A stretch of 59,990 nucleotides of DNA, the filler included, from Basidiobolus ranarum (taxonomy: Eukaryota), in assembly GCA_040143965.1 (NCBI GenBank). It is 9 parts of 9 records of this genome, joined end to end, with 100 filler letters (N's around TTAATTAATTAA, not from the genome) between each part and the next. Parts side by side here need not be neighbours in the genome. Positions count along the whole stretch, not along the records: positions 46,788 to 53,340 come from JASJQH010001296.1; 8 more parts are not named here. One strand, 5' to 3'. This document shows, in pieces, positions 1 to 59,990 of this stretch. The first letter of the stretch is position 1. The number at the start of each line of letters is the position of its first letter. The notes under the pieces are model-generated. The model searched no databases. It was given only the letters and a program-made list of their open reading frames with translations, and was not told the origin of the DNA. A program made the translations under genes and the position numbers.

Positions 1-661
1 TACATGTTAGTTTGTTTACATCTTGACAAAACTATAATTGTCAACTTTCTACTCAATAAATCAATAAGTGAAAACCACCAATTCCTCTAATTCTCCAAAC
101 CACTTCCAACAAGGCTCCCAAATACTTTAACATCTAGTACAAGTTTGAAAAATTCTATATATCTGAGAACTTCTAAGTAAATTCAGATTTCAAATATTAA
201 GTGATATCTAAATGAAATACGGAATAACTAAATACTAAGCTATATACAACTACATAGATGTTTATGCTAAAGTATTTTGGGAGCCTATTGGAAGTGGTGT
301 GGGGAAATACAGAAATTGGTGGTTTTCACTTATTGATTTATTTAGATGAAAGTTAACATTTATAGTTCTATCAAGGTGTAAGCAAACTCACATGTAGAAT
401 GGGTTAAAGAAGGTCCCAGGAACATGTGTGAAGAGTTTGGGGCTTTTAGCACTAGTTTGAAAAAATCTATATATTTGAGAACTTCTAAGTTCTGATTGAG
501 AATATTCAGTAATATCTTAGTTCAATATAGGATAACTAAGTACTACACTATATATGACTTACCTCATGAGAATAATGGGTGATATCTTGGTTCAATATAG
601 GATAACTAAATACTAAGCTATATATGACTGTATAGGTGTTTAGGCAATGCTAATTTCAACA
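1..661. mobile_element. Cluster of nested or partial copia LTRs (family A): 1-132 in + orientation, 133-661 in - orientation
   Basis: 1-132 ends ...GGCTCCCAAATACTTTAACA, matching the LTR end at 44101-44124 that precedes a PBS and gag. 265-661 is the reverse complement, ending GCAATGCTAATTTCAACA like 43478-43824. Confidence 0.85.
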
Positions 662-669
662 TACATTGC

Positions 670-990
670 ATGATTATGGTCTTCATAAAAGGTTTTCTCA
701 CTCAATAACTCATACAATCCCAAACTGATATATTTGCATTTGATAACTACAAATTAAATACAGTAGCTAAATATTTCATGATAGGATCTAAGAATGACGT
801 GAGTCCTAAAGAGATGTGGGAGTCTTATGTAGAAGGTAAACTTAGTTCTATCTTGGATTATTGTCTTCAGCATTATATATTAGTCCTCTCAGCTGATAAG
901 ACTAAATATTTCATATTTATTTGCTTGGGTAATGTCATTCATAATCACCCATTAGTATTATTTACCTTAGGTCTCCCAATCATTGCTAAC
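670..990 (+). pseudogene. Decayed fragment of an RNA-primed (Pol-delta/large DNA virus-like) family B DNA polymerase, ExoIII region
   Basis: The frame from 742 reads DNYKLNTVAKYFMIGSKNDVSPKEMWESYVEGKLSSILDYCLQH, matching the PolB pattern SYKLxxVAxxF...KxDV...YCxxD. It is intronless with an in-frame stop upstream. Confidence 0.55.
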
Positions 991-2184
991 ATGGTTTGAA
1001 ATTTCATTAATGATATGTGTCAGGGGTGGATGTCTACACAAAAGTTGCGGTATATGTGCGGCCTTAACTCTATCAGCTTTGTGGTCGTTGAGATTTGTAA
1101 AACAATCCGCAAAGCAAGGGCAGTCTTAAGCCATAGTATATGCCATTGACATATTCTATCTCAGCATCTGAGCATTGTTACAGTATGTCTATCATTTACA
1201 TTATTCATGTGGATAGCTTCAACGGAAGTTAGACCATATATACTACTTACAAACACGAACACTATTCTGATGCTCAGCGAACCAACCTAAGTTTTACTCC
1301 GTTGAAATTTCCTGTATTTCCAATAAATCAGACTTTGTTTCATTAGCATAACAAAGATTCCATATTTCCTTCTATCATTCGAAGTATATCCAATTCATCT
1401 GAAATTCTAAACAACTTCCACATCTTCGATAAGAGCCATAGATCTGACTCTTGTTGCCATTCTACCTGATCACCGTCATCCCAGTATCAGTATTTGAACT
1501 GTGGATTTTGTGCAGTATCTACAATCTGACGCAGCGGTTAAGTTTAATGTACCGATGTGCAACCAGGGTAAAACCAGGGTTTCAGGGACCGAAGCTTTTA
1601 TTAAGATTTCAAGATGATGTAAAACCATGGCACAGCCTAACTAAAAAGCGAAATTTGTAAATCTAAAATATTCTTAAACTTTAAGTACAGATATAATCAA
1701 TTCGTTGATTAGATTGGATAGCATTGCCAAACTTAGAGACGATCGCTGCTTATTCGTTATATGCATTGGATAGTTCGAGACAATTTTCATGTCTTGATGT
1801 CTTCACTTGTAGGGAGACTGCTCGCTTACATAAGCCCAGTCATGTTCAGCTAGGGCTGGTATTATTAGCACTTGACGTGACTTCTTCTTTTCCATTGGCT
1901 ACGATGATTTTCCTCTTTCTTTATTGGTTTTTGGGTAGAGATTTATATTGGTACATCTAGCTCATATACTTGTTCATGTCCAAAGTTAAGATTAAAGCAG
2001 ATGAGGTATGGCAAGATATGACTGGGTCAATTGCGAGCAATAGTACGAAATTTGATTTATTGCATTCAAACAAAATAATAAACTGAGAAGTGGGATATTT
2101 ATGATCTCATGAGTATGTTATAGTATTTACGTGATCGTTACATGATTGATGCTCAACGCATGAGCATCATGGGACACTTGTGAT

Positions 2185-4016
2185 TTATAATCCTACTTCT
2201 GCTGCTTTGGATCCACGTTCCTCCACTAGCCAGTTAACTTCACGAGTTAGCACGCGTCTCTCAGTTTCTGCTTTCCTCATGATCTCTTCGATAATTTTCT
2301 GATTATCACTGGTACCTTCTGGTTTCAAGATTGCTTGACTGGCTGTTTGAACTAATGAGTCAAGCACTGCTCCAAGTTGATTAGGTAACCAAGTGACGAT
2401 TGGTGAACCGCCGGTAGCAACTGGATGCTTCATACGTTTTATGATGTACTCTTTAGTGAACATCCAATGACGGTGACGGAAGTCGCGCACTTGGTCCATA
2501 ACTTGTAAATAGATAGCTAGAATGGTAATTAGCATTGTTAGTACGGTTTCTAATAGTATCATCGAATCTACACTTACCGGCAGAGTTGCCATTCTCTTCA
2601 GCAAATTTACGTAAGCCTACTTCTCGTGCTTTCCCGTCGACAAAACTGAGGAATCGATTATGATTCACTGGTCGGTAACTACGGAAGTCCCGTAGAACTT
2701 CGGTAAGTGGATTTGTTGGCATATTCGACGTAAGTTCTAGAAGATTATCCGCGAGTGGGATCATACTGTCGTTGGCTCCACTCTCACCTCGGAAGTGCAG
2801 AGGCTTGTCATGAACTCCTTCATATAAGATACCATTTGGGAACATTGGCTGACTTTTTGAGCCCATGATAAAGGTACGGAAATGGGGATAATCTGCGGGC
2901 TCAGAGCGTGACCACATGGTCTCCATCACTTGGTTGATCTTGGAAAATACATCTCGGAAGATACCAAGCTGGCTATCAAACTCAGCTCTATCTCCTTGGC
3001 GCGCGGCCTCAAGAGTACGTAGCGCAGCATCAACAATCTTACCGGAATGAGCCACCATAGCCACGTGAACGAGGATAAATCCGTGTTCCGATCTTGCACC
3101 TGCGAATCCTCGGATTAGATTCAGATTTGGGTAATCAGCTGGCTTTGATTTGTCAATTCGTTGATAGTTGTACAAACTGATTGTCGTTAGTTCAGAAATA
3201 TTTCAAAAGATGTAGCGAATAAATGAAATTAGCTATTGAATTCAAATTCTACACTACCTATAGGACATGGCATACTCCATGAACGGTTTAGCGCCGATCT
3301 TTTCGGATACCTTCACCAGAGGGATTGCTATATTCTTAGGAAGAATATCTCTGGCCAAACCATATTCACCAGTAGTTCTGAAGTTGATATCGCACGGTTC
3401 TAGAAGATATGCACTTGCCAAGAAGGTGTAATCTCGATACAAGGCTATGAAATACAGCAAAGTCAGTACAGGAAAACTGGGTGGTACTTTGAGGGTCTCT
3501 ATCTTCAATTTCGTATTTCCCCTCGACCTAAAATCTTACCTGACAGTAGTTGACTATCATGGATGTGATCTACATTATAGATTGGAAGCTCATTTGTAAC
3601 CGCCTGTCCAAGTTCTCCTTTCCAAAGAAGCCCATTAGATCCGTCAGGGAGTTTCAAAGGCATTCTTTCCAAAAGGCTCTCGAGTTCTTTGAATTCTGAA
3701 GGAAGTTTCACGAGCGGATCTTCACGAGGCAAAAAGCCATTCTTTGGAGTAACAATAAATTGACTTTCTGGTTGAATATTATCCCAAGTATTGAATGGTA
3801 CGGGCTATAAATTGAAAAGAGAGTGGTATATAGTGAGTTAGCAATGAAAGACTCCGATATCAACATGAGAGCTATTTCCCAAGAATCTACCTGGGCATTA
3901 CGACACACTCCAGACTGTCTAAAGGGGGACAAAGAGGCTAATGTGCGAACATGGTTAGAACTCTTGAAGCTCTTTTGAGTGTTGATGAAGGCGAGACGGG
4001 CAGCGGATCTTAACAT
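2185..4016 (-). CDS. Indoleamine 2,3-dioxygenase family protein (IDO-gamma-like), 5 exons: 4016-3891, 3804-3540, 3444-3258, 3176-2578, 2516-2185; ~502 aa
   Basis: GT-AG introns join the ORFs in frame. Motifs include NGFLPREDP, EHGFILVHV, FRGESGANDSMIP, FRHRHW (proximal His) and ATGGSPIVTWL. Confidence 0.9.
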
Positions 4017-4503
4017 TTTCAGCGACTAGTTGAGAGGGATAGTTTGGAATAGTAGGATATTATCTGCAGTTGATATGTGTAAACTTTGGTATCTGACAAC
4101 GCCTTTATATACTTCAATTAGGTCAGGCAGTTGGGATTCCATCTCAGGAAACCTGTTGGTCATAAGTGAGACAGAATAACAGCTTTCCCAAGCACCTCCT
4201 TAGCAGCAAAATATCTGGAGCTGACTAACGAAACAAATTACTATTCACGCCGACATCAGGTCATTCGCTCTTTCTTCTGTTTTTAGAGTCAAACATCAGT
4301 GACGGAGGAAATCAACAAGTTTGAATAGTGAGGCTCATATCCCAAAACACATCCACAAAGCCAATCCAATCTCATTTCTAGTTGTGGAATTGTAAGGCTA
4401 GTCACATTTTCCCATCTCCGTAATCTTACTTGTACACAGAATCAGATTCAGTTGAGATTGAGTGAAATCATGTATAAATTATAGTGTCCCTCGGGTGTCT
4501 TAG

Positions 4504-4806
4504 CCGGTTCCTTGTTTTTACCGATATTTCCCACTTCGATTTGATTGAAAACCGAGAGGGTCCTTCTTTAATCAATATAAATTTCCATCCATTGATAACA
4601 GGTTCCTTCTTTAGCCTATATATTTCATCAACTAATTGATTTGCGGGTCCTTCTTTAAACTGTATATATTCTTTTTCTATTCATAACCAGATCCTTCTCT
4701 ATGATGTATATTTAATGCTGGCTACACAAAACCGTTTCCTTCTTTAAATCGTATAAATAATGTGGAGCGACCATTTGGGGTTCCTTAACTAAACAGTATA
4801 AATAAT
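4504..4806. repeat. Degenerate ~44-bp-period array of a GGTTCCTTCTTTA-N4/5-TATAWAT motif (6-7 units)
   Basis: TCCTT cores at 4561, 4604, 4648, 4692, 4737 and 4782, with a weaker unit near 4509. The sequence between motifs differs in each unit. Confidence 0.8.
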
Positions 4807-6419
4807 AAATAGTATAATTAGATTGCCAGCAACGATGTGGGAGTAATCTTTTTGATACACAAGTGTCTCTTCACAGAGCCATTACGAAGCTAAGCAGGCT
4901 AAAGGCAGTTTAGTCCAAACAGAACCTGATACGTAAAACACATAATAATTCACTGCACACACCTGATCACGCATTGCGAAAGATCTCCAGCAAAAGGTGC
5001 CTTGATATGTAGTGATGTAGTGAGCAGATGGATGGCAGAAGTTCAAAATGCCATCGAAATGATTTTAGAAGTGTTGACATATTATGAATCCAAATCTTCT
5101 GTCCAACAGAGTCTGTAACAAGTCCCATCAGGTATTTCTTACGCTCCTAACGATACTTATTTTTCTACGTCCCAATAGAATCTTGAGAAATGCTGAGCCT
5201 GACAACGATAGGAGAATCCAATGTATCTGGCATGAGGTTGTCTCTGTGTATTTAGAGCATCCCATTATTGAAGAATATGAACTTGAGTCAGCATGAAGTG
5301 ACTTAAGACACCAACTCTTGCACCTGACAATCGTTCAATCTGCGGTCGTGATCTTCAACATATTATGGATATAATAAGGACACTTGGGCTCTTCAATAGC
5401 CCCTATGTCAGCTGGCAAACAAAACTCAAACATAGTGAGCAATCAAAGTCGCGTCTTAATGGATGTTGTGAAGATGAGCTACTCTCGAAGTCGATTGCAT
5501 ATCGTAAATGATTTTCTACATATATTTAGGTTGCTTGAAAAGATATCACATTCATCTGAGAGCAATTTCCAACTTGCTCAACTCGGAACTGTGGCAAAAA
5601 TCAATATTTAGTGTAATTGGCAGCTATTCTCCATACGTATGCTTGGATTATGTGTACTTAGTCATAGTTCCACAATAAAGCTAACGATGATCACCCTTTT
5701 GAGCCCACTCGATCTACAGAAACATATGTTCTCGATAACGCCACTGGATTTGCTCCATCTTTGCTTGTGAGCTATTTGGTCTCTAATTTTCTCAGATCGC
5801 TTTGTAATAAAATTTGTGACAGATCAGTTTTGAATTTAATGCATTCCACAGCCAATTCTGCATTACTTTTACCACTTAACGACATTTAAAGTCTCCCTTT
5901 TTTCTCACCACTACATATACGAAGATTCCTTGGGTATGAAACCCTACCGATTATGTTTACAAATAGCGTTCCTTTTCGAAATCATTGAGACACTTACACC
6001 TGACGAATATCCTATCAGCTTTGTACTACAAATATATTAGATCCCTTCCAGTGAATTACCCAACTATAACTATTCGACATATTCATTTGAGAGGTCACTG
6101 AGTCCGTTTCGAAAATATTGGAACCCATGGGCTGCTTGATATAAAACTCTGAATATTTTGAGGTAGATGATCCCAATTTATCAAATAATATATGACAGCA
6201 GAAACATGATTGTTAGTACTCGAATATTATGTGCTCCTTTATCCTTGTAAGGCTTAACAGAATCCACAATAAGCGAATCTTTGATTGATACCTTTGTCTG
6301 TCATAAACAGCTACATCAGCATCATGGTATTCTACTATATTCTCTTACAACCTGTAAATTGCTGGTAGTACATAGGCTGAGCACTAGGCATCTCTGAGAA
6401 GAAATATTAATTTTGAAAG

Positions 6420-6600
6420 TGTTAAAGTATTTGGGAGCCTGTTGGAAGTGGTTTGGAGAATTAGAGGAATTGGTGGTTTTCACTTATTGAGTTGACATTT
6501 ATAGTTTTGTCAAGATGTAAACAAACTAACGTGTAGAATATGTTAAGGAAGGTCCCAGGAACATGTGTGCAAAGTTTGGGGCTTCTTTGAAAAATCTATA
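6420..6600 (-). mobile_element. Copia LTR family A, truncated by contig end
   Basis: TGTTAAAGTATTTGGGAGCCTGTTGGAAG is the reverse complement of the LTR end at 1-132 and 44101-44124. Confidence 0.85.
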
Positions 6601-6700
6601 NNNNNNNNNNNNNNNNNNNNNNNNNNNNNNNNNNNNNNNNNNNNTTAATTAATTAANNNNNNNNNNNNNNNNNNNNNNNNNNNNNNNNNNNNNNNNNNNN
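6601..6700. other. Artificial contig linker (also 13297-13396, 19986-20085, 26669-26768, 33347-33446, 40022-40121, 46688-46787, 53341-53440)
   Basis: Identical N44-TTAATTAATTAA-N44 six-frame-stop spacers. Flanking segments shrink monotonically (6600, 6596, 6589, 6583, 6578, 6575, 6566, 6553 bp). Confidence 0.98.
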
Positions 6701-7483
6701 GCAAGTATCCATTCTCAAATCCAGGCTAACTCTAACTGTACGTTTGTCAAGTTCGGTGAGATGCTATACAGTATACCAGAATACACAGATATTTCAAAAA
6801 CATATTCCGAATCTTTGGATAGGACTATATTGACCAATAGCTATAGTCCACCTTTGATGTGCGCTAGCGATTCAACAATGCTACAACGAGGACCAAATAC
6901 AAACGAAAAGTGCTCTAAAGATGTACACTTTAGTTACACCTGTAACTATTCTGACCTGTCGTGGAGCGCATACGGTGAGGCAGAGAATGATCCTGAATCT
7001 AATTCAACCAAGCACACAATTGGAGATAACTTCATAGACTATCCTTCTAGCCTCAGCAGCTCTACAACTACAGAAGAGCTTGGTACTATCACAGAAGATT
7101 TGGAACTTGATTTGGAACTAGACGAATCAAATCTATGCCATAATCAGCCAGATATAAATCAAACATCGCACTACTCTATGCATCAGAATATTTCATCCCA
7201 CAACCATGATCTCACATCTAGTGAAAAAAGCACACCTTCTCATGCTATGGAAATAGCACTTCAGGATCGGGAAGTCTTATTAAAGGAGGTAGAACTGCTA
7301 CGACGATTACTAAAAGCCGAGATAGAGACCAAGCATCAAATCTCCATAGCGCTTGAAAACGCACGGCAACAATTCGATGATATTTCCCACATATCGTTCT
7401 TGAAATTGAAAGAAGCTTCAAAAGAGAACAAACGCCTCACTAACAAGTTGAAGTATTTGAACAAGAATATGACTGCCTTCTGA
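6701..7483 (+). CDS. Hypothetical protein with C-terminal coiled coil (5'-partial)
   Basis: The frame is open from the contig start through the 240-aa ORF. It has a Ser/acidic low-complexity region followed by a heptad-like helix (LQDREVLLKEVELLRRLL). Confidence 0.65.
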   Translation, partial: ASIHSQIQANSNCTFVKFGEMLYSIPEYTDISKTYSESLDRTILTNSYSPPLMCASDSTMLQRGPNTNEKCSKDVHFSYTCNYSDLSWSAYGEAENDPESNSTKHTIGDNFIDYPSSLSSSTTTEELGTITEDLELDLELDESNLCHNQPDINQTSHYSMHQNISSHNHDLTSSEKSTPSHAMEIALQDREVLLKEVELLRRLLKAEIETKHQISIALENARQQFDDISHISFLKLKEASKENKRLTNKLKYLNKNMTAF

Positions 7484-8110
7484 AGTAGGGTAACGCAGCC
7501 GGTTGATTCGGTTTCTTTTAACATCTTCCCCAAGTAACTTCATCTACCCCAAATGACTCATAAAAAAGACTTGATACAAAAAGATATTTCTGAACCAGAA
7601 AAAAGTGACATTGAAAGGAACGCAACAACACACAAAGCAAGTGAGTTTCATACAGTTTCAACTCCATTTGATTCGATACTTGATTCTAAACTTGCGATTG
7701 TCAAATCACAAATCCTTAAATGGCGATTCCAAAATAGATCATTCCTGTTTTGCTTTGTTTCCAAAACCGACCTGTGGAAGGACCCACGGGAAAGTAAGCA
7801 TTCTCCACAAATCCTTAAACATTCCATTCTCCGATATCTTTGAATTGCTCCCTGATTTTCGATGATATATCTATAAAAGATCAAACTTAATATGAACTCG
7901 GATCCCAAACAATTTCAATCTAACCAGAACTCTTCTAATTTAGAAAGCTCAGTTTATTGCAATAGAAAGAATGTGACATAAGATTGATGAGATTGAAACG
8001 TATGAACAGGGCTCAACAAGTAAATCATAGGGCCTGAATATTATTAAATGCTAATAGTAATGGATATTTCTAAAATGGATTCTAAGGGTATGAACGAGGT
8101 CCAAACTGAC

Positions 8111-9105
8111 TTAGAATTGACTGGCGATCCATAATGCAACAGGGAGGAGTCCGAAGCTCATAGAGGGGACAATTCCACTAGCTGAGTTGCGGGAAATGGT
8201 AGCAGTTCCAGTAGGACTAGCAGGAGAGGATGGGCTGCTCTTGGCAGGGACTTGGGAAGCAGCGCCGGTAGATTGAGAAGTGTTGGGAGGAGTGACGGCG
8301 GAATTACCGTTGTTTGGTACACCATCCTTGTACATAGGCCACTTGTTGTTGAGGCAGTCAGCTACAGTTTCGAATCTGTATCCCTTAGATTTAATAAAAT
8401 CAATAATTCTGGCAGTTTTGTCGATGCTGAACTTGTGGATATCATGTTGGAGTGAGATCCATGAATCAACTTGAGAGTTTCCAGCATTAAGTTTATCTTC
8501 AACGTTGGTGACGAGTTTCTCCTGAACGGTTGCGTTCTGAGTGACGTATTGCCAGTCATTGGAATCAACGTTCCAGGTAATGATCTTTAAGTTCATTTCG
8601 TTCATGACAGCTTGGCAAGCAGCATTGCAGTCACCATAAGGAGGTCTCATGTAAGCAGGAGCAGCACCAATAACAGCTTTAATGTTAGCTTCAGTAACGA
8701 CCATCTGTTCTTTGACTTGGGCGGAAGTAAGAGTATTCAAAGATTTATGATCGTTAGTGTGAGAAGCAATTTGGTGACCTTCATCATAAGTTTGCTTGAG
8801 GAAATTGGCCAAGGCGGGGTTTTTTGCCTGAACACCGAGAACGAAGAAAGTGGCCTTTACATTCTTCTCCTTGAGAATGGCAAGTAAGTCACCAGTGTTA
8901 GGGCCAGGTCCTATGAATATCTCAATGTTAGCAAATGCACAATAATGTAATGCAAAGGTAAAGAGAAGTACATACCGTCATCGAAAGTAAGACCGAAAAC
9001 TCCAGGTTTTTCACACTTTGTGATAATAGTAGCACCAGCGTCTTGGGCGGCAACGTATCCAGCGATAACCGAGCCTAACAAAGCATACTTCAACAAAGCG
9101 ACCAT
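8111..9105 (-). CDS. Chitin deacetylase (CE4/NodB), secreted and probably GPI-anchored; exons 9105-8976, 8910-8111; ~309 aa
   Basis: Signal peptide, then TFDDG, HTNDH, RPPYG, DSNDW and LQHD motifs, a Ser/Thr/Pro linker and a hydrophobic C-terminus. One GT-AG intron. Confidence 0.93.
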
Positions 9106-10305
9106 TTTCAAAATGATAGTAAAATGATAGAGAGACTAGCTACGATGTTCTCCACATGAAAAATCCAGGAGACTTTATAGTAGGGACAATGTTGCACAAA
9201 CACCAACCATTTCTTCCGCTACCATACTTATTTCTATTCTGGGAAATTCCATTAAAATCGTAAAATACTTTACCAAATAAGCAGACTTAGAATAACCGCC
9301 ATCATTGACAAATAAGCAGACTATAGTAACCGCCCTCAATGACAAATAAATCCATGCACACTATTTACCACTTCTAGAATACAGTGTAACTTTCCTGGAA
9401 ATTGATTGGTAAACAGATTAATGAGCGATAAGCAAAAAGTTGGCTGAATTGAGGGGATTATATGCATATCAATCCATGATGTATAAATTGACGTTGGAGA
9501 GTGACCGCCAGCTTCTTCCAACAGAACATCCATCAACGGTCACCTATGACATCAATCCATCACCCAGTGCCAACATACATGCCAATATTTGCCCAACCGA
9601 ACCGACGTAACTATTTTAGCAACAAGCAATGAAATACAGAAGTGACTCACTTGTGAAGTTCCCGACTCACTGCTTTACCAGGCTAGTTTAGTGCCACTAA
9701 TGTACCCCAAATATTATCATATTATTGAGAATAATCTGCAGATCGATGTGGATTCAATCTATGCACCCATATTGATGCACTAGAGTCCAAAACTTAATAA
9801 CCATTCAAGCTTAATTTAGATTGACTTAAAAGTGATAAGAACACAGCAATTAACTATCCCTAACCCTAATTGTCCCTAACCCTAAGAAACAAAATGATGG
9901 AATTCGAGATTGGGGCTAGGATTGAAAAGGGAGTTACTGAACCTATTAGGGTAATAGCTTTTGTAACGAATCTATTTATAACTGACCACTTATAGCCAAT
10001 ATCCCACCAAACCTTTAAACAAGTTTCTAGCTAACTTTAACCAATATTTAAGCAATATCGCATCATTTTCTGAAGCTGGAGTTTAATCGCAATGCTGTAG
10101 AGAAATGTAGAATAATGATTCTTGCAAATATGACCCTAATAACTTTCGAGTGACCAATGGCAATGAGTCGCATTGTATATACTAAAATCCAGTTTCGTGT
10201 TGTATGGAAATTTGGAATGAAAAAAAAAACAAATTTAGGAGACATGTATTTATGTGTATTAGATAGAAAGCCCAAGCACCATTAATTTTTTTAAACGAAG
10301 AAATT

Positions 10306-11538
10306 ATGTCTGGAGCCAAGAGATCTTTAAACAGAAGCGATCAGAAGAAGAAACGTGCAAAGAAGTTCGCATGTTCTAAAGTGAGCCCATTATATTTTAA
10401 TAAGAATATTGTTTTGTGGAGAGTACAACTTAGTTTATAGTTCTAAACATAGCTTTATGTTACTTTTATCGATATTTAAAAGGAGAAATTTTCCAATCCT
10501 GGAAATTTTCAAGTTGATCCTGGTGTATTTGGTTTCTTCGTAACTTGCCCACGCCACAAAGAAAGGGCTTGCGTTTCAGAAATGTATGCTGTATTAAGTG
10601 AGGTACGATAGTGAATGTTACTTATTTTGGAGGGAAATTGTATTGATCCTTGGTTCAATAGTATGCTGACAAGCTGTATTCCAGCGAGAAGACAGATACA
10701 GCAGAGGAATCCAAAGAAGAACCCCAGGAGATATCTGTTGAGGATGAAATCGCCAACGAACTTGCGGAAATGAAAAAGACAGCTCATAAGGATAAACGAT
10801 TTGCTAATCTCAACACTCAAGTTGACTGTGGTATTTACCTAGTTTTCTACGATTTTTGTATGCTATATTTAACACCGCATGTAGTTGTTTTTATCAAGGC
10901 TAAAGAGCCAGTGGTTCCCACCGACCTTGCCGCATATATTCTAAAGGATCTTAAAGAAACTGGGGTGAAGAAGACTAGGTATAGAGAATTGAGTAATAGA
11001 CAAAACAAAGCCGAGAACTTCATTAAATGTTTCTTTTCTTCAGATTTTCACTTCGCTTAATTCCCATCTCAAACACTTGTTATGCAAATATGAATGATAT
11101 CGAGGCTACTATGAAGAAACTGCTTGCACCGCACTTCCATAGCGAGAACCAGGAGCCCGTTACTGTAACTAGTATTCAATATATATTGTCAGACATTCCT
11201 GAAGACTCACTAGTTTCTATTTAGTTTGCCATCGTTCCTAAAATCCGTAATAATAGCAAAGTTGATCGAGATGAGCTGATCAAATCAGTAGCAGGTCTGG
11301 TTGGTGATAAACACAAAGTTAATCTTGAGAATCCTGACCTTGTGATTATCATTGAAATTTTCAAGGTAAGCGCTATTAACACCGCATCAGTGACTTGCAT
11401 ATATTCACGAATACCTGTTTGATGTAGAGCATATGTGGTATCAGTGTCGTTAAGGATTACTACAATCTTAAGAAATTCAATCTTCAAGTCCTCTTTGAGT
11501 CTCTTGACAAGCCTAATCAGCCTACACTAGAATCATAA
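10306..11538 (+). CDS. TAN1: THUMP-domain tRNA acetylation adaptor (Tan1/THUMPD1-like), 7 exons: 10306-10380, 10483-10602, 10662-10830, 10885-10978, 11044-11164, 11225-11365, 11428-11538
   Basis: The spliced product contains GFFVTC, EDEIANELAEM, TRFSLRLIPI and HKVNLENPDLVIIIEIFKSICGISVVKDYYNLKKFNL. Confidence 0.85.
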
Positions 11539-11925
11539 TTTGGCTTGTTTGGAATAAATATAATTAAATATTGCGCAAATGTTGATCTTCGGTTAGATAG
11601 TTGGTTAGTTAGTCAGGGGCTAGGGATTGTTAAGGCTATATGCTAACATAGATATACCCCAAACAATGTGCGAAAGTTATCCCCACAATTCCCCGGGTAT
11701 TTATATGAATTGTGATTGGATGAAGTTCAATGAGAAGTAGCAATTCAAAGCCAAATCAGATAGTAAACCATGCTACCCAAACAGCCTTCCCAACACAACC
11801 CATAAAAATTTTTCAAGTTGATTTCTAATTTGGGGGTCATATGATATAGATCTTCAAAGTCGACCTGGCCTCTAAGTGTAATTCTTCGGTTCTCTCTCCT
11901 TGCACACAACATTCAATCAATCAAA

Positions 11926-12323
11926 ATGAACGCTGCTTGTCGTGTTGTTGCTCGTCGTGCCTATTCCACTCGTTCTTACATTCCTCCCAATCTTGCTAAT
12001 GGAGTTAAATCTGCCGGTCCCAAGGCCGAAAGTGGAGATTTGTCTGGCTTAGTAGAGTTTTATAAGAGAATCCCCAAGGGTGCTGCTGAAGCCGCAAAGC
12101 CCACTAACTGGATTGCTCGTTATCGCGCCAAATACTGGGAGGGTGAAAATGCCTCTTTTACTCCTATCCTTCATGCTATGCTCCTTGTCGGTGGTCTCCA
12201 CTACACTCTTGCTTATAACTTCCATCTTAGTAAGTCATATTCCTCAGTATAATGTTACAGCATAATGAGAACTAACCCTATTTCATTTCAACAGAGAATC
12301 ACAAGAACGTTGAGCATCATTAA
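11926..12323 (+). CDS. ATP17: Mitochondrial ATP synthase subunit f; exons 11926-12229, 12295-12323
   Basis: YIPPNLA...LVEFYKRIPKG...RYRAKYWEGENASFTPILH...YNFHLKNHK is typical of fungal subunit f. Confidence 0.9.
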
Positions 12324-12827
12324 GTACGAAATTTCATAAACAGCTTCACGAGAATAAGTCATTTGTCTTCATCAATTGGAACAAGAGCAGAAGTTTAATT
12401 GCTTATTTTTCAATGGTTGCTCATTCTCCATCCACTATTCATAGCATTTGACTTTTCCCCAGATACATTGATTAAAATCCAAGTTTAAAACCTCGCATAT
12501 CTTGCTTACATTCTTATATGCCACTTTAAGTGCCTCTCGATCCAAAGTCACCTTGGTTGAAGTATGAATCGAGGCCTTTTAATTGACTCGATCTTGAATG
12601 ATATTTAAATGGTCTGGAATCGTTCAGATAGTAAGTAACTAGAGATCTGTATATCTTCCACTCCACCAATTCAATCGATTTTAACACAAGATCGTAGTTT
12701 AACTTGTGATAAGTCGCCAATCAATTAACCTTGGATAATATATAAAACATCATTCATATCATTCATGCTCCCACGAAGATATCTAATTAACATTGTAACT
12801 AGTGTAAAATTTCCCCTTCGAAGAACC

Positions 12828-13296
12828 ATGGTCACCGAGAGCTTTACCGCTGGTATTTTGTTTGTTAGTACATTGCCTTTTCGACCGACTTTTCTAACTT
12901 TGTTCAAGTTATCGCTGAGACTACTAGTCAATTGGTGAACTCGAATGGTACCTTTCCTTTCCACTTGAAGGAGAGTAAATTGAGTCCAAATGAATTTTTG
13001 GTTCAATATCCACCTGGTATGTTAAGTACATTTAGATCCTACTTTAGTGAAGTGTTAGTCATATCTACTCGTTACTAACTCGCTATTTCTCAGGTGCTTA
13101 TACAGCTTGTCGAACTCTAGGTCATACTTCAATAGTGGAGTTTGATTCTCATATGACTCGTATGTCCAACTCTATTAAAGATTACGATTTCACCAATGGG
13201 GTAGTTCCTGGAACTATGGAGGAGCTTTCTGCCAAGTTTAAGCTTTACAAAGAGGTGGAAAGTTTAAAAAAGATACTCGTTCCTATGATGAGAGAT
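12828..13296 (+). CDS. Aminotransferase class IV-like protein (3'-partial); exons 12828-12852, 12909-13016, 13094->13296
   Basis: The spliced frame gives FLVQYPPGAYTACRTLGHTSIVEFDSHMTRM, matching the GxYTxxRT...HxxR start of the fold type IV PLP family. Confidence 0.6.
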
Positions 13297-13396
13297 NNNN
13301 NNNNNNNNNNNNNNNNNNNNNNNNNNNNNNNNNNNNNNNNTTAATTAATTAANNNNNNNNNNNNNNNNNNNNNNNNNNNNNNNNNNNNNNNNNNNN

Positions 13397-13869
13397 CTAT
13401 GCTTGAAATCAAATCTGTTGAAACTTTACCTGACGGCCGTTCATTAGTAAATACGAATGGGCTATATCGTTTTCGAGTCCTTCAACATACTAATCAAGAT
13501 GGTTATTACGTCGGAAAGGTGGAGCGAGTCGATGACAGTGACTCTTTGGAAGCGCACGACTCTCCACCACCTAATCAACCATCTCTTAATGAGCTTATGA
13601 CTTCGGCGCAGGAATTTGTAGATATCATTAAAGAAGGTTGTGCACCCTGGCTAATTCAAAAACTGAACAGCACATATGGATCTATGCCTTCTAACCCGGC
13701 AGACTTCTCGTATTGGGCCTCTAGTGTAATCCCGATCGATGAGTATGAGAAATACAAACTGCTAGAGGCCCATTCAACCCGTAAACGTCTTAGTATGATT
13801 GTACACTGGGTTAAGCGTCTGAAAGAGCAAATGCGTCATACTACTAAAGGCGGTTGCACAGTTATGTAA
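13397..13869 (+). CDS. LON peptidase N-terminal domain / RING finger protein (LONRF-like), C-terminal part
   Basis: MLEIKSVETLPDGRSLV..G..RFRV...DGY, YGSMPSNPADFSYWASSVIP and EKYKLL...RKRL. Confidence 0.85.
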
Positions 13870-16254
13870 GCAGTGAACGCCGTAATCGTTGTTTCTAATA
13901 TCGTAAACCATTTAGCATTATTACAACACATCATCCTCGAAATATCAATGAAGCATCTCTACTATTTTTGATATACTGCCCTGTACCACTTCGTCTTTAG
14001 CATCATCAATCACCGAACCTGTCAAAACCCCTAGCCATCCATTGTAGAATTCCTAATCTAAGACCCATTTATGTATAAATCCATTACTTTACCAATTACA
14101 GTAAACATCAAGTAATATCATCTTACCATATTTGAAGGAATAACCGAGGTTATTGAACTAATGTCATTTTATACGTCTCATATGCATGTGCAACAGCCGA
14201 GGTCATCTGGTTCATGTTGGGAATTCAAATCGACTGATTTCCTAGAGATTCCCGATCTAAAACCCGGAATTCAAGTAGAAAATCAATCTGGACTAAATCT
14301 GACCATCCACAATGCATAATCAAATCAGATGAACTGGGAATACAGAGCAACCAAGAGCCACTACACTAATAATTATTAAACTACCACAACCTATACATTT
14401 GCAATCCCTTAGTTGTTACAGTAATCGAAGAACTACCTGAGCGTTTCAACAATTTTTGTAATCAAAGAAAAAGAGATACCACGCAATCACTTTGGAATCT
14501 GTACCTCATTGCCATTCAATGGACGGGTAGATGAAAGGGCGATATCTGACTGACTAAGGTAGCTATTCATTCCTGCATTGAATCCACACATTTGCTCGAA
14601 TTTCTACGCCGTCAACCTGCAGTTAGAAGCGCTTTGAATTGAAAACCTCTGGGAAGGAGCACAAGCAGCATCGCAGGAATCGTGACAAATGATTATAGTG
14701 GCGAGTACTTAACAGTCTGGATAAAATGCCAATGAACTTTTTGGAACGGTGAAACTGAAGCGTCACAAGTCAGGAAGCTACTGAACCAAATTCTATATAT
14801 GATACCATCAACTCTGATACGTCTCCTGAACAACCTTGGCTAGGGTGTTCCTGGGATCTTTATGTGCTATTGGTGATTCATAATTGTGGTATAATGACTA
14901 ATACGATTTAGGTTTGTGAGAGTTCGCTATACCTTCAATTGCGTCGTAGCCATGACTTAAACAGTCGATATAATGATTGAGACATTGATTCAAAACATAG
15001 AAAACTGATCAAGTTCTCCGATCGATCGGTTTGGCATACACTAGAGTAACCATGGCCAAGATTGAAGGATCCAGAATCGAAATTCAATTGTCGTTCGTGC
15101 CATTATCAGATCTTCATTTATTTAGCACCTAAATTTGTATAGCATCAATATTTGTTACACTAAGGTATATTTTACTCGGCGATTAATGGCTGCACAAATC
15201 ACCTTGATTACTATTCGAACTCTTTCTTGGTTCATACGATAACATGAACAGAAAAGCATGTCTAGAACCCACTACCTAACCTTTTCGATTGTTATGTCTT
15301 AATGGTTGTTTGATGCAAACCGGGGTTTCTGTTGTAGAAGATATATCAAACTTGTCAAAACCCCTTCCTTGATTGGTTCAGCATATTTCACCATTAAGAA
15401 TCACCCATAAACTCTCCAGCACTAGATTTGTATTAGGTGAAATCTCAAGTTTGTATTTGAATTACCACAACTAATTATCAGAACAAATGCTACTTTTAAT
15501 ATGGCGAGTTTTCTGGCCAATTATTGGGTGTATATTTCAACAATTATGAGCTTTCGCCATCATGGAGTAAGCTTGAACCACCAAGTAAATCACCTCTCAT
15601 CAATAAACACCGCATTAACAGGTCAGTTAATAATGGTAAAATCAGTAGATGAAAGGTAAATATAGTGAGTCGAGGTTTTTTGTCGGACATGCAAATATTC
15701 TGATATTTTCACCGTTCTCTTGTTAACGTAACAGTCTTCAACTCCATTCACGTTAGCCTATCTCTTATTGGATGTGGTTTGAACTGTACTGAGCCAAAAA
15801 GTTGACGAGAATATACGGTACTAACCCCATGTTGATATTTGACTACACTTGTAGTCAAACGAGCATTATTGTTCAATGGAATTCCAATGCATGCTATGTA
15901 TCATGGTTAAACAAGCCAAGCAAGGGTACACCATCATATTGTCATTTCTCAAGAAATGTCCTCTACTTGAACTGAGGTCAGTTATTCGTCTTTAATCGTC
16001 CATTCAAGCATACTTTAATGACCACTAATTTGGATTGAAGATTGATTTATGGTGTTCAAACAACAGATATCCACACAAGAATCAATATTTGGAATTCCAA
16101 ATTACATGGATGATGTAAGGAGAAATGGATATACAAAATACCATTTACATTGTAAAAGTTTAGTAAATATTGTGGATTCGTTTACACGATATGTCAGAAT
16201 GGAGGAGAAACATATGGGTTTACATAGTTGATGGTCCATAAAATTAATTTTATA

Positions 16255-17255
16255 TTAAGCAATATTGGTCAAGTAATCCTTTACTTCGTTAACGGTTAAC
16301 TTTCGGAATTTACGTTCTTCTTCTGAATCACCACCACCGATGACTCCGATTTCAATGGAGTGTTCGGTCATTTCTCCTTCGTATCCTTCTTTCAGAGTAA
16401 GAATGGCAGTATGAATAGCATCATCTAACTCCATATCTTCATTGTATCTGATTATAATCAAGTATTAGTTTAACCTTGGGTACAAACAAAGGTAAAGGGG
16501 ATTATTCTGTACCGTTTCTCAAGGAAAGTTTTGGCATTCACCATATTCTTTCCAATGGCAGTAGCCTTCCAAGCCCAGTAAGAACCAGAAGGGTCAACCT
16601 GATAGAGGGATGGGCCATGTTCATCATAACCAGCAACTAATAAAGATACACCAAATGGACGTACACCACTAAGAAGTTTAGGATCAGTATGAGTATGAGT
16701 GTAAGGTGCGATAAGTTTTTATATTAGATTGCTAACCCCCGTTGAGTGAATTCTTGCATCACTCCAGCAACGTCTTTTACCAACATGGTATTCGAGGGAT
16801 CTTCTTGATAAACACGACGGTATGTTTGCGCACTTTTTCTAGCTTTATTGACCAACACTCTAGCATCTGGACCCATACCAGAGTACACTAAGCCGACATT
16901 AGGGCAGATAGTGGATATTTTTTCAACTGTGGTAGAGTCGATCAGGGGTGAAGCTGTCTTCTTCTCCGTAGCAATTACAATACCATTCGCGGCTATTTAT
17001 CATATATACACAATTAGTATGCGACTATTATTACACCAAGACAAGTTGAAGAAAAACAAATATGAGAAAACATTTGAAAGAGTGATTTCACAACAATAGC
17101 CTAAAAATAAGGTACTCCACAAAGCAAGGTTAAATCTCACCTTTGATTCCAATACTGGTGACACCTTGAGCAACAGCATTGAGGGCATATTCAATCTGAA
17201 CCAGCTTTCCAGAGGGAGAGAAAGTGGTAAGGGAAAAACTATAACGATCAGACAT
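16255..17255 (-). CDS. PRE8: 20S proteasome subunit alpha type-2; exons 17255-17141, 16992-16737, 16668-16513, 16447-16255
   Basis: [54 protein letters not shown] and [11 protein letters not shown]. Confidence 0.96.
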
Positions 17256-18646
17256 GATTCAAGTATATTCGCGAACTGTTCAAATATCAACTATAACGAA
17301 TATCTCACTTCCAGTTGTACTTTAGGAGCTCTTGAATAACAGAAATCGCATTACGAAAACGATTACGTCTTACCCTAGTGGCCCCCTGTATATTTTAATC
17401 CATTTTTTTCAAAGTGATTAGTGACAAACCCAATTCGTATTGTGAATTTAAGATCATAATTGTTCTAGATTTCTGAGTTGGTTTAAAAGTATGAATGTTG
17501 CTAAGCACAGGGTAAGGTAGAATTAATATCATAATATTACACTACACCAACACAGGATTCCACGATCAACACTATGCCAATATTCACTTTAGCTATCTAT
17601 TGAGCTGAGTTAATTGCACTAGAAGCGGATATTGAACTTTCAGTGTCAACAATCTGTTTGAATTGGGTAACAACTTCCATAGCAGTAGGTAAATAACTTA
17701 GGAAATTATTAGCTCATTAAAATTATGATATGGTCTATGTTTGAAGTGAACTACTGAACTCATTGCTTATCGATTGCAGTTGGGCTGTGTATTCAAGTAG
17801 GTTTAATCTGGATTTCAACTTGGACTAAGGACAAGGTGCTATTTATTGATTTCAACCATAGGCTAAAGATAGGCTTTTCTGATGTTTGCAGTGAAACCTG
17901 GTGCTGGATCAATGAATGGCCCAACAGTCGTACAAACCCTTGGTATGTTCTGGTTTAGTTACTCCTATGATGCAGTAATACGAGGAAGTATCCGAAGAAC
18001 AAGAGATTTTGGGGAACTCTGTGATCATCTGTAATTTCAAATATATAGATAGTTACACGGAGTTCCACTGCCAAGCATTTGGGTGTTCAGAAAATGTGAT
18101 TGTGACTGAGGCCACAATTGGAATACTGTTTCCTGTCAAACCCAATATTACCTTGATTGAGAACTGCTCGGATCTTGCGATCAGCCAGTTAAAAACTAAG
18201 ATGACAGCATCATATCGAGATACTACTCACAGATATCAATCGTACCTCAAAGGCTACTTTAATTGCTTTTACAATGAATCTTTCAATTTCATGAAATCTC
18301 CAGAATGACACAACAGCTTGCCAATAGAAATCATGTACCTGAACACAACCCCAGGAAACGCTTTACTAAAAGATTTAGTCCAACCGAAGCTCTACACGCC
18401 TCTAACTATCCCACATGACTCCATTGGAAGTGGGGCCCGCTTGAAGTACCAGGTTTGCCTATCAGATACACTATATCCATCACTTACTAGCGTCCATTCA
18501 AACATGCACTCTCAACATAGAAGAAACTCATGGTTTATTTTATCGGGGATAAGGCTCTAGAATAGTGTTACAAAATACCCGTAATATAACGATGATTCAA
18601 ACTAGAGTGGAAAATTGCGGGTGCAAATAGGGCTATTACAGTATAC

Positions 18647-19699
18647 CTATACTTTCTCATTTACATCCTTCGATTGGAGGATTTCTTCTTGTCTGGACTC
18701 CAAATCTTTGACGTAAGTGTAGTAGCAACTACCCACCAAAATCAAGGTAATTCCGGAGACACGTGAACCCGTCAAGAGATCTCCGAAGCAGTAAACGGCA
18801 AGGATGGTTTGTAAAACTCCACGAACTGCCGAAGAAATCATGTGTGTGACAGGGGAGGTAACTTTGATTTGCAAAAAGCCAGCGATATTGATCAAAAAAC
18901 CAAAGAATCCGGTCACTAACACACCAATAATGAAAGTACGAATATGGACCGAGTCATCTCCAGATCCGAATAAAGAATACAAGCCTTGAACTTCACTGTT
19001 AAGGAAGATGACGGGAATCAAAGCAATTCCCGAGAGGAAATTGTTATAATATACCAACTCCATGGTATTGTTGTTAACAACTTCGAGTGATTTTTTGATA
19101 ACGATAGCATGAGTGGCCGTAGTAACGCTGGAAATAACTCCGAACATGATTCCAACAAAAGACACGTTGAAGGAAGCTATCTCGCCTCCAACACCAACGA
19201 AAAAGCCGCTGCAGACAATGGCACAGGCCAAGATAACACTAAGAGATGATTTTTTTTTCAGTACGACCCAACTCAATACCACGGTGAAAGGCAATACTAA
19301 GGCACGAGCGACCTGGTAGAACGAAGCATCAAGATATTGCAAACAAAGAGTATTGAAGGTGAGTCCGATAACATTGATGGTGATAAGAGGCGCCAGAGCG
19401 ACACAGGTTTGTAGGTTCAACTTTGGAATAACAAATAGATTGAAGAGGCTACTCAAGTGAAAGAAGACCACCGCCAGGGCGATTTGAGCCCACAAAAAGG
19501 TTACAGGAACGGAGACAGCGTTAAGGACCCACTAAAACATAGGCTCATTAGTATCATGCTACGAGAAAACTCAACACACTGCCAGACTTACTTTGTTGGC
19601 CATCACCATCACCAGTGCAGTGACAATGTAGAAGGAGACCGAGAAGGCAACCATTTTACGGTTACCATTCTCAGTGTCTTTGGTAGTATTGGAGGGCAT
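18647..19699 (-). CDS. Nucleotide-sugar transporter (SLC35C1 GDP-fucose transporter-like); exons 19699-19592, 19531-18647; ~330 aa
   Basis: About 10 TM helices, with FNTLCLQYLDASFYQVARALVLPF and LQIKVTSPVTHMISSAVRGVLQT. Confidence 0.88.
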
Positions 19700-20085
19700 T
19701 AATGTTAGAAATAATTTAGAGAAAGGTTGTTGAAGGGCCTGAATTAAAAATATATATAAAAATCACTGAGTAGGAAAGAATCAGGAACAGCCTTTTAAGT
19801 GAGATGAGAGCTAATCGATTGACCATTTGCAATGGGCGATTCAGTAACAGATGTATGAATAGATTCCAGTTTCGAACACCAACGTAACTTAGTCTATATT
19901 GGTCCAATCCTCGCTCGCATTGAAGGACTTGATTTTATTTTAATCCACATGCCCCTTGCAATCATTCGATTTGCCCCATAGCATTNNNNNNNNNNNNNNN
20001 NNNNNNNNNNNNNNNNNNNNNNNNNNNNNTTAATTAATTAANNNNNNNNNNNNNNNNNNNNNNNNNNNNNNNNNNNNNNNNNNNN

Positions 20086-20891
20086 CAATGGATGAGAGCT
20101 GATCTGCCATAGTTTTTATTCAATTTATATGATTAAGCAAAGAACCATCAGGATTCATCTGAATTGAGAACAATTTTGCCTAAGATGTAGCCTATTAGCC
20201 AGACTTTTAGTCTCATATAGTCCCTCAAGTTTTTTCACAAGCATTTTGGATATTTTTGGCTGATTGTATGTTCCTCATTGAAAATCTCTGAGATGTAGAC
20301 AAAGTGTAGAGAGTGCTTTCCCCTGCTTCTTGTGAAATACAAGGATAGCTTCTGGTGGCCCCTTGGGCTCTATTTCTCCTCCTGAAACAAATCCCCAAAG
20401 GTCCTTGTCTTCTAGCACCATTTGCATCTTGAACTTCCAAAGGTGAAAGTCTTCATCATCAAACTTCTCTGTGGATGCAAAAATGTTGGTGATAGTACTG
20501 GTAGACATTCCTTTAACAGCTAGCTTGGGGCTCATAACCTGATAAAAGTGTTTAGGGGATTTGGAAGTGTTTTGGACAAGATTTGGATTTGTGAATTGGA
20601 CACTTAAGTTTTATTGAATTGAATATGTCCTATTTAGAGTTTACTATGAAATCGGACTATTGGACATGCTTAGTTCATAACAAACATATTTGTTAAGCAT
20701 GGGTGAAAATTTGAGGTGATTTGGAGAAGTTTTGAGAAAATAGTGAATATTGGTCAAAGTGATCTAGTTGATATTTCTATCAATTAGAGCAATAAACACA
20801 TATTTTTCAATGACAAAATTGAGTGCTAAATAATCAGTATATGAGTAAGCTAACTTGTAAATATTGAGTTGCTATTTACCTAATTTGAACT
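20086..20891 (-). mobile_element. Copia family B: LTR (20891-20540), PBS GGTTATGAGCCC (20539-20528), start of gag
   Basis: The LTR matches the solo LTR at 36121-36471. Gag reads EKFDDEDFHLWKFKMQMVLEDKDLW. Confidence 0.9.
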
Positions 20892-23550
20892 TTCCCACTT
20901 GACTAATTATTTTGTATTTCTCTTAAACCTAACTTAAATCTTCATAATTCAAATTGTGCTTGAGCCCAAAGTGTGGTTAGAATGTCACAATCATTTCTTC
21001 AGTAGGGCAATAGACAAGTTCAATTATATCATTCTTTCTTGTTTCTCTAACACAATAATGCTTAATACCCATATATTTTGTTCTATCATGAAATGTAGGA
21101 TTTTTAGCTAATGAAATACAACTAGGATTATCTTCAGCTACAGTAATAGCACATTTTGCATTTATCCTAAGTCTGTAAATAACTTCCTTAACCACATAGC
21201 TTCTTTTGTAGTAGCAGAGGCGGCCATATACTCTGCTTCTGTAGAGGAAAGTGCTACAGTTGGTTGCTCTTACTATTCTGAGCTATGGTTCAATTACAAT
21301 AGAGAAAAGTGTACCTAGTTATAGATCTCCAATCATCAAGGTTTCTTCCCCAGTCTGCATCATTGTAGCCTTCAAAGTTTTGGGCATCAGGGGTGGCAGA
21401 GTATTCCAGCACTAGATCTACAGTTCCTCTGAAATACCTGAATATTTGTTTTACTGCAGTTTTGTACTCAGATCCTGGATTTTTGAGATATTGGCTGACA
21501 GTTCCCACTGCTTTAGCAATTTCTGGATGTGTTCTAAACATCATATATATTAGACTACCTACCATGGATTGATAAGGGAGCTCCTGGCTTTGATTTGAGT
21601 CATTTTGGGCCAAATTGGATGATATTTTGATTGATGTCACATTGGAACCATGGGTGTTCAAACAGGCTTGCTATTCTCCATGTTGAAGTGTTTCAGGATG
21701 TCTAGAATGTATCTAGACTGATTTGGCATGATTTTCTGGTTGGGTGTATCTCCTTTGATTTGGATTCCAAGAAAATATCTTAATTCACCCATATCAGTCA
21801 TCTGAAATTGGTTTGTTAAGCCGCTTTTTGTCTGATCAAGTGCTTCAAGAACATTTGTGGCTATGATCAAGTCATCCAAATATAGTGCCAAGATAAGGAT
21901 CCTATTTCTGGTTGTTTTGATGTATATACTGTGCTCTGCTGTGGATTTTTGGAATTCTAGTAATTCTAAATAGGTGTCTATCTTGTTGTACTATGCCCTG
22001 GGTGCTTGCTTGAGACCATACAGTAATCTTTGCAGTTTACAGACCATATCAGGATGTATTGGGTAAAACAAATTCTTCTAATTGCTCCATGTGGATCTCC
22101 TTCTAGATTTCCATTCAGAAAGGCTGTTTTTATGTCCATTCAATGTAGATCAAGATCATGGATGGCTGAGAGTGCCAGGACTGATCTCATGGAGCTAAAT
22201 TTAGCAACTGGAGCAAAGGTTTTGTCAAAATCAGCTCCTGCACTCTGGGAATAGTGTTGTGCAACCAATGTTGCTTTGTACCTTTCTCTGGCTCCATCAG
22301 CTCAGTTTTTGACCTTGTAGACCCAGTTGCAATCTATTGGCTTTCTCCCTCATGGTAGAGGACTTCAAACCCACATTTTATTGACCAGAAGTGAAGAAAG
22401 CTCATTTGACATTGCTGTTTCCTATAGTTTTTATTTGGGACTCTCCAGAGCTTGATCTAGCATCAGTGGCTTGTCACAGAAAGTCACTGGAACTTTGGTT
22501 GAATAGGGCTTGGATACAGCTGGAATCTTGTCAGACATTTCCTGAATAGTCCTGATTTTGTTTTCTGGATCAAGAACTGTGATTTGAGATGAAAAATTTG
22601 CCTTTTCATTGTAAATCAAAGCTCTACACTTAAGAGCAGTATTCTCCACCATTAACACTCCTTAGTACCCTCATTTTGTGCTGATTTTTTCTCTACCATT
22701 GCTTTGTTTTGCTTAAACATGGCAAAGACTTCAGATTTTGAATCGAACAAGAATACCTAAGTATATCATGTTTTGTCATCAATCAAGGTTGTGAAGTACC
22801 TTTTCTCACCTAATGAGATGTTTTTCATGAGTCCACACCAGTAAGAATGAGTCACAGCCACATTGTGAGTGGATTTGCTCTCTCCAGAGCAGGAAAACAG
22901 CTGTCTGTGATGTTTTCCACACATGTAACCTGCACACAGAGCAAATGTAGTGAAATTTTGAATTTCAAAGCGTGAAACAAGCTAATTTCAGATCAATTGG
23001 GTCAATTTTTGTTGCCTACTAAGGTCTAATCTTCTATGATGCATTTGACAGCTTGTTGGACTGGTTCAAGCCAAGCTTGCATGTGCAGAATACACTTTGT
23101 TGATTTCTAGTGTTTGCAAGCCTTGAGTTTTGATCCCAATAGCTAATTTTGAATTTTTCTGATCTGCAATTATGCATCCAGCCTTGCCAAACACAGAAAT
23201 TAGTCCTTGAGTTGTTGTTTGGCTTACATAGAGTAGAATCTTGATTTTAGGTCAATTATGAGGTTCCCAAACTTGTCTGGTAGGCTGCTTAGTAATGTCA
23301 TAACTAAGACATCTTAATTTAAAGGTGCTCCAATGGATGACAGCTGATCTGCCATAGGTTTTATCCAATTTTTACAATTAAGCATAGAATCATCAGAATT
23401 CATCTGAAATGAGAACAATTTTTCACCTAAGATATAGCCTATTAGCCAGACTTTTAGTCTCATATAGTCCCTCAAGTGTTTCCCAAGCATTTTGGACATT
23501 TTTGGCCAATTGTATGTACCTCAATTGAGAATCTCTGAGATGTAGACAAT
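20892..23550 (-). mobile_element. Decayed, internally deleted copia family B gag-pol (gag, integrase, RT, RNase H)
   Basis: RT motif LALYLDDLII, RNase H GYNDADWG...STEAEY...EDNPSCI, gag AWETLEGLYE. Many stops and frameshifts. A purine tract sits next to the LTR. Confidence 0.9.
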
Positions 23551-23699
23551 CCCTAGGGTTTAGTAGATTCCTGCTCCTTATAGACTCCTTTAGCTGCATT
23601 TCTTCCTTTTCCATGTTGATAATTACGTACATTTTTGAGGTGTTTTATGAATAGGTCTATACTAGCCCAATTGCTATCTACTAGCAAACACCAAGGATA

Positions 23700-24570
23700 A
23701 ACCAAATCAACAAGTTAGGAACCTATAGAGTAATGCCTATTTTGGTTTTTCAACAATTGGCTCAAATCCAGGTGATTTTGGGCAAGATTCCGCATAGTTT
23801 CCAAAATGTTAAAACACTTGTCTTCAAATGAAGTGAAGGCAGCTCTGACATTTGGAGTCTTTTGGTTTGCTGGTTTTCCTATGAGATTTCTTCTTTCACA
23901 CAGGTGCCAAAGTGTGAAACCACCCATCATCACTGCAAGTGATGGCAACTCTGAAGTTCAGAGTCATTTGGTTTGCTGGTTTTCCAATAGGATTTCTACT
24001 TTCATGTGCCAAAGCAATTTCTGGTTGATGTGTGGGCTTAATGGTCCAACACATATTCTGCTCTGCTAGATTGTCACAGTGACATTCATATGTATGGTGT
24101 GAGATTGATTGAAATCCCATATGAGAATGGACAGAGGGACCAGCATGTTGCCATAGCTCCAGTACAGCATTCTGAAGGCCTTGTATCATTGTTAAGTGTA
24201 GTTGCTACTGAACACTGCATTAAATGCAATATTGTGGCATTATAGCATGTCCTGGCCTGTATGGGAACATCACAGCTTTTGCTTATTATACCATAAAAAA
24301 CATTTGGTGTCCTGCTTGCAACTCCCTTGTTGTAATAACTCTGTCCAAACTTTCTATGGGTGGTTGTTCAATAGTTGGCAAAGTAGATATTTTGTAGTTG
24401 CTGGTCTTGACGATGTTTCTGTTGAACTTTGCTCAACTATTGATTTACTAGGTAATTGGGGGATCACATACTCTTCACATATATTACTGATGGAAAGGAA
24501 CATATCTGGTAAATTGCTCAATTCTTCATCATTCCTTGACTTAGTTTCTGTCATGTTACCAGCTTCAAAA
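23700..24570 (-). repeat. Dispersed repeat homologous to the ~750-bp tandem units at 38515-40021
   Basis: Reverse-complement similarity, for example translated HMGFQSISHHTYECHCDNLAEQN versus HMVFQSIPHHTYNCHYDNLAEQN at 38685-39110. Confidence 0.75.
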
Positions 24571-24599
24571 GTGGATAGTGGATTACATTATTAACCAAA

Positions 24600-26353
24600 A
24601 AATACAAGAATCTCCTTATGTTTAGTCTCTACATATGCAAATACTTGACTGATCAGACATAACTCAACAACATCAATATGCTTTACCAGCAAACTCATGG
24701 TGGAAAAATTACTGAACATCTGAAGTTTTGAATTGCACTGACACTTGGCAAATAGCTGACTCTTGTTACCATTCACAATGAGAATAAGATCTTGGATTTT
24801 GGCAAATTTTCATAAAGAATTTAGCCAACATATCCCAAACTTGCAGTTAGCAAATGTCTTGCCACAACTAGGTGTGTTGTTGCTTGAATGGATTACCCCA
24901 TGGCTAAAGCAATAATACTACATATCTTGATCTATCTCACCAAGAAGTCTTGCAGCTTTCCTACAAATACTATCAGATAATCACACAAACAAATTAGTCC
25001 AAATAGTAGAGATACATACTCTGTGTCCATGGGTTGGGTTTTGTTTCCATAACTGTGCTTAAACAATGCATAAACCCATGAAAACATTGAAAAGAGCCCT
25101 TTGTGGCAATGTTAATATAATCTGGAGTCTCCTAACCCATTGCATTGTATCCATCACTGATCTTGCTGATACATTATTAATCAGCATAGCATATGGCAAT
25201 ACTGATAATTTCATATACAGAATCTTTTCACTGCAGGTGCACTCCATTGGGAACTTGCAGAATGTATTGCAAGGGCCTAACAAATGTCCTGCCACAAGTA
25301 GGTGTGTTATTGCTTGAATGGATTACCACATGGCTAAAGCAATAATACTGCATATCTTGATCTATCTAACCACAAAGTCTCTCTTGCAGCTTTCCTACAA
25401 ATAGTTTCAGATAATCACACACAAATTAGCCCAAATTATAGAGGTACTTATTCTGTGTCCATGGATTGGGTTTTGTTGCTGTTATTGTGCTCAAACAATG
25501 CAAAAACTCATGAGCACTTTGAAAAGAGGCCTTTGTTGGAAGGTTAATATACTCTGGAGTCTCCTTAACCCATCACATTACATCCATTGCCAATTTTGCT
25601 GATACATTGTTGATCAGATTAGTATATGATAATACTGACAATTTCACATAAATCATTCTCTCACTGCAAGTGTTCTCCATTGGGAACTCCCAGAATGTAT
25701 AGCAAGGGCCTATAATCTTTAAGCATTGTGAAAGATGCAGCAGGAAATGTATTGAATACTGGCATAGATTCAGTCAATCTTCTTTAAACCTGTAATAAAG
25801 CTTTTCATATACAATTATAAAATCTTTGTACAGTCACTGTATCTGCCTGAGATCTGTCAATGTGAGTTGATGCCATAAGACTATGTTAACTATATTCACA
25901 AACAACTCACAATGTTGCAAATACTATCAGGAAGAAATCTTTTCAAGATTACAATTGAATATATACATATCTAATACTTCAAGTTGTGCATTTGAGAATA
26001 TGCCACAATGAGTGGATATTAATGGAGTCCTGGTAAAATATGATGGTATCTTAATGTTTTCAAATATTTTCCAAATTGATTTAAACTTTGATCCTATCTT
26101 GAATGGCTCATTCCTATTGAATATGCCACTATATAGCTGAGTAAGTAGTATTGGAAAGTTGTTGAATAGTAAGTGCATAGTGCCTAATGAGAATCTCTGG
26201 CTCCAGTCAATCCCCTGTATTGATACAATCTTAGGCTTACAGCTAATACCAAGTTCAATGTTAGACTGACTATTTGGTGAATTGATATTGGTGATCATGT
26301 TGAAATCTGAATGGGCTGTTGATGATAAAATCATCAAGTTTGGTTTTGTATTT
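24600..26353 (-). mobile_element. Decayed CACTA/En-Spm (CMC)-like transposase with an internal ~430-bp tandem duplication (~24852-25281 and ~25282-25710)
   Basis: FSLGTMHLLFNN resembles the D-x-MH motif, and GPCNTFCKFPMECTC resembles GP..W.FPMER.C. The duplicated AAATGTC(T/C)TGCCACAA occurs at 24852 and 25282. Confidence 0.7.
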
Positions 26354-26668
26354 CCCTAACAGAAATTTGAGGATTGTTATTGCAGGAAAACCGTCACAAT
26401 TTTAATCCATTTGGGATTTACCGTTTACTTACTGTCATAAAATCATCAAGTTAGATTTGATTTTAATCAATTATTTCAGTTTCAGAAGTGAAATGTCAAG
26501 ATCTCGCAAAATAGTTGCAAATGATTGGCTAAAATCTCAGAGAACTATAGTTCAACACATGTGCAAAAAACGTAACTCAAATTTTACACAATTACCACTT
26601 GAATGCTAATTTGTCACCTTCAAAATCCCTAGTCTCTTTGATATATTCTCCTGAATATTTTTATAGAG
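26354..26668. repeat. Terminus of an unclassified repeat beginning CCCT(A/G)ACAGAAATTTGAGG, shared with 42832-43140
   Basis: About 300 bp of clear similarity to contig 7. Both copies begin abruptly at CCC inside unrelated transposon sequence. Confidence 0.7.
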
Positions 26669-26768
26669 NNNNNNNNNNNNNNNNNNNNNNNNNNNNNNNN
26701 NNNNNNNNNNNNTTAATTAATTAANNNNNNNNNNNNNNNNNNNNNNNNNNNNNNNNNNNNNNNNNNNN

Positions 26769-28257
26769 GATTACATTCAAGGAAAGCAACATGTTAAGAA
26801 TATGACTTTTTCCCATGGTACAGTAGTACCATTCTTTGATACCACATCTCGCTACATAGGTGGATTACTGGGTGCATACGAATTGATGCAAGACGCAATC
26901 ATGCTTGAAAAAGCTACTGACCTTGGAAATTTGCTAGCTCAAGCATTTGAATCCCCTTCAGGTATCCCCTATTCTTCACTTAACTTCATATCGGGAGTGG
27001 CAACTACTACAGCTCGTACTGAGGGATCATTACTCGGGGAGATTGGCGGAGTTCAGATGGAATTCAGGAGATTAGCTCAAGTGACTGGTAAGCGACTTTT
27101 CCTCGAGAAGTCACAACAAATCATCGATATGCTAGATCAGAGTACAACGAAGATTCCCGGCCTCTACCCGCAATACATTGATCCTGATTCAGGTGAATTC
27201 AAGAGTCAGATTATCTCCTTGGAGAAGAAAGGGCATAGATTCTATGAGACACTCTTGAAACAATATTTATTCTCGGTCAATACGCTTGAACAATATCGTA
27301 CTATGTGTAAGTAATTGAATGTCTAGATAGTCCATACTGAAGTACCACTAATGAACCTCTTCATAATAATAGATGAACAATCGGTTGATTCGATTCAAAA
27401 GCATTTGATCTATCGTGACTCACAAAAAAGAACCTTCTTAACCAGTTTGGATGAAGATGGAAAAATGACTCAAACAATGAATCATGAAGCTTGCGCTGTG
27501 CCGGGAATGCTGGCACTTGGAGCACATTCTCTTGAACGTCCAGGTGATTTATCGCTGGCCAAGGAATTGATGCAAACCTGTATTGATATGACAGCAGCGA
27601 CATCCACTGGCTTACCACCTAGCAGGATAGCATGGGCCAACAAACATCAGTATGACGCTCTTACTTCCAGTCGCAAGAATGAGATTCGTAACCATGGCTT
27701 TTATGTACTGGAAAAGGATTACCAGCTTTGGTCAGGTAAGTCTGAGCCTGAGTAGAAGTGAAAGGGAGAGTATGGTTCTAATGTGATTATGTAGATATGG
27801 CCGAGAGTCTGTTTATGTTGTACCGAGTTACTATGGACCGTCAATATCAAGAGATTGGTTGGAAGTTCTTTTTGGTAAGCATGGGGGAGGTGAAGACTGC
27901 TCTATCATGCGAGGTATCTAATAGGGAACGTTTACATTCAATCATTTAGGCCCTTCAAAAGCATTGTAAAGTTAAGTATGGTTTCAGTGGATTAAAGGAC
28001 GTCGACAATGACACCTCGAAAGATAATCGCATGGAAAGGTAAGTCTATTTCATTGATATCTTGGCACTCATTAAACTCCGTACTAAATTCCCTCTGCCCC
28101 TAGTCAATTCTTGGCCAAGACAATGAAATATTTGTTCCTGTTATTCACACCTAATGACTTTTTACCCATTGATGAGTATTTATTTACCACTGGTGGTCAT
28201 GTCATACATATACCAAGAAAATGGGAGTCTACACATGGTTCCGAGAGTCAAGTTTGA
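26769..28257 (+). CDS. GH47 alpha-1,2-mannosidase-like protein with degenerate active site (5'-partial); exons <26769-27306, 27373-27735, 27795-27874, 27950-28038, 28104-28257
   Basis: FDTTSRYIGGLLGAY, AFESPSGIPY, MAESLFMLYRVT and DNRMESQFLAKTMKYLFLLF, with intact GT-AG introns. Confidence 0.88.
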
Positions 28258-29193
28258 TGCACAAATTATTAATTTCATTCACCTCCTCCGCCCACTTGTT
28301 GCATGTTGTTCAACGTGTAACTAACCCACTCTTTTGACGTATATAAATTTGCGTGTACAGACGAATTTTTTATCTTATGTTGTTAGTCATGATCTTCCTC
28401 CCCCGCAAGTCCTTTTGTTCTTCGTATTTTTTAAGTTTCATTGGAAAATTGATAAATCTTCCCAAAATAAACAAATATCCTTTCTTATATTTAACCCTCC
28501 ATACCGGTGGGGGGGGGTTTTAATACGGAGATTGTGGAGTCGCAAGGTCATGTGCTTCGGGGATATAAAGAGATAGAGAATGATTGAATTCCCTTGTTCC
28601 GCAGATTCTGATACAATATAATTGTTCTTTCATGTTCTCCATGATTGGAAAACAAAGAAAATATCTAGAGAACAGAAATCAATTCTAGACCCAGAGAAAG
28701 GAAAGGTCACTTTGTTGTAAATCAGCATGGTGGAGATACAATTAACTTGGACAAAGTGTTCTAACCTTTAAGGTAATGGTTGGATTTGTTGAAAGCCCAT
28801 CCAATACCTGTAGCTTACTTGTATGCTTACCGGCTTCGATGCGATAATGTGACTGATGGCGTATCAGTGGTGGATGGTGCGCTTCAGCGTTCGTCGACTA
28901 CAGCCCCTTGGTGTTTAAGTATGTATTGATTGGACTCGGAGGAACAAGCCACCTCAGTAGAAATGGTAATGATTGGAGTTGGAAGGTAGAGAATGTCCAT
29001 GAGAAGTGGACGTAGTGACAAACGGCAGTGGTTAAGTTGTTGATCTGGGAACGAGATTTATTTACATTTTCAACGAGATTTAATTCAGTCAGATCAGATA
29101 TATATAGAGGAAAGTAAGTCCATTAGGTTAAAAAAGCTGATGTTTAAGTGAATTCAAATTGTCCAATGGTGTTGAAGAAAAACCAAGTTTCAA

Positions 29194-29919
29194 CTAAAAG
29201 ATACCCAGTGATTCCTTCGCATGTTGCTTTTGGGTAGATTCCTCAGAGAGTTTTGTGTTCTTCTCCAACAGTAATGCGCGTAGCCATTCTACCTCTTTCT
29301 CCAATTCCTTCACTCTACTTTCCATAGTTTCCGCTTTGGTTGTCATCTCTTCAACTGTCTTTTCGAGTATTTGTTCACGAATCTTCTTTTTGATTCGGAA
29401 TCTGGCTGAAGCAGCCGTGTTTCGTCTGCGCTTATCTTCTTCGGCGGTGGATTGTTCTGGGGATCCTTCTCCATCAATATCTCTGTCTTTCATGGATTTT
29501 TTTCGCTTATTCTGAGGCACAGGTTGTGTTTTCAACAGAGATGAGTTGTTTTGTGCAGTGGTGTTCTGGGTAGACTCAATTAAGTCTGGGGTGCCAGTGG
29601 TCAAAGGAAAAGCTGGATGGGGAGCCATCAAGCTAGTGAACTCCGACCCATCATCAAAAAGGTTGATAACAGGAGATACTGCAGATTGACTGAGAGCGGG
29701 CGTACTCATAGGTGGTGTACATAGATTTAGACTAAACGTATCAAATACTGAGGATACTAAGTTGTGGTTCAGGTCAAAAGGGATGGTTGAATCGTAGGTG
29801 AATTGAGCTGTGCTCCACAAGTCCAACTCTTCTTTGATTTCTTTGCCATCCGTTTCAGATGAATGCTGAAGGTTTAGGCTGTTTGGGGTTACAAAATCGA
29901 ATGTATCGAACTGTGCCAT
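29194..29919 (-). CDS. bZIP transcription factor, Cys-3/MetR/Zip1-like
   Basis: Basic region EEDKRRRNTAASARFRIKKK followed by a leucine zipper (ESRVKELEKEVEWLRALL). Confidence 0.88.
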   Translation of the reverse strand: MAQFDTFDFVTPNSLNLQHSSETDGKEIKEELDLWSTAQFTYDSTIPFDLNHNLVSSVFDTFSLNLCTPPMSTPALSQSAVSPVINLFDDGSEFTSLMAPHPAFPLTTGTPDLIESTQNTTAQNNSSLLKTQPVPQNKRKKSMKDRDIDGEGSPEQSTAEEDKRRRNTAASARFRIKKKIREQILEKTVEEMTTKAETMESRVKELEKEVEWLRALLLEKNTKLSEESTQKQHAKESLGIF

Positions 29920-32900
29920 ATCGATAATTGGTGTGAATACGCTTTATATACGGGATATGTTGTAGGCTCGTAGTTTCATACAAAGGAATAGAGACGGCCA
30001 ATATTTATTTAACGGATCCTAATAATGAAGAACTTGAGAATGTAAAATCGAGAGCGCAGCTTATATAGTTTCTGCAATTCACAGCGCCAGCCAATTGTAG
30101 CGTGAATAGAGCCTCAAAATTGAGCATCAGGGCCTAAATCTACCACCAAATCCAGCAGGAGGGCATTAAAGCAAAGTTTCAATCGATTACTAATGGCTTG
30201 ATGGATTTGTCATAAAATTCGATGAGTGTTCAAACCCGTTTTAGTACTGGAATCTCGACTGTAGAAGAAAACTTGCATGTACCTTGATCATCAGCGGATT
30301 GATCCTAAGCTCTGGGATACTAGCACGAAATGCACATGCGACCCATTAAAATGAATAGGCCAGTAGCGTTCGATGGCTAAGGAACCTTGTTACTACGCCA
30401 TGATCTGCAATGGCAAAGATGACTCTCAGATATATGGACCCTACTAAGGTCTTACCACTGCCTCTTGGCAGTAGTTCTCGATATTTTATCAAACTGGAAG
30501 CCAACAACCCCCTGCACTCTACCCTCTACCCCCACAACCGCAAGCGATGGTATAAGGTAAACCTAGACAAGATCGCAACTCATTATTTGGTGAATTCGGC
30601 CAACAAATGAAACGAGATCCTGATCATCTAGTGAAATGCGCTCTTTTTGTCATGACTGCTAATTATTGCATTGCGATGATCAGCATTACCTGTGACCCTT
30701 TGCGGTGATTTATACCCACAAAATCGTCAGTCACTAAACAGTGGAGCTCAACTAATGATGGAGATTCGATGTCTACCTCGATCCTTTATGCGATAACCCA
30801 GTCTCGTATTGGATTTGATCCGTCTTACTTGATTTGCCAGATTGGTTTGTAGATGATAGATAAGCCAGCCCTCCAATTATCAAATCATTCCACGCTGGCA
30901 TTGGTGCACCTCATTCGATGTTCGGCTGCGGATCACCTGATGAAAACTACTCTTGGTACTATTTACGCTATATTAATTGGCATTGTCTGACTGATGTGCC
31001 ACCTTTGCACTCCTTACAGCTCCATCACAACGGGATCGATAGCTAGATTCATTTGATGGGCGATATTGGCATTCGTTCAGCAGCTAGCAATTACTGGTGG
31101 ATACTCTTTGTTCAGATTGAGACGGGAAGGTGGGCTCCAGGTTCTGAAGAGGCTCATTCTCTGGTGTATTGTATTCTTTCACATGCACTTCCTGGTTATG
31201 TCTCTTGTTTCGTTTCAGAATTATTCTAGAACTATCCCTGATGCACTTTCTAAAGATAGCGAGTAGATGGTTGGTCTCGGCCAGTTCATTGGCCAGCCCA
31301 AAGGTTGTTTGCTTTTAATGTGAGTTTAGTTTAGCGACTACTGTATTTGACACTCAGTGATCTGTTGGCCATATTGAACACGTGAAAATAACCCAGTCAA
31401 GAGTTCTTTTATTGGGTAAAAGCAAAATTTGAAGACAGATTTCAGTAATTCCTCCTCGATCTAATCGAAAGGATGGGACAACAATAATGTTAAATCATGA
31501 GAGCAACTCTGTCGCAGAGATACATCAGATTACAGAGTGGCATCTAGATGAAAGTGTTTGAATCTCTTGAGTCTCAAGATGCTGAGTAAGGTTGCAGTTT
31601 ATTTGCGTGCCTTGAACAGGTGCTGAAGAGTAGGCGTTGATTGACGGAGTACTCCAACTCTAAGGGTAATTCGGGCTGTTGATAAACAGAAGTCAGAATT
31701 AACACTTCGACGTTAGTAGGAAGTAAACAATGTTTGCGATATTTCTACTCAATTATTGTCCACCTGGTATCTTTTCGTATCGTTACACTCAGATCTATTC
31801 TTCGCTATCATCGACAACAATTATCACCATCATCATTGACTAAGCATGGTAGGCGTCTTCTTCCTAACCTGGTCATCGTTGGAACGGTATCCCTTTCCTT
31901 TCAAAAAACTTATATACTACTCAGAGTCTTTGATATACCAGCACTAGAACATGCATCCTTATATTTTCCTTAATCTCTGTTGGATATATGAGCCAGTGAA
32001 CTTTTTAAGGGGTTAAAACTATTTCCATTATACTAGTTATTTATAACAGAGCTCTAAGTTGTATTGGTGGGCATTATTTCAAATGAATCTCGTTTATAAA
32101 TATCTATGCAAGGTAGGTTTGAGTGCAACGGAAGACAAGTATTCTCACAACCGCAAGTAGGGCCGATTTCAAAGGTCCGTCCGTGAATGACTTATTTCAC
32201 TGTTTATTGCTAGCCAATAGCATTATCAAATATGCGATCTTTATTCGCACATTTGTCATCTTTCCCCATCAATGTCTACGAAATTGGCATATTTGTAACA
32301 TCCCGTCAACTTATTACAGCATATTACTAATAGCAGTTTGGAAATACACGCAGAGTGCCTAATCGTAACTCGGATACCTACAGTTGGATGTCGACGTAAT
32401 AAGATGTATCATAGCTGGGTTAGTATATAAAGGCACTGGAATAGAATAATATTAAAAAGACGTCCTATTTCACGAATTACAGGCACATCGAAATTCAAAG
32501 GCTAAAGCCAGATTCGAGTGAACCCTTGGACAGGGGTAAGATTTGTGCTTACTAATAATTAACACCAAAAAATCTAGAATAATTGTGATGTCGTGGCTAG
32601 TGCAATCTGAAAATCCCCCTGCCCAACTGATACGAGCAATGACGCAACACTTTACTTAAACTCCGCTTGTAAGAATACAGAATGGAGAGATTGTAATTCT
32701 ATCGGTTTAACCATCATACGATGTATAGCCCAAACATTTGGCTATGACAGATTCATAGCAATTTCTGGAACCACAACGTTGATTGTACTCAAGAGCATGT
32801 TAACTTGCCATCATCCGTGCGTGGTAAGCATATGATTATTACTTAGCTTTTGACATCCATGACTGAGACGCATGATCGAGATGTATTGTTCTAATTATAG

Positions 32901-33146
32901 CGGGGATACTTGGCGATTATCGTATGAATCTCGTCACTGGATGACAGCTGGGCTGTAATTTAAATAGAAGGAATGATGATAGGAATAATATAATGGGTAG
33001 ATTATCAAGAGAAAGTGCTGCTTTGAAGTTATTTAATAGTTAATTTAGAAATAGATCTTTTGAGTCCGTATGATGACCTAGACTACATTTAGAAGTGATA
33101 GATTTTGATCTAATTGTATGTTTATATTCGGGTGTGGCGAAGTTCT

Positions 33147-33346
33147 TTACTCTTCGTCTTCTCCACCATCTTGCCAATCGCAAGCGATGCTGTCTCCTTC
33201 TACAGGCTTACAGATGGTGCCCTCGGAGCAGGTGTTTGACACCCAGGCACCATCTACACACCACTGAAAATCAGGGGAATTAGACCCGGACCATTGGTAC
33301 TGCCCGTCTTGACAATCTTCGCCTGAAACAGCGGAACTTGGGTCAG
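33147..33346 (-). CDS. 3' end of a gene with a CBM19-like Cys-rich chitin-binding module (5'-partial)
   Basis: Reads DCQDGQYQWSGSNSPDFQWCVDGAWVSNTCSEGTICKPVEGDSIACDW...EE*. It is absent from the ORF track because it has no start codon in the contig. Confidence 0.7.
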
Positions 33347-33446
33347 NNNNNNNNNNNNNNNNNNNNNNNNNNNNNNNNNNNNNNNNNNNNTTAATTAATT
33401 AANNNNNNNNNNNNNNNNNNNNNNNNNNNNNNNNNNNNNNNNNNNN

Positions 33447-34242
33447 CTTTAAATCATTGGAATACCAAAAATGCACAGCAGGTCATAGTAAAAACATTAA
33501 ACAACCAGAAATAAGATCCTTATCTTGGCACCATATGTTGAAAACTTGACCATAACCACAAATGATTTAGGAGCACTTAATCTGACAAAAAAAGGCTTAT
33601 CAAACTAATCTCAAATGACTGCTATGGGAGAATTAAGTTTTTCTCTTGGAGTTCATATCAAGCAAGAAAACCCAATCAGAAAATCATGCTGAATTAGCCT
33701 AATTTGTCCTAGACATCCTGGAGTGCTTCAATATGAAGATTTGCAAGCCTATACCAACTCAAAGGCTCCCATTGTAAAATTTATCAAATTTTCATCTTAT
33801 TAGGCCTAAAATAACTCATATCAAAGCCAGGTGCTCACTTAGCTATTCATGGTGGGTAGTTGTATATAATTGTTTGAACACATCCAGATATTGCTGTGGC
33901 AAGGGGAACCATTAGCTAATATCTCATAAATCCAGGATATGAGCACAAAACTGCAGCAAAACAGATATTCAGATACTGAAAAATGTGGGTTTATTGCCCT
34001 AATTGATAGAAATATTAATTAGATCTATCTGACCAATTTTCACTATTTTCTCAATACTTCTTGAGATCACCTCAAATTTACCCCTGCTTAACAGGCATGT
34101 TTGTTATGATCTAAGCATGTGCAATGGTCCTGTTCTGTAGCAAACTATAAATAGGACAAATGCAATTCAATTAAACTTGGGTGTTTAATTCACAAATTCA
34201 AATCTTTTCCAAAACACCTCCAATTCCCTTAAATACTTTCAG
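33447..34242 (+). mobile_element. Copia family B RT fragment fused to a partial family B LTR (~33980-34242)
   Basis: Homologous to 21400-21970 (reverse complement) and to the LTR at 35482-35836. Confidence 0.8.
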
Positions 34243-34390
34243 TTATTCATGCCAGATATGACAAACTCATTTTTATCAGCCTTATATACTGATGATGTTA
34301 TTATATCAACTAATAACTTGAAGATTTTGGAGAAAACCAAATCCAACTTATCTGCCAAGTTCAAAATGACTGATCTTGGTGAACTGATAT

Positions 34391-35356
34391 TGTAGTATGG
34401 GATAGAGGTGTTAACTTACTCTATCTTTAAAGGGTAAAGACACATTACAGTATGCCAATAGCTTGAAGACTTTCTGAGAAAATATTTTTTCTGATGATAG
34501 ACTATCTAGAATCTTCAATACTACAAGGGTAGATCAAACTCTGGTTGTTTCTCTGACTTGGAGTCTGAAGAAAAAACTATAATTCTTTAAGATTGGCAAA
34601 GACTTTGATTAAGAGTGAAGTGTATTTTATGGCTGTATAAGTGAAGATTACTATAAACAAATCAGAACAACAATCTTCAAAAATCAAGCCTAGTTGAGTT
34701 GCAATAGGAATCTTTATTATCCTACTATGATACATGGTAGAATAACTTGTTGAAGAAAGGATAAGAATATGGTGCAGTTTTGGATGGTGCCATGGCTAGA
34801 AGCTTTTTCACTAGAGGGAAGGGTTGCTTATAGAAAGAAATAGCTTAGATCAAATGCTATAAATTGGTGGCTGAGTATGAATACTCTGAGTGGGGGCTAA
34901 GCATCAAAGTGCCAATAGGATCACTAATATAGCAGTTGTGGCTTCAACACCTCACACATATCAGCATAAATTACTGTGGCAGATCTGTGCAACATTTGAA
35001 GAGAATCAGTTGGCTGGTTCAAAAGTTAGTACTAGTTTTGTGAGTATCTTGAGGTCCTGAATTCCTGGGTTCTAAATATATGCTAGTGTTGATTTTTGAG
35101 ATGGCAATTTTGAAATGGTTGTAGCTCCCCCAATTATGTATCAAATCTTATGAATTGTGCATACTTGCAAAGCTCTAATTCAGGAGTTTACAATCAAAGT
35201 TAGAGTTACTGTAATCAGCCAAATATTGATGTGACCATGATCAATCAAATGTTCCTGTTCTTTTTCTTAATCTGTAAAAGTATTTCAGATAGCTATATAT
35301 TATGTTCTCCCTGCTAATTATGTGCAAGACATTATTGGAATACTTCCAACACTACA
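34391..35356. mobile_element. 966-bp solo-LTR-like insertion (TGTAGT...ACTACA) with near-perfect 4-bp TSD ATAT/ATGT
   Basis: Removing it restores the RT sequence GAACTGATGTACTATCTTG (compare 46301-46320). Confidence 0.75.
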
Positions 35357-35481
35357 ATGTACTATCTTGATATTTAAACTACGATAGATAGAATTACTAA
35401 AGCAATGACTTTAACCCAGTCTAAATAATCTATATATACTAAAAAAGTTGTAAGTAGATAAATATATTCCAATATCTACCC

Positions 35482-35836
35482 TCTTGAAATTAGATAAATA
35501 GCTACCGCAACTCATTATTTAGTAGTAGTATATTCACATTCTGATTATTTAGCACTCAATTCTGCCATTTAAAATGTGTGTTTATTGCTCTAATTGATAG
35601 AATTATCAATCAGATCACTTTTACCAATTTTCACTATTTTCTCAAAACTCTCCTAATCATCACAAATTTTCGCCCATGCTTAACAGGCATGTTTGTTATA
35701 ATCTATGCACATCCAATGGTCCTATTTTGTAGTAAACTATAAATAGGACATATTCAATTCAATAAAACTTAAGTATCTAATCCGCAATTGCAAATCCTGT
35801 CTATAACACTTCCAAATCCCCTAAACACTCTTATCA
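35482..35836 (+). mobile_element. Solo LTR, copia family B, TSD TACCC
   Basis: TACCC at 35477-35481 and 35837-35841. The sequence matches 20540-20891 (reverse complement). Confidence 0.9.
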
Positions 35837-36120
35837 TACCCCAATAAAGGCAAATCTTAACTTGACCAAAAATGGCTCAAATCACATGTTGTTGGACTCA
35901 AATGAAATCCAGAAATTATCTGGTCAATCCATGGTTGGCTGTTTGATGAATACCATGGTTGCAACATGGCCAGATAGTTCATATGCTGTGGGAGTTATGC
36001 TTCAATATTTTCAAAGTTGTGGATCCCATCAAATCATACCAATTCAGTGGATTTTCAGACATTCAAAGGTACTGTGGATCTATACTTAAAGTACTTATAT
36101 TCTGGATCCAACTTTGATCT

Positions 36121-36471
36121 TGATAAAAGTGTTTAGGGGATTTGGAAGTATTTTGGACAAGGGTTGGATTTGTGAATTAGACACTTAAGTTTTATTAAAT
36201 TGAATATGTCCTATTTGTATTTTACTATGAAATAGGACTATTAGACATGCTTAGATCATAACAAACATGCCCATTAAGCATGGGGAAAATTTGAGGTGAT
36301 TTGGATGAAATTTGAGAAAATAGTGAAAATTGGTAAAAGTGATCTAATTGATATTTCTATCAATTAAAGCAATAAACACATGTTTTTGAATGACAGAATT
36401 GGGTGCTACATAATCAGAATATTAATAAACAAACTGCTAAATAATGAGTTGCTATTTACCTAATTTCAACA
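36121..36471 (-). mobile_element. Solo LTR, copia family B, TSD GATCT
   Basis: TG...CA ends, with GATCT at 36116-36120 and 36472-36476. Excision restores SGSNFDLMGYSDA. Confidence 0.93.
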
Positions 36472-37239
36472 GATCTGATGGGTTATTCAGATGCAAATTG
36501 GGAAAGAGACATTGGTGACAGAAGATCCACAACAAAATACTTATTTCTTTGCTGCAATGGAGCTATTTCTTAGGATTCCAAGAATAAGCCTACCATAGAA
36601 CTTTCAACAACAGAAGCAGAATACATGGCTGCCTGGGAAGCGACAAAAGAAACAATATGGTTAAGAAAATTCCTACCAGATTTAGGCTTTTCTCAAAATT
36701 TACCAACTACAATATTTCAACACAATCAAGGTTGTATCCAATTAGCCTAAAATCCCATGTTTCATAATCAAAGCAAACATGTAGATATTAGACATTGTTT
36801 CATTAGAGAGGTGATAGAAAATAAGTATAATTATCTAACTATTACATTAGAGAGGTCATGATTGCTGATAGAATAACTAATCCATGAGCTAGATGGAAAT
36901 TTGAGAAATTTAGACCTTTACTGGGGTTAGTTTATATGACTATTTAGTTGGGGGAGACTGTTGAAATTGGCCTTGCCTAAGCACCTATATAGTCACATAT
37001 AGCTTAGTACTTAGTTATTTTATAATACACTATGATATAATTCATTATTCTCAATCAGAACTTTCTTGGAATATTTTTACAAACTCAGAAGTTCTCAGAT
37101 ATATAGAGTAGCCCCAAACTTTGCATACATGTTTTGGGGACCTTCCTTAACACATTCTACATGTATTCACATCTCAACAAAACTATTGATGACAACTTTT
37201 AAGTCATTTAATAAGTGAAAATTGCCAATTAATCTGATT

Positions 37240-38254
37240 CTACAAAACATGAACACATGTGTTTTCAAAGAAACCTTGACTTTTGAAATTCTGGTAGTGA
37301 TATCCATCAAGCATATTAGTAATACCATCAGCTTTATGGTGAGTACTTTGGTACTGGATCAATGATGTATATATGGGTGATTTCATTAAAACTTCAAGAC
37401 AGGGAATCAATGGTATGTATGCCAAAATGAACAATATTTAACTGATTCAGTGATTGCCAATGGTGTGCAAAAGTATATAACTTCAGGTTTTTCAGATCAC
37501 CAGTGAAAGCCAAACATCCATTTGGATACAAAGGTAGTTTAATCACTAAAGGATTATAAGTCATATGATTGACAAGTATTTTCCACTTGTACCAGGTCTG
37601 TGGCAAGCAACAGTTGCCAATCAACTGTGGTAAAAGTGTAAGAAAACCAATAAACACTTGCTTGATAAGATTAGCTTGAACTCTCCACTCCTCAATAATC
37701 AAAGCTGCTTCCTTTAATGTCAGTGTTATGAGTGAACTAATGCTTGCAAATCACAAAGAGTCCATTACAAGACTGTCATTGTCTTGTTCGACTTTTGATA
37801 TTCTACCATCAGAAGCAGAATAACTAAGTTGAACACCTAGCTGCATATCCTTAAAGTTGTCTGGATTGACTGGTATAATCAAAGTTGCATTTCCACCTAC
37901 ATTATGCTGGGCATATAACTATGGTAACTCCATAGTACCTGACTTTCAGCAGTGTTATCAAAACTTTGCGGTAAAGCACAGCCAGTGGACTTGGTGGGCA
38001 CAACTAAAGTCAATTTTAGGCACTTATTACTATTTACATTCACCAGGCTTTGTACAGTGACCATGCTTGTGATAATTTTCTCTATGGAGTCTCTGGCTTT
38101 CATAGCACAAGAATTTGTGACTATAATAGTAGGGCTTCTTTAAACATTTGTATTTTGACTTTATAAGGATAATGTAGAAAAAAGAACACTTCCTATGTAA
38201 GGGTTGTATTTCAGGCATATCACAACAATATCATCAGCCAATTCTGCGACAGGG
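37240..38254 (-). mobile_element. Decayed N-terminal part of a CACTA/CMC-like (Tnp2) transposase
   Basis: PLYPNGCLAFTGDL and YIPLIPCL...YQ...NMLDGYHY resemble the C.N.C..F.G, YIPL.PRL and D..DG..Y motifs of fungal Tnp2 transposases. Confidence 0.65.
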
Positions 38255-38514
38255 TCACAGATGAGACATCAGGGGATTTACAAGTTTTTCTGGTAGTGTA
38301 TGGTAATTATGGTGTATTGTGAGCTGTTTCAAAACCACTTCATTAAACTAAGTTTACCAACTGAAAATTTCAATGCCATTCCAAAATTTTTCAAAATCAA
38401 GTCAAAATTGGCTTTGAAGCAAAAGCCTGCTGGCACAAAAGGAAAAAAAACCTGCTAGAGCACATGACTTGATTGATGAGCAATCAGGCAGCCAATTAAC
38501 CCCTTTGGAAGGCA

Positions 38515-40021
38515 TTAACATGCTGGAAACTAACTCAGGTAATGACAAATTGTTAATCAGTTTACCAGATGTGTGCCTTTCCAGCCATAGTGCAAACTAA
38601 GAGATTATAATCCCCTAATTATGTAGTAAGTCAGTAGTTGAGCAAAGTTCAACAGAAACACCATCAAGACCATCAGTTTCCAAAATGCCTACTTTGCCAA
38701 CTATGGTAAACCCCTCTGTAGACAATTTAAAAAGAAATATTACAACATGGGGATATCAGGGAGGGCACCATAATGCTTTGTGGGCTATCATAAGTAAAAA
38801 CTATAAAGTTGCCATACAGGCCATAACAAGCAATAATGCCACAAAACAGCAACTAATGCCATGTTCTGAAGGAACTGGTCATCAGTTTGAGAGTCACTCA
38901 ACAATGCTAAAAGACCTTCAGAATGCTTTATTTGAGCAAGAGCAACATGATGCTATCTCCATTTATTCACATATGGTATTCCAATCTATCCCACATCATA
39001 CATACAACTGTCACTATGACAATCTAGCAGAGCAAAATATGAGTAGGAACATTAAGCCTACACAACAACCCAAAATTGCTGTGTCATGTGAAATCTCACA
39101 GAAAAACTAGCAAACCCAAAGACTCTAAATGACAGAGTTACCGTCACTTGCTCTAAAAATGAATGGTTTAACACTTTGGAAACTGTGTGGAGTTATGGAA
39201 AAACCAAAACAGAGGAATTAATTGATGAGCTGTATAGCATTCTACATCCACTTTAGAAGGCATTGACATGCCAGGAACTAACTCAAGTAACAATGAAGCA
39301 ATAATCAATCACCAGATGTGTTCCTCTCTAGCAATAGTGCAGGTGAAGAGATTACAATCCCACAATTATATAGTAAATAAAACGTTGAGCAAAGTTCAAA
39401 AGAAACACTATCAGGACCATCAACTTCCAAAATGACAACTTTGCCAACTATTATTCACCCCTCTGTAGACAAGTTGGATAGAATCATTACAATATAGAAA
39501 TCTTAGTCACAACACCATTGTCATTTGTATGCAATCACAATTAAAAACAACAAAGTTGCTACACAAATCATGAGAAGTAGTAACACTGCAACACTTCAAT
39601 TACTGCAGCATTCTGAAATGACTCGTTAACATTTATAGACTCACTCAAATACAATATAAAACCTACAGAATGCTACATGTGAGCTATAGTAACATGTTGT
39701 TCTTTCTGTTCATTCCCACATGGGATTAAATTCTATCCCACTCCATTTATACTAATATCACTATTACAATATATCAGAGTGGAATCAGTGTTTGACCATT
39801 AGGCCTATGTAACAACCTGAAATTGCTTAGGCATACAAGAGTAGAAATCTTGTAGGAAAACTAGCATACCCACAGACTCTGAATGTTAGAGCTGATGTAA
39901 CTTGCTCTGCTTATAAATGGCTTAACATCTTGGAAACTGTGTAGAATGTTGCCACAATCACCTCAATTTAAGCCAATTATGGAAAAACCAAAAACCAGGC
40001 ATTACTCTGAAGGTTCTTGAC
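38515..40021 (+). repeat. Two diverged ~750-bp tandem units of an unclassified repeat
   Basis: ACATGC..GAACTAACTCA starts near 38519 and 39266. A third copy lies at 23700-24570 (-). Confidence 0.75.
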
Positions 40022-40121
40022 NNNNNNNNNNNNNNNNNNNNNNNNNNNNNNNNNNNNNNNNNNNNTTAATTAATTAANNNNNNNNNNNNNNNNNNNNNNN
40101 NNNNNNNNNNNNNNNNNNNNN

Positions 40122-42831
40122 GCCATGGTAAGTTGATTCTTTGAATTCTAAGCAATAGCTCTATTGCAGCCAAGAAATAAATATCCTGTTGAAGATCTCC
40201 TGGCTTCAATTTTTCTTCCCCTATTTTATCTGAATATCCCATTGGATCAAAGTTTGATCAAAAATATGTATATTTAAAGCACAGATCCACACAACCTTTC
40301 AAATATCTGAAAATCCACTTAACTGCTACAGTACAATCCAATCTGTGATTTTGAAGATATTGGCACCTAACTCCTACAGAATATGCAATATCTGGCTGTG
40401 TTCCAACCAAAATATATTCTACACTACCAACTATAGATTGATAAGGAAATTTCTGGCTTCCATTTGAATCCAAGAACATTGGATATGAGCTACATTTAGT
40501 CAAGTTAAGAGCTACCTCCATTGGGATATACATTGTATCACATTCTTTCATTTTAAATTTTTCAAGTATATCTAGGATATACTTAAACTGGTTCAAAGTT
40601 ATTGTTTTGGTATTTCTATATGTCTCAATTTGAATTCCAAGATAGTACATCTGTTTGCCAATATCAGTTATTTGGAATTCAACAGATAAGCTGGATTTGG
40701 TTTTCTCCAAAGTCTGCAAGTCATTGATTACTGTAATAAGGTCATCTACATATAAGTCTATTAAAACTTAGCTTGTCTTATCTGGCCTTGAGTATATACT
40801 ATAATTAGTATCACTCTTTCGGAATTTGAGTGTTTCCAAAAAAGCATCTATCTTGCTATTCCAAGCTCTTGCAGATTGTTTTAACCCTTAGAGCATTTTC
40901 CAGAGTCCGCAAGCTTTTTCAGGGCTTGCTGGGTCCACAAATCTATCTAGCCAGCTCATATAGATCTCCTCAGCAAGCTCATCACTCCAAAAGCAGCTTT
41001 AGCATCTATTTGATATATAATAATATGATATTTAGCTGAAATTGCTAAAATCAATTTAAATGAATTAAACTTAGCTATAGGAGTAAGAGTTTTTGTATTG
41101 TCAACTCCTATTATTTGCAAATAGCTTGTTGCTACTAGTCCAGTCTTGTAGCTCTCTATACTGCCATCAGTGTTGCATTTAACTTTAAACATCCATTGGC
41201 AGCCAATTAATTTTTTATCATTTGGTGAGTTGATTCAAATCCAAGTATGATGATCAATCCAAGCCTGGTGCTCATCAGCCATTCCAGATCTCAAAGATTT
41301 CATATGAGGGACATTTGTGGTCTCTTTTACAATCTGTGGTCATGTATTGGAGCTGTGCAGGCATGGGACCAATTTTCAGACTCAGTGATATCATCATCAG
41401 AGCTATATCTGATCCAATTTGTTCTCCTGATTTGGGATAAAGGAACTACAAACTCAAGCATTGTATTGGGCACTTCAATAAGCAGAATTTAGGGTGAATG
41501 GTCCACAGGAATGCCATTTTCTGCACTATTCTGGTTTGAACTATTTTGAATGATTGGTTTAGGAGATAGTAGAATTTTATCATTTTCTGAGGTCATTTTG
41601 GGTGAATATTTTTCCCTTTCATCAAACAATACATCCCTGAACATGGTTGACTTTGTAATATTGGTATCAGAGAGTCTGTAGACCTTATCTTGAGGAAAAT
41701 AACCCATAAATATTCATTTTGTATTCTTTGATAGGTATTCAGATCAATTGTTGATAATATTTTTGATGTAAGCAATGAATCAAAAGATCCTCAAATGTTT
41801 TACTTTAGATTTAACTCCAAACCATGCTTGATATGGTGTAGAGCTAGCCAGACTTCTACCAAACCTGCTATGATTAGATATATAGCTGTAGCAACAGGTT
41901 CTACTCAAAAAGTATGATATATATTTTGTGCATTTATCATATATCTAGCCATTTGTGTTATAGTCATGTTGGATTGTTCAGCAACTCCATTTTGTTGATG
42001 TGAATAAAAGCCAGTAGCACTTGATTAATTTCATGAACTTTGCAAAAGTTATTGAATAGTGTTGTAGTATATTCTCCTCTATTATCAATACATATTTACT
42101 TGATTCTAGTTCCAGTTTCAGTCTCCACAAGTGTTTTGAAATCTCAAAAGATATAGAGAGCTTCTTCTTTTCTTTCCATCAAGTGGATCTAAGTGCATCT
42201 TGTATAATCATCAACAAATGCAATTAAATATCTTTTTTCCAATAAAAATAAATCTTGCATAGGTCTTTACAAATCTGAGTGAATTAGATCTAACTTTTGG
42301 ACAGATTTGTTTAAACCAGAGCTCTTGAATGGTTGCCTGACTTCTTTTCCAAATATATAACCCCCACAAATTTCCATTTTGATTGGGGGGGTTAATTTAA
42401 ATTGTAGAAATTAGGCAATTTTTGATCATTTGGCTCCAACAACCAACCTAATATGGTCACATTCCATATGCCATAAATATTAGTTTCTTGATTGTAATAA
42501 ATTATGTTTACACATAAGCCTCATGGATTCCATGTAAGTTAGTAGAAGTTCTAATCCTTTTCTTCAAACACAAAACACCCCCTATTTTGATCAATGATGG
42601 TGCATCCTGGCTTATGAAAGTTAATTTATAGCCCTTCTGAGATGGCCTTGCATAGAGATATTGAATTCTTGGCAATATCTGGAACATGTAGTAAATCCTT
42701 CTAAGTATACACTTTCTCTTCAGTAGCACCAGTTGAAATAACTTTAATTGTTGCTATTCCAATGGCATCCAATGTGTGATCTCCAATGAAAACCTTTCTA
42801 ATTGGGATTTCTTCATAATCCACAAACCAAT
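40122..42831 (-). mobile_element. Decayed copia family A pol (protease-integrase-RT-RNase H start)
   Basis: LIHSDL, QQNGVAEQSN, FMGYFPQDKVYRL, FKVKCNTDGSIESYK and YVDDL in copia domain order. Confidence 0.9.
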
Positions 42832-43477
42832 CCCTGACAGAAATTTGAGGATTGTTTTTGTAAGAAAACCATCACAATTTTAATCTATTTTGGATTGACC
42901 ATTTACCAACCATCATAAAACCATCTAGTTAGATTTGTTTTGCTCAATTTTTCAGTTTCAGGATTGTAATTTCAAGATCTTACCAAGTAGTTGCATATGA
43001 TTGGCTACAATTTCAGAAAACTATGGATCAACACATGTGCAAACAATATAACTCAAATTTTAAACATTACCACTTGAATGCTAATTTGTTACCTTTGAAA
43101 TCCCTGCTTACTTCAATATATTCTCCTGAGTTTTTTTACAGAGTTCTTCAAACCCAAAGTTTTGGCTCATATCCAATATGTGTTTGTATCAATATCTCCA
43201 TCAAAGCCCATCATTGTATTAACATTGCTAAATCAACATTCTTCCAGCTATCTGGTGGATACCCTGCAATATTGTGCCATCCTGTATTAAGTTCTTCCCC
43301 GATATCTGCACAGTCAATACTAGACTGAATTTCAAGTTGAATGTTCTTCTTCTGAAGCAGCTTTTTTCATACTTGCACTTTATTTTGCTCTTCATAATTT
43401 TAAAAATCCTCCAATTTATTTTTGCATTGTTTGAGCATAATAAGAAAAACACTTTTGCTATTTTTATACATCCTGAT
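42832..43477. repeat. Unclassified element end (CCCTGACAGAAATTTGAGG...) abutting truncated copia
   Basis: Homologous to 26354-26668. It breaks the copia sequence exactly at AACCAAT|CCC. Confidence 0.7.
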
Positions 43478-43915
43478 TGTTGAGTTTCTAGGAGTCTGTT
43501 GGAAGTGGTTTGGAGATTAGAAAAAAATGGTGGTTTGCACTTATTGATTTATTGAGTAGAAAGTTGACATGTGTAATTTTATCAAGATGTAAGCAAACAA
43601 AGGTGTAGAATATGCTAAGGAAGGTACCAGGAGCATGTGCACAAAGTTTGCGGCCTCTAGCACAAGACTAAAAAATCTATATATCTCAGAACTTCTAAGT
43701 TTATAAAAATATTCTAAATATTTTTCAATTGAGAATAATGAATAATTTCTTGGTGAAATATAAGATAACTCAATACTAAGCTATATATGATGATATAGAT
43801 ATTAAGGCAATGCTAATTTCAACACTCTCCATCAACTGAATGGTAACATAAACTAATTGTAAGGAAAGTCTAAATTTCTCAAATTTCTGTCCAGCTAATG
43901 GTTTGGTTAATATAT
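43478..43915 (-). mobile_element. Copia family A 3' LTR (43478-43824) with PPT and RNase H end
   Basis: On the minus strand GATGGAGAG|TGTTGAAATTAGC. The upstream sequence matches the RNase H end at 36870-36950. Confidence 0.85.
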
Positions 43916-46687
43916 TTGAAATTGGCATTGTAAACTTGTGCTAGAAGCCCCACACTTTGCACACATGCCCCTGGGACCTTCCTTAACACATTCTGCACTT
44001 TAGTTTGTTTACAGCTTGACAAAACTATCAATGTCAACTTCCTCCTCAATAAATCAAAAAGTGAAAACCACCAATTTCTCTAATTCACCAAACCACTTCC
44101 AACAGGCTCCCAAGTACTTTAACAGGTTGTGGGCCCCAAGCTTGTACTCTCTGTATTGTCTACTTCTCTGATTTGTGAAACTTTTCCCACTTCTGATAAA
44201 TTGGATGGAACCAATTATCAAGTTTGGAAAATCAAAATGAAAATGCTGCTGCAAGAAAAAGAACTTTGGGACACTGTTGTAAGAGAAGAAAACAATGGAA
44301 AACTATCCAAAACCAAAGCTTTACTGCAGGTTAAAAAAGAACAAAGTGCCTTCATACAGTTTGTCTTAATGTTGAAGACAAATTTCTAATTCAATGTTCA
44401 CAAGCAAAGACTGCCAAGAAGGTATGGAAAGCCTTGGAAGACACCTACCAAATAAGTCCTGCTGCCAGCAAGATGTTTCTCAGAAGACAATTCTTTAATT
44501 TAAAGATGAAACCAGGAGAAGACATTAGATTGCTAATTATTAGAGTCACTAATTTAGTGGATGAAATGGAATGCATTGGAGTACCTGCTACTGATCATGA
44601 TATCATAGTTACAGTCTTCAATAGCCTGCCACACAAGTTTCTAAGCCTAGTAATGCCACTAGGAACAAGAACTGATAGTTTGACCTTAGATTATGTATTT
44701 GGCAGACTTTGGGATGAAGATTTATTCAAATTAGGATCCAACCAAATAAGGAGGAGTATACTTTAATAGGCTATCGGAAACCTTCCAATAAAGGTCAAAA
44801 TCAAGTTAAGTAGAAAAGTAATACATTCTGTGATTGCTGTAAAAGAACTGGCTATTTAAGCAAAGATTGCTATACAAGATTTGCAAAAGAAGAAAACATA
44901 CTGAATCTGGAAATGCAGCTTCAACAAAAAAACACTGGATCATATTTGCTCTTTCTATGATTACCAACTAGGATACTTGGATGTGATATATTGATTCTGG
45001 AGCCTCCAAACATTCCACAAATGAAAAACATTGGTTTGTGGATTATGAAGAAATCCCAATGAGACAGGTTCTCATGAGGAATGAGCAATGGGAGATGACT
45101 GCACATTGGATGCTATTGGAATGGGAACAATTCAAGTTAAAATAACTGGAGCTTTTGAAAAGAAAGTGTATACTTTCAAGGATGTACTACATGTTCCAGA
45201 AATTGCCAATAACTTAATATCTCTATGCAAGGCCATCTCAGAAAGGCTAAAATTCAATTTTGATAAGTCAGGATGCATCATCATTGATCAAAATGGGAAC
45301 TATTTATCTTTGGGACAAAAGGATCAAAGCTTATAAAAACATACATATAATCCAAGAGGTTATGAGCAAATATAAGTTATTTCAATCAAGAAACTATTCA
45401 TTTGTGGCATAAGAGATTTGGCCATATTGGATTTGATTATTTGAGCAAAATCATCAAAAATTACCTAATTTCAGGAATTCAAATTAACCTCTCAACTGCA
45501 ATAGAAATATGTGAGGGTTATATATATGAAAAACAAGCCAGGAAACTGTTCAAGAGCTATGGTCTAATCAAATCTGTCAAAAAAATAGATCTAATTCATT
45601 CAGATTTGTGTGGACCTATGAATAATTTTTTTTGGGTGGAAAACTATATTTCATCACATTTATTGATGATTATACAAGTTACACTTGGGTCTACTCTAAG
45701 GAAAGAAAAGAACAAGCACTCTCTATCTTTAGAGATTTAAATAGAAAATCAATTGGCTGCTAATGAGTGTTAGAAGTTAAATTCGACTCTGATGGCTGAT
45801 CACAAAGGTACAAGGATAGACTAGTAGCCAAAGGCTATTTCTAAACACCAGAAGTAACTTATACAAAAGCTTTTGCACCTGTAGCAAAGTTTTTTCCATC
45901 AAATTGATATTAGTAATTTGAGCTAAATATCAATTCATTACACATCAATAGATGTTAAAGCTGCTTTTTTAAGTAGTGAGCTTGCCAAGGAGATCTATAT
46001 GGACCAGCCAGATGGATATTTGGACCCAGAAAACCCTAAAACAGTTTGCAGACTCTGTGAAACACTTTAAGGGTTAAAACAATCTTCAAGAGTTTGAAAT
46101 AGCAAGATATATGCTTTTTTGAAAACAATCAAATTCCAAAAGAGTGATACTAACTATAGTATCTACTTCATGCCAGATAAGACAAACCTGGTTTTATTAG
46201 CCTTATATGTGGATGACCTCATTGTAGCAACCAATGACTTGAAGACTTTGGAGAAAACCAAATCCGGCTTATTTGCCAGATTCAAAATGACTGATCTTGG
46301 TGAACTGAAGTACTATCTTGAATTCCAAATTAAGATCAATAGAACTACCAAAACAATAACTTTAAGCCAGTCCAAGTGTATCCTAGATGTACTAAAGAAG
46401 TTTAAAATGGAAGAATGTAATCTAGTATCTACTCAAATGGAGACAAACCTCAACTTGACCAAAAATAGCTTAAATTATAGGCTCTTGGATTCAAATGAAA
46501 GCCAGATATTTCTGTATCAATTTATGGTTGCTAGTTTGATTTACATCATGGCTGGAACATGGTTAGAATATTACATATTCTGTTGGAGTTTTGTACCAAT
46601 TCTTCAAAATTATGGATCTGATCAAATCTTAGCAGTTAAGCAGATTTTCAGATATTTGAAAGGTCCTGCAGATCTGTTGTTGAAATA
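43916..46687 (+). mobile_element. Copia family A: deleted 5' LTR (to 44124), PBS GGTTGTGGGCCC (44125-44136), decayed gag-pol with internal deletion
   Basis: Gag KLDGTNYQVWKIKM, Zn knuckle C..C...G, protease IDSGAS, GAG-pre WHKRFGH, integrase IHSDLCGP and RT LYVDDLIV. Confidence 0.92.
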
Positions 46688-46787
46688 NNNNNNNNNNNNN
46701 NNNNNNNNNNNNNNNNNNNNNNNNNNNNNNNTTAATTAATTAANNNNNNNNNNNNNNNNNNNNNNNNNNNNNNNNNNNNNNNNNNNN

Positions 46788-46957
46788 ATTTATCATAGAT
46801 CTTGCCATTTCTATTATAGTCCTGTTAGCTCTTTCAGCAACTCCATTTTGTTGAGATGAATAGGGGGCAGTAGTTTATTGCTTAATTCCTTGAACTTTGC
46901 AAAAGTGCTTAAATAGTGTTGAAGTATATTCTCCACCATTATCAGTACGTATTTTCT
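46788..46957 (-). mobile_element. Copia integrase fragment
   Basis: Reads KKIRTDNGGEYTS..FKHFC..QGI...TAPYSSQQNGVAERANRTIIEMARSMI. Confidence 0.9.
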
Positions 46958-47138
46958 TCCTCCTCCTCCTTTCTTCTTCTTGTTTCTTCCTCCATTTTTT
47001 TTTTATCATCATATATATATTATTATTACGCAATTATCCATTACACCAATCCTCTCGCTATTTATCCTTCTTTATAACCCTTTTCCCAATTTCTTTCCCC
47101 AAACCATTTCATTTTTCATTCCCTTTTCTTTTTTTCCT

Positions 47139-49715
47139 CTACAACCATACGCTTTCGCACAGTATTTTTAGCTTTATATCATGTTCGTTGGACACTGACC
47201 ATAGAAAATCATTCCCTCTTGGAATTTCTGGATAATCTGTTTGAATATGTTGCCTTTTTATTATGTATTTATCCTTTATATAATTTTTTTTGTATATTTC
47301 ATACAAATTTTTATAATCTCTTCTAACAACATATGTACATACGGATCCTTTTTTCATATCGCTGTTTATTATTAAATCTTTTTTATTTGCCAGCTCTTCT
47401 ATTCTTTCGTCTTTTCCCCCAAACGTTTTACATAAAATATAACCAGAACATAAAATTTGTACAAATGTACTTTTTCTAAAAACATCATCTCCTATGTACA
47501 TATTTTTTATGTCATGACATTTTAGCGATTTATATATAGTTTCATACGTAACTCCCGCACAATTTACTAAAATATTTGACAATTCTTGTACGTACTCATA
47601 TTCTTTTCTTTTTGTACATATTTCTAATGCCAACAATCCTATATTTGTCATATATGCCTGGTCAAATTTTTCGTAATTTTTATGTCGGATATCTCCTCCC
47701 AACCACGTAATTAATGTTTGCATTGCTGCTTTATATTTTTCATCTAAAATATTATATACAAATGTAGACCTACAATTTATTTGTTTTATATATAATATCC
47801 ATTCTGCTCTTTTTTTTCTTGCACTTGGGTAATACAACTCTAAAAATAATGCTAAAAAACATCTAATTTCATTTGACATAGAACCATTTTTATATGTATT
47901 ATATACTATATCACACATTTTTTGCGATTCGCTGAATTCAACTATCATTTGAATTCTTTTTATAAAATCATTTGTAAACACCGACGATTTTATGTGATTC
48001 TGAAAAGTTTCCGTGAATTTTTGACGATCCCCATTTTTTATACATCTTTGACATACATAAAATAATTTTACTTCTTCATCAAATGGATTATCTTGTAAAT
48101 CCTTTTCTTCCGTAATATACATCATATATTTATCATAAATATTTCGCCTCGTTGTTAAAAGTTCTGATAATTGGTTTATTAATTCATCTTTACGAATTGT
48201 TTTCTTTTCGTTGTATCCATACTCGCAATATTCTAAATTTAAATCTTTAGAATAAAGTTCGGCTTCATCTATATTTAAATTGTTAATAAATAATTCAAAT
48301 ATAAATAATTCTGGGTTTGTTATATATCCATATTCTTCTTCTAGTTTCAACAACCATTCCCCAAGACCATTTATATTATTTTTCCATATATACCATGTGG
48401 ATATTTTCTGTACGAAATCATCTTTTTCTTCGGAATTTAAAAATATTTCTTCCAATTGGTCAACATCATCTTCATATTTCAAAAAATAGATTATATCCAA
48501 TGCCTCTCTTGATTTTTCATATCCTTTCTCCAACGATTTTATAAACATATTTTCGGCGTCATCATAATTTTCTTCTATGATATATTTTTTCCCCATATAA
48601 TATTCATATGACCCATTACTACTAATTTTGAATTTGGATATAAAATTTTCATAAATTGTCTTTTTAACGATGTCTGCACTAGATCCAATTAATTTGTGTC
48701 TAATTAAGGCATCAAATGCATCTTTATGTCCCTGAGAAGCTGCTCGTTCAAACCAATCCATTCCCATTTTGTAATCATCGAATATTTTTGTTTTTCCCAT
48801 TCTGTACTGACATTCCATATTTCCGTCTGTTGCTGGTATTAAAATGTATTCGTGAATTAAATATAAATTTTCCGAATACGATATCACGTCAAAATTTCTA
48901 ATTTGTTCATCAGCAAAATTGGTGCTTTCCAAAAATTTAATTAATTTATTAATACTAGGGCGCATTTCTGCTTTGGGATTTATGCATAATTTAATAATAT
49001 CACAAAAAAATGTTGGGACATAAATTGGATAAGTTAATTTATATTGCTCTGATGTTATATACTCTCTGATATGAACATTTGAATCTGTTTCGTAAAATGG
49101 TGCAAATCCATTTGTTACCAATTCATATAACAGCATTCCGAGGCTATAAATATCAGATTCTTCTGTTGGTTTATTTAACGGGTTTTTTATTCTTTCTGGT
49201 GACGTCCAACGAAGTGTGTTGCCATATACCATTTTATCTGTCGAATCTAAAGATACACTAAGACCAAGATCGGATATCTTAGGTATCATTTGATCTGTTA
49301 TAAGAATATTTTCGGCTTTTATATCTGAATGGACTAATTTTTTGTTGTGCAAAATCTCTACACCTTTGCATATATTTTTTGCAATAATTCTTTTTCCTTC
49401 CCATCCAATAATATTTCCTTTTGTATTTATAAAATCTAATAAATCTCCCCCTGAAATATATTCCATAACTATATTAATTTCGTTTGCATCTTTGTAAACC
49501 CCATACATGTTTACAATATAACCCTGATTCCAAAATTCCATAAGATTTTTTATTTCTTTTTCAACTAATATAGACATATTAGTGGTTGATTCCCTTTTTA
49601 TCTGTTTAATTGCAACGTTTCTCCCATCCATTGTTCCTTTCCATACGATTCCAAATCCTCCCGATTTAATAATATATTCTTTAACGATACTATTTGAATT
49701 AATTTTTGTATTCAT
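47139..49715 (-). CDS. TKL-type protein kinase (non-RD) with Sel1-like repeats and a long helical C-terminus, 858 aa
   Basis: SGGFGIVWKG, VAIK, alphaC EKE, HSDIKAEN, DLG, RWTSPE and SDIYSLG motifs. Sel1-like segments CQYRMG...WFERAASQGH and YYMGKKY...FIKSLEKGY. Confidence 0.9.
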   Translation of the reverse strand: MNTKINSNSIVKEYIIKSGGFGIVWKGTMDGRNVAIKQIKRESTTNMSILVEKEIKNLMEFWNQGYIVNMYGVYKDANEINIVMEYISGGDLLDFINTKGNIIGWEGKRIIAKNICKGVEILHNKKLVHSDIKAENILITDQMIPKISDLGLSVSLDSTDKMVYGNTLRWTSPERIKNPLNKPTEESDIYSLGMLLYELVTNGFAPFYETDSNVHIREYITSEQYKLTYPIYVPTFFCDIIKLCINPKAEMRPSINKLIKFLESTNFADEQIRNFDVISYSENLYLIHEYILIPATDGNMECQYRMGKTKIFDDYKMGMDWFERAASQGHKDAFDALIRHKLIGSSADIVKKTIYENFISKFKISSNGSYEYYMGKKYIIEENYDDAENMFIKSLEKGYEKSREALDIIYFLKYEDDVDQLEEIFLNSEEKDDFVQKISTWYIWKNNINGLGEWLLKLEEEYGYITNPELFIFELFINNLNIDEAELYSKDLNLEYCEYGYNEKKTIRKDELINQLSELLTTRRNIYDKYMMYITEEKDLQDNPFDEEVKLFYVCQRCIKNGDRQKFTETFQNHIKSSVFTNDFIKRIQMIVEFSESQKMCDIVYNTYKNGSMSNEIRCFLALFLELYYPSARKKRAEWILYIKQINCRSTFVYNILDEKYKAAMQTLITWLGGDIRHKNYEKFDQAYMTNIGLLALEICTKRKEYEYVQELSNILVNCAGVTYETIYKSLKCHDIKNMYIGDDVFRKSTFVQILCSGYILCKTFGGKDERIEELANKKDLIINSDMKKGSVCTYVVRRDYKNLYEIYKKNYIKDKYIIKRQHIQTDYPEIPRGNDFLWSVSNEHDIKLKILCESVWL

Positions 49716-49743
49716 GTTGTTATATTAACTTAACGGTATTATT

Positions 49744-51057
49744 ATGGATATTGCACAAAAAATTTTCGATATTGCTTTACAAATTCGTGATGCTTATTCC
49801 AAAATGGAAGATGTACGCAAAGAATGTAAATTATTTGTGGAAAATGTAAATCATATAGACTTTGTTATTGGGCGAATAAAAGATGATGCAAATTTGCGTA
49901 ATTATACAACAGAAGAGTTGTATACAGTTGAATCGGAAATGGGAAGAGGACTTACTGCAATTACAACATACATGGGTTATTCTAAAGCGATACAAGTACT
50001 AAAAGCAAATGCATTAGAAAAGACATTAGCGGATATTAACAGAAACGTAGAAAGGGGTTTACTGTTAATACATATGCATGCTACCGCGTCAATAGTTCCA
50101 AGCATCAAGTCTTTTATGGAAGAATGTCAACGCAATATGCAATTATATATTTACAAAAGTAAAAAACTTGCCATTGGAGCTATTCAGAATAAAAAAGGGA
50201 AGCATGTTCAAGTACAACTTAACGCAACCAATTTTACGTTTAAAAAATCTTTGAAAAATCCAGAAACAGGAGAAGAAATAGCACAGGAGGGATTGTTTAT
50301 GGAATACGAAGAAGTTAGGGTAATCGAAGTAAAAGGAATTTCCGGCAATCAATCATCTTCGGCACTAACAGAAGAAGAGATATTTTATAAAGAGTTGGCC
50401 ATTAATAATATACTCAGAAGTCCTAGAACATTGGCATATTATGGTGCATTTTGTGAAAACAATAAAACATTTATGGTTGTTGAAAAATTTGGAAATAAAA
50501 CGCTATCCGATTTATTAACAGATGGTTCTTGTAATGTAGATGGTAAAATCAAATATCAAATTGCACTAGATATATGTAAAGGAATACATTATCTACACAA
50601 AATAGATATTATTCACAGATATTTGTCTAGTCACGTTATTTTAGTTGGTGAAAATTACCGCATAAAAATTTCAGATTTCCATAGGAGCAAATTTTCGGAC
50701 AAAACTAGTAGTATGGGAAGACCAATATCAAATTTAGAAACGGAAAGGTGGGAACCACCAGAATATTTTGATTTACAAAAGGAAAATAAAAAAGGGGGAG
50801 ATATATATTCACTCGGACTTATATTAAGAGAACTGGCTACGGGTTTAAAACCATTTGATACAGTAAGCGATGATGAAAATATAATTAAAATAATATCAGA
50901 AAGCGATGATATACTAAAATTAAATCCTATTCCAGATAGTATTAATAAAGATATTACAAATCTGATTGTCAAATGTTTATCTATAAATCCCGATGACAGA
51001 CCGTTTTCAGGTAGGGTTATACAAATATTAGAAAATATGGATATAAAAGAGTTTTAA
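49744..51057 (+). CDS. MLKL-like protein: N-terminal four-helix-bundle-like domain, brace and pseudokinase, 437 aa
   Basis: Amphipathic N-terminus MDIAQKIFDIALQIRDAYSKMEDVRKECKLFVENV. The kinase fold lacks the Gly loop and beta3 Lys (VRVIEV), and has HRD->HRY (aa 291-293) and DFG->DFH (aa 311-313). Confidence 0.8.
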   Translation: MDIAQKIFDIALQIRDAYSKMEDVRKECKLFVENVNHIDFVIGRIKDDANLRNYTTEELYTVESEMGRGLTAITTYMGYSKAIQVLKANALEKTLADINRNVERGLLLIHMHATASIVPSIKSFMEECQRNMQLYIYKSKKLAIGAIQNKKGKHVQVQLNATNFTFKKSLKNPETGEEIAQEGLFMEYEEVRVIEVKGISGNQSSSALTEEEIFYKELAINNILRSPRTLAYYGAFCENNKTFMVVEKFGNKTLSDLLTDGSCNVDGKIKYQIALDICKGIHYLHKIDIIHRYLSSHVILVGENYRIKISDFHRSKFSDKTSSMGRPISNLETERWEPPEYFDLQKENKKGGDIYSLGLILRELATGLKPFDTVSDDENIIKIISESDDILKLNPIPDSINKDITNLIVKCLSINPDDRPFSGRVIQILENMDIKEF

Positions 51058-52046
51058 ATATATTTCTTTTTTTACCAAGTACAAAAATATACAATCTGGT
51101 AATTTTAATACCAAATTATATGATACGTAATGACATCGATTAATAATTTTAACTATTGCATTATAATTATATTATATATTGTGAATTGTTTTTTAAAAAT
51201 GCATTTGTACATATATATAAATATATTTAAATCATAATTTTCAGACCATTAAATATGTTACAGATAAATTAAAAATACGTTTAATTTAATTATGGAATAT
51301 GTACCGTAATATTACAAAATATTTGTTATAATATATTTTTGTTACGTAAAATAATTTAAGAATATTATTTATTTTCGTACATTTTACCAATGCTTATTTT
51401 ATTTATATTGTCTGATTAAATATATAATTACCTAAAACAAAATATTTTTTGGGAATTTTATATAAAACTAATTAAATATGAAACATTGTTTTATACAATA
51501 GACTTTAAATTATGATCGGCATTATTAATATATGATCCACTAGATAAAACACAAAATTGGTTTAAATGTGTTAATATGTAATAAATAACAATATCATTTA
51601 GTAATATGATATATTTATATATAGTATACAAAAACCATACGGTAAAATTTATACCAATAAATATATAACATAAAAAATAAATTTAATTATTCATCTTAAT
51701 ATTGTCATAACATATGATTATATAAAAAATTTTTGATTAAATATTTTTTGTATATAATAATAAATAATTTAATAGTTTTATATATACAAAAAATAACCAT
51801 CTGCAGTTTGCATAATAAAATAAATATCATGTTAAATTTTAATTATCTATACGTAATTGTACAAATAAATTTATAATTAAAATCTAGATAATTATTACAA
51901 TATATACCAAAAAGTTTATGCAAATTAGAATTTATAAACCAAAAATATTATTTTTGAAAAACATAATGTATGTACAATTTAGCAAATCCCATTTTTAAAA
52001 TTTAAAATTGCGATTGTATGGCCATTTATACACACAAAAATGTATA
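51058..52046. other. ~1-kb extremely AT-rich non-coding spacer between convergent genes
   Basis: Almost entirely A/T, with no credible ORF. Confidence 0.7.
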
Positions 52047-53340
52047 TTATGACGATGAGTTATATTCTCTAAGTCTGAATTCTGATTTGAGGGAAAGTAA
52101 TGCAGTTGACGTAGGTACCAAAGATCTTTTAATAAGGGAACATAATATATAAGCCTTCTGTTCAATAGCCATTTGTTTATAAGTTTCAACGGAAACAAGT
52201 CCGGGTCCTTCGAGCTTAAAAGTTTCATAATATATATTATGCAATTGGGCAGGAGAAATCTTGCCATGCTTAATTTTATTTATTGTAGTTTCGTTGAAAA
52301 TAACCTTATCTCTATCAGAGTTAACTCCTTTGAATCTCATGATAATAGGAGTTTCTTCACCAGTAGATTTATTTATGGTGTATATACAATAACATTTTGG
52401 GGCAATGGATATACAGTATGGATCTTCATGCCCTTCGGGTACTTCGTCTAAAACTTCTTCTCTAAGCTGACCACATTCTTCTCCAAATAGCTCGGAAAAA
52501 TTTTTGCGTAACTGTTTATATTCGGTTAAGCTCATAACTAACGAATCCGTATCCGTTAAAATTTTTGTTTGAACTTGAGAAAGTAAAGATATATACATAT
52601 CTCTTCTTGCATAAGCATAAATTAATATACCCCATATTGTGGGAACCATTACTTTTGGATGAGCAATCTTACCTATGGCTATATCAGTTCCGCAGTATGA
52701 AAACCAATAATCCGAATCTTTGACAACAGCTCTGAAAAAATTTTCCTTTTGTTTGTTGCTTTGAATAATTTCTTTTCTAATAGTATGAGGACGTTGGATA
52801 AATTTGCCGGATAAACTATTCATGGCTAATTTTAAACATTCACGCAAAGACGGATTATATCTATGATCTTTTGTAGTTTTCCATTTATCTTGCTGTTGCT
52901 TGGCATTTACGATAGGTAAGATAAAACTCGTGAAAATATTATTTCTACTATTATCCCAAATATATCCTTCATGAACAATTATGTCGCAATTTGTAGCCTC
53001 CAATAGTTCGATGTCAACATTAGTAATCCATCTGTTCATTGGTCCATCATACTTCCAATTCAAAGAATCCCCTGCGTTATCTCTAACATTGGGAATAATT
53101 ATTGGATCTACAGTTTGACCATTAATGGTAACGTTATAAACCCCTATTTTTCCTTTGCGGTATGTCTTAGTTTTTTTAGGCATACCTATTGGAAACTTAT
53201 GTTTCATCATCACATATGGATATAAAGATATTACGTCAACCATTGCTACCGGTTTGTCGTATATTCCTCCATGAAAAATTTCTGATCTGCCTCCTATTGT
53301 ACTTTGTCGAATTGCCGAATCTTGTTCGGGATTTAAAATT
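52047..53340 (-). CDS. Protein-primed family B DNA polymerase, polymerase domain (5'-partial)
   Basis: The frame is open to the contig end: IRQSTIGGRSE (GGR motif), motif A DVISLYP, motif B KLAMNSLSGKF, PTIWGILIYAYAR, motif C TDTDS, APKCY and FKGV. Confidence 0.9.
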
Positions 53341-53440
53341 NNNNNNNNNNNNNNNNNNNNNNNNNNNNNNNNNNNNNNNNNNNNTTAATTAATTAANNNN
53401 NNNNNNNNNNNNNNNNNNNNNNNNNNNNNNNNNNNNNNNN

Positions 53441-53905
53441 TGATCAGTGGTAGGTACTCCAATGCATTCCATTTCATCCACTAAAATAGTGACTCTATTA
53501 ATTAGTGATTTAATGTCTTCTCCTGGCTTCATCTTTAAGTTAAAGAATTGTCTTCTTATAAACATCTTGTTGGCAGCAGAGCTTATTTGGTAGGTGTCTT
53601 CAAAGGCTTTCCACACCTTCTTGGCAGTTTTAGCTCTTGAACATTGAATTAACAATTGATCTTTAACACTAAGACAAATTGTGTTAAAGGCACTTTGTTC
53701 TTTTTTAACCTGGAGTAATACTTTGGTTTCAGCCAGTTTTGCATTGTTTTCTACTCCTACAACAGGGTCCCAAAGTCCTTTTTCTTGCAGCAGCATTTGC
53801 ATTTTAATTTTCCAAACTTGATAATTGGTTCCATCCAATTTTTCAAAAGAGGGAAAAGTTCCATAAATTTGAGAAGTAGATATTACAAAGAGTGCAGTAC
53901 ACCTG
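53441..53905 (-). mobile_element. Copia family A gag fragment
   Basis: EKLDGTNYQVWKIKMQMLLQEKGLW...RRQFFNLKM, closely related to 44170-44600. Confidence 0.9.
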
Positions 53906-55333
53906 CTCCCACCCAACCAAAGAGACTACTTTGAGCTTGATAGATTCATCAGCTACTGCCCCAGGTTTCTGATGCCTGACTTTCCTGAGACTCCCTATGA
54001 TCATGCTTTAAATGGAACATTTGGATTCTTCCCATATCATATCTGAGTAGTGCTACTGAGGGCTAGATTTCTACTCCAGCTAAATGACTGCAGAAATCCA
54101 CTGGTCAAGAAATGGCTAGCCACACCATCTTCAAATCCACTATCCTGCTGGAAACTGATACAAGAAGACTCTCTTATTTCTGAATTAGCTTTACAGCTAC
54201 ATGAAACCAAAGAGCTCAAAATTGTTGCTATAGAATTCTAGCTAGACCTTTGGAAGAAATATCTAGCCTCCAAGACACCTTTTTTGATCCCCATTATTCC
54301 AGGTTTTTGTCCTATTGTCCATTTGGTTGGTATTGAGTATCCTCCTTTCTGCTTACCACCTGTGCCCCTTAACACTATATTTACATGCTCAGAACTGGAT
54401 TACATTGGTCATCAAGTTAAGTATGGATATGATCCAGTTTTGTCACAATATCTTAGAAGATTGATTTCTTGATTGTCACTTTATTTAGATTAGTATATAA
54501 GCTAAATAAAGTCCATACCACCCAGTGCTTTTCATCACCCTGAGGTAAATAATACTAATAGGTGATTGTGAGTGACATTAGCTAAAGCAAATAAATTAGA
54601 GATATATTTGGTCAGAGAGGACTGATGCATAATCCTTAATACAATATTCTAACACAAGATCTATATCCTAGACCATACAAAAAAGAAAAGTATCTAATTG
54701 TGGCCTTTTAAGGTAAACACTTTTTACATGCAGGTAAAAAATTCAAATCTAATTTCTGTTCAGACCAGAACATTTTTGCAGATTGAAGGAACCTCTCTCC
54801 ACCAGGTATAAGAGAAAAGGGTATTTTGTCAGCTAGCAGCAGTCTGCCAACTCAAAAAGCAAATAATCCTGTGTTGTTATCGTTACACAAAACCCTTGAT
54901 ACAGAGTAAGTTTCTTTTGCCATGCGTCTGAGCTTATCTTGAATTTTTTGCAATCGTCCCATTTACTTTATGAATTGTCTAATTGATTTGTTTAATTCCT
55001 CTCATTTTAGATTATACCACTGTAATCTCTCTATAGCTAGTAACGTATTTATTGAATAAATATCACTTCATTTTTATATCCTCCATCTACTCAAGTTAAG
55101 GTGGACTTGAAGAATGTTGAATTATTAGGAATACTGTTCATTTAGACCATGATTGTTAAATGAAGGTGAGAAGGACTTGAAACAAATGCAATAGCATTCA
55201 GTTTGAGGGGATGAAGGGAAGGAGTGGGAGTTTTGAAGAAAAAATAGAAGAGTCGATGAGAAGCAAAAATCCAAAACGAAAGCAGCCCCAAAAGTGATAC
55301 TGTCACTAAGGAAGCAATCAATGAAGTGGGGAA

Positions 55334-56758
55334 TTATACATTGGTCGAATTAGATAAATAGGTAATTCTACGATCTGGGGAGACAACACGTAATAAACCA
55401 GTAGTACCGCTGTCGGAGTCTTCCATAGGGGGGTTTAGTAGAAGACAGGGTAAGCAGCAAGCCGTACAACAAAATGCCAATGTTAGAACAATAAAGATAG
55501 GGATGAATACCACAGCCAAGGTAACCGAGCCGGTATCCAACTTTCTAGCAAGCAATCCAACGAGGGCATAGAATAGGGTACCAAAGATAACGAAGGCTAT
55601 CACGGCCAGGATAAGAAGTGCCTTGCTTTGTTGTCTAGCTTCTTCAACATCAATCCGTTGAAGTTGAGTATATGCCCCTATGATCCATATCAAGTAACGT
55701 AGACCAACCAAATACAACGGAATGAAAACGACGCCCCAACTGACGGTGATATCCTCATTGATGCGTACAACGAGCAAGATGATCAAAAGAACGCGAAGTA
55801 CGAACCACCAATAATGGTCGAATGCAAACAGTAGCTTCACTGTCAAAGGCAATCTAACTGGCATTCCATCTTCATTTACACCAGCATGCAACGATGTATA
55901 GTATTGAATGGTTAGTCGGAGGAAATTGATTGCTTCAAGAATAATCCATGGAACAAATGTGACTACAGTAGACCAGTGTACGGACTGCTGCACCACAATG
56001 AACACTTGGAACAATACAATCAGTGCGAAATATGCAAAGGTGATGGAGTTTTGAAGCATGTGGACCTTCTGTCTTTTTTTCAAAAGCTCTTCTCTATCCT
56101 CAATCGGTCCATCGAACTCTCCATCTACCTCTTCCATCTCGTCCAACTTCGTTGTTTTAAAGAATCGTCCGATAAGCACGAAACCAAGTATAGCATCTAT
56201 GATCCATAATGGAATGAACACCACCGCGTACGACCACGAAGTCTTCGAGTCCACTTTTAGAGACAAGAATGTACAGAATAGCACCACCATTAGAATGAAA
56301 AATGACGTGCTCACAAAGAATATGCAGAGCATATCACTAATTTCAGGATCGAGGAAAGCACCAGCCACCGTACCAAGCATGTTCACACCCATTTCACCAT
56401 ATTTATCGTATACTGCGCGTTTCTTTGGATCACCTAGTGAAGAAGTTGAATATTCCACCCCAAAAGAATGCATTTATAGATAAGACTTACTTAAGATCTC
56501 ATAAGCATGACTGATCGCTTTAAACTATTGGAAAGTGTTTAGTTAGTATGACTTTAAAATGTGTAGTGAACTATTGATGATGAGTGATTAATACTAGCAT
56601 TTAAAAAAGAACGCAGTAATTACCTGATCAGCAGCATCAGGATTCTTATCAGGGTGATATCTGAGTGCTAACTTTCGATAAGCTTTCTTAAGCTCCTCAG
56701 GAGTGGCAGTTTTGCTCACGTTGAGCGTTTCATAGAGTTCCACTGTATTTCTATCCAT
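55334..56758 (-). CDS. DnaJ-domain protein fused to a multi-TM TMEM185/Fragile-X-F-like domain; exons 56758-56624, 56524-56491, 56433-55334; ~422 aa
   Basis: J domain [18 protein letters not shown]...[14 protein letters not shown], repeated [11 protein letters not shown] / [12 protein letters not shown] motifs, and a Cys string CCTACCLPC. Confidence 0.88.
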
Positions 56759-58877
56759 TCATGCACAAGTGACTAGTTTAACTTATAAGAAAGAGGTGGG
56801 AGGGGGATCTTGCAAGTAACAAAAACAAAAAAGTTCAATATTCTACGTTTCCTGCGTAGAAATTTTTTCGAATAACGGTCGCTTAAGCAGTAAAATAAAG
56901 CTGTCAACACTAATAGATAGATTACTGCTATGGTTGCGGTTGAAATTGAGAATATCAATTACAAGTTTAACCTCTTTTACAAAGAGTGAAAAGATTGTTG
57001 CAGTCAACACTATAATAAAGTACAAATCATAGTGGATAGGAGAGATTAAAGTCAGTATCTAATGAAAATTAGCGAGATTAAGAAAAGTTTTACTTACACT
57101 AAAGCTAACGTAGAGAAAATAAAAACTGACTGATAACAAGAAGATAAAGTCAGTTGGAAAGTAATTCGTAGATTAAGGAAAGTATCATTAAATTATTGAT
57201 TCCAATAGGGCTTCAACATTAATCACATTATTTACTGATTTGTACTTCGGGCTTAGGTATCTATCATTGCGGATTGGCCAGACTTGGGTTACTTTTAAAC
57301 TCCAAAATGTATATTTCCTTATTTTAAGGTATAAGGAGATATTTGAAACATGTTTGGAAATAGCGATGATTTAGACGGTTTAAAGGCCATAATTTGACGG
57401 AAAATAAGGCACTTTCATGAATACCCGACTCGGATCTTACAACATTCAATAAATGCTAAGTAACGTCCCATTGGTCATACAGTACTGGATAAGTTCCTAA
57501 GGCAGGTTATGAAAAGTTAAATTAGTGTAACTTGGAAATTTATTATCGTTTATGAAAGACCCAGCCTGGAGAATCGTCGATAATATTCATTTAGGGCCCG
57601 TTCACTCACCGAGTATTTTAAAGACCTAACCCTAGATTAGCATACACTCAACCAGCAATATTAGAAAAGCCGAGAAATTGAAAATTGCCATATTACATTA
57701 CTTCGCTTACCCAAGCCTGAAACAATCATCCTGTACATCCCTGTTCTATCCCAGCCATGATACTCTTCAGACAAAATAGCAAGAGATGCAGCCAACCTAC
57801 ACAAACCCCACACAGAACCGAATTGAGGCAGCATCCGATCAAGTTTGATCACAGCACGATGGCTGCTTAATGTCACTGATGTAGCAATGAAGACTAATGC
57901 CTCTCCATAAAGGAAGATTTTCTAGCTAGAAGAATGAGATACACATTGAAGTGCTCTATAGAACAAATCCAACATGAATCCTTCGTGCTACAATACCGAC
58001 CTGATACGGAACGCATTTTAGAAGTGGCATTGTGGGGAAATGATCTAGTGGAGCTCGCAATAAACATACCCCTTGCATACAATAGAATTTTTAAAATGAT
58101 TCTTGTATCTTTGATGGAAGCAGAATCCTAGCTGTAGTTCTAGCCTTAAAGTACAATGCACGAAACAAGCTCGAGGATCCTCTCATCCCTGAATCGAAAG
58201 GTCGCAATTGATAAAGCAGTGGATCAAAGAGGTTTGTGTATATTTCAACAGATAAGTTTCAAGTTTCTTCAATATAATTCGACCAACCAATATTTCTCAC
58301 CCAAAGGGAACAGAAACAAAATGAATTGGTTTTCCATCCACCAACATAGCTACTAGCTCGCCTATTTCCTCCTAGAATTTCTACGAATTACACCCAATGC
58401 ATTTCTGCCTCATTGGCGTTGCTTATGTAGTCTATTTGCATCCTGATCAATGTCAACGTTGATTTTCACTTGAACTGCAAATTTAATGCACTTTCAAACC
58501 AAATGTGTGTAGGTAATAGGTCTTAGAGGGAAGAAAAATGCGGGTAAAAAAACAAATACAATTGAATTATGTGACTTAACACAACCATGTTTCACAACAA
58601 TGTTCTAATTTCAGGGGAAGTGACAGGAGGTTGAAAGGAGTGAACGATTCAGGAGGAGTAAGAATATATTGAAAAATGTTAACTTGAAAATATTACCTAT
58701 TGTACGTAATTCTACCTAACCCAAACCAATTCATCATGTAAATATATCTCTATTCTATGCCCCTCTCTAGACTATAAAAGATCACTTGAATCGTTTCAAT
58801 TTCTACACAGTTCTTAAGAAACATTCAATTGAGTTTCTAATCTTTACTTCGCAATCTTTTAGCAACCTTAACATAAT

Positions 58878-59990
58878 ATGAAATTCTCCGCCCCCGCTCT
58901 TCTTTTCGTTATCTCTGCTGCTTGCTCTGTCAGCGCTGGTGTTGGCTCCTATGATACAACTGACCTTTCTGGAAGCCTAGGAGACAATGGTGGAGGAAAT
59001 GGTGGTGGTGCTGGAGGATATGGCTCTGGTAATGGCTCAGGCGGAAACGGTGGTGGCAATGGCGACGATAACGGTGGTGGAAACGGCGGTAACGGCGGTG
59101 GTGCTGGAGGATATGACTCTGGCAATGGATCTGGCGGTAACGGCGGTGGTTCCGGAGGCAATGGAGGAGGAAATGGTGGTAACGGTGGCGGTGCTGGAGG
59201 ATATGACTCTGGCAATGGATCTGGCGGTAACGGCGGTGGGTCTGGAGGCAATGGAGGAGGAAATGGTGGTAACGGCGGCGGTGCTGGAGGATATGACTCT
59301 GGCAATGGATCTGGTGGTAACGGAGGAGGCAATGGCGGTGATAATGGTGGTAACGGTGGTGGAAACGGAGGCAACGGCGGTGGTGCGGGAGCTTACGACA
59401 CCGGAAATGGTTCAGGCGGTAATGGAGGAGGAAATGGTGGTAACAATGGTGGGGTTGGAGCCTACGGTCCAGGAAGTGGTTCAGGTGGCAATGGAGGAGG
59501 AGGAAATGGTTCCGGTGGCAATGGAGGTGCTGGTGCTTATGATACTGGAAATGGTGCTGGTGGTAATGGAGGAGGTAATGGTGGTGGACCTGGTGGAAAT
59601 GGCGGAGGAAACGGTGGCAACGGCGGTGGTGCTGGAGGATATGACTCCGGAAATGGATCTGGTGGCAACGGAGGAGGCAATGGTGGTGATAATGGAGGCA
59701 ACGGTAGTGGAAATGGTGGTAATGGCGGAGGTGCTGGAGCTTATGACACCGGAAATGGCTCCGGTGGCAACGGAGGAGGAAACGGCGGTGATAATGGTGG
59801 TAATGGCGGTGGTGCTGGAGGATATGACTCTGGCAATGGCGCAGGTGGTAATGGTGGAGGCAATGGTGGCTTCGGTGGTGGTTCTGGAGCTTTTGTTTCT
59901 GGATTTGGTGCGGGTGGTCTTGGTTGTGGAAATGGTGGTGGTGCTGGTGGTAATGGTGGAGGAATTGGCGGCAACGGTGGAGGAGCTGGT
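58878..59990 (+). CDS. Secreted Gly/Asn-rich repetitive protein (3'-partial)
   Basis: ATG at 58878, signal peptide MKFSAPALLFVISAACSVSA, and repeats of GGNGGGAGGYDSGNGSGGNGGG. No stop before the window end. TATAAAA near 58773. Confidence 0.88.
   Translation, partial: MKFSAPALLFVISAACSVSAGVGSYDTTDLSGSLGDNGGGNGGGAGGYGSGNGSGGNGGGNGDDNGGGNGGNGGGAGGYDSGNGSGGNGGGSGGNGGGNGGNGGGAGGYDSGNGSGGNGGGSGGNGGGNGGNGGGAGGYDSGNGSGGNGGGNGGDNGGNGGGNGGNGGGAGAYDTGNGSGGNGGGNGGNNGGVGAYGPGSGSGGNGGGGNGSGGNGGAGAYDTGNGAGGNGGGNGGGPGGNGGGNGGNGGGAGGYDSGNGSGGNGGGNGGDNGGNGSGNGGNGGGAGAYDTGNGSGGNGGGNGGDNGGNGGGAGGYDSGNGAGGNGGGNGGFGGGSGAFVSGFGAGGLGCGNGGGAGGNGGGIGGNGGGAG

Follow-up and report, generated by a model that had tools for sequence, protein, structure and literature searches.

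The window analysed here, a 59,990-nucleotide stretch of Basidiobolus ranarum DNA, consists of nine pieces of 6600, 6596, 6589, 6583, 6578, 6575, 6566, 6553 and 6550 bp, parted by eight linkers of the form N44-TTAATTAATTAA-N44. The linkers and the descending piece sizes identify it as separate contigs that were sorted by size and joined end to end. The feature under study occupies contig 8 (46788-53340, 6553 bp), and the genes described in an initial annotation of this DNA were all present where it had placed them. Its view that three open reading frames share one contig was also correct, as all three lie inside this piece and the database record of the 437-aa protein agrees on a length of 6553 bp.

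The left end of contig 8 is a decayed fragment of a Copia-type integrase core with one in-frame stop (46788-46958, minus strand; blastn and translation), a host-like repeat, followed by a junction and 3' flank (46959-47138) in which a poly-pyrimidine (TCC/TTC) tract gives way to AT-rich DNA without an ORF or noteworthy repeat. Next come the gene for an 858-aa protein kinase (47139-49715, minus strand) and that for a 437-aa protein with a kinase-like domain (49744-51057, plus strand), which are divergently paired, as originally described, their start codons separated by a spacer of 28 bp (49716-49743, from the ORF positions). A divergent spacer of this size has a virus- or plasmid-like compactness. 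The 3' end of the 437-aa gene converges on that of a protein-primed family B DNA polymerase (pPolB) gene (52047-53340, minus strand), the 5' half of which is missing, and a gene-less spacer of 990 bp and 16.4% GC (51058-52046) lies between them. The longest ATG-initiated ORF within this spacer is at most 41 aa, no tRNA or Rfam match was found in it, and its repeats are short and at chance level; it could mark an element boundary. Judged by sequence, the three reading frames are real and not due to chance, because of their length in DNA of 28% GC and the Pfam E-values of their products.

The block of about 6.4 kb carrying these genes is foreign in composition when set against the other contigs. 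It has 27.9% GC, a CpG o/e of 1.06 (130 CpGs) and no introns, compared with 33.5-40.7% GC and CpG o/e of 0.04-0.73 for the eight other contigs, three of which are transposon-rich (0.04-0.06). The initial annotation had described an AT-rich, intronless block whose ORFs keep their CpGs, and this was borne out: CpG o/e was 0.92-1.16 across the kinase, 437-aa and pPolB genes against 0.00-0.09 in transposon ORFs, and GC3 was 0.22, 0.21 and 0.26 against 0.29-0.48 for ORFs of contigs 1-7. Two short introns interrupt a J-domain gene on contig 9 and are compatible with a fungal host. Codon usage of the kinase and 437-aa genes correlated at 0.96, that of each with pPolB at 0.88, and that of the block genes with the host at 0.30-0.38, a single host ORF being compared. 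The agreement of the kinase pair with pPolB may stem from common AT-richness alone. The contrast that had been drawn with decayed transposons holds for CpG content, but those transposons are on other contigs and are unlinked to the block except for the 171-bp Copia scrap. This scrap aligned with 41932-42101 of contig 7 at 81.9% identity, the sole blastn match between contig 8 and the other eight contigs, and holds one CpG (o/e 0.21); weak similarity to Copia may extend to about 46995.

The polymerase fragment and its relatives

From its first ATG the pPolB ORF spans 52047-53243 (minus strand, 398 aa); no stop closes the frame before the contig end, for a total of 430 aa. It matched Pfam DNA_pol_B_2 (PF03175) at 7.7e-30 (104.6 bits, cut-off 25.8) over profile positions 202-418 of 468. 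In an alignment of 16 sequences the conserved motif columns were D35, S38, L39 (nearly invariant), Y40 and P41; K170, N174, S177, G178 and K179; T264, D265 and S266; and K315. The initial identification as a protein-primed polymerase was thus sound, with palm motifs intact, but the contig end truncates the gene and only the C-terminal 45% or so is present, relatives being 853-1803 aa long, and those aligned at 30-42% identity 853-1267 aa. On sequence grounds the fragment is a real pPolB, placed beside the polymerases of virophages and Polinton-like viruses. It fell in a 15-row clade of metagenome sequences, with support of 97 (FastTree, 110 rows) and 98 (IQ-TREE quick mode, 43 rows). The sister of this clade is a pair that includes L122, a locus encoding a packaging ATPase of A32 type; virophage loci branch next and carry Sputnik-type capsid genes (L001, L003, L083, L020 and L002). 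No capsid gene was detected in any member of the 15-row clade. Its members are mostly on contigs of 3-8 kb, and the only long one, L082, lacks a capsid gene and encodes an Rpb2-like RNA polymerase (1e-31).

A PF03175 polymerase is shared with Polintons/Mavericks, Polinton-like viruses and virophages, but the 6.4 kb seen here differs from all of these. Contig 8 itself held no capsid, penton, packaging ATPase, protease or integrase gene, no terminal protein region and no terminal repeat, and identification of the element as a Polinton is not supported.

The kinase and the MLKL-like protein

The 858-aa protein matched Pfam PK_Tyr_Ser-Thr (7.3e-49) and Pkinase (7.4e-44) through a TKL/TK-like domain at aa 15-262, which is followed by a long C-terminal region. 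In a 30-row alignment it retained G19, K37, E55, H129, D131, K133, N136, D149, G151 and P173-E174, and with all catalytic residues present it is predicted to be active. Its best PDB sequence matches were kinases of the Src family, CSK and BTK. A stretch at about aa 300-410 (48486-48818, minus strand) resembled TPR/Sel1-like repeats, with PDB phmmer matches to the TPR protein YrrB (2.6e-5), the E. coli C5321 protein (0.013), a TPR repeat protein (0.027) and a SEL-1 repeat protein (0.75), and sub-threshold Pfam matches to TPR_27 (E 0.00048) and Sel1 (E 0.0027-0.0071). The remaining 450 aa or so had no match. Of the intact kinase with Sel1-like repeats that had been annotated, the kinase therefore stands and the repeats are a weaker assignment, based on one sub-threshold Pfam Sel1 hit and a TPR/Sel1 match over about 110 aa.

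The kinase-like domain of the 437-aa protein (50221-51057, plus strand) is of TKL type; it matched Pfam PK_Tyr_Ser-Thr at 3.8e-30, and AF2 modelled it with pLDDT mostly of 77-97, falling to 55 at aa 321-330. Y293 replaces the catalytic Asp present in 29/29 kinases, S295 the Lys (28/29), V298 the Asn (29/29) and H313 the Gly of DFG (29/29), and with these residues lost the protein is, on its alignment, a pseudokinase. The Gly-rich loop is degenerate. K197, E217 and D311 are kept, so the domain may still bind nucleotide or partners. Its activation loop has seven Ser/Thr among 22 residues.

The N-terminal 150 aa (49744-50193, plus strand) form a candidate bundle of MLKL_N/MCAfunc/RPW8 type. AF2 produced helices only (pLDDT 28-69), with no confident model in either run. 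The Pfam MLKL_N match followed its profile collinearly from the first residues onward (aa 5-103 against positions 2-102 of 142) at E 0.029 and 14.3 bits (cut-off 27), and was outscored by FabMG, an unrelated family. HeLo, Helo_like_N and SesA gave no Pfam match even at E≤10, a phmmer search of the PDB with aa 1-160 returned no MLKL, and no sequence relative of this region was recovered. In Atlas, the whole protein scored 0.99 both to three clusters of chordate MLKL, where MLKL_N occurs in 98-100% of members, and to a Basidiomycota cluster with MLKL_N in 23% of members. For aa 1-150 the nearest clusters were plant MCAfunc/MLKL_N/DUF7792/RPW8 proteins at 0.88-0.89 (176-188 of 256 features common), below the 0.9 under which the tool rates part-scores as 'a lead only'; the best matches bearing a family were all MCAfunc, MLKL_N or RPW8, and the Atlas structure search gave a TM of 0.77 to the N-terminus of a plant U-box protein. 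An MLKL-type helical bundle is consistent with these data but sub-threshold. The original description as a helical-bundle/pseudokinase protein accordingly kept its pseudokinase and its helical N-terminus, while the bundle depends on the sub-threshold MLKL_N match and two Atlas look-ups.

Relatives of either protein did not exceed 37% identity and were confined to the kinase domain, with no close relative in IMG/VR and no paralogue on the other eight contigs. The two kinase domains are of a generic TKL/TK-like kind; the kinases closest to them in sequence belong to oomycetes, a dictyostelid, Mortierellomycetes and Rhizoctonia and carried no lineage signal, and structural matches among viral proteins were ordinary giant-virus and retroviral kinases. 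For each protein, the 60 top PDB sequence matches included no MLKL or RIPK chain, nor did the 50 ranks that Foldseek listed for the model of the 437-aa protein. Descent of the pair from animal RIPK3 and MLKL, as the initial annotation implied, is therefore not supported. The likeness is one of layout: a helical N-terminus of about 150 aa, then a dead kinase domain whose activation loop is rich in Ser/Thr, and an active kinase gene alongside. Orthology is undetectable, however, the catalytic-loop changes (HRY, DFH) are the protein's own, the 858-aa kinase has TPR/Sel1-like repeats in place of a RHIM-like core, and the animal genes are dispersed in the host whereas these are adjacent and in foreign DNA. 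Plant MCAfunc/MLKL_N/RPW8 proteins come nearest to aa 1-150 by language-model features and Atlas structure search, but plant MLKLs and fungal HeLo-like (HELL) fusions are host immune genes, the latter with domains that Pfam did not find here, and the present pair sits beside a pPolB.

Origin of the block

Composition and codon usage are the only links between the kinase pair and the pPolB element whose cargo the two genes were proposed to be. Kinase homologues (E≤1e-3) occurred at 0 of 159 related pPolB loci (1.48 Mb), and the 990-bp spacer parts the pair from the polymerase. The main competing explanation, which we regard as unlikely yet serious, is that two unrelated neighbours are seen: the pPolB would be the tail of a degraded Polinton- or virophage-like insertion ending in the AT-rich spacer, the kinase pair would come from another foreign insertion (e.g., a piece of giant-virus origin) or an AT-rich part of the host genome, and the pseudokinase would serve in ordinary signalling, as a scaffold for the adjacent kinase or its regulator, and not as a death effector. 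This would suit the codon usage, closer inside the pair than to pPolB, and the generic kinase domains without lineage signal. It would also suit a known host expansion of kinase plus Sel1-repeat proteins in Glomeromycotina, placed under TCDB family 1.A.105 'MLKL' in the available part of PMC8778642. Like those proteins, the 858-aa product has a TKL-type kinase followed by Sel1-like repeats, but its second-best match, a Rhizophagus irregularis protein, was only 31% identical, over the kinase domain alone, and no closer than bacterial kinases (33-37%). Against unrelated neighbours, the pair is AT-rich, CpG-intact and intron-free like pPolB and unlike every other contig, a 28-bp gap between divergent starts fits ordinary nuclear genes poorly, and the N-terminal domain points repeatedly to the MLKL_N/MCAfunc/RPW8 group.

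Less probable again is that the 6.4 kb derives from an extrachromosomal linear pPolB plasmid, a virus-like element or a co-sampled organism or virus, and that the assembler attached the Copia scrap to it. A misjoin is possible because the tie to the host is only 171 bp long and the junction lies in low-complexity sequence, although assembler chimeras usually arise at shared repeats, none of which is common to both sides here, and the resemblance to Copia seems to tail off into the poly-pyrimidine tract. A CpG o/e of about 1, against 0.04-0.06 for host transposons, is what would be expected of DNA never exposed to host CpG decay. Bounded by the scrap, the element would measure about 8-8.5 kb, with a polymerase and cargo and no capsid genes, and its pPolB clade is mostly on short contigs. 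The cytoplasmic linear elements of yeast are tightly packed, follow a selfish toxin/immunity logic (pGKL1/pGKL2 type) and carry an Rpb2-like RNA polymerase, and the killer element pGKL1 is about 9 kb. The block resembles them in being AT-rich (72% A+T), intronless, compact at one gene junction and composed of a pPolB with few cargo genes in under 10 kb, and the pairing of a related polymerase with an Rpb2-like RNA polymerase in L082, without capsid, recalls them as well. It differs in its non-coding spacer and Copia scrap, in cargo of intracellular kinases and not a secreted toxin, and in the lack of any named killer-element polymerase among the 21 pPolB relatives listed. The pGKL-type upstream motif ATNTGA, with a background frequency of 0.31 per 100 nt, was not enriched, being found upstream of one of two starts here (-52) and of none of seven in L082.

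A counter-defence decoy, in which the pseudokinase would mimic a host substrate or partner and soak up immune kinases while the active kinase reprograms signalling without killing, is very improbable: the available text of PMC10583209 describes poxviruses and noroviruses that took MLKL parts for decoy or lysis roles, and the retained K197, E217 and D311 might permit partner binding, but the poxvirus decoys described there lack the N-terminal bundle, whereas the 437-aa protein keeps its 150-aa helical N-terminus, and there is no known host homologue to mimic, with no paralogue on the other eight contigs and no close relative found.

A possible death or arrest module

The explanation we favour, tentatively and as a possibility, is that contig 8 is an end-fragment of a selfish pPolB element carrying a kinase/MLKL-like death or arrest module. 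The layout is real and unusual; as a system it is weakly supported. The combination of the three genes is novel, as first proposed, but the architecture alone is not new, because fusions of HeLo-like domains with a kinase or pseudokinase have been noted in fungi (PMC12881547, in the portion available). Viral derivatives likewise place MLKL-type parts on selfish genetic elements, poxvirus vMLKL being the kinase-like domain only and norovirus NS3 the bundle only, according to the same available text of PMC10583209. In contrast to these, the 437-aa protein has both halves, an active kinase is encoded next door, and the carrier would be a pPolB element and not a poxvirus or RNA virus.

Under the favoured explanation, the three genes would form one foreign, recently arrived element of the Polinton, Polinton-like-virus, virophage and linear-plasmid assemblage, whose members use a protein-primed PolB for replication. 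It would adjoin or sit within the decayed Copia retrotransposon of a fungus-like host with introns. Its accessory module of two genes would be transcribed head to head from the 28-bp spacer. The TPR/Sel1-like and helical C-terminal region of the active TKL-type kinase may be a sensing or docking part, and the 437-aa protein would be built like MLKL, with a helical bundle at the N-terminus joined to a kinase domain that is catalytically dead. On a trigger, the two proteins would interact, the kinase phosphorylating the Ser/Thr-rich activation loop of the pseudokinase, and this phosphorylation would release the N-terminal bundle onto membranes, so that the cell is stopped or killed. If this is true, the module would serve the element as a means of abortive infection, exclusion or addiction.

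An AT-rich block on a single contig

Each of the eight spacers in the window consists of 44 N, TTAATTAATTAA and 44 N, with a linker that stops all frames (6601-6700, 13297-13396, 19986-20085, 26669-26768, 33347-33446, 40022-40121, 46688-46787 and 53341-53440), and the nine pieces fall steadily in length (6600, 6596, 6589, 6583, 6578, 6575, 6566, 6553 and 6550 bp). The window artificially strings together separate contigs of a fragmented assembly in order of size, so that adjacency across the gaps carries no meaning, and the physical linkage of the genes considered here is confined to contig 8 (46788-53340). A database entry identical to the 437-aa protein described below likewise lists a single contig, 6553 bp long.

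Contig 8 begins with a scrap of Copia-type integrase on the minus strand (46788-46958), which has one in-frame stop and shares 81.9% identity over 171 bp with positions 41932-42101 of contig 7, the sole nucleotide match between contig 8 and the other eight contigs. To the right of the scrap lie a poly-pyrimidine tract and then AT-rich DNA (the block). This carries an 858-aa kinase ORF (47139-49715, minus strand), a 28-bp spacer, a divergent 437-aa ORF for a predicted pseudokinase protein (49744-51057, plus strand), a gene-less stretch of 990 bp with 16.4% GC (51058-52046), and a 430-aa frame, open to the contig end, for a protein-primed family B DNA polymerase, or pPolB (52047-53340, minus strand). 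The gene-less stretch held no contained ATG ORF longer than 41 aa and no meaningful repeat, and Rfam and tRNA scans of the window, this stretch included, returned zero matches.

The GC content of the block is 27.9%, with 130 CpGs and a CpG observed/expected ratio of 1.06; that of the other contigs is 33.5-40.7%. CpG ratios were 0.59-0.73 on gene-bearing contigs, and 0.06, 0.06 and 0.04 on the transposon-rich contigs 4 (20086-26668), 6 (33447-40021) and 7 (40122-46687), a near-complete loss that fits long-term, methylation-driven decay of repeats in the host. The initial annotation had argued that the block keeps its CpGs while the transposons have decayed, and this was correct (1.06 versus 0.04-0.06). 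GC3 was 0.22, 0.21 and 0.26 in the three block genes, compared with 0.29-0.48 in those ORFs of contigs 1-7 that reach 130 aa or more. Codon usage of the kinase gene correlated at 0.96 with that of the 437-aa gene, either of them at 0.88 with the pPolB, and the block genes at 0.30-0.38 with host sequence (a thin comparison, to a single host ORF), although such correlations would rise from common AT-richness alone. Introns were absent from all three block genes, and two short ones were present in a J-domain gene on contig 9. From its composition and lack of introns, therefore, the block is foreign to, or much younger than, the remaining assembly.

Several features of the neighbouring pieces were also recorded. 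Contig 7 contains stop-broken fragments of Copia-type gag, integrase and reverse-transcriptase ORFs (44129-46739, plus strand, and 41932-42101), and a gag ORF similar to that of contig 7 occupies the left end of contig 9 (53441-53916, minus strand); a single Copia-type repeat family is spread across several contigs. The J-domain gene of contig 9 (55334 to ~56800, minus strand) specifies a membrane protein with an N-terminal J-domain that is interrupted by two introns of roughly 100 and 50 nt, as read by eye, and its final ORF of 379 aa has numerous hydrophobic stretches. Further along the same contig (58872-59990, plus strand) the GC content switches to 55-57% across an ORF open to the contig end, which starts with a signal-peptide-like sequence followed by Gly/Asn-rich GNGGG/AGGYDSGNGSG repeats, and is probably a secreted or cell-wall repeat protein.

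The kinase and its divergent neighbour

The 858-aa protein matched Pfam PK_Tyr_Ser-Thr (7.3e-49) and retains every catalytic position, including the glycine loop (G19), the ATP-binding lysine K37, E55, H129-x-D131, K133 and N136, as well as D149-L-G151 and P173-E174; its kinase domain is predicted to be active. The best PDB matches were to Src-family kinases, CSK and BTK. Seen as a RIPK3-like activator, the protein has an active-type kinase domain, but no RIPK occurred among the best 60 PDB matches, and no RHIM-like core ([IV]Q[IVLCF][GN]) was found across the 858 aa. Residues ~300-410 gave TPR/Sel1 matches in PDB, to the TPR protein YrrB at 2.6e-5 (over residues ~300-402) and to an E. coli Sel1-type protein at 0.013, while the Pfam matches to Sel1 (E 0.0027, 18.7 bits) and TPR_27 (E 0.00048) fell below their cut-offs of 30.7 and 27, respectively. 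Two repeats could be recognised by eye in this region, where the Sel1 and TPR profiles expect tandem helical repeats of 34-44 aa. The last ~450 aa gave zero matches. A word-index search with the whole protein returned kinase-domain matches only, at 28-37% identity and covering at most 33% of the query, among them a single protein from Rhizophagus irregularis and numerous PASTA kinases of bacteria.

The kinase-like domain of the 437-aa protein (Pfam 3.8e-30) shows substitutions at four key positions: Y293 replaces the catalytic Asp, V298 an Asn and H313 the DFG Gly, each found in 29/29 aligned kinases, and S295 replaces a Lys found in 28/29. The glycine loop is degenerate; K197, E217 and D311 are retained. 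Judged by its residues, the protein is a pseudokinase. Its activation loop (residues 314-335) carries 7 Ser/Thr among its 22 residues. When the protein was modelled alone, AF2 gave a pLDDT of 34, and with a 30-row kinase alignment only the kinase domain was modelled well (pLDDT mostly 77-97). By sequence and fold this domain was generic TKL/TK-like, resembling CTR1, ITK, TNNI3K, ABL, RAF and similar kinases, and MLKL was absent from both the best 60 PDB sequence matches and the 50 Foldseek ranks listed, which does not point to descent from an animal or plant MLKL. The suggestion that the gene is of MLKL type is thus borne out for the replaced catalytic residues, but the pseudokinase domain is not closest to MLKL among the matches listed. 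In IMG/VR, neither the 858-aa nor the 437-aa protein had a close relative, in a scan that reaches near-identical peptides only.

The N-terminal ~150 aa of the 437-aa protein were all-helical in both AF2 runs, at a low-confidence pLDDT of 28-69, and lack a hydrophobic segment (Kyte-Doolittle means over 19 residues peak at 1.18). Residues 5-103 aligned to positions 2-102 of Pfam MLKL_N (E 0.029, 14.3 bits), below the cut-off of 27 and ranking second to a spurious hit. The Atlas, a cluster look-up based on a protein language model and structure, gave the whole protein a feature score of 0.99 to three chordate MLKL clusters (98-100% of members with MLKL_N), and also 0.99 to a Basidiomycota cluster (MLKL_N in 23% of members). 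For residues 1-150, the best family-bearing hits scored 0.80-0.89, which rates as a lead only, and were to plant MCAfunc/MLKL_N/DUF7792/RPW8 clusters (top rows 0.88-0.89), with the exception of one TNFAIP8 cluster (0.81). In the Atlas structure search these residues matched the N-terminal part of a U-box protein from plants (TM 0.77), and the aligned part of that protein is labelled MLKL_N 'under the bar'. A phmmer search of the N-terminus against PDB recovered no MLKL. The N-terminal region is a candidate MLKL-type bundle, an assignment that we hold to be more likely than not.

An exhaustive protein search with the 437-aa query yielded 118,666 hits, so dominated by kinase domains that it is uninformative about relatives of the N-terminal domain, none of which was recovered. 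Among the best 150, the best stretch started at query residue 145 or later in all except one (P0205, residue 94). A first kinase alignment (A3) was left out of the results because additional kinase domains had misaligned onto the query N-terminus; of the 149 best representatives (P0150-P0298), 144 had a number of kinase catalytic cores other than one, most of them apparently as proteins with several kinase domains. P0150, for instance, has 10 kinase domains in 2911 aa, and the named sources in this set are oomycetes, a dictyostelid, Actinomortierella and Rhizoctonia.

The polymerase and the type of element

The frame at 52047-53340 matched Pfam DNA_pol_B_2 (PF03175) at 7.7e-30 and 104.6 bits (cut-off 25.8), and the match spans positions 202-418 of the 468-position profile. 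The polymerase motifs A, B, C and KxY are present (D35, S38, L39, Y40, P41; K170, N174, S177, G178, K179; T264, D265, S266; K315), in columns that are invariant or nearly so in a 16-sequence alignment. Profile and motifs together identify it, at the sequence level, as a protein-primed family B DNA polymerase. The contig end at 53340 cuts off about 55% of the gene on the N-terminal side, which would specify the exonuclease and terminal-protein regions, and relatives have ~450-620 additional N-terminal residues. At E<=1e-3, 21 relatives of 853-1803 aa were found among 5422 candidates ('longer' setting), most of them on contigs of 3-8 kb; the 15 that were aligned shared 29-42% identity.

Loci were fetched from IMG/VR (79, with 146 of 306 pattern matches confirmed) and from metagenomes (80, with 317 of 591 confirmed). 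A C-terminal pPolB profile matched 177 ORFs or proteins, and the 110 covering most of the profile were used for a FastTree phylogeny, with 43 rows chosen around the query for a quick IQ-TREE run. Both trees placed the query inside the same 15-row clade (support 97 and 98, respectively), which a sister pair, P0143 and locus L122, extends to 17 rows (95 and 95). Next outward in both were loci with virophage capsids. Blastp with the capsid protein of one locus (L020; Pfam Sputnik_MCP_1st, 1.3e-36) detected virophage-type capsids in 9 of the 159 loci and in none of the 15-row clade; an ATPase of Pox_A32 type (3.3e-8) is present in L122. Within the clade only L082 is long, at 12386 bp of a 17084-bp metagenome contig (32% GC). 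It has an 873-aa pPolB, an ORF resembling the RNA polymerase subunit Rpb2 (domain 6, 1e-31), a PD-(D/E)XK-like ORF, a small APH-like ORF of kinase fold and two large ORFs that match no Pfam family; a capsid gene was not detected, and by gene content it is best described as an unclassified plasmid- or virus-like element. Tree position and gene context therefore place the query pPolB in an uncharacterised branch beside the polymerases of virophages and Polinton-like viruses, the members of which may be capsid-less.

For a Polinton-type element there is a genuine pPolB, but the block holds no other hallmark gene: double jelly-roll capsid, penton, A32/FtsK ATPase and maturation protease were all absent from 46959-53340. 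The unseen remainder of the element could hold them. The only integrase-like sequence on contig 8 is the Copia scrap, and no inverted repeat of note was found within the contig, which holds only one possible element end. In relatives with context, the pPolB lies at the contig end and reads inward; on that pattern the right end of the present element would be expected ~1.5-2 kb past 53340. Should the Copia scrap be the left end, the full length would come to no more than ~8-8.5 kb, comprising a polymerase and two cargo genes. Such an element would resemble a yeast killer plasmid in its size and logic more than a virus that encodes a capsid.

Three other assignments were considered. Each pGKL-type gene is preceded by an upstream conserved sequence, ATNTGA; this motif was found upstream of one of two gene starts (at -52; background 0.31 per 100 nt) and of none of the seven in L082, and since it is not enriched the element was not filed with the pGKL type. 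For a mitochondrial plasmid, all three frames stay open when read with the standard code and TAG/TAA as stops, which is compatible either way, and the L082 RNA polymerase gene is of multisubunit, not phage, type. For a giant-virus fragment, the viral fold matches of the 437-aa protein were ordinary kinases with no specific relative, and use of a pPolB is not known from giant viruses.

Competing readings and their meaning

The observation made in the initial annotation is real, and its interpretation is a reasonable but unproven hypothesis. The evidence base is one 6.5-kb contig that ends inside the pPolB and has no relatives. That the three genes form one element is a hypothesis supported by their common foreign composition, the absence of introns and the virus-like compactness of the pair; the abutment of the AT-rich block on a host repeat at one side also counts for it. 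Against it stand the gene-less spacer at 51058-52046, the lack of any kinase homologue in the 159 related pPolB loci (1.48 Mb), and the pPolB being the sole hallmark gene. Our leading, still tentative, reading is a single foreign pPolB element whose accessory module, a kinase and an MLKL-like gene, would work as a regulated switch for death or arrest. The genes may instead be unrelated neighbours, the kinases an ordinary signalling pair, which we regard as rather unlikely. An episome, contaminant or chimera is unlikely.

Executioners with an MLKL-type helical bundle are known from animals, plants and fungi, where they belong to the immune genes of the host. According to the sources cited, fungal HeLo-like domains are fused to kinase or pseudokinase domains (PMC12881547), Glomeromycotina have expanded 'MLKL-family' kinases with Sel1 repeats (PMC8778642), MLKL is represented in poxviruses by its kinase-like part alone, a decoy for RIPK3, and in noroviruses by a bundle-like part alone, which serves lysis (PMC10583209). 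Whereas these viral derivatives keep one half, the 437-aa protein has both, a candidate bundle and a pseudokinase, with an active-type kinase adjoining; a decoy, despite the poxvirus precedent, is very improbable.

In its fullest form, which is doubtful, the switch reading has a pPolB selfish element reside in a fungus-like host and bring with it a complete module of necroptosis type, made up of a sensor kinase and a full-length executioner of MLKL architecture. The carrier would be either a plasmid-like derivative that has no capsid or else a virophage or Polinton-like virus. The module could abort infection by a rival virus or a giant virus, provide superinfection exclusion, or work as a killer or addiction system. 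Open-access text and preprints yielded no description of a pPolB element on which a kinase accompanies a gene of this bundle-plus-pseudokinase build; on that coverage the combination appears to be new, and its components are of known kinds. If true, this would be the first full bundle-plus-pseudokinase death effector encoded, with its own activating kinase, by a mobile element, and would show that selfish DNA can carry an entire, regulated switch for cell death from one genome to another. The pair would also offer a compact two-gene system for testing how death switches are triggered, and would have implications for the idea that host populations are protected by integrated virophage-like elements through the sacrifice of infected cells.

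Follow-up and report, generated by a model that had tools for sequence, protein, structure and literature searches.

A possible divergent MLKL-architecture pseudokinase encoded head-to-head with a non-RD kinase on a contig from a Basidiobolus ranarum assembly

Gene content and composition of the contig

The window, i.e., the whole stretch of DNA analysed, was 59,990 bases long and consisted of nine unlinked contigs. The real genomic context of the gene under study, P0001, was therefore restricted to the contig at 46788-53340. IDO, chitin deacetylase, Lon and other genes were rejected as P0001 neighbours, as they lay on the other eight contigs, which are parted from this one by linkers. The contig and its boundaries contained the following features:

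46688-46787, no strand: artificial linker N44-TTAATTAATTAA-N44 at the left contig boundary (from the sequence)
46788-46958, minus strand: copia-type integrase fragment, 83-85% identical to 41932-42101 on the preceding contig
47139-49715, minus strand: neighbour gene of 858 aa, an active-looking non-RD kinase followed by a tail of ~590 aa (Pfam, E 7e-49)
49716-49743, no strand: 28-nt spacer between the divergent ATGs of the neighbour and P0001 (GC 21%)
49744-51057, plus strand: P0001, an intact intronless ORF of 437 aa with a helical N-terminal part and a pseudokinase domain
52047-53340, minus strand: protein-primed DNA polymerase B gene (PolB) with its N-terminal half missing (Pfam, PHROG, translation)
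53341-53440, no strand: twin linker N44-TTAATTAATTAA-N44 at the right contig boundary (from the sequence)

Translation of P0001 returned exactly the coordinates given in the original prediction (49744-51057, plus strand), with the first ATG located 5 codons downstream of an in-frame stop. The chance of 437 open codons, computed from the base composition of the contig, was ~1e-15, and that of the 858 open codons of the neighbour in 28% GC DNA was ~6e-30. The two genes were arranged head-to-head, with their ATGs 28 nt apart.

PolB matched Pfam DNA_pol_B_2 (E 1.2e-21) and PHROG 1907 (E 1.7e-27). Its motifs were intact and it was located ~1 kb from P0001. The N-terminal half was scored as missing because the frame stays open up to the contig end. 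Among the Maverick/Polinton hallmarks sought on the 6.5-kb contig, PolB alone was present; genes for a capsid, a protease and a packaging ATPase were absent, as were terminal repeats. The partial integrase at the left contig end was of a copia family.

The contig was a compositional outlier, with a GC content of 28% compared with 33-41% on the other contigs. Its CpG o/e was 1.02, compared with 0.59-0.73 on the gene contigs and 0.04-0.06 on the TE contigs. Dinucleotide distances from this contig to every other contig were 135-232, while those among the five gene contigs were 27-69. GC3 was 0.21-0.22 in both kinase genes and 0.26 in PolB, as against 0.37-0.48 in host exons. P0001, the neighbour kinase and PolB were all long intronless ORFs; host genes were seen only as exon-sized ORFs.

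The pseudokinase domain

The following features were mapped within the C-terminal part of P0001 that carries the kinase fold:

50206-51054, plus strand: TKL/TK-like pseudokinase domain, aa ~155-437 (Pfam, PDB matches, alignments)
50281-50301, plus strand: degenerate Gly-rich loop AQEGLFM, with A180 and E182 in place of Gly (kinase alignment)
50332-50334, plus strand: K197, the kept beta3 lysine, in VIEVK (kinase alignments)
50392-50394, plus strand: E217, the kept alphaC Glu (kinase alignments)
50614-50637, plus strand: catalytic loop HRYLSSHV, with Asp replaced by Tyr293, Lys by Ser295 and Asn by Val298 (kinase alignment)
50674-50763, plus strand: activation segment from DFH (311-313) to PPE (338-340) (motif mapping; aligns to CTR1)
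50704-50712, plus strand: T321, S322 and S323, candidate phosphosites (sequence position)

Pfam placed the domain in the kinase superfamily through PK_Tyr_Ser-Thr (E 3.8e-30; 105.5 bits, cut-off 23.1) and Pkinase (E 4.5e-30; 105.4 bits, cut-off 31.7). The top PDB matches of P0001 were CTR1, ITK, TNNI3K, ABL and BRAF (E 3e-19 to 8e-16). No MLKL chain occurred among the best 60 of 1986 PDB matches to the whole protein, and over those 60 matches the domain showed no kinship specific to MLKL.

Catalytic positions were scored against an alignment of 25 kinases. In the Gly-rich loop, A180 occupied the first glycine position (G in 24/25 kinases) and E182 the second (G in 25/25). K197 fell in the VAIK column (K in 24/25) and E217 in the alphaC Glu column (E in 25/25), and a second kinase alignment placed both residues identically. 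The catalytic loop had Y293 where 24/25 kinases have D, S295 where 25/25 have K and V298 where 25/25 have N. At the DFG motif, D311 was kept and H313 replaced the Gly present in 24/25 of the aligned kinases. By these residues, the domain is a pseudokinase with a TKL/TK-like fold. Having lost the catalytic Asp, Lys and Asn, it would be unable to catalyse phosphotransfer. Nucleotide binding may still occur, as the domain retains both the K197-E217 pair and the aspartate of the DFG motif.

The motif positions in the original prediction were exact: HRY is at aa 291-293 (50614-50622), DFH at 311-313 and TSSM at 50704-50715, and the loop RSKFSDKTSSMG spans aa 314-325 and includes T321, S322 and S323 as claimed. 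Its account of the catalytic losses was correct for the Gly-loop glycines, the catalytic Asp and DFH in place of DFG, and wrong for the beta3 lysine, which had been called missing and is kept as K197. Serine and threonine made up 7/26 residues between DFH and PPE, a content that is ordinary for a kinase activation loop.

The alignments with human MLKL put forward in the same prediction could not be recovered. A phmmer search of the PDB with aa 1-160 (E<=10) had seven matches, and MLKL was not one of them. Two of the proposed MLKL signatures, FYKELAINNILRSPRTL and the activation loop rich in S/T, aligned equally well to Arabidopsis CTR1 and are therefore generic kinase features.

The neighbouring kinase gene

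Every catalytic residue examined in the neighbour was kept: K37, E54, HSD131, K133, N136 and DLG149-151 in the alignment. Kinases of the non-RD class are tied to innate immune signalling. The tail contained one Sel1/TPR-like unit (Pfam over aa 270-469: Sel1 E 2.6e-4, TPR_27 E 5.6e-5), and no internal repeats were detected by BLAST of the protein against itself. Its best relative was a Rhizophagus clarus multi-kinase protein (E 5.5e-57), and Gigaspora margarita multi-kinase proteins were also among the best relatives. The two genes may be functionally linked, and their products might conceivably interact.

The N-terminal part of P0001

Two overlapping features were defined upstream of the kinase fold:

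49744-50193, plus strand: N-terminal ~150 aa, predicted all-helical (low-confidence models, Pfam, ESM Atlas)
49756-50052, plus strand: weak MLKL_N-like stretch, aa 5-103 (Pfam PF22215, sub-threshold)

P0001 is full length, as had been proposed, with a helical N-terminal part of ~150 aa before a catalytically degraded kinase domain; having both parts, it is not a truncated, kinase-only decoy. The all-helical character given in the original prediction was recovered in low-confidence models only. AlphaFold2 without an alignment gave a pLDDT of 34 for the whole protein and 56 for aa 1-155, and a helix was predicted at ~aa 121-151 in these low-confidence models. A Foldseek search of the low-confidence N-terminal model against the PDB returned nothing at E<=0.001; the best matches were Tar/Tsr four-helix bundles at E 0.18 (model pLDDT 56). 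Overall, fold searches with this model found generic helical bundles only, with a likeness to long helical hairpins; at this model quality, these results weigh neither for nor against a four-helix bundle.

MLKL_N (PF22215) was the sole cell-death-type Pfam family matching the N-terminus, at 12-15.5 bits (E 0.013-0.15) against a cut-off of 27 bits. The match was stable over three N-terminal boundaries (E 0.013, 0.017 and 0.035; 14-15.5 bits, sub-threshold) and colinear, pairing aa 5-103 with profile positions 2-102 of 142. The unrelated and surely spurious family FabMG reached E 0.005 on the same N-terminus, on par with MLKL_N. As a control, three helical segments of the neighbour gene were scanned with Pfam and none matched MLKL_N. 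HeLo, Helo_like_N, RPW8 and Rx_N were unlisted at E<=10 in four Pfam scans of the N-terminus or whole protein. HMMER filters discard most matches above E 0.1, and a missing HeLo or Helo_like_N match is therefore compatible with distant kinship.

In the ESM Atlas, where scores are leads without statistics and the N-terminal and whole-protein look-ups count as one source, the top match to aa 1-160 scored 0.87 and shared 186/256 features. The six best-ranked rows listed for aa 1-160 all had MCAfunc, DUF7792, MLKL_N and/or RPW8. Among structural neighbours of the model provided by the Atlas itself, plant NLRs came first, through their Rx_N part (TM 0.54, aa 1-116). With the whole protein, ranks 1-3 were chordate MLKL clusters (0.99; 237-240/256 features), rank 4 was a Basidiomycota kinase cluster of 449 aa with MLKL_N in 23% of members, and rank 10 was a plant kinase cluster of 459 aa with MCAfunc in 23% of members. 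Together, the Pfam match and the two Atlas look-ups are three weak, partly dependent leads that hint at the MLKL_N / 4HB superfamily, and the N-terminus may be homologous to MLKL_N.

Relatives of P0001 in sequence databases

A phmmer search of aa 1-200 against 1.84e9 representatives retrieved P0001 itself only. Likewise, a word-based search with aa 1-160 (E<=10) retrieved only P0001 among 90 candidates. The same type of search with the whole protein retained 7/4651 candidates: P0001 and six remote kinases, 25-30% identical to it. In IMG/VR viral contigs, eight pattern matches to P0001 and one to PolB yielded no confirmed relative of either. A single one of 172 stretches from JGI metagenomes was retained, a kinase piece 25% identical to P0001 that was left out of the further analysis. 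The match between P0001 and the oomycete multi-kinase P0009 was confined to the kinase domains, and MLKL_N was missing from both P0009 and P0020 in Pfam scans. When the N-terminus of P0001 was compared with the neighbour kinase by BLAST, no match fell below E 3.

P0001 is known from one 6.5-kb contig of uncertain origin.

Comparison with known systems

Executioners of the MLKL type are well known from both animals and plants. In fungi, the related HeLo/HELL domains have been found mostly in systems controlled by NLRs or amyloids. Vertebrate MLKL was the Atlas cluster nearest to P0001. The two are of like size (437 aa for P0001, 459-493 aa for the Atlas clusters) and have the same order of parts, i.e., a helical N-terminus, a linker and a TKL-type pseudokinase. 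P0001 has lost the catalytic Asp and kept the beta3 Lys and alphaC Glu, as has MLKL. The P0001 N-terminus had no detectable pairwise similarity to MLKL in the phmmer search of the PDB, its MLKL_N score was sub-threshold and its kinase domain was closer to other solved structures (best 60 of 1986). The P0001 linker fits about one helix, whereas MLKL has two brace helices, and P0001 has DFH where human MLKL has GFE at the DFG position.

The pairing of an active kinase with a dead kinase bearing a helical N-terminus recalls RIPK3-MLKL, here in adjoining genes, and the neighbour of P0001 is a non-RD kinase (HSD). It differs in its long tail with one Sel1/TPR-like unit. P0001 may also resemble the poxviral MLKL-like decoys, as a putatively MLKL-related pseudokinase possibly carried on a mobile or viral genome. 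The poxviral proteins are not known to have the N-terminal bundle; P0001 differs in having a full N-terminal part.

The MLKL architecture has been described in plants (10.1101/681015 and PMC10951266). The Atlas clusters nearest to P0001 aa 1-160 were plant MCAfunc/DUF7792/MLKL_N/RPW8 clusters, a likeness to the plant MLKLs (AtMLKL1-3, wheat Pm13) and related helical domains. No plant protein matched the P0001 N-terminus in phmmer or word-based searches, and P0001 comes from a fungus-like genome.

In fungi, some HELL domains are fused to kinase or pseudokinase domains, according to reviews (PMC12881547), and Basidiomycota NLRs are described as having abundant MLKL_NTD-like N-termini, termed 'BaMLKL' (10.1101/2022.03.16.484565). 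P0001 resembles the HELL fusions through the Basidiomycota kinase cluster at Atlas rank 4 (MLKL_N in 23%). It differs from fungal HeLo/HELL proteins in having no Pfam HeLo (PF14479) or Helo_like_N (PF17111) match at E<=10, and its contig has no amyloid motif or NLR partner; the partner of P0001 would be a kinase. No functional study of a fungal HELL-kinase or HELL-pseudokinase fusion was found in the literature surveyed. In PMC8778642, Glomeromycotina TKL kinases with Sel1 repeats are labelled 'MLKL family, TCDB 1.A.105'. The neighbour gene has the build of these kinases. P0001 differs from them: they have Sel1 repeats, apparently without an MLKL-type N-terminus, and P0001 has a helical N-terminus and no Sel1. 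Overall, MLKL-architecture proteins have already been noted in fungi, and P0001 is probably a highly divergent one.

Interpretation and alternative explanations

The reading given about an even chance is that P0001 is a very divergent MLKL-architecture protein comprised of an MLKL_N / HeLo-like / RPW8 (4HB)-type bundle, a short helical linker and a TKL-type pseudokinase. If P0001 works as the MLKLs of animals and plants do, its pseudokinase domain would restrain the helical bundle until a signal frees the bundle for action at a membrane. Phosphorylation of the S/T-rich activation loop would be the likeliest such signal, and the likeliest enzyme would be the active non-RD kinase whose gene starts on the opposite strand, 28 nt away. 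Candidate sites T321-S323 might conceivably act as a phosphorylation switch, and P0001 might conceivably bind membranes, form pores and have cell-death activity. If so, P0001 and the active kinase would be a simple pair with which to probe kinase-to-pseudokinase control of a helical killer domain outside animals.

Somewhat doubtful, though to be weighed seriously, is an account in which P0001 is an ordinary lineage-specific TKL pseudokinase whose helical or coiled-coil N-terminus is unrelated to MLKL_N. The protein would then be a scaffold or allosteric regulator, e.g., of the neighbour kinase, with no membrane or cell-death role, and its MLKL look would come merely from the combination of helices, a dead TKL kinase and ~450 aa. 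The generically TKL/TK-like kinase domain, the noise-level Pfam MLKL_N match and the resemblance of the low-confidence AlphaFold N-terminal model to long helical hairpins all agree with such a protein. So do the multi-kinase proteins that are most closely related to the neighbour, both from lineages with greatly expanded kinase sets (Rhizophagus clarus and Gigaspora margarita), and the 'MLKL family' labels that can sit on Sel1-bearing Glomeromycotina kinases (PMC8778642). It fits less well with the Atlas results, where the N-terminus alone, without the kinase part, still reached MLKL_N/MCAfunc/RPW8 clusters, and where the three clusters nearest to the whole protein, out of very many kinase clusters, were MLKL. 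The colinearity of the Pfam match over ~100 residues from residue 5 also argues for the MLKL-architecture reading.

The outlier composition of the contig (GC, CpG o/e and dinucleotide distance) bears on two further accounts. One, considered improbable, is that a mobile or virus-like element, either Maverick/Polinton-like or a protein-primed replicon of another kind, integrated beside a copia element and carries the gene pair as cargo. P0001 would then act on behalf of the element, as an agent of lysis or killing, an addiction module or a decoy for some host pathway, and not in host immunity. The low GC3 of the two kinase genes and PolB relative to host exons, the three long intronless ORFs compared with exon-sized host ORFs, the start codons of the pair just 28 nt apart and the PolB with intact motifs 1 kb away are in keeping with such cargo. 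The left-end copia fragment has an 83-85% identical counterpart in a TE of the preceding contig and therefore favours integration in the same genome. However, capsid, packaging ATPase, protease and terminal repeat were absent from the 6.5-kb contig, IMG/VR contained no confirmed relative of P0001 or PolB, PolB may be an unrelated neighbouring insertion, and the composition could also signal another AT-rich organism in the sample. This last point leads to the other account, which is more improbable still: that the contig has a different source from the other eight, namely an AT-rich eukaryote sequenced alongside (a Glomeromycotina-like fungus or an amoeba, for example), or that the gene is a non-expressed relic. 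In both cases, the biology of P0001 could not be assigned to this genome. Glomeromycotina genomes have similarly low GC, the best relatives of the neighbour kinase are Glomeromycotina proteins, and P0001 is a singleton on one 6553-base contig. The copia integrase fragment shared with the preceding contig speaks against a foreign source, and the intact 437- and 858-codon ORFs are so improbable by chance at 28% GC (1e-15 and 6e-30) that long decay of both kinase genes is disfavoured.

The MLKL-architecture reading could also be combined with a mobile origin. The contig would then carry a compact two-gene necroptosis-like cassette, in which the sensor would be the active non-RD kinase with its repeat tail and the executioner a pseudokinase resembling MLKL, both under a shared 28-nt divergent control region. 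The cassette would ride on a mobile or virus-like element that has a protein-primed PolB and a foreign composition. This combination is a long shot, judged as improbable as the cargo account itself. If true, it would represent a mobile kinase-to-MLKL death module of a fungus-like eukaryote, with an executioner domain that has no sequence relative in the databases searched. The contig also bears on whether mobile elements carry kinase-to-MLKL modules.

Reading Frame and Kinase Domain of P0001

The reading frame of P0001, a 437-aa protein, was intact on translation, with an in-frame stop five codons 5' of its ATG. From the base composition of its contig, 437 open codons would occur by chance with a probability of ~1e-15. 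The originally predicted positions of the open reading frame (ORF) and its motifs were all exact on re-check:

49744-51057 (+): P0001 ORF, intact, 437 aa
50614-50622 (+): HRY, aa 291-293
aa 311-313: DFH
aa 314-325: RSKFSDKTSSMG
50704-50715 (+): TSSM

The region aa 196-426 matched the Pfam families PK_Tyr_Ser-Thr (E 3.8e-30) and Pkinase (E 4.5e-30). The closest solved structures among the best 60 of 1986 PDB matches were CTR1, ITK, TNNI3K, ABL, and BRAF (E 3e-19 to 8e-16). Alignment A4 set P0001 aa 150-437 against 25 kinases that the searches had retrieved, and columns with at least 80% agreement among the 25 were counted.

Conserved kinase positions in P0001 (alignment A4; agreement among the 25 aligned kinases in brackets)
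Gly loop G1: A180 (G, 24/25)
Gly loop G2: E182 (G, 25/25)
Catalytic Asp: Y293 (D, 24/25)
Catalytic-loop Lys: S295 (K, 25/25)
Catalytic-loop Asn: V298 (N, 25/25)
DFG Gly: H313 (G, 24/25)
beta3 Lys: K197, kept (K, 24/25)
alphaC Glu: E217, kept (E, 25/25)
HRD His: H291, kept (H, 25/25)
HRD Arg: R292, kept (R, 23/25)
DFG Asp: D311, kept (D, 25/25)
APE Pro-Glu: P339-E340, kept (25/25 each)
D353, G358, R419: kept (25/25 each)

Because catalytic residues were lost in these columns, the C-terminal domain is classified, from sequence, as a pseudokinase. The loss of the Gly-loop glycines and catalytic Asp and the replacement of DFG by DFH had been correctly predicted; the beta3 Lys, also said to be missing, is present as K197, and a smaller alignment (A1) placed K197 and E217 in the same columns. 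With the Lys-Glu pair and the DFG Asp kept, P0001 may bind nucleotide without catalysis. The FYKELAINNILRSPRTL segment and the S/T-rich activation loop had been taken as marks of MLKL; because both align equally well to CTR1, they are features generic to kinases.

N-Terminal Region of P0001

Residues 1 to ~150 have no sequence relatives in the libraries searched. When aa 1-200 were compared exhaustively with 1.84 billion representatives by phmmer, and aa 1-160 by a word-based search (E<=10), each search returned P0001 itself alone, and phmmer against PDB sequences (E<=10) returned seven chance-level matches to the N-terminus, none of them MLKL. The one relevant weak Pfam match was MLKL_N (PF22215), which aligned aa 5-103 with profile positions 2-102 of 142. 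Its E value was 0.013, 0.017, and 0.035 in three N-terminal cuts and 0.15 in the whole protein, at 12-15.5 bits (Pfam cut-off, 27). An unrelated FabMG match on the same sequence had an E value of 0.005; therefore the noise level on this N-terminus reaches the range of the MLKL_N match. None of three helical control segments from the neighboring gene matched MLKL_N.

ESM Atlas look-ups are, by the tool's own statement, leads without statistics. With aa 1-160, the top six rows shown all carried MCAfunc, DUF7792, MLKL_N and/or RPW8 (first row 0.87, 186/256 features in common), and the model that the Atlas made had as its first structural neighbor the Rx_N portion of NLRs from plants (TM 0.54, aa 1-116). 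With the whole protein, the three nearest clusters were chordate MLKL (0.99; 237-240/256 features), followed at rank 4 by a Basidiomycota cluster of 449-aa kinases with MLKL_N in 23% of members and at rank 10 by a plant cluster with MCAfunc in 23% of members. AlphaFold2, with no alignment used, gave pLDDT 34 for the whole protein and 56 for an all-helical model of aa 1-155, with predicted helices at 3-47, 56-77, 79-87, 91-100, and 102-151. At this confidence, the models speak neither for nor against a four-helix bundle at the N-terminus.

Genomic Context and Composition

Eight identical 100-nt linkers (N44-TTAATTAATTAA-N44), at 6601-6700, 13297-13396, 19986-20085, 26669-26768, 33347-33446, 40022-40121, 46688-46787, and 53341-53440, split the window into nine contigs whose lengths fall from 6600 to 6550 bases, longest first. 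Neighborhood across a linker is artificial because linkers join separate contigs, and the genomic context of P0001 is contig 46788-53340 only; its 6553 bases match the longest contig on record for P0001. The IDO, chitin-deacetylase, Lon, TPT, GH47, and bZIP exons were on other contigs. Besides P0001, its contig contained:

46788-46958: copia-type integrase fragment, sharing 83-85% identity with 41932-42101 of the contig before it
47139-49715 (-): neighboring kinase gene, 858 aa, followed by a 28-nt spacer to P0001
51058-52046: spacer (989 nt, 16% GC) separating the P0001 and PolB genes, whose 3' ends face each other
52047-53340 (-): PolB gene (protein-primed DNA polymerase B), frame open to the contig end, motifs apparently intact

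The PolB gene matched DNA_pol_B_2 (Pfam, E 1.2e-21) and PHROG 1907 (E 1.7e-27); no relatives were found in IMG/VR. This gene is a possible sign of a Maverick/Polinton-like or linear-plasmid-like element. All three genes were long intronless ORFs, while host genes appeared as exon-sized ORFs only.

The P0001 contig is a compositional outlier. Its GC content was 28% (33-41% on other contigs) and its CpG o/e 1.02, compared with 0.59-0.73 on five gene contigs and 0.04-0.06 on three TE contigs. Its dinucleotide distance to every other contig was 135-232, while the five gene contigs lay 27-69 apart. Its coding sequences had GC3 values of 0.21, 0.22, and 0.26 (the last, for PolB, after manual reassignment of the codon position), compared with 0.37-0.48 in host exons.

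Neighboring Kinase

The 858-aa neighbor is an active-looking kinase by alignment A3, keeping K37, E54, D131, K133, N136, and D149-x-G151. It has DLG at the DFG position and is assigned as a non-RD kinase because HSD replaces the usual HRD. Its tail of ~590 aa contained one Sel1/TPR-like unit (Sel1 E 2.6e-4; TPR_27 E 5.6e-5); in the ~390 C-terminal residues (aa 470-858), no Pfam match rose above noise, and BLAST showed no internal repeats. The best relatives came from Rhizophagus clarus (a multi-kinase protein, E 5.5e-57) and, at a greater distance, Gigaspora margarita (a kinase). When the neighbor was used as a search query, its own protein was missing among the matches.

Relation to Known Systems and Interpretation

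In the portions of the literature available, MLKL-type proteins are described from vertebrates and seed plants (10.1101/681015; PMC10951266), MLKL_NTD-like N-termini are abundant in Basidiomycota in a survey of fungal NLRs (10.1101/2022.03.16.484565), and homologs of the TCDB 'MLKL family' are reported from Glomeromycotina only, with Sel1 repeats (PMC8778642). The last description, as far as the available text goes, fits the neighboring gene and not P0001. The available texts on MLKL in Rhizophagus/Glomeromycotina describe no P0001-like protein; fused fungal proteins may appear in supplements. Proteins of this kind are already known, and P0001 would be a new, unusually isolated putative member, its membership unproven.

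The best reading, held with about even confidence, is that P0001 is a divergent protein of MLKL architecture. The kinase domain, inactive but nucleotide-binding, would restrain an N-terminal helical effector (MLKL_N or HeLo-like) until a signal freed it, most likely activation-loop phosphorylation (candidate sites: S315, S318, T321-S323, S329, and T333); the effector may then act on membranes and cause cell death. The adjacent active-looking kinase would be the obvious candidate for this step, although that assignment is doubtful. The analysis itself establishes the ORF, the C-terminal fold, the dead catalytic loop, the predicted helices, and the pairing of the two genes; membrane action, cell death, and the switch are inferred. 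The original observations are thus partly confirmed, and the interpretation of P0001 as a putative phosphorylation-switched, pore-forming executioner is partly supported. The kinase domain of P0001 showed no specific kinship to that of MLKL (MLKL is absent by name from the best 60 of 1986 PDB matches). An ordinary TKL pseudokinase joined to an unrelated helical region is a less likely alternative; the Atlas look-ups point to MLKL instead.

The outlier composition speaks for a foreign or mobile kinase-PolB segment, or for one from another organism. It is improbable that P0001 travels in a mobile or virus-like element and serves that element; this reading is compatible with an MLKL-architecture protein. 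Less probable still is that the contig stems from another organism or that P0001 is a silent relic. The copia family shared with the preceding contig argues that the P0001 contig belongs to the same genome as the others. Overall gene content is fungus-like.

Other Contigs

Almost no CpG (o/e 0.04-0.06; gene-bearing contigs, 0.59-0.73) was present on contigs 20086-26668, 33447-40021, and 40122-46687, a pattern consistent with repeats that were heavily methylated and deaminated. Copia RT fragments (40258-40719 and 46119-46739) were in two of these three contigs. Long inverted matches, 79-88% complementary, joined copia-like pieces within and between contigs (40399-40992/45966-46559; 44143-44597/53441-53896); a single TE family therefore occurs in several diverged copies. 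ORF 58878-59990 (+), open at the window end, matched no Pfam family. After a start resembling a signal peptide, it encodes >340 aa of repeats rich in Gly and Asn (GGNGGG, AGGYDSGNGSG), with DNA repeat units spaced in multiples of three.
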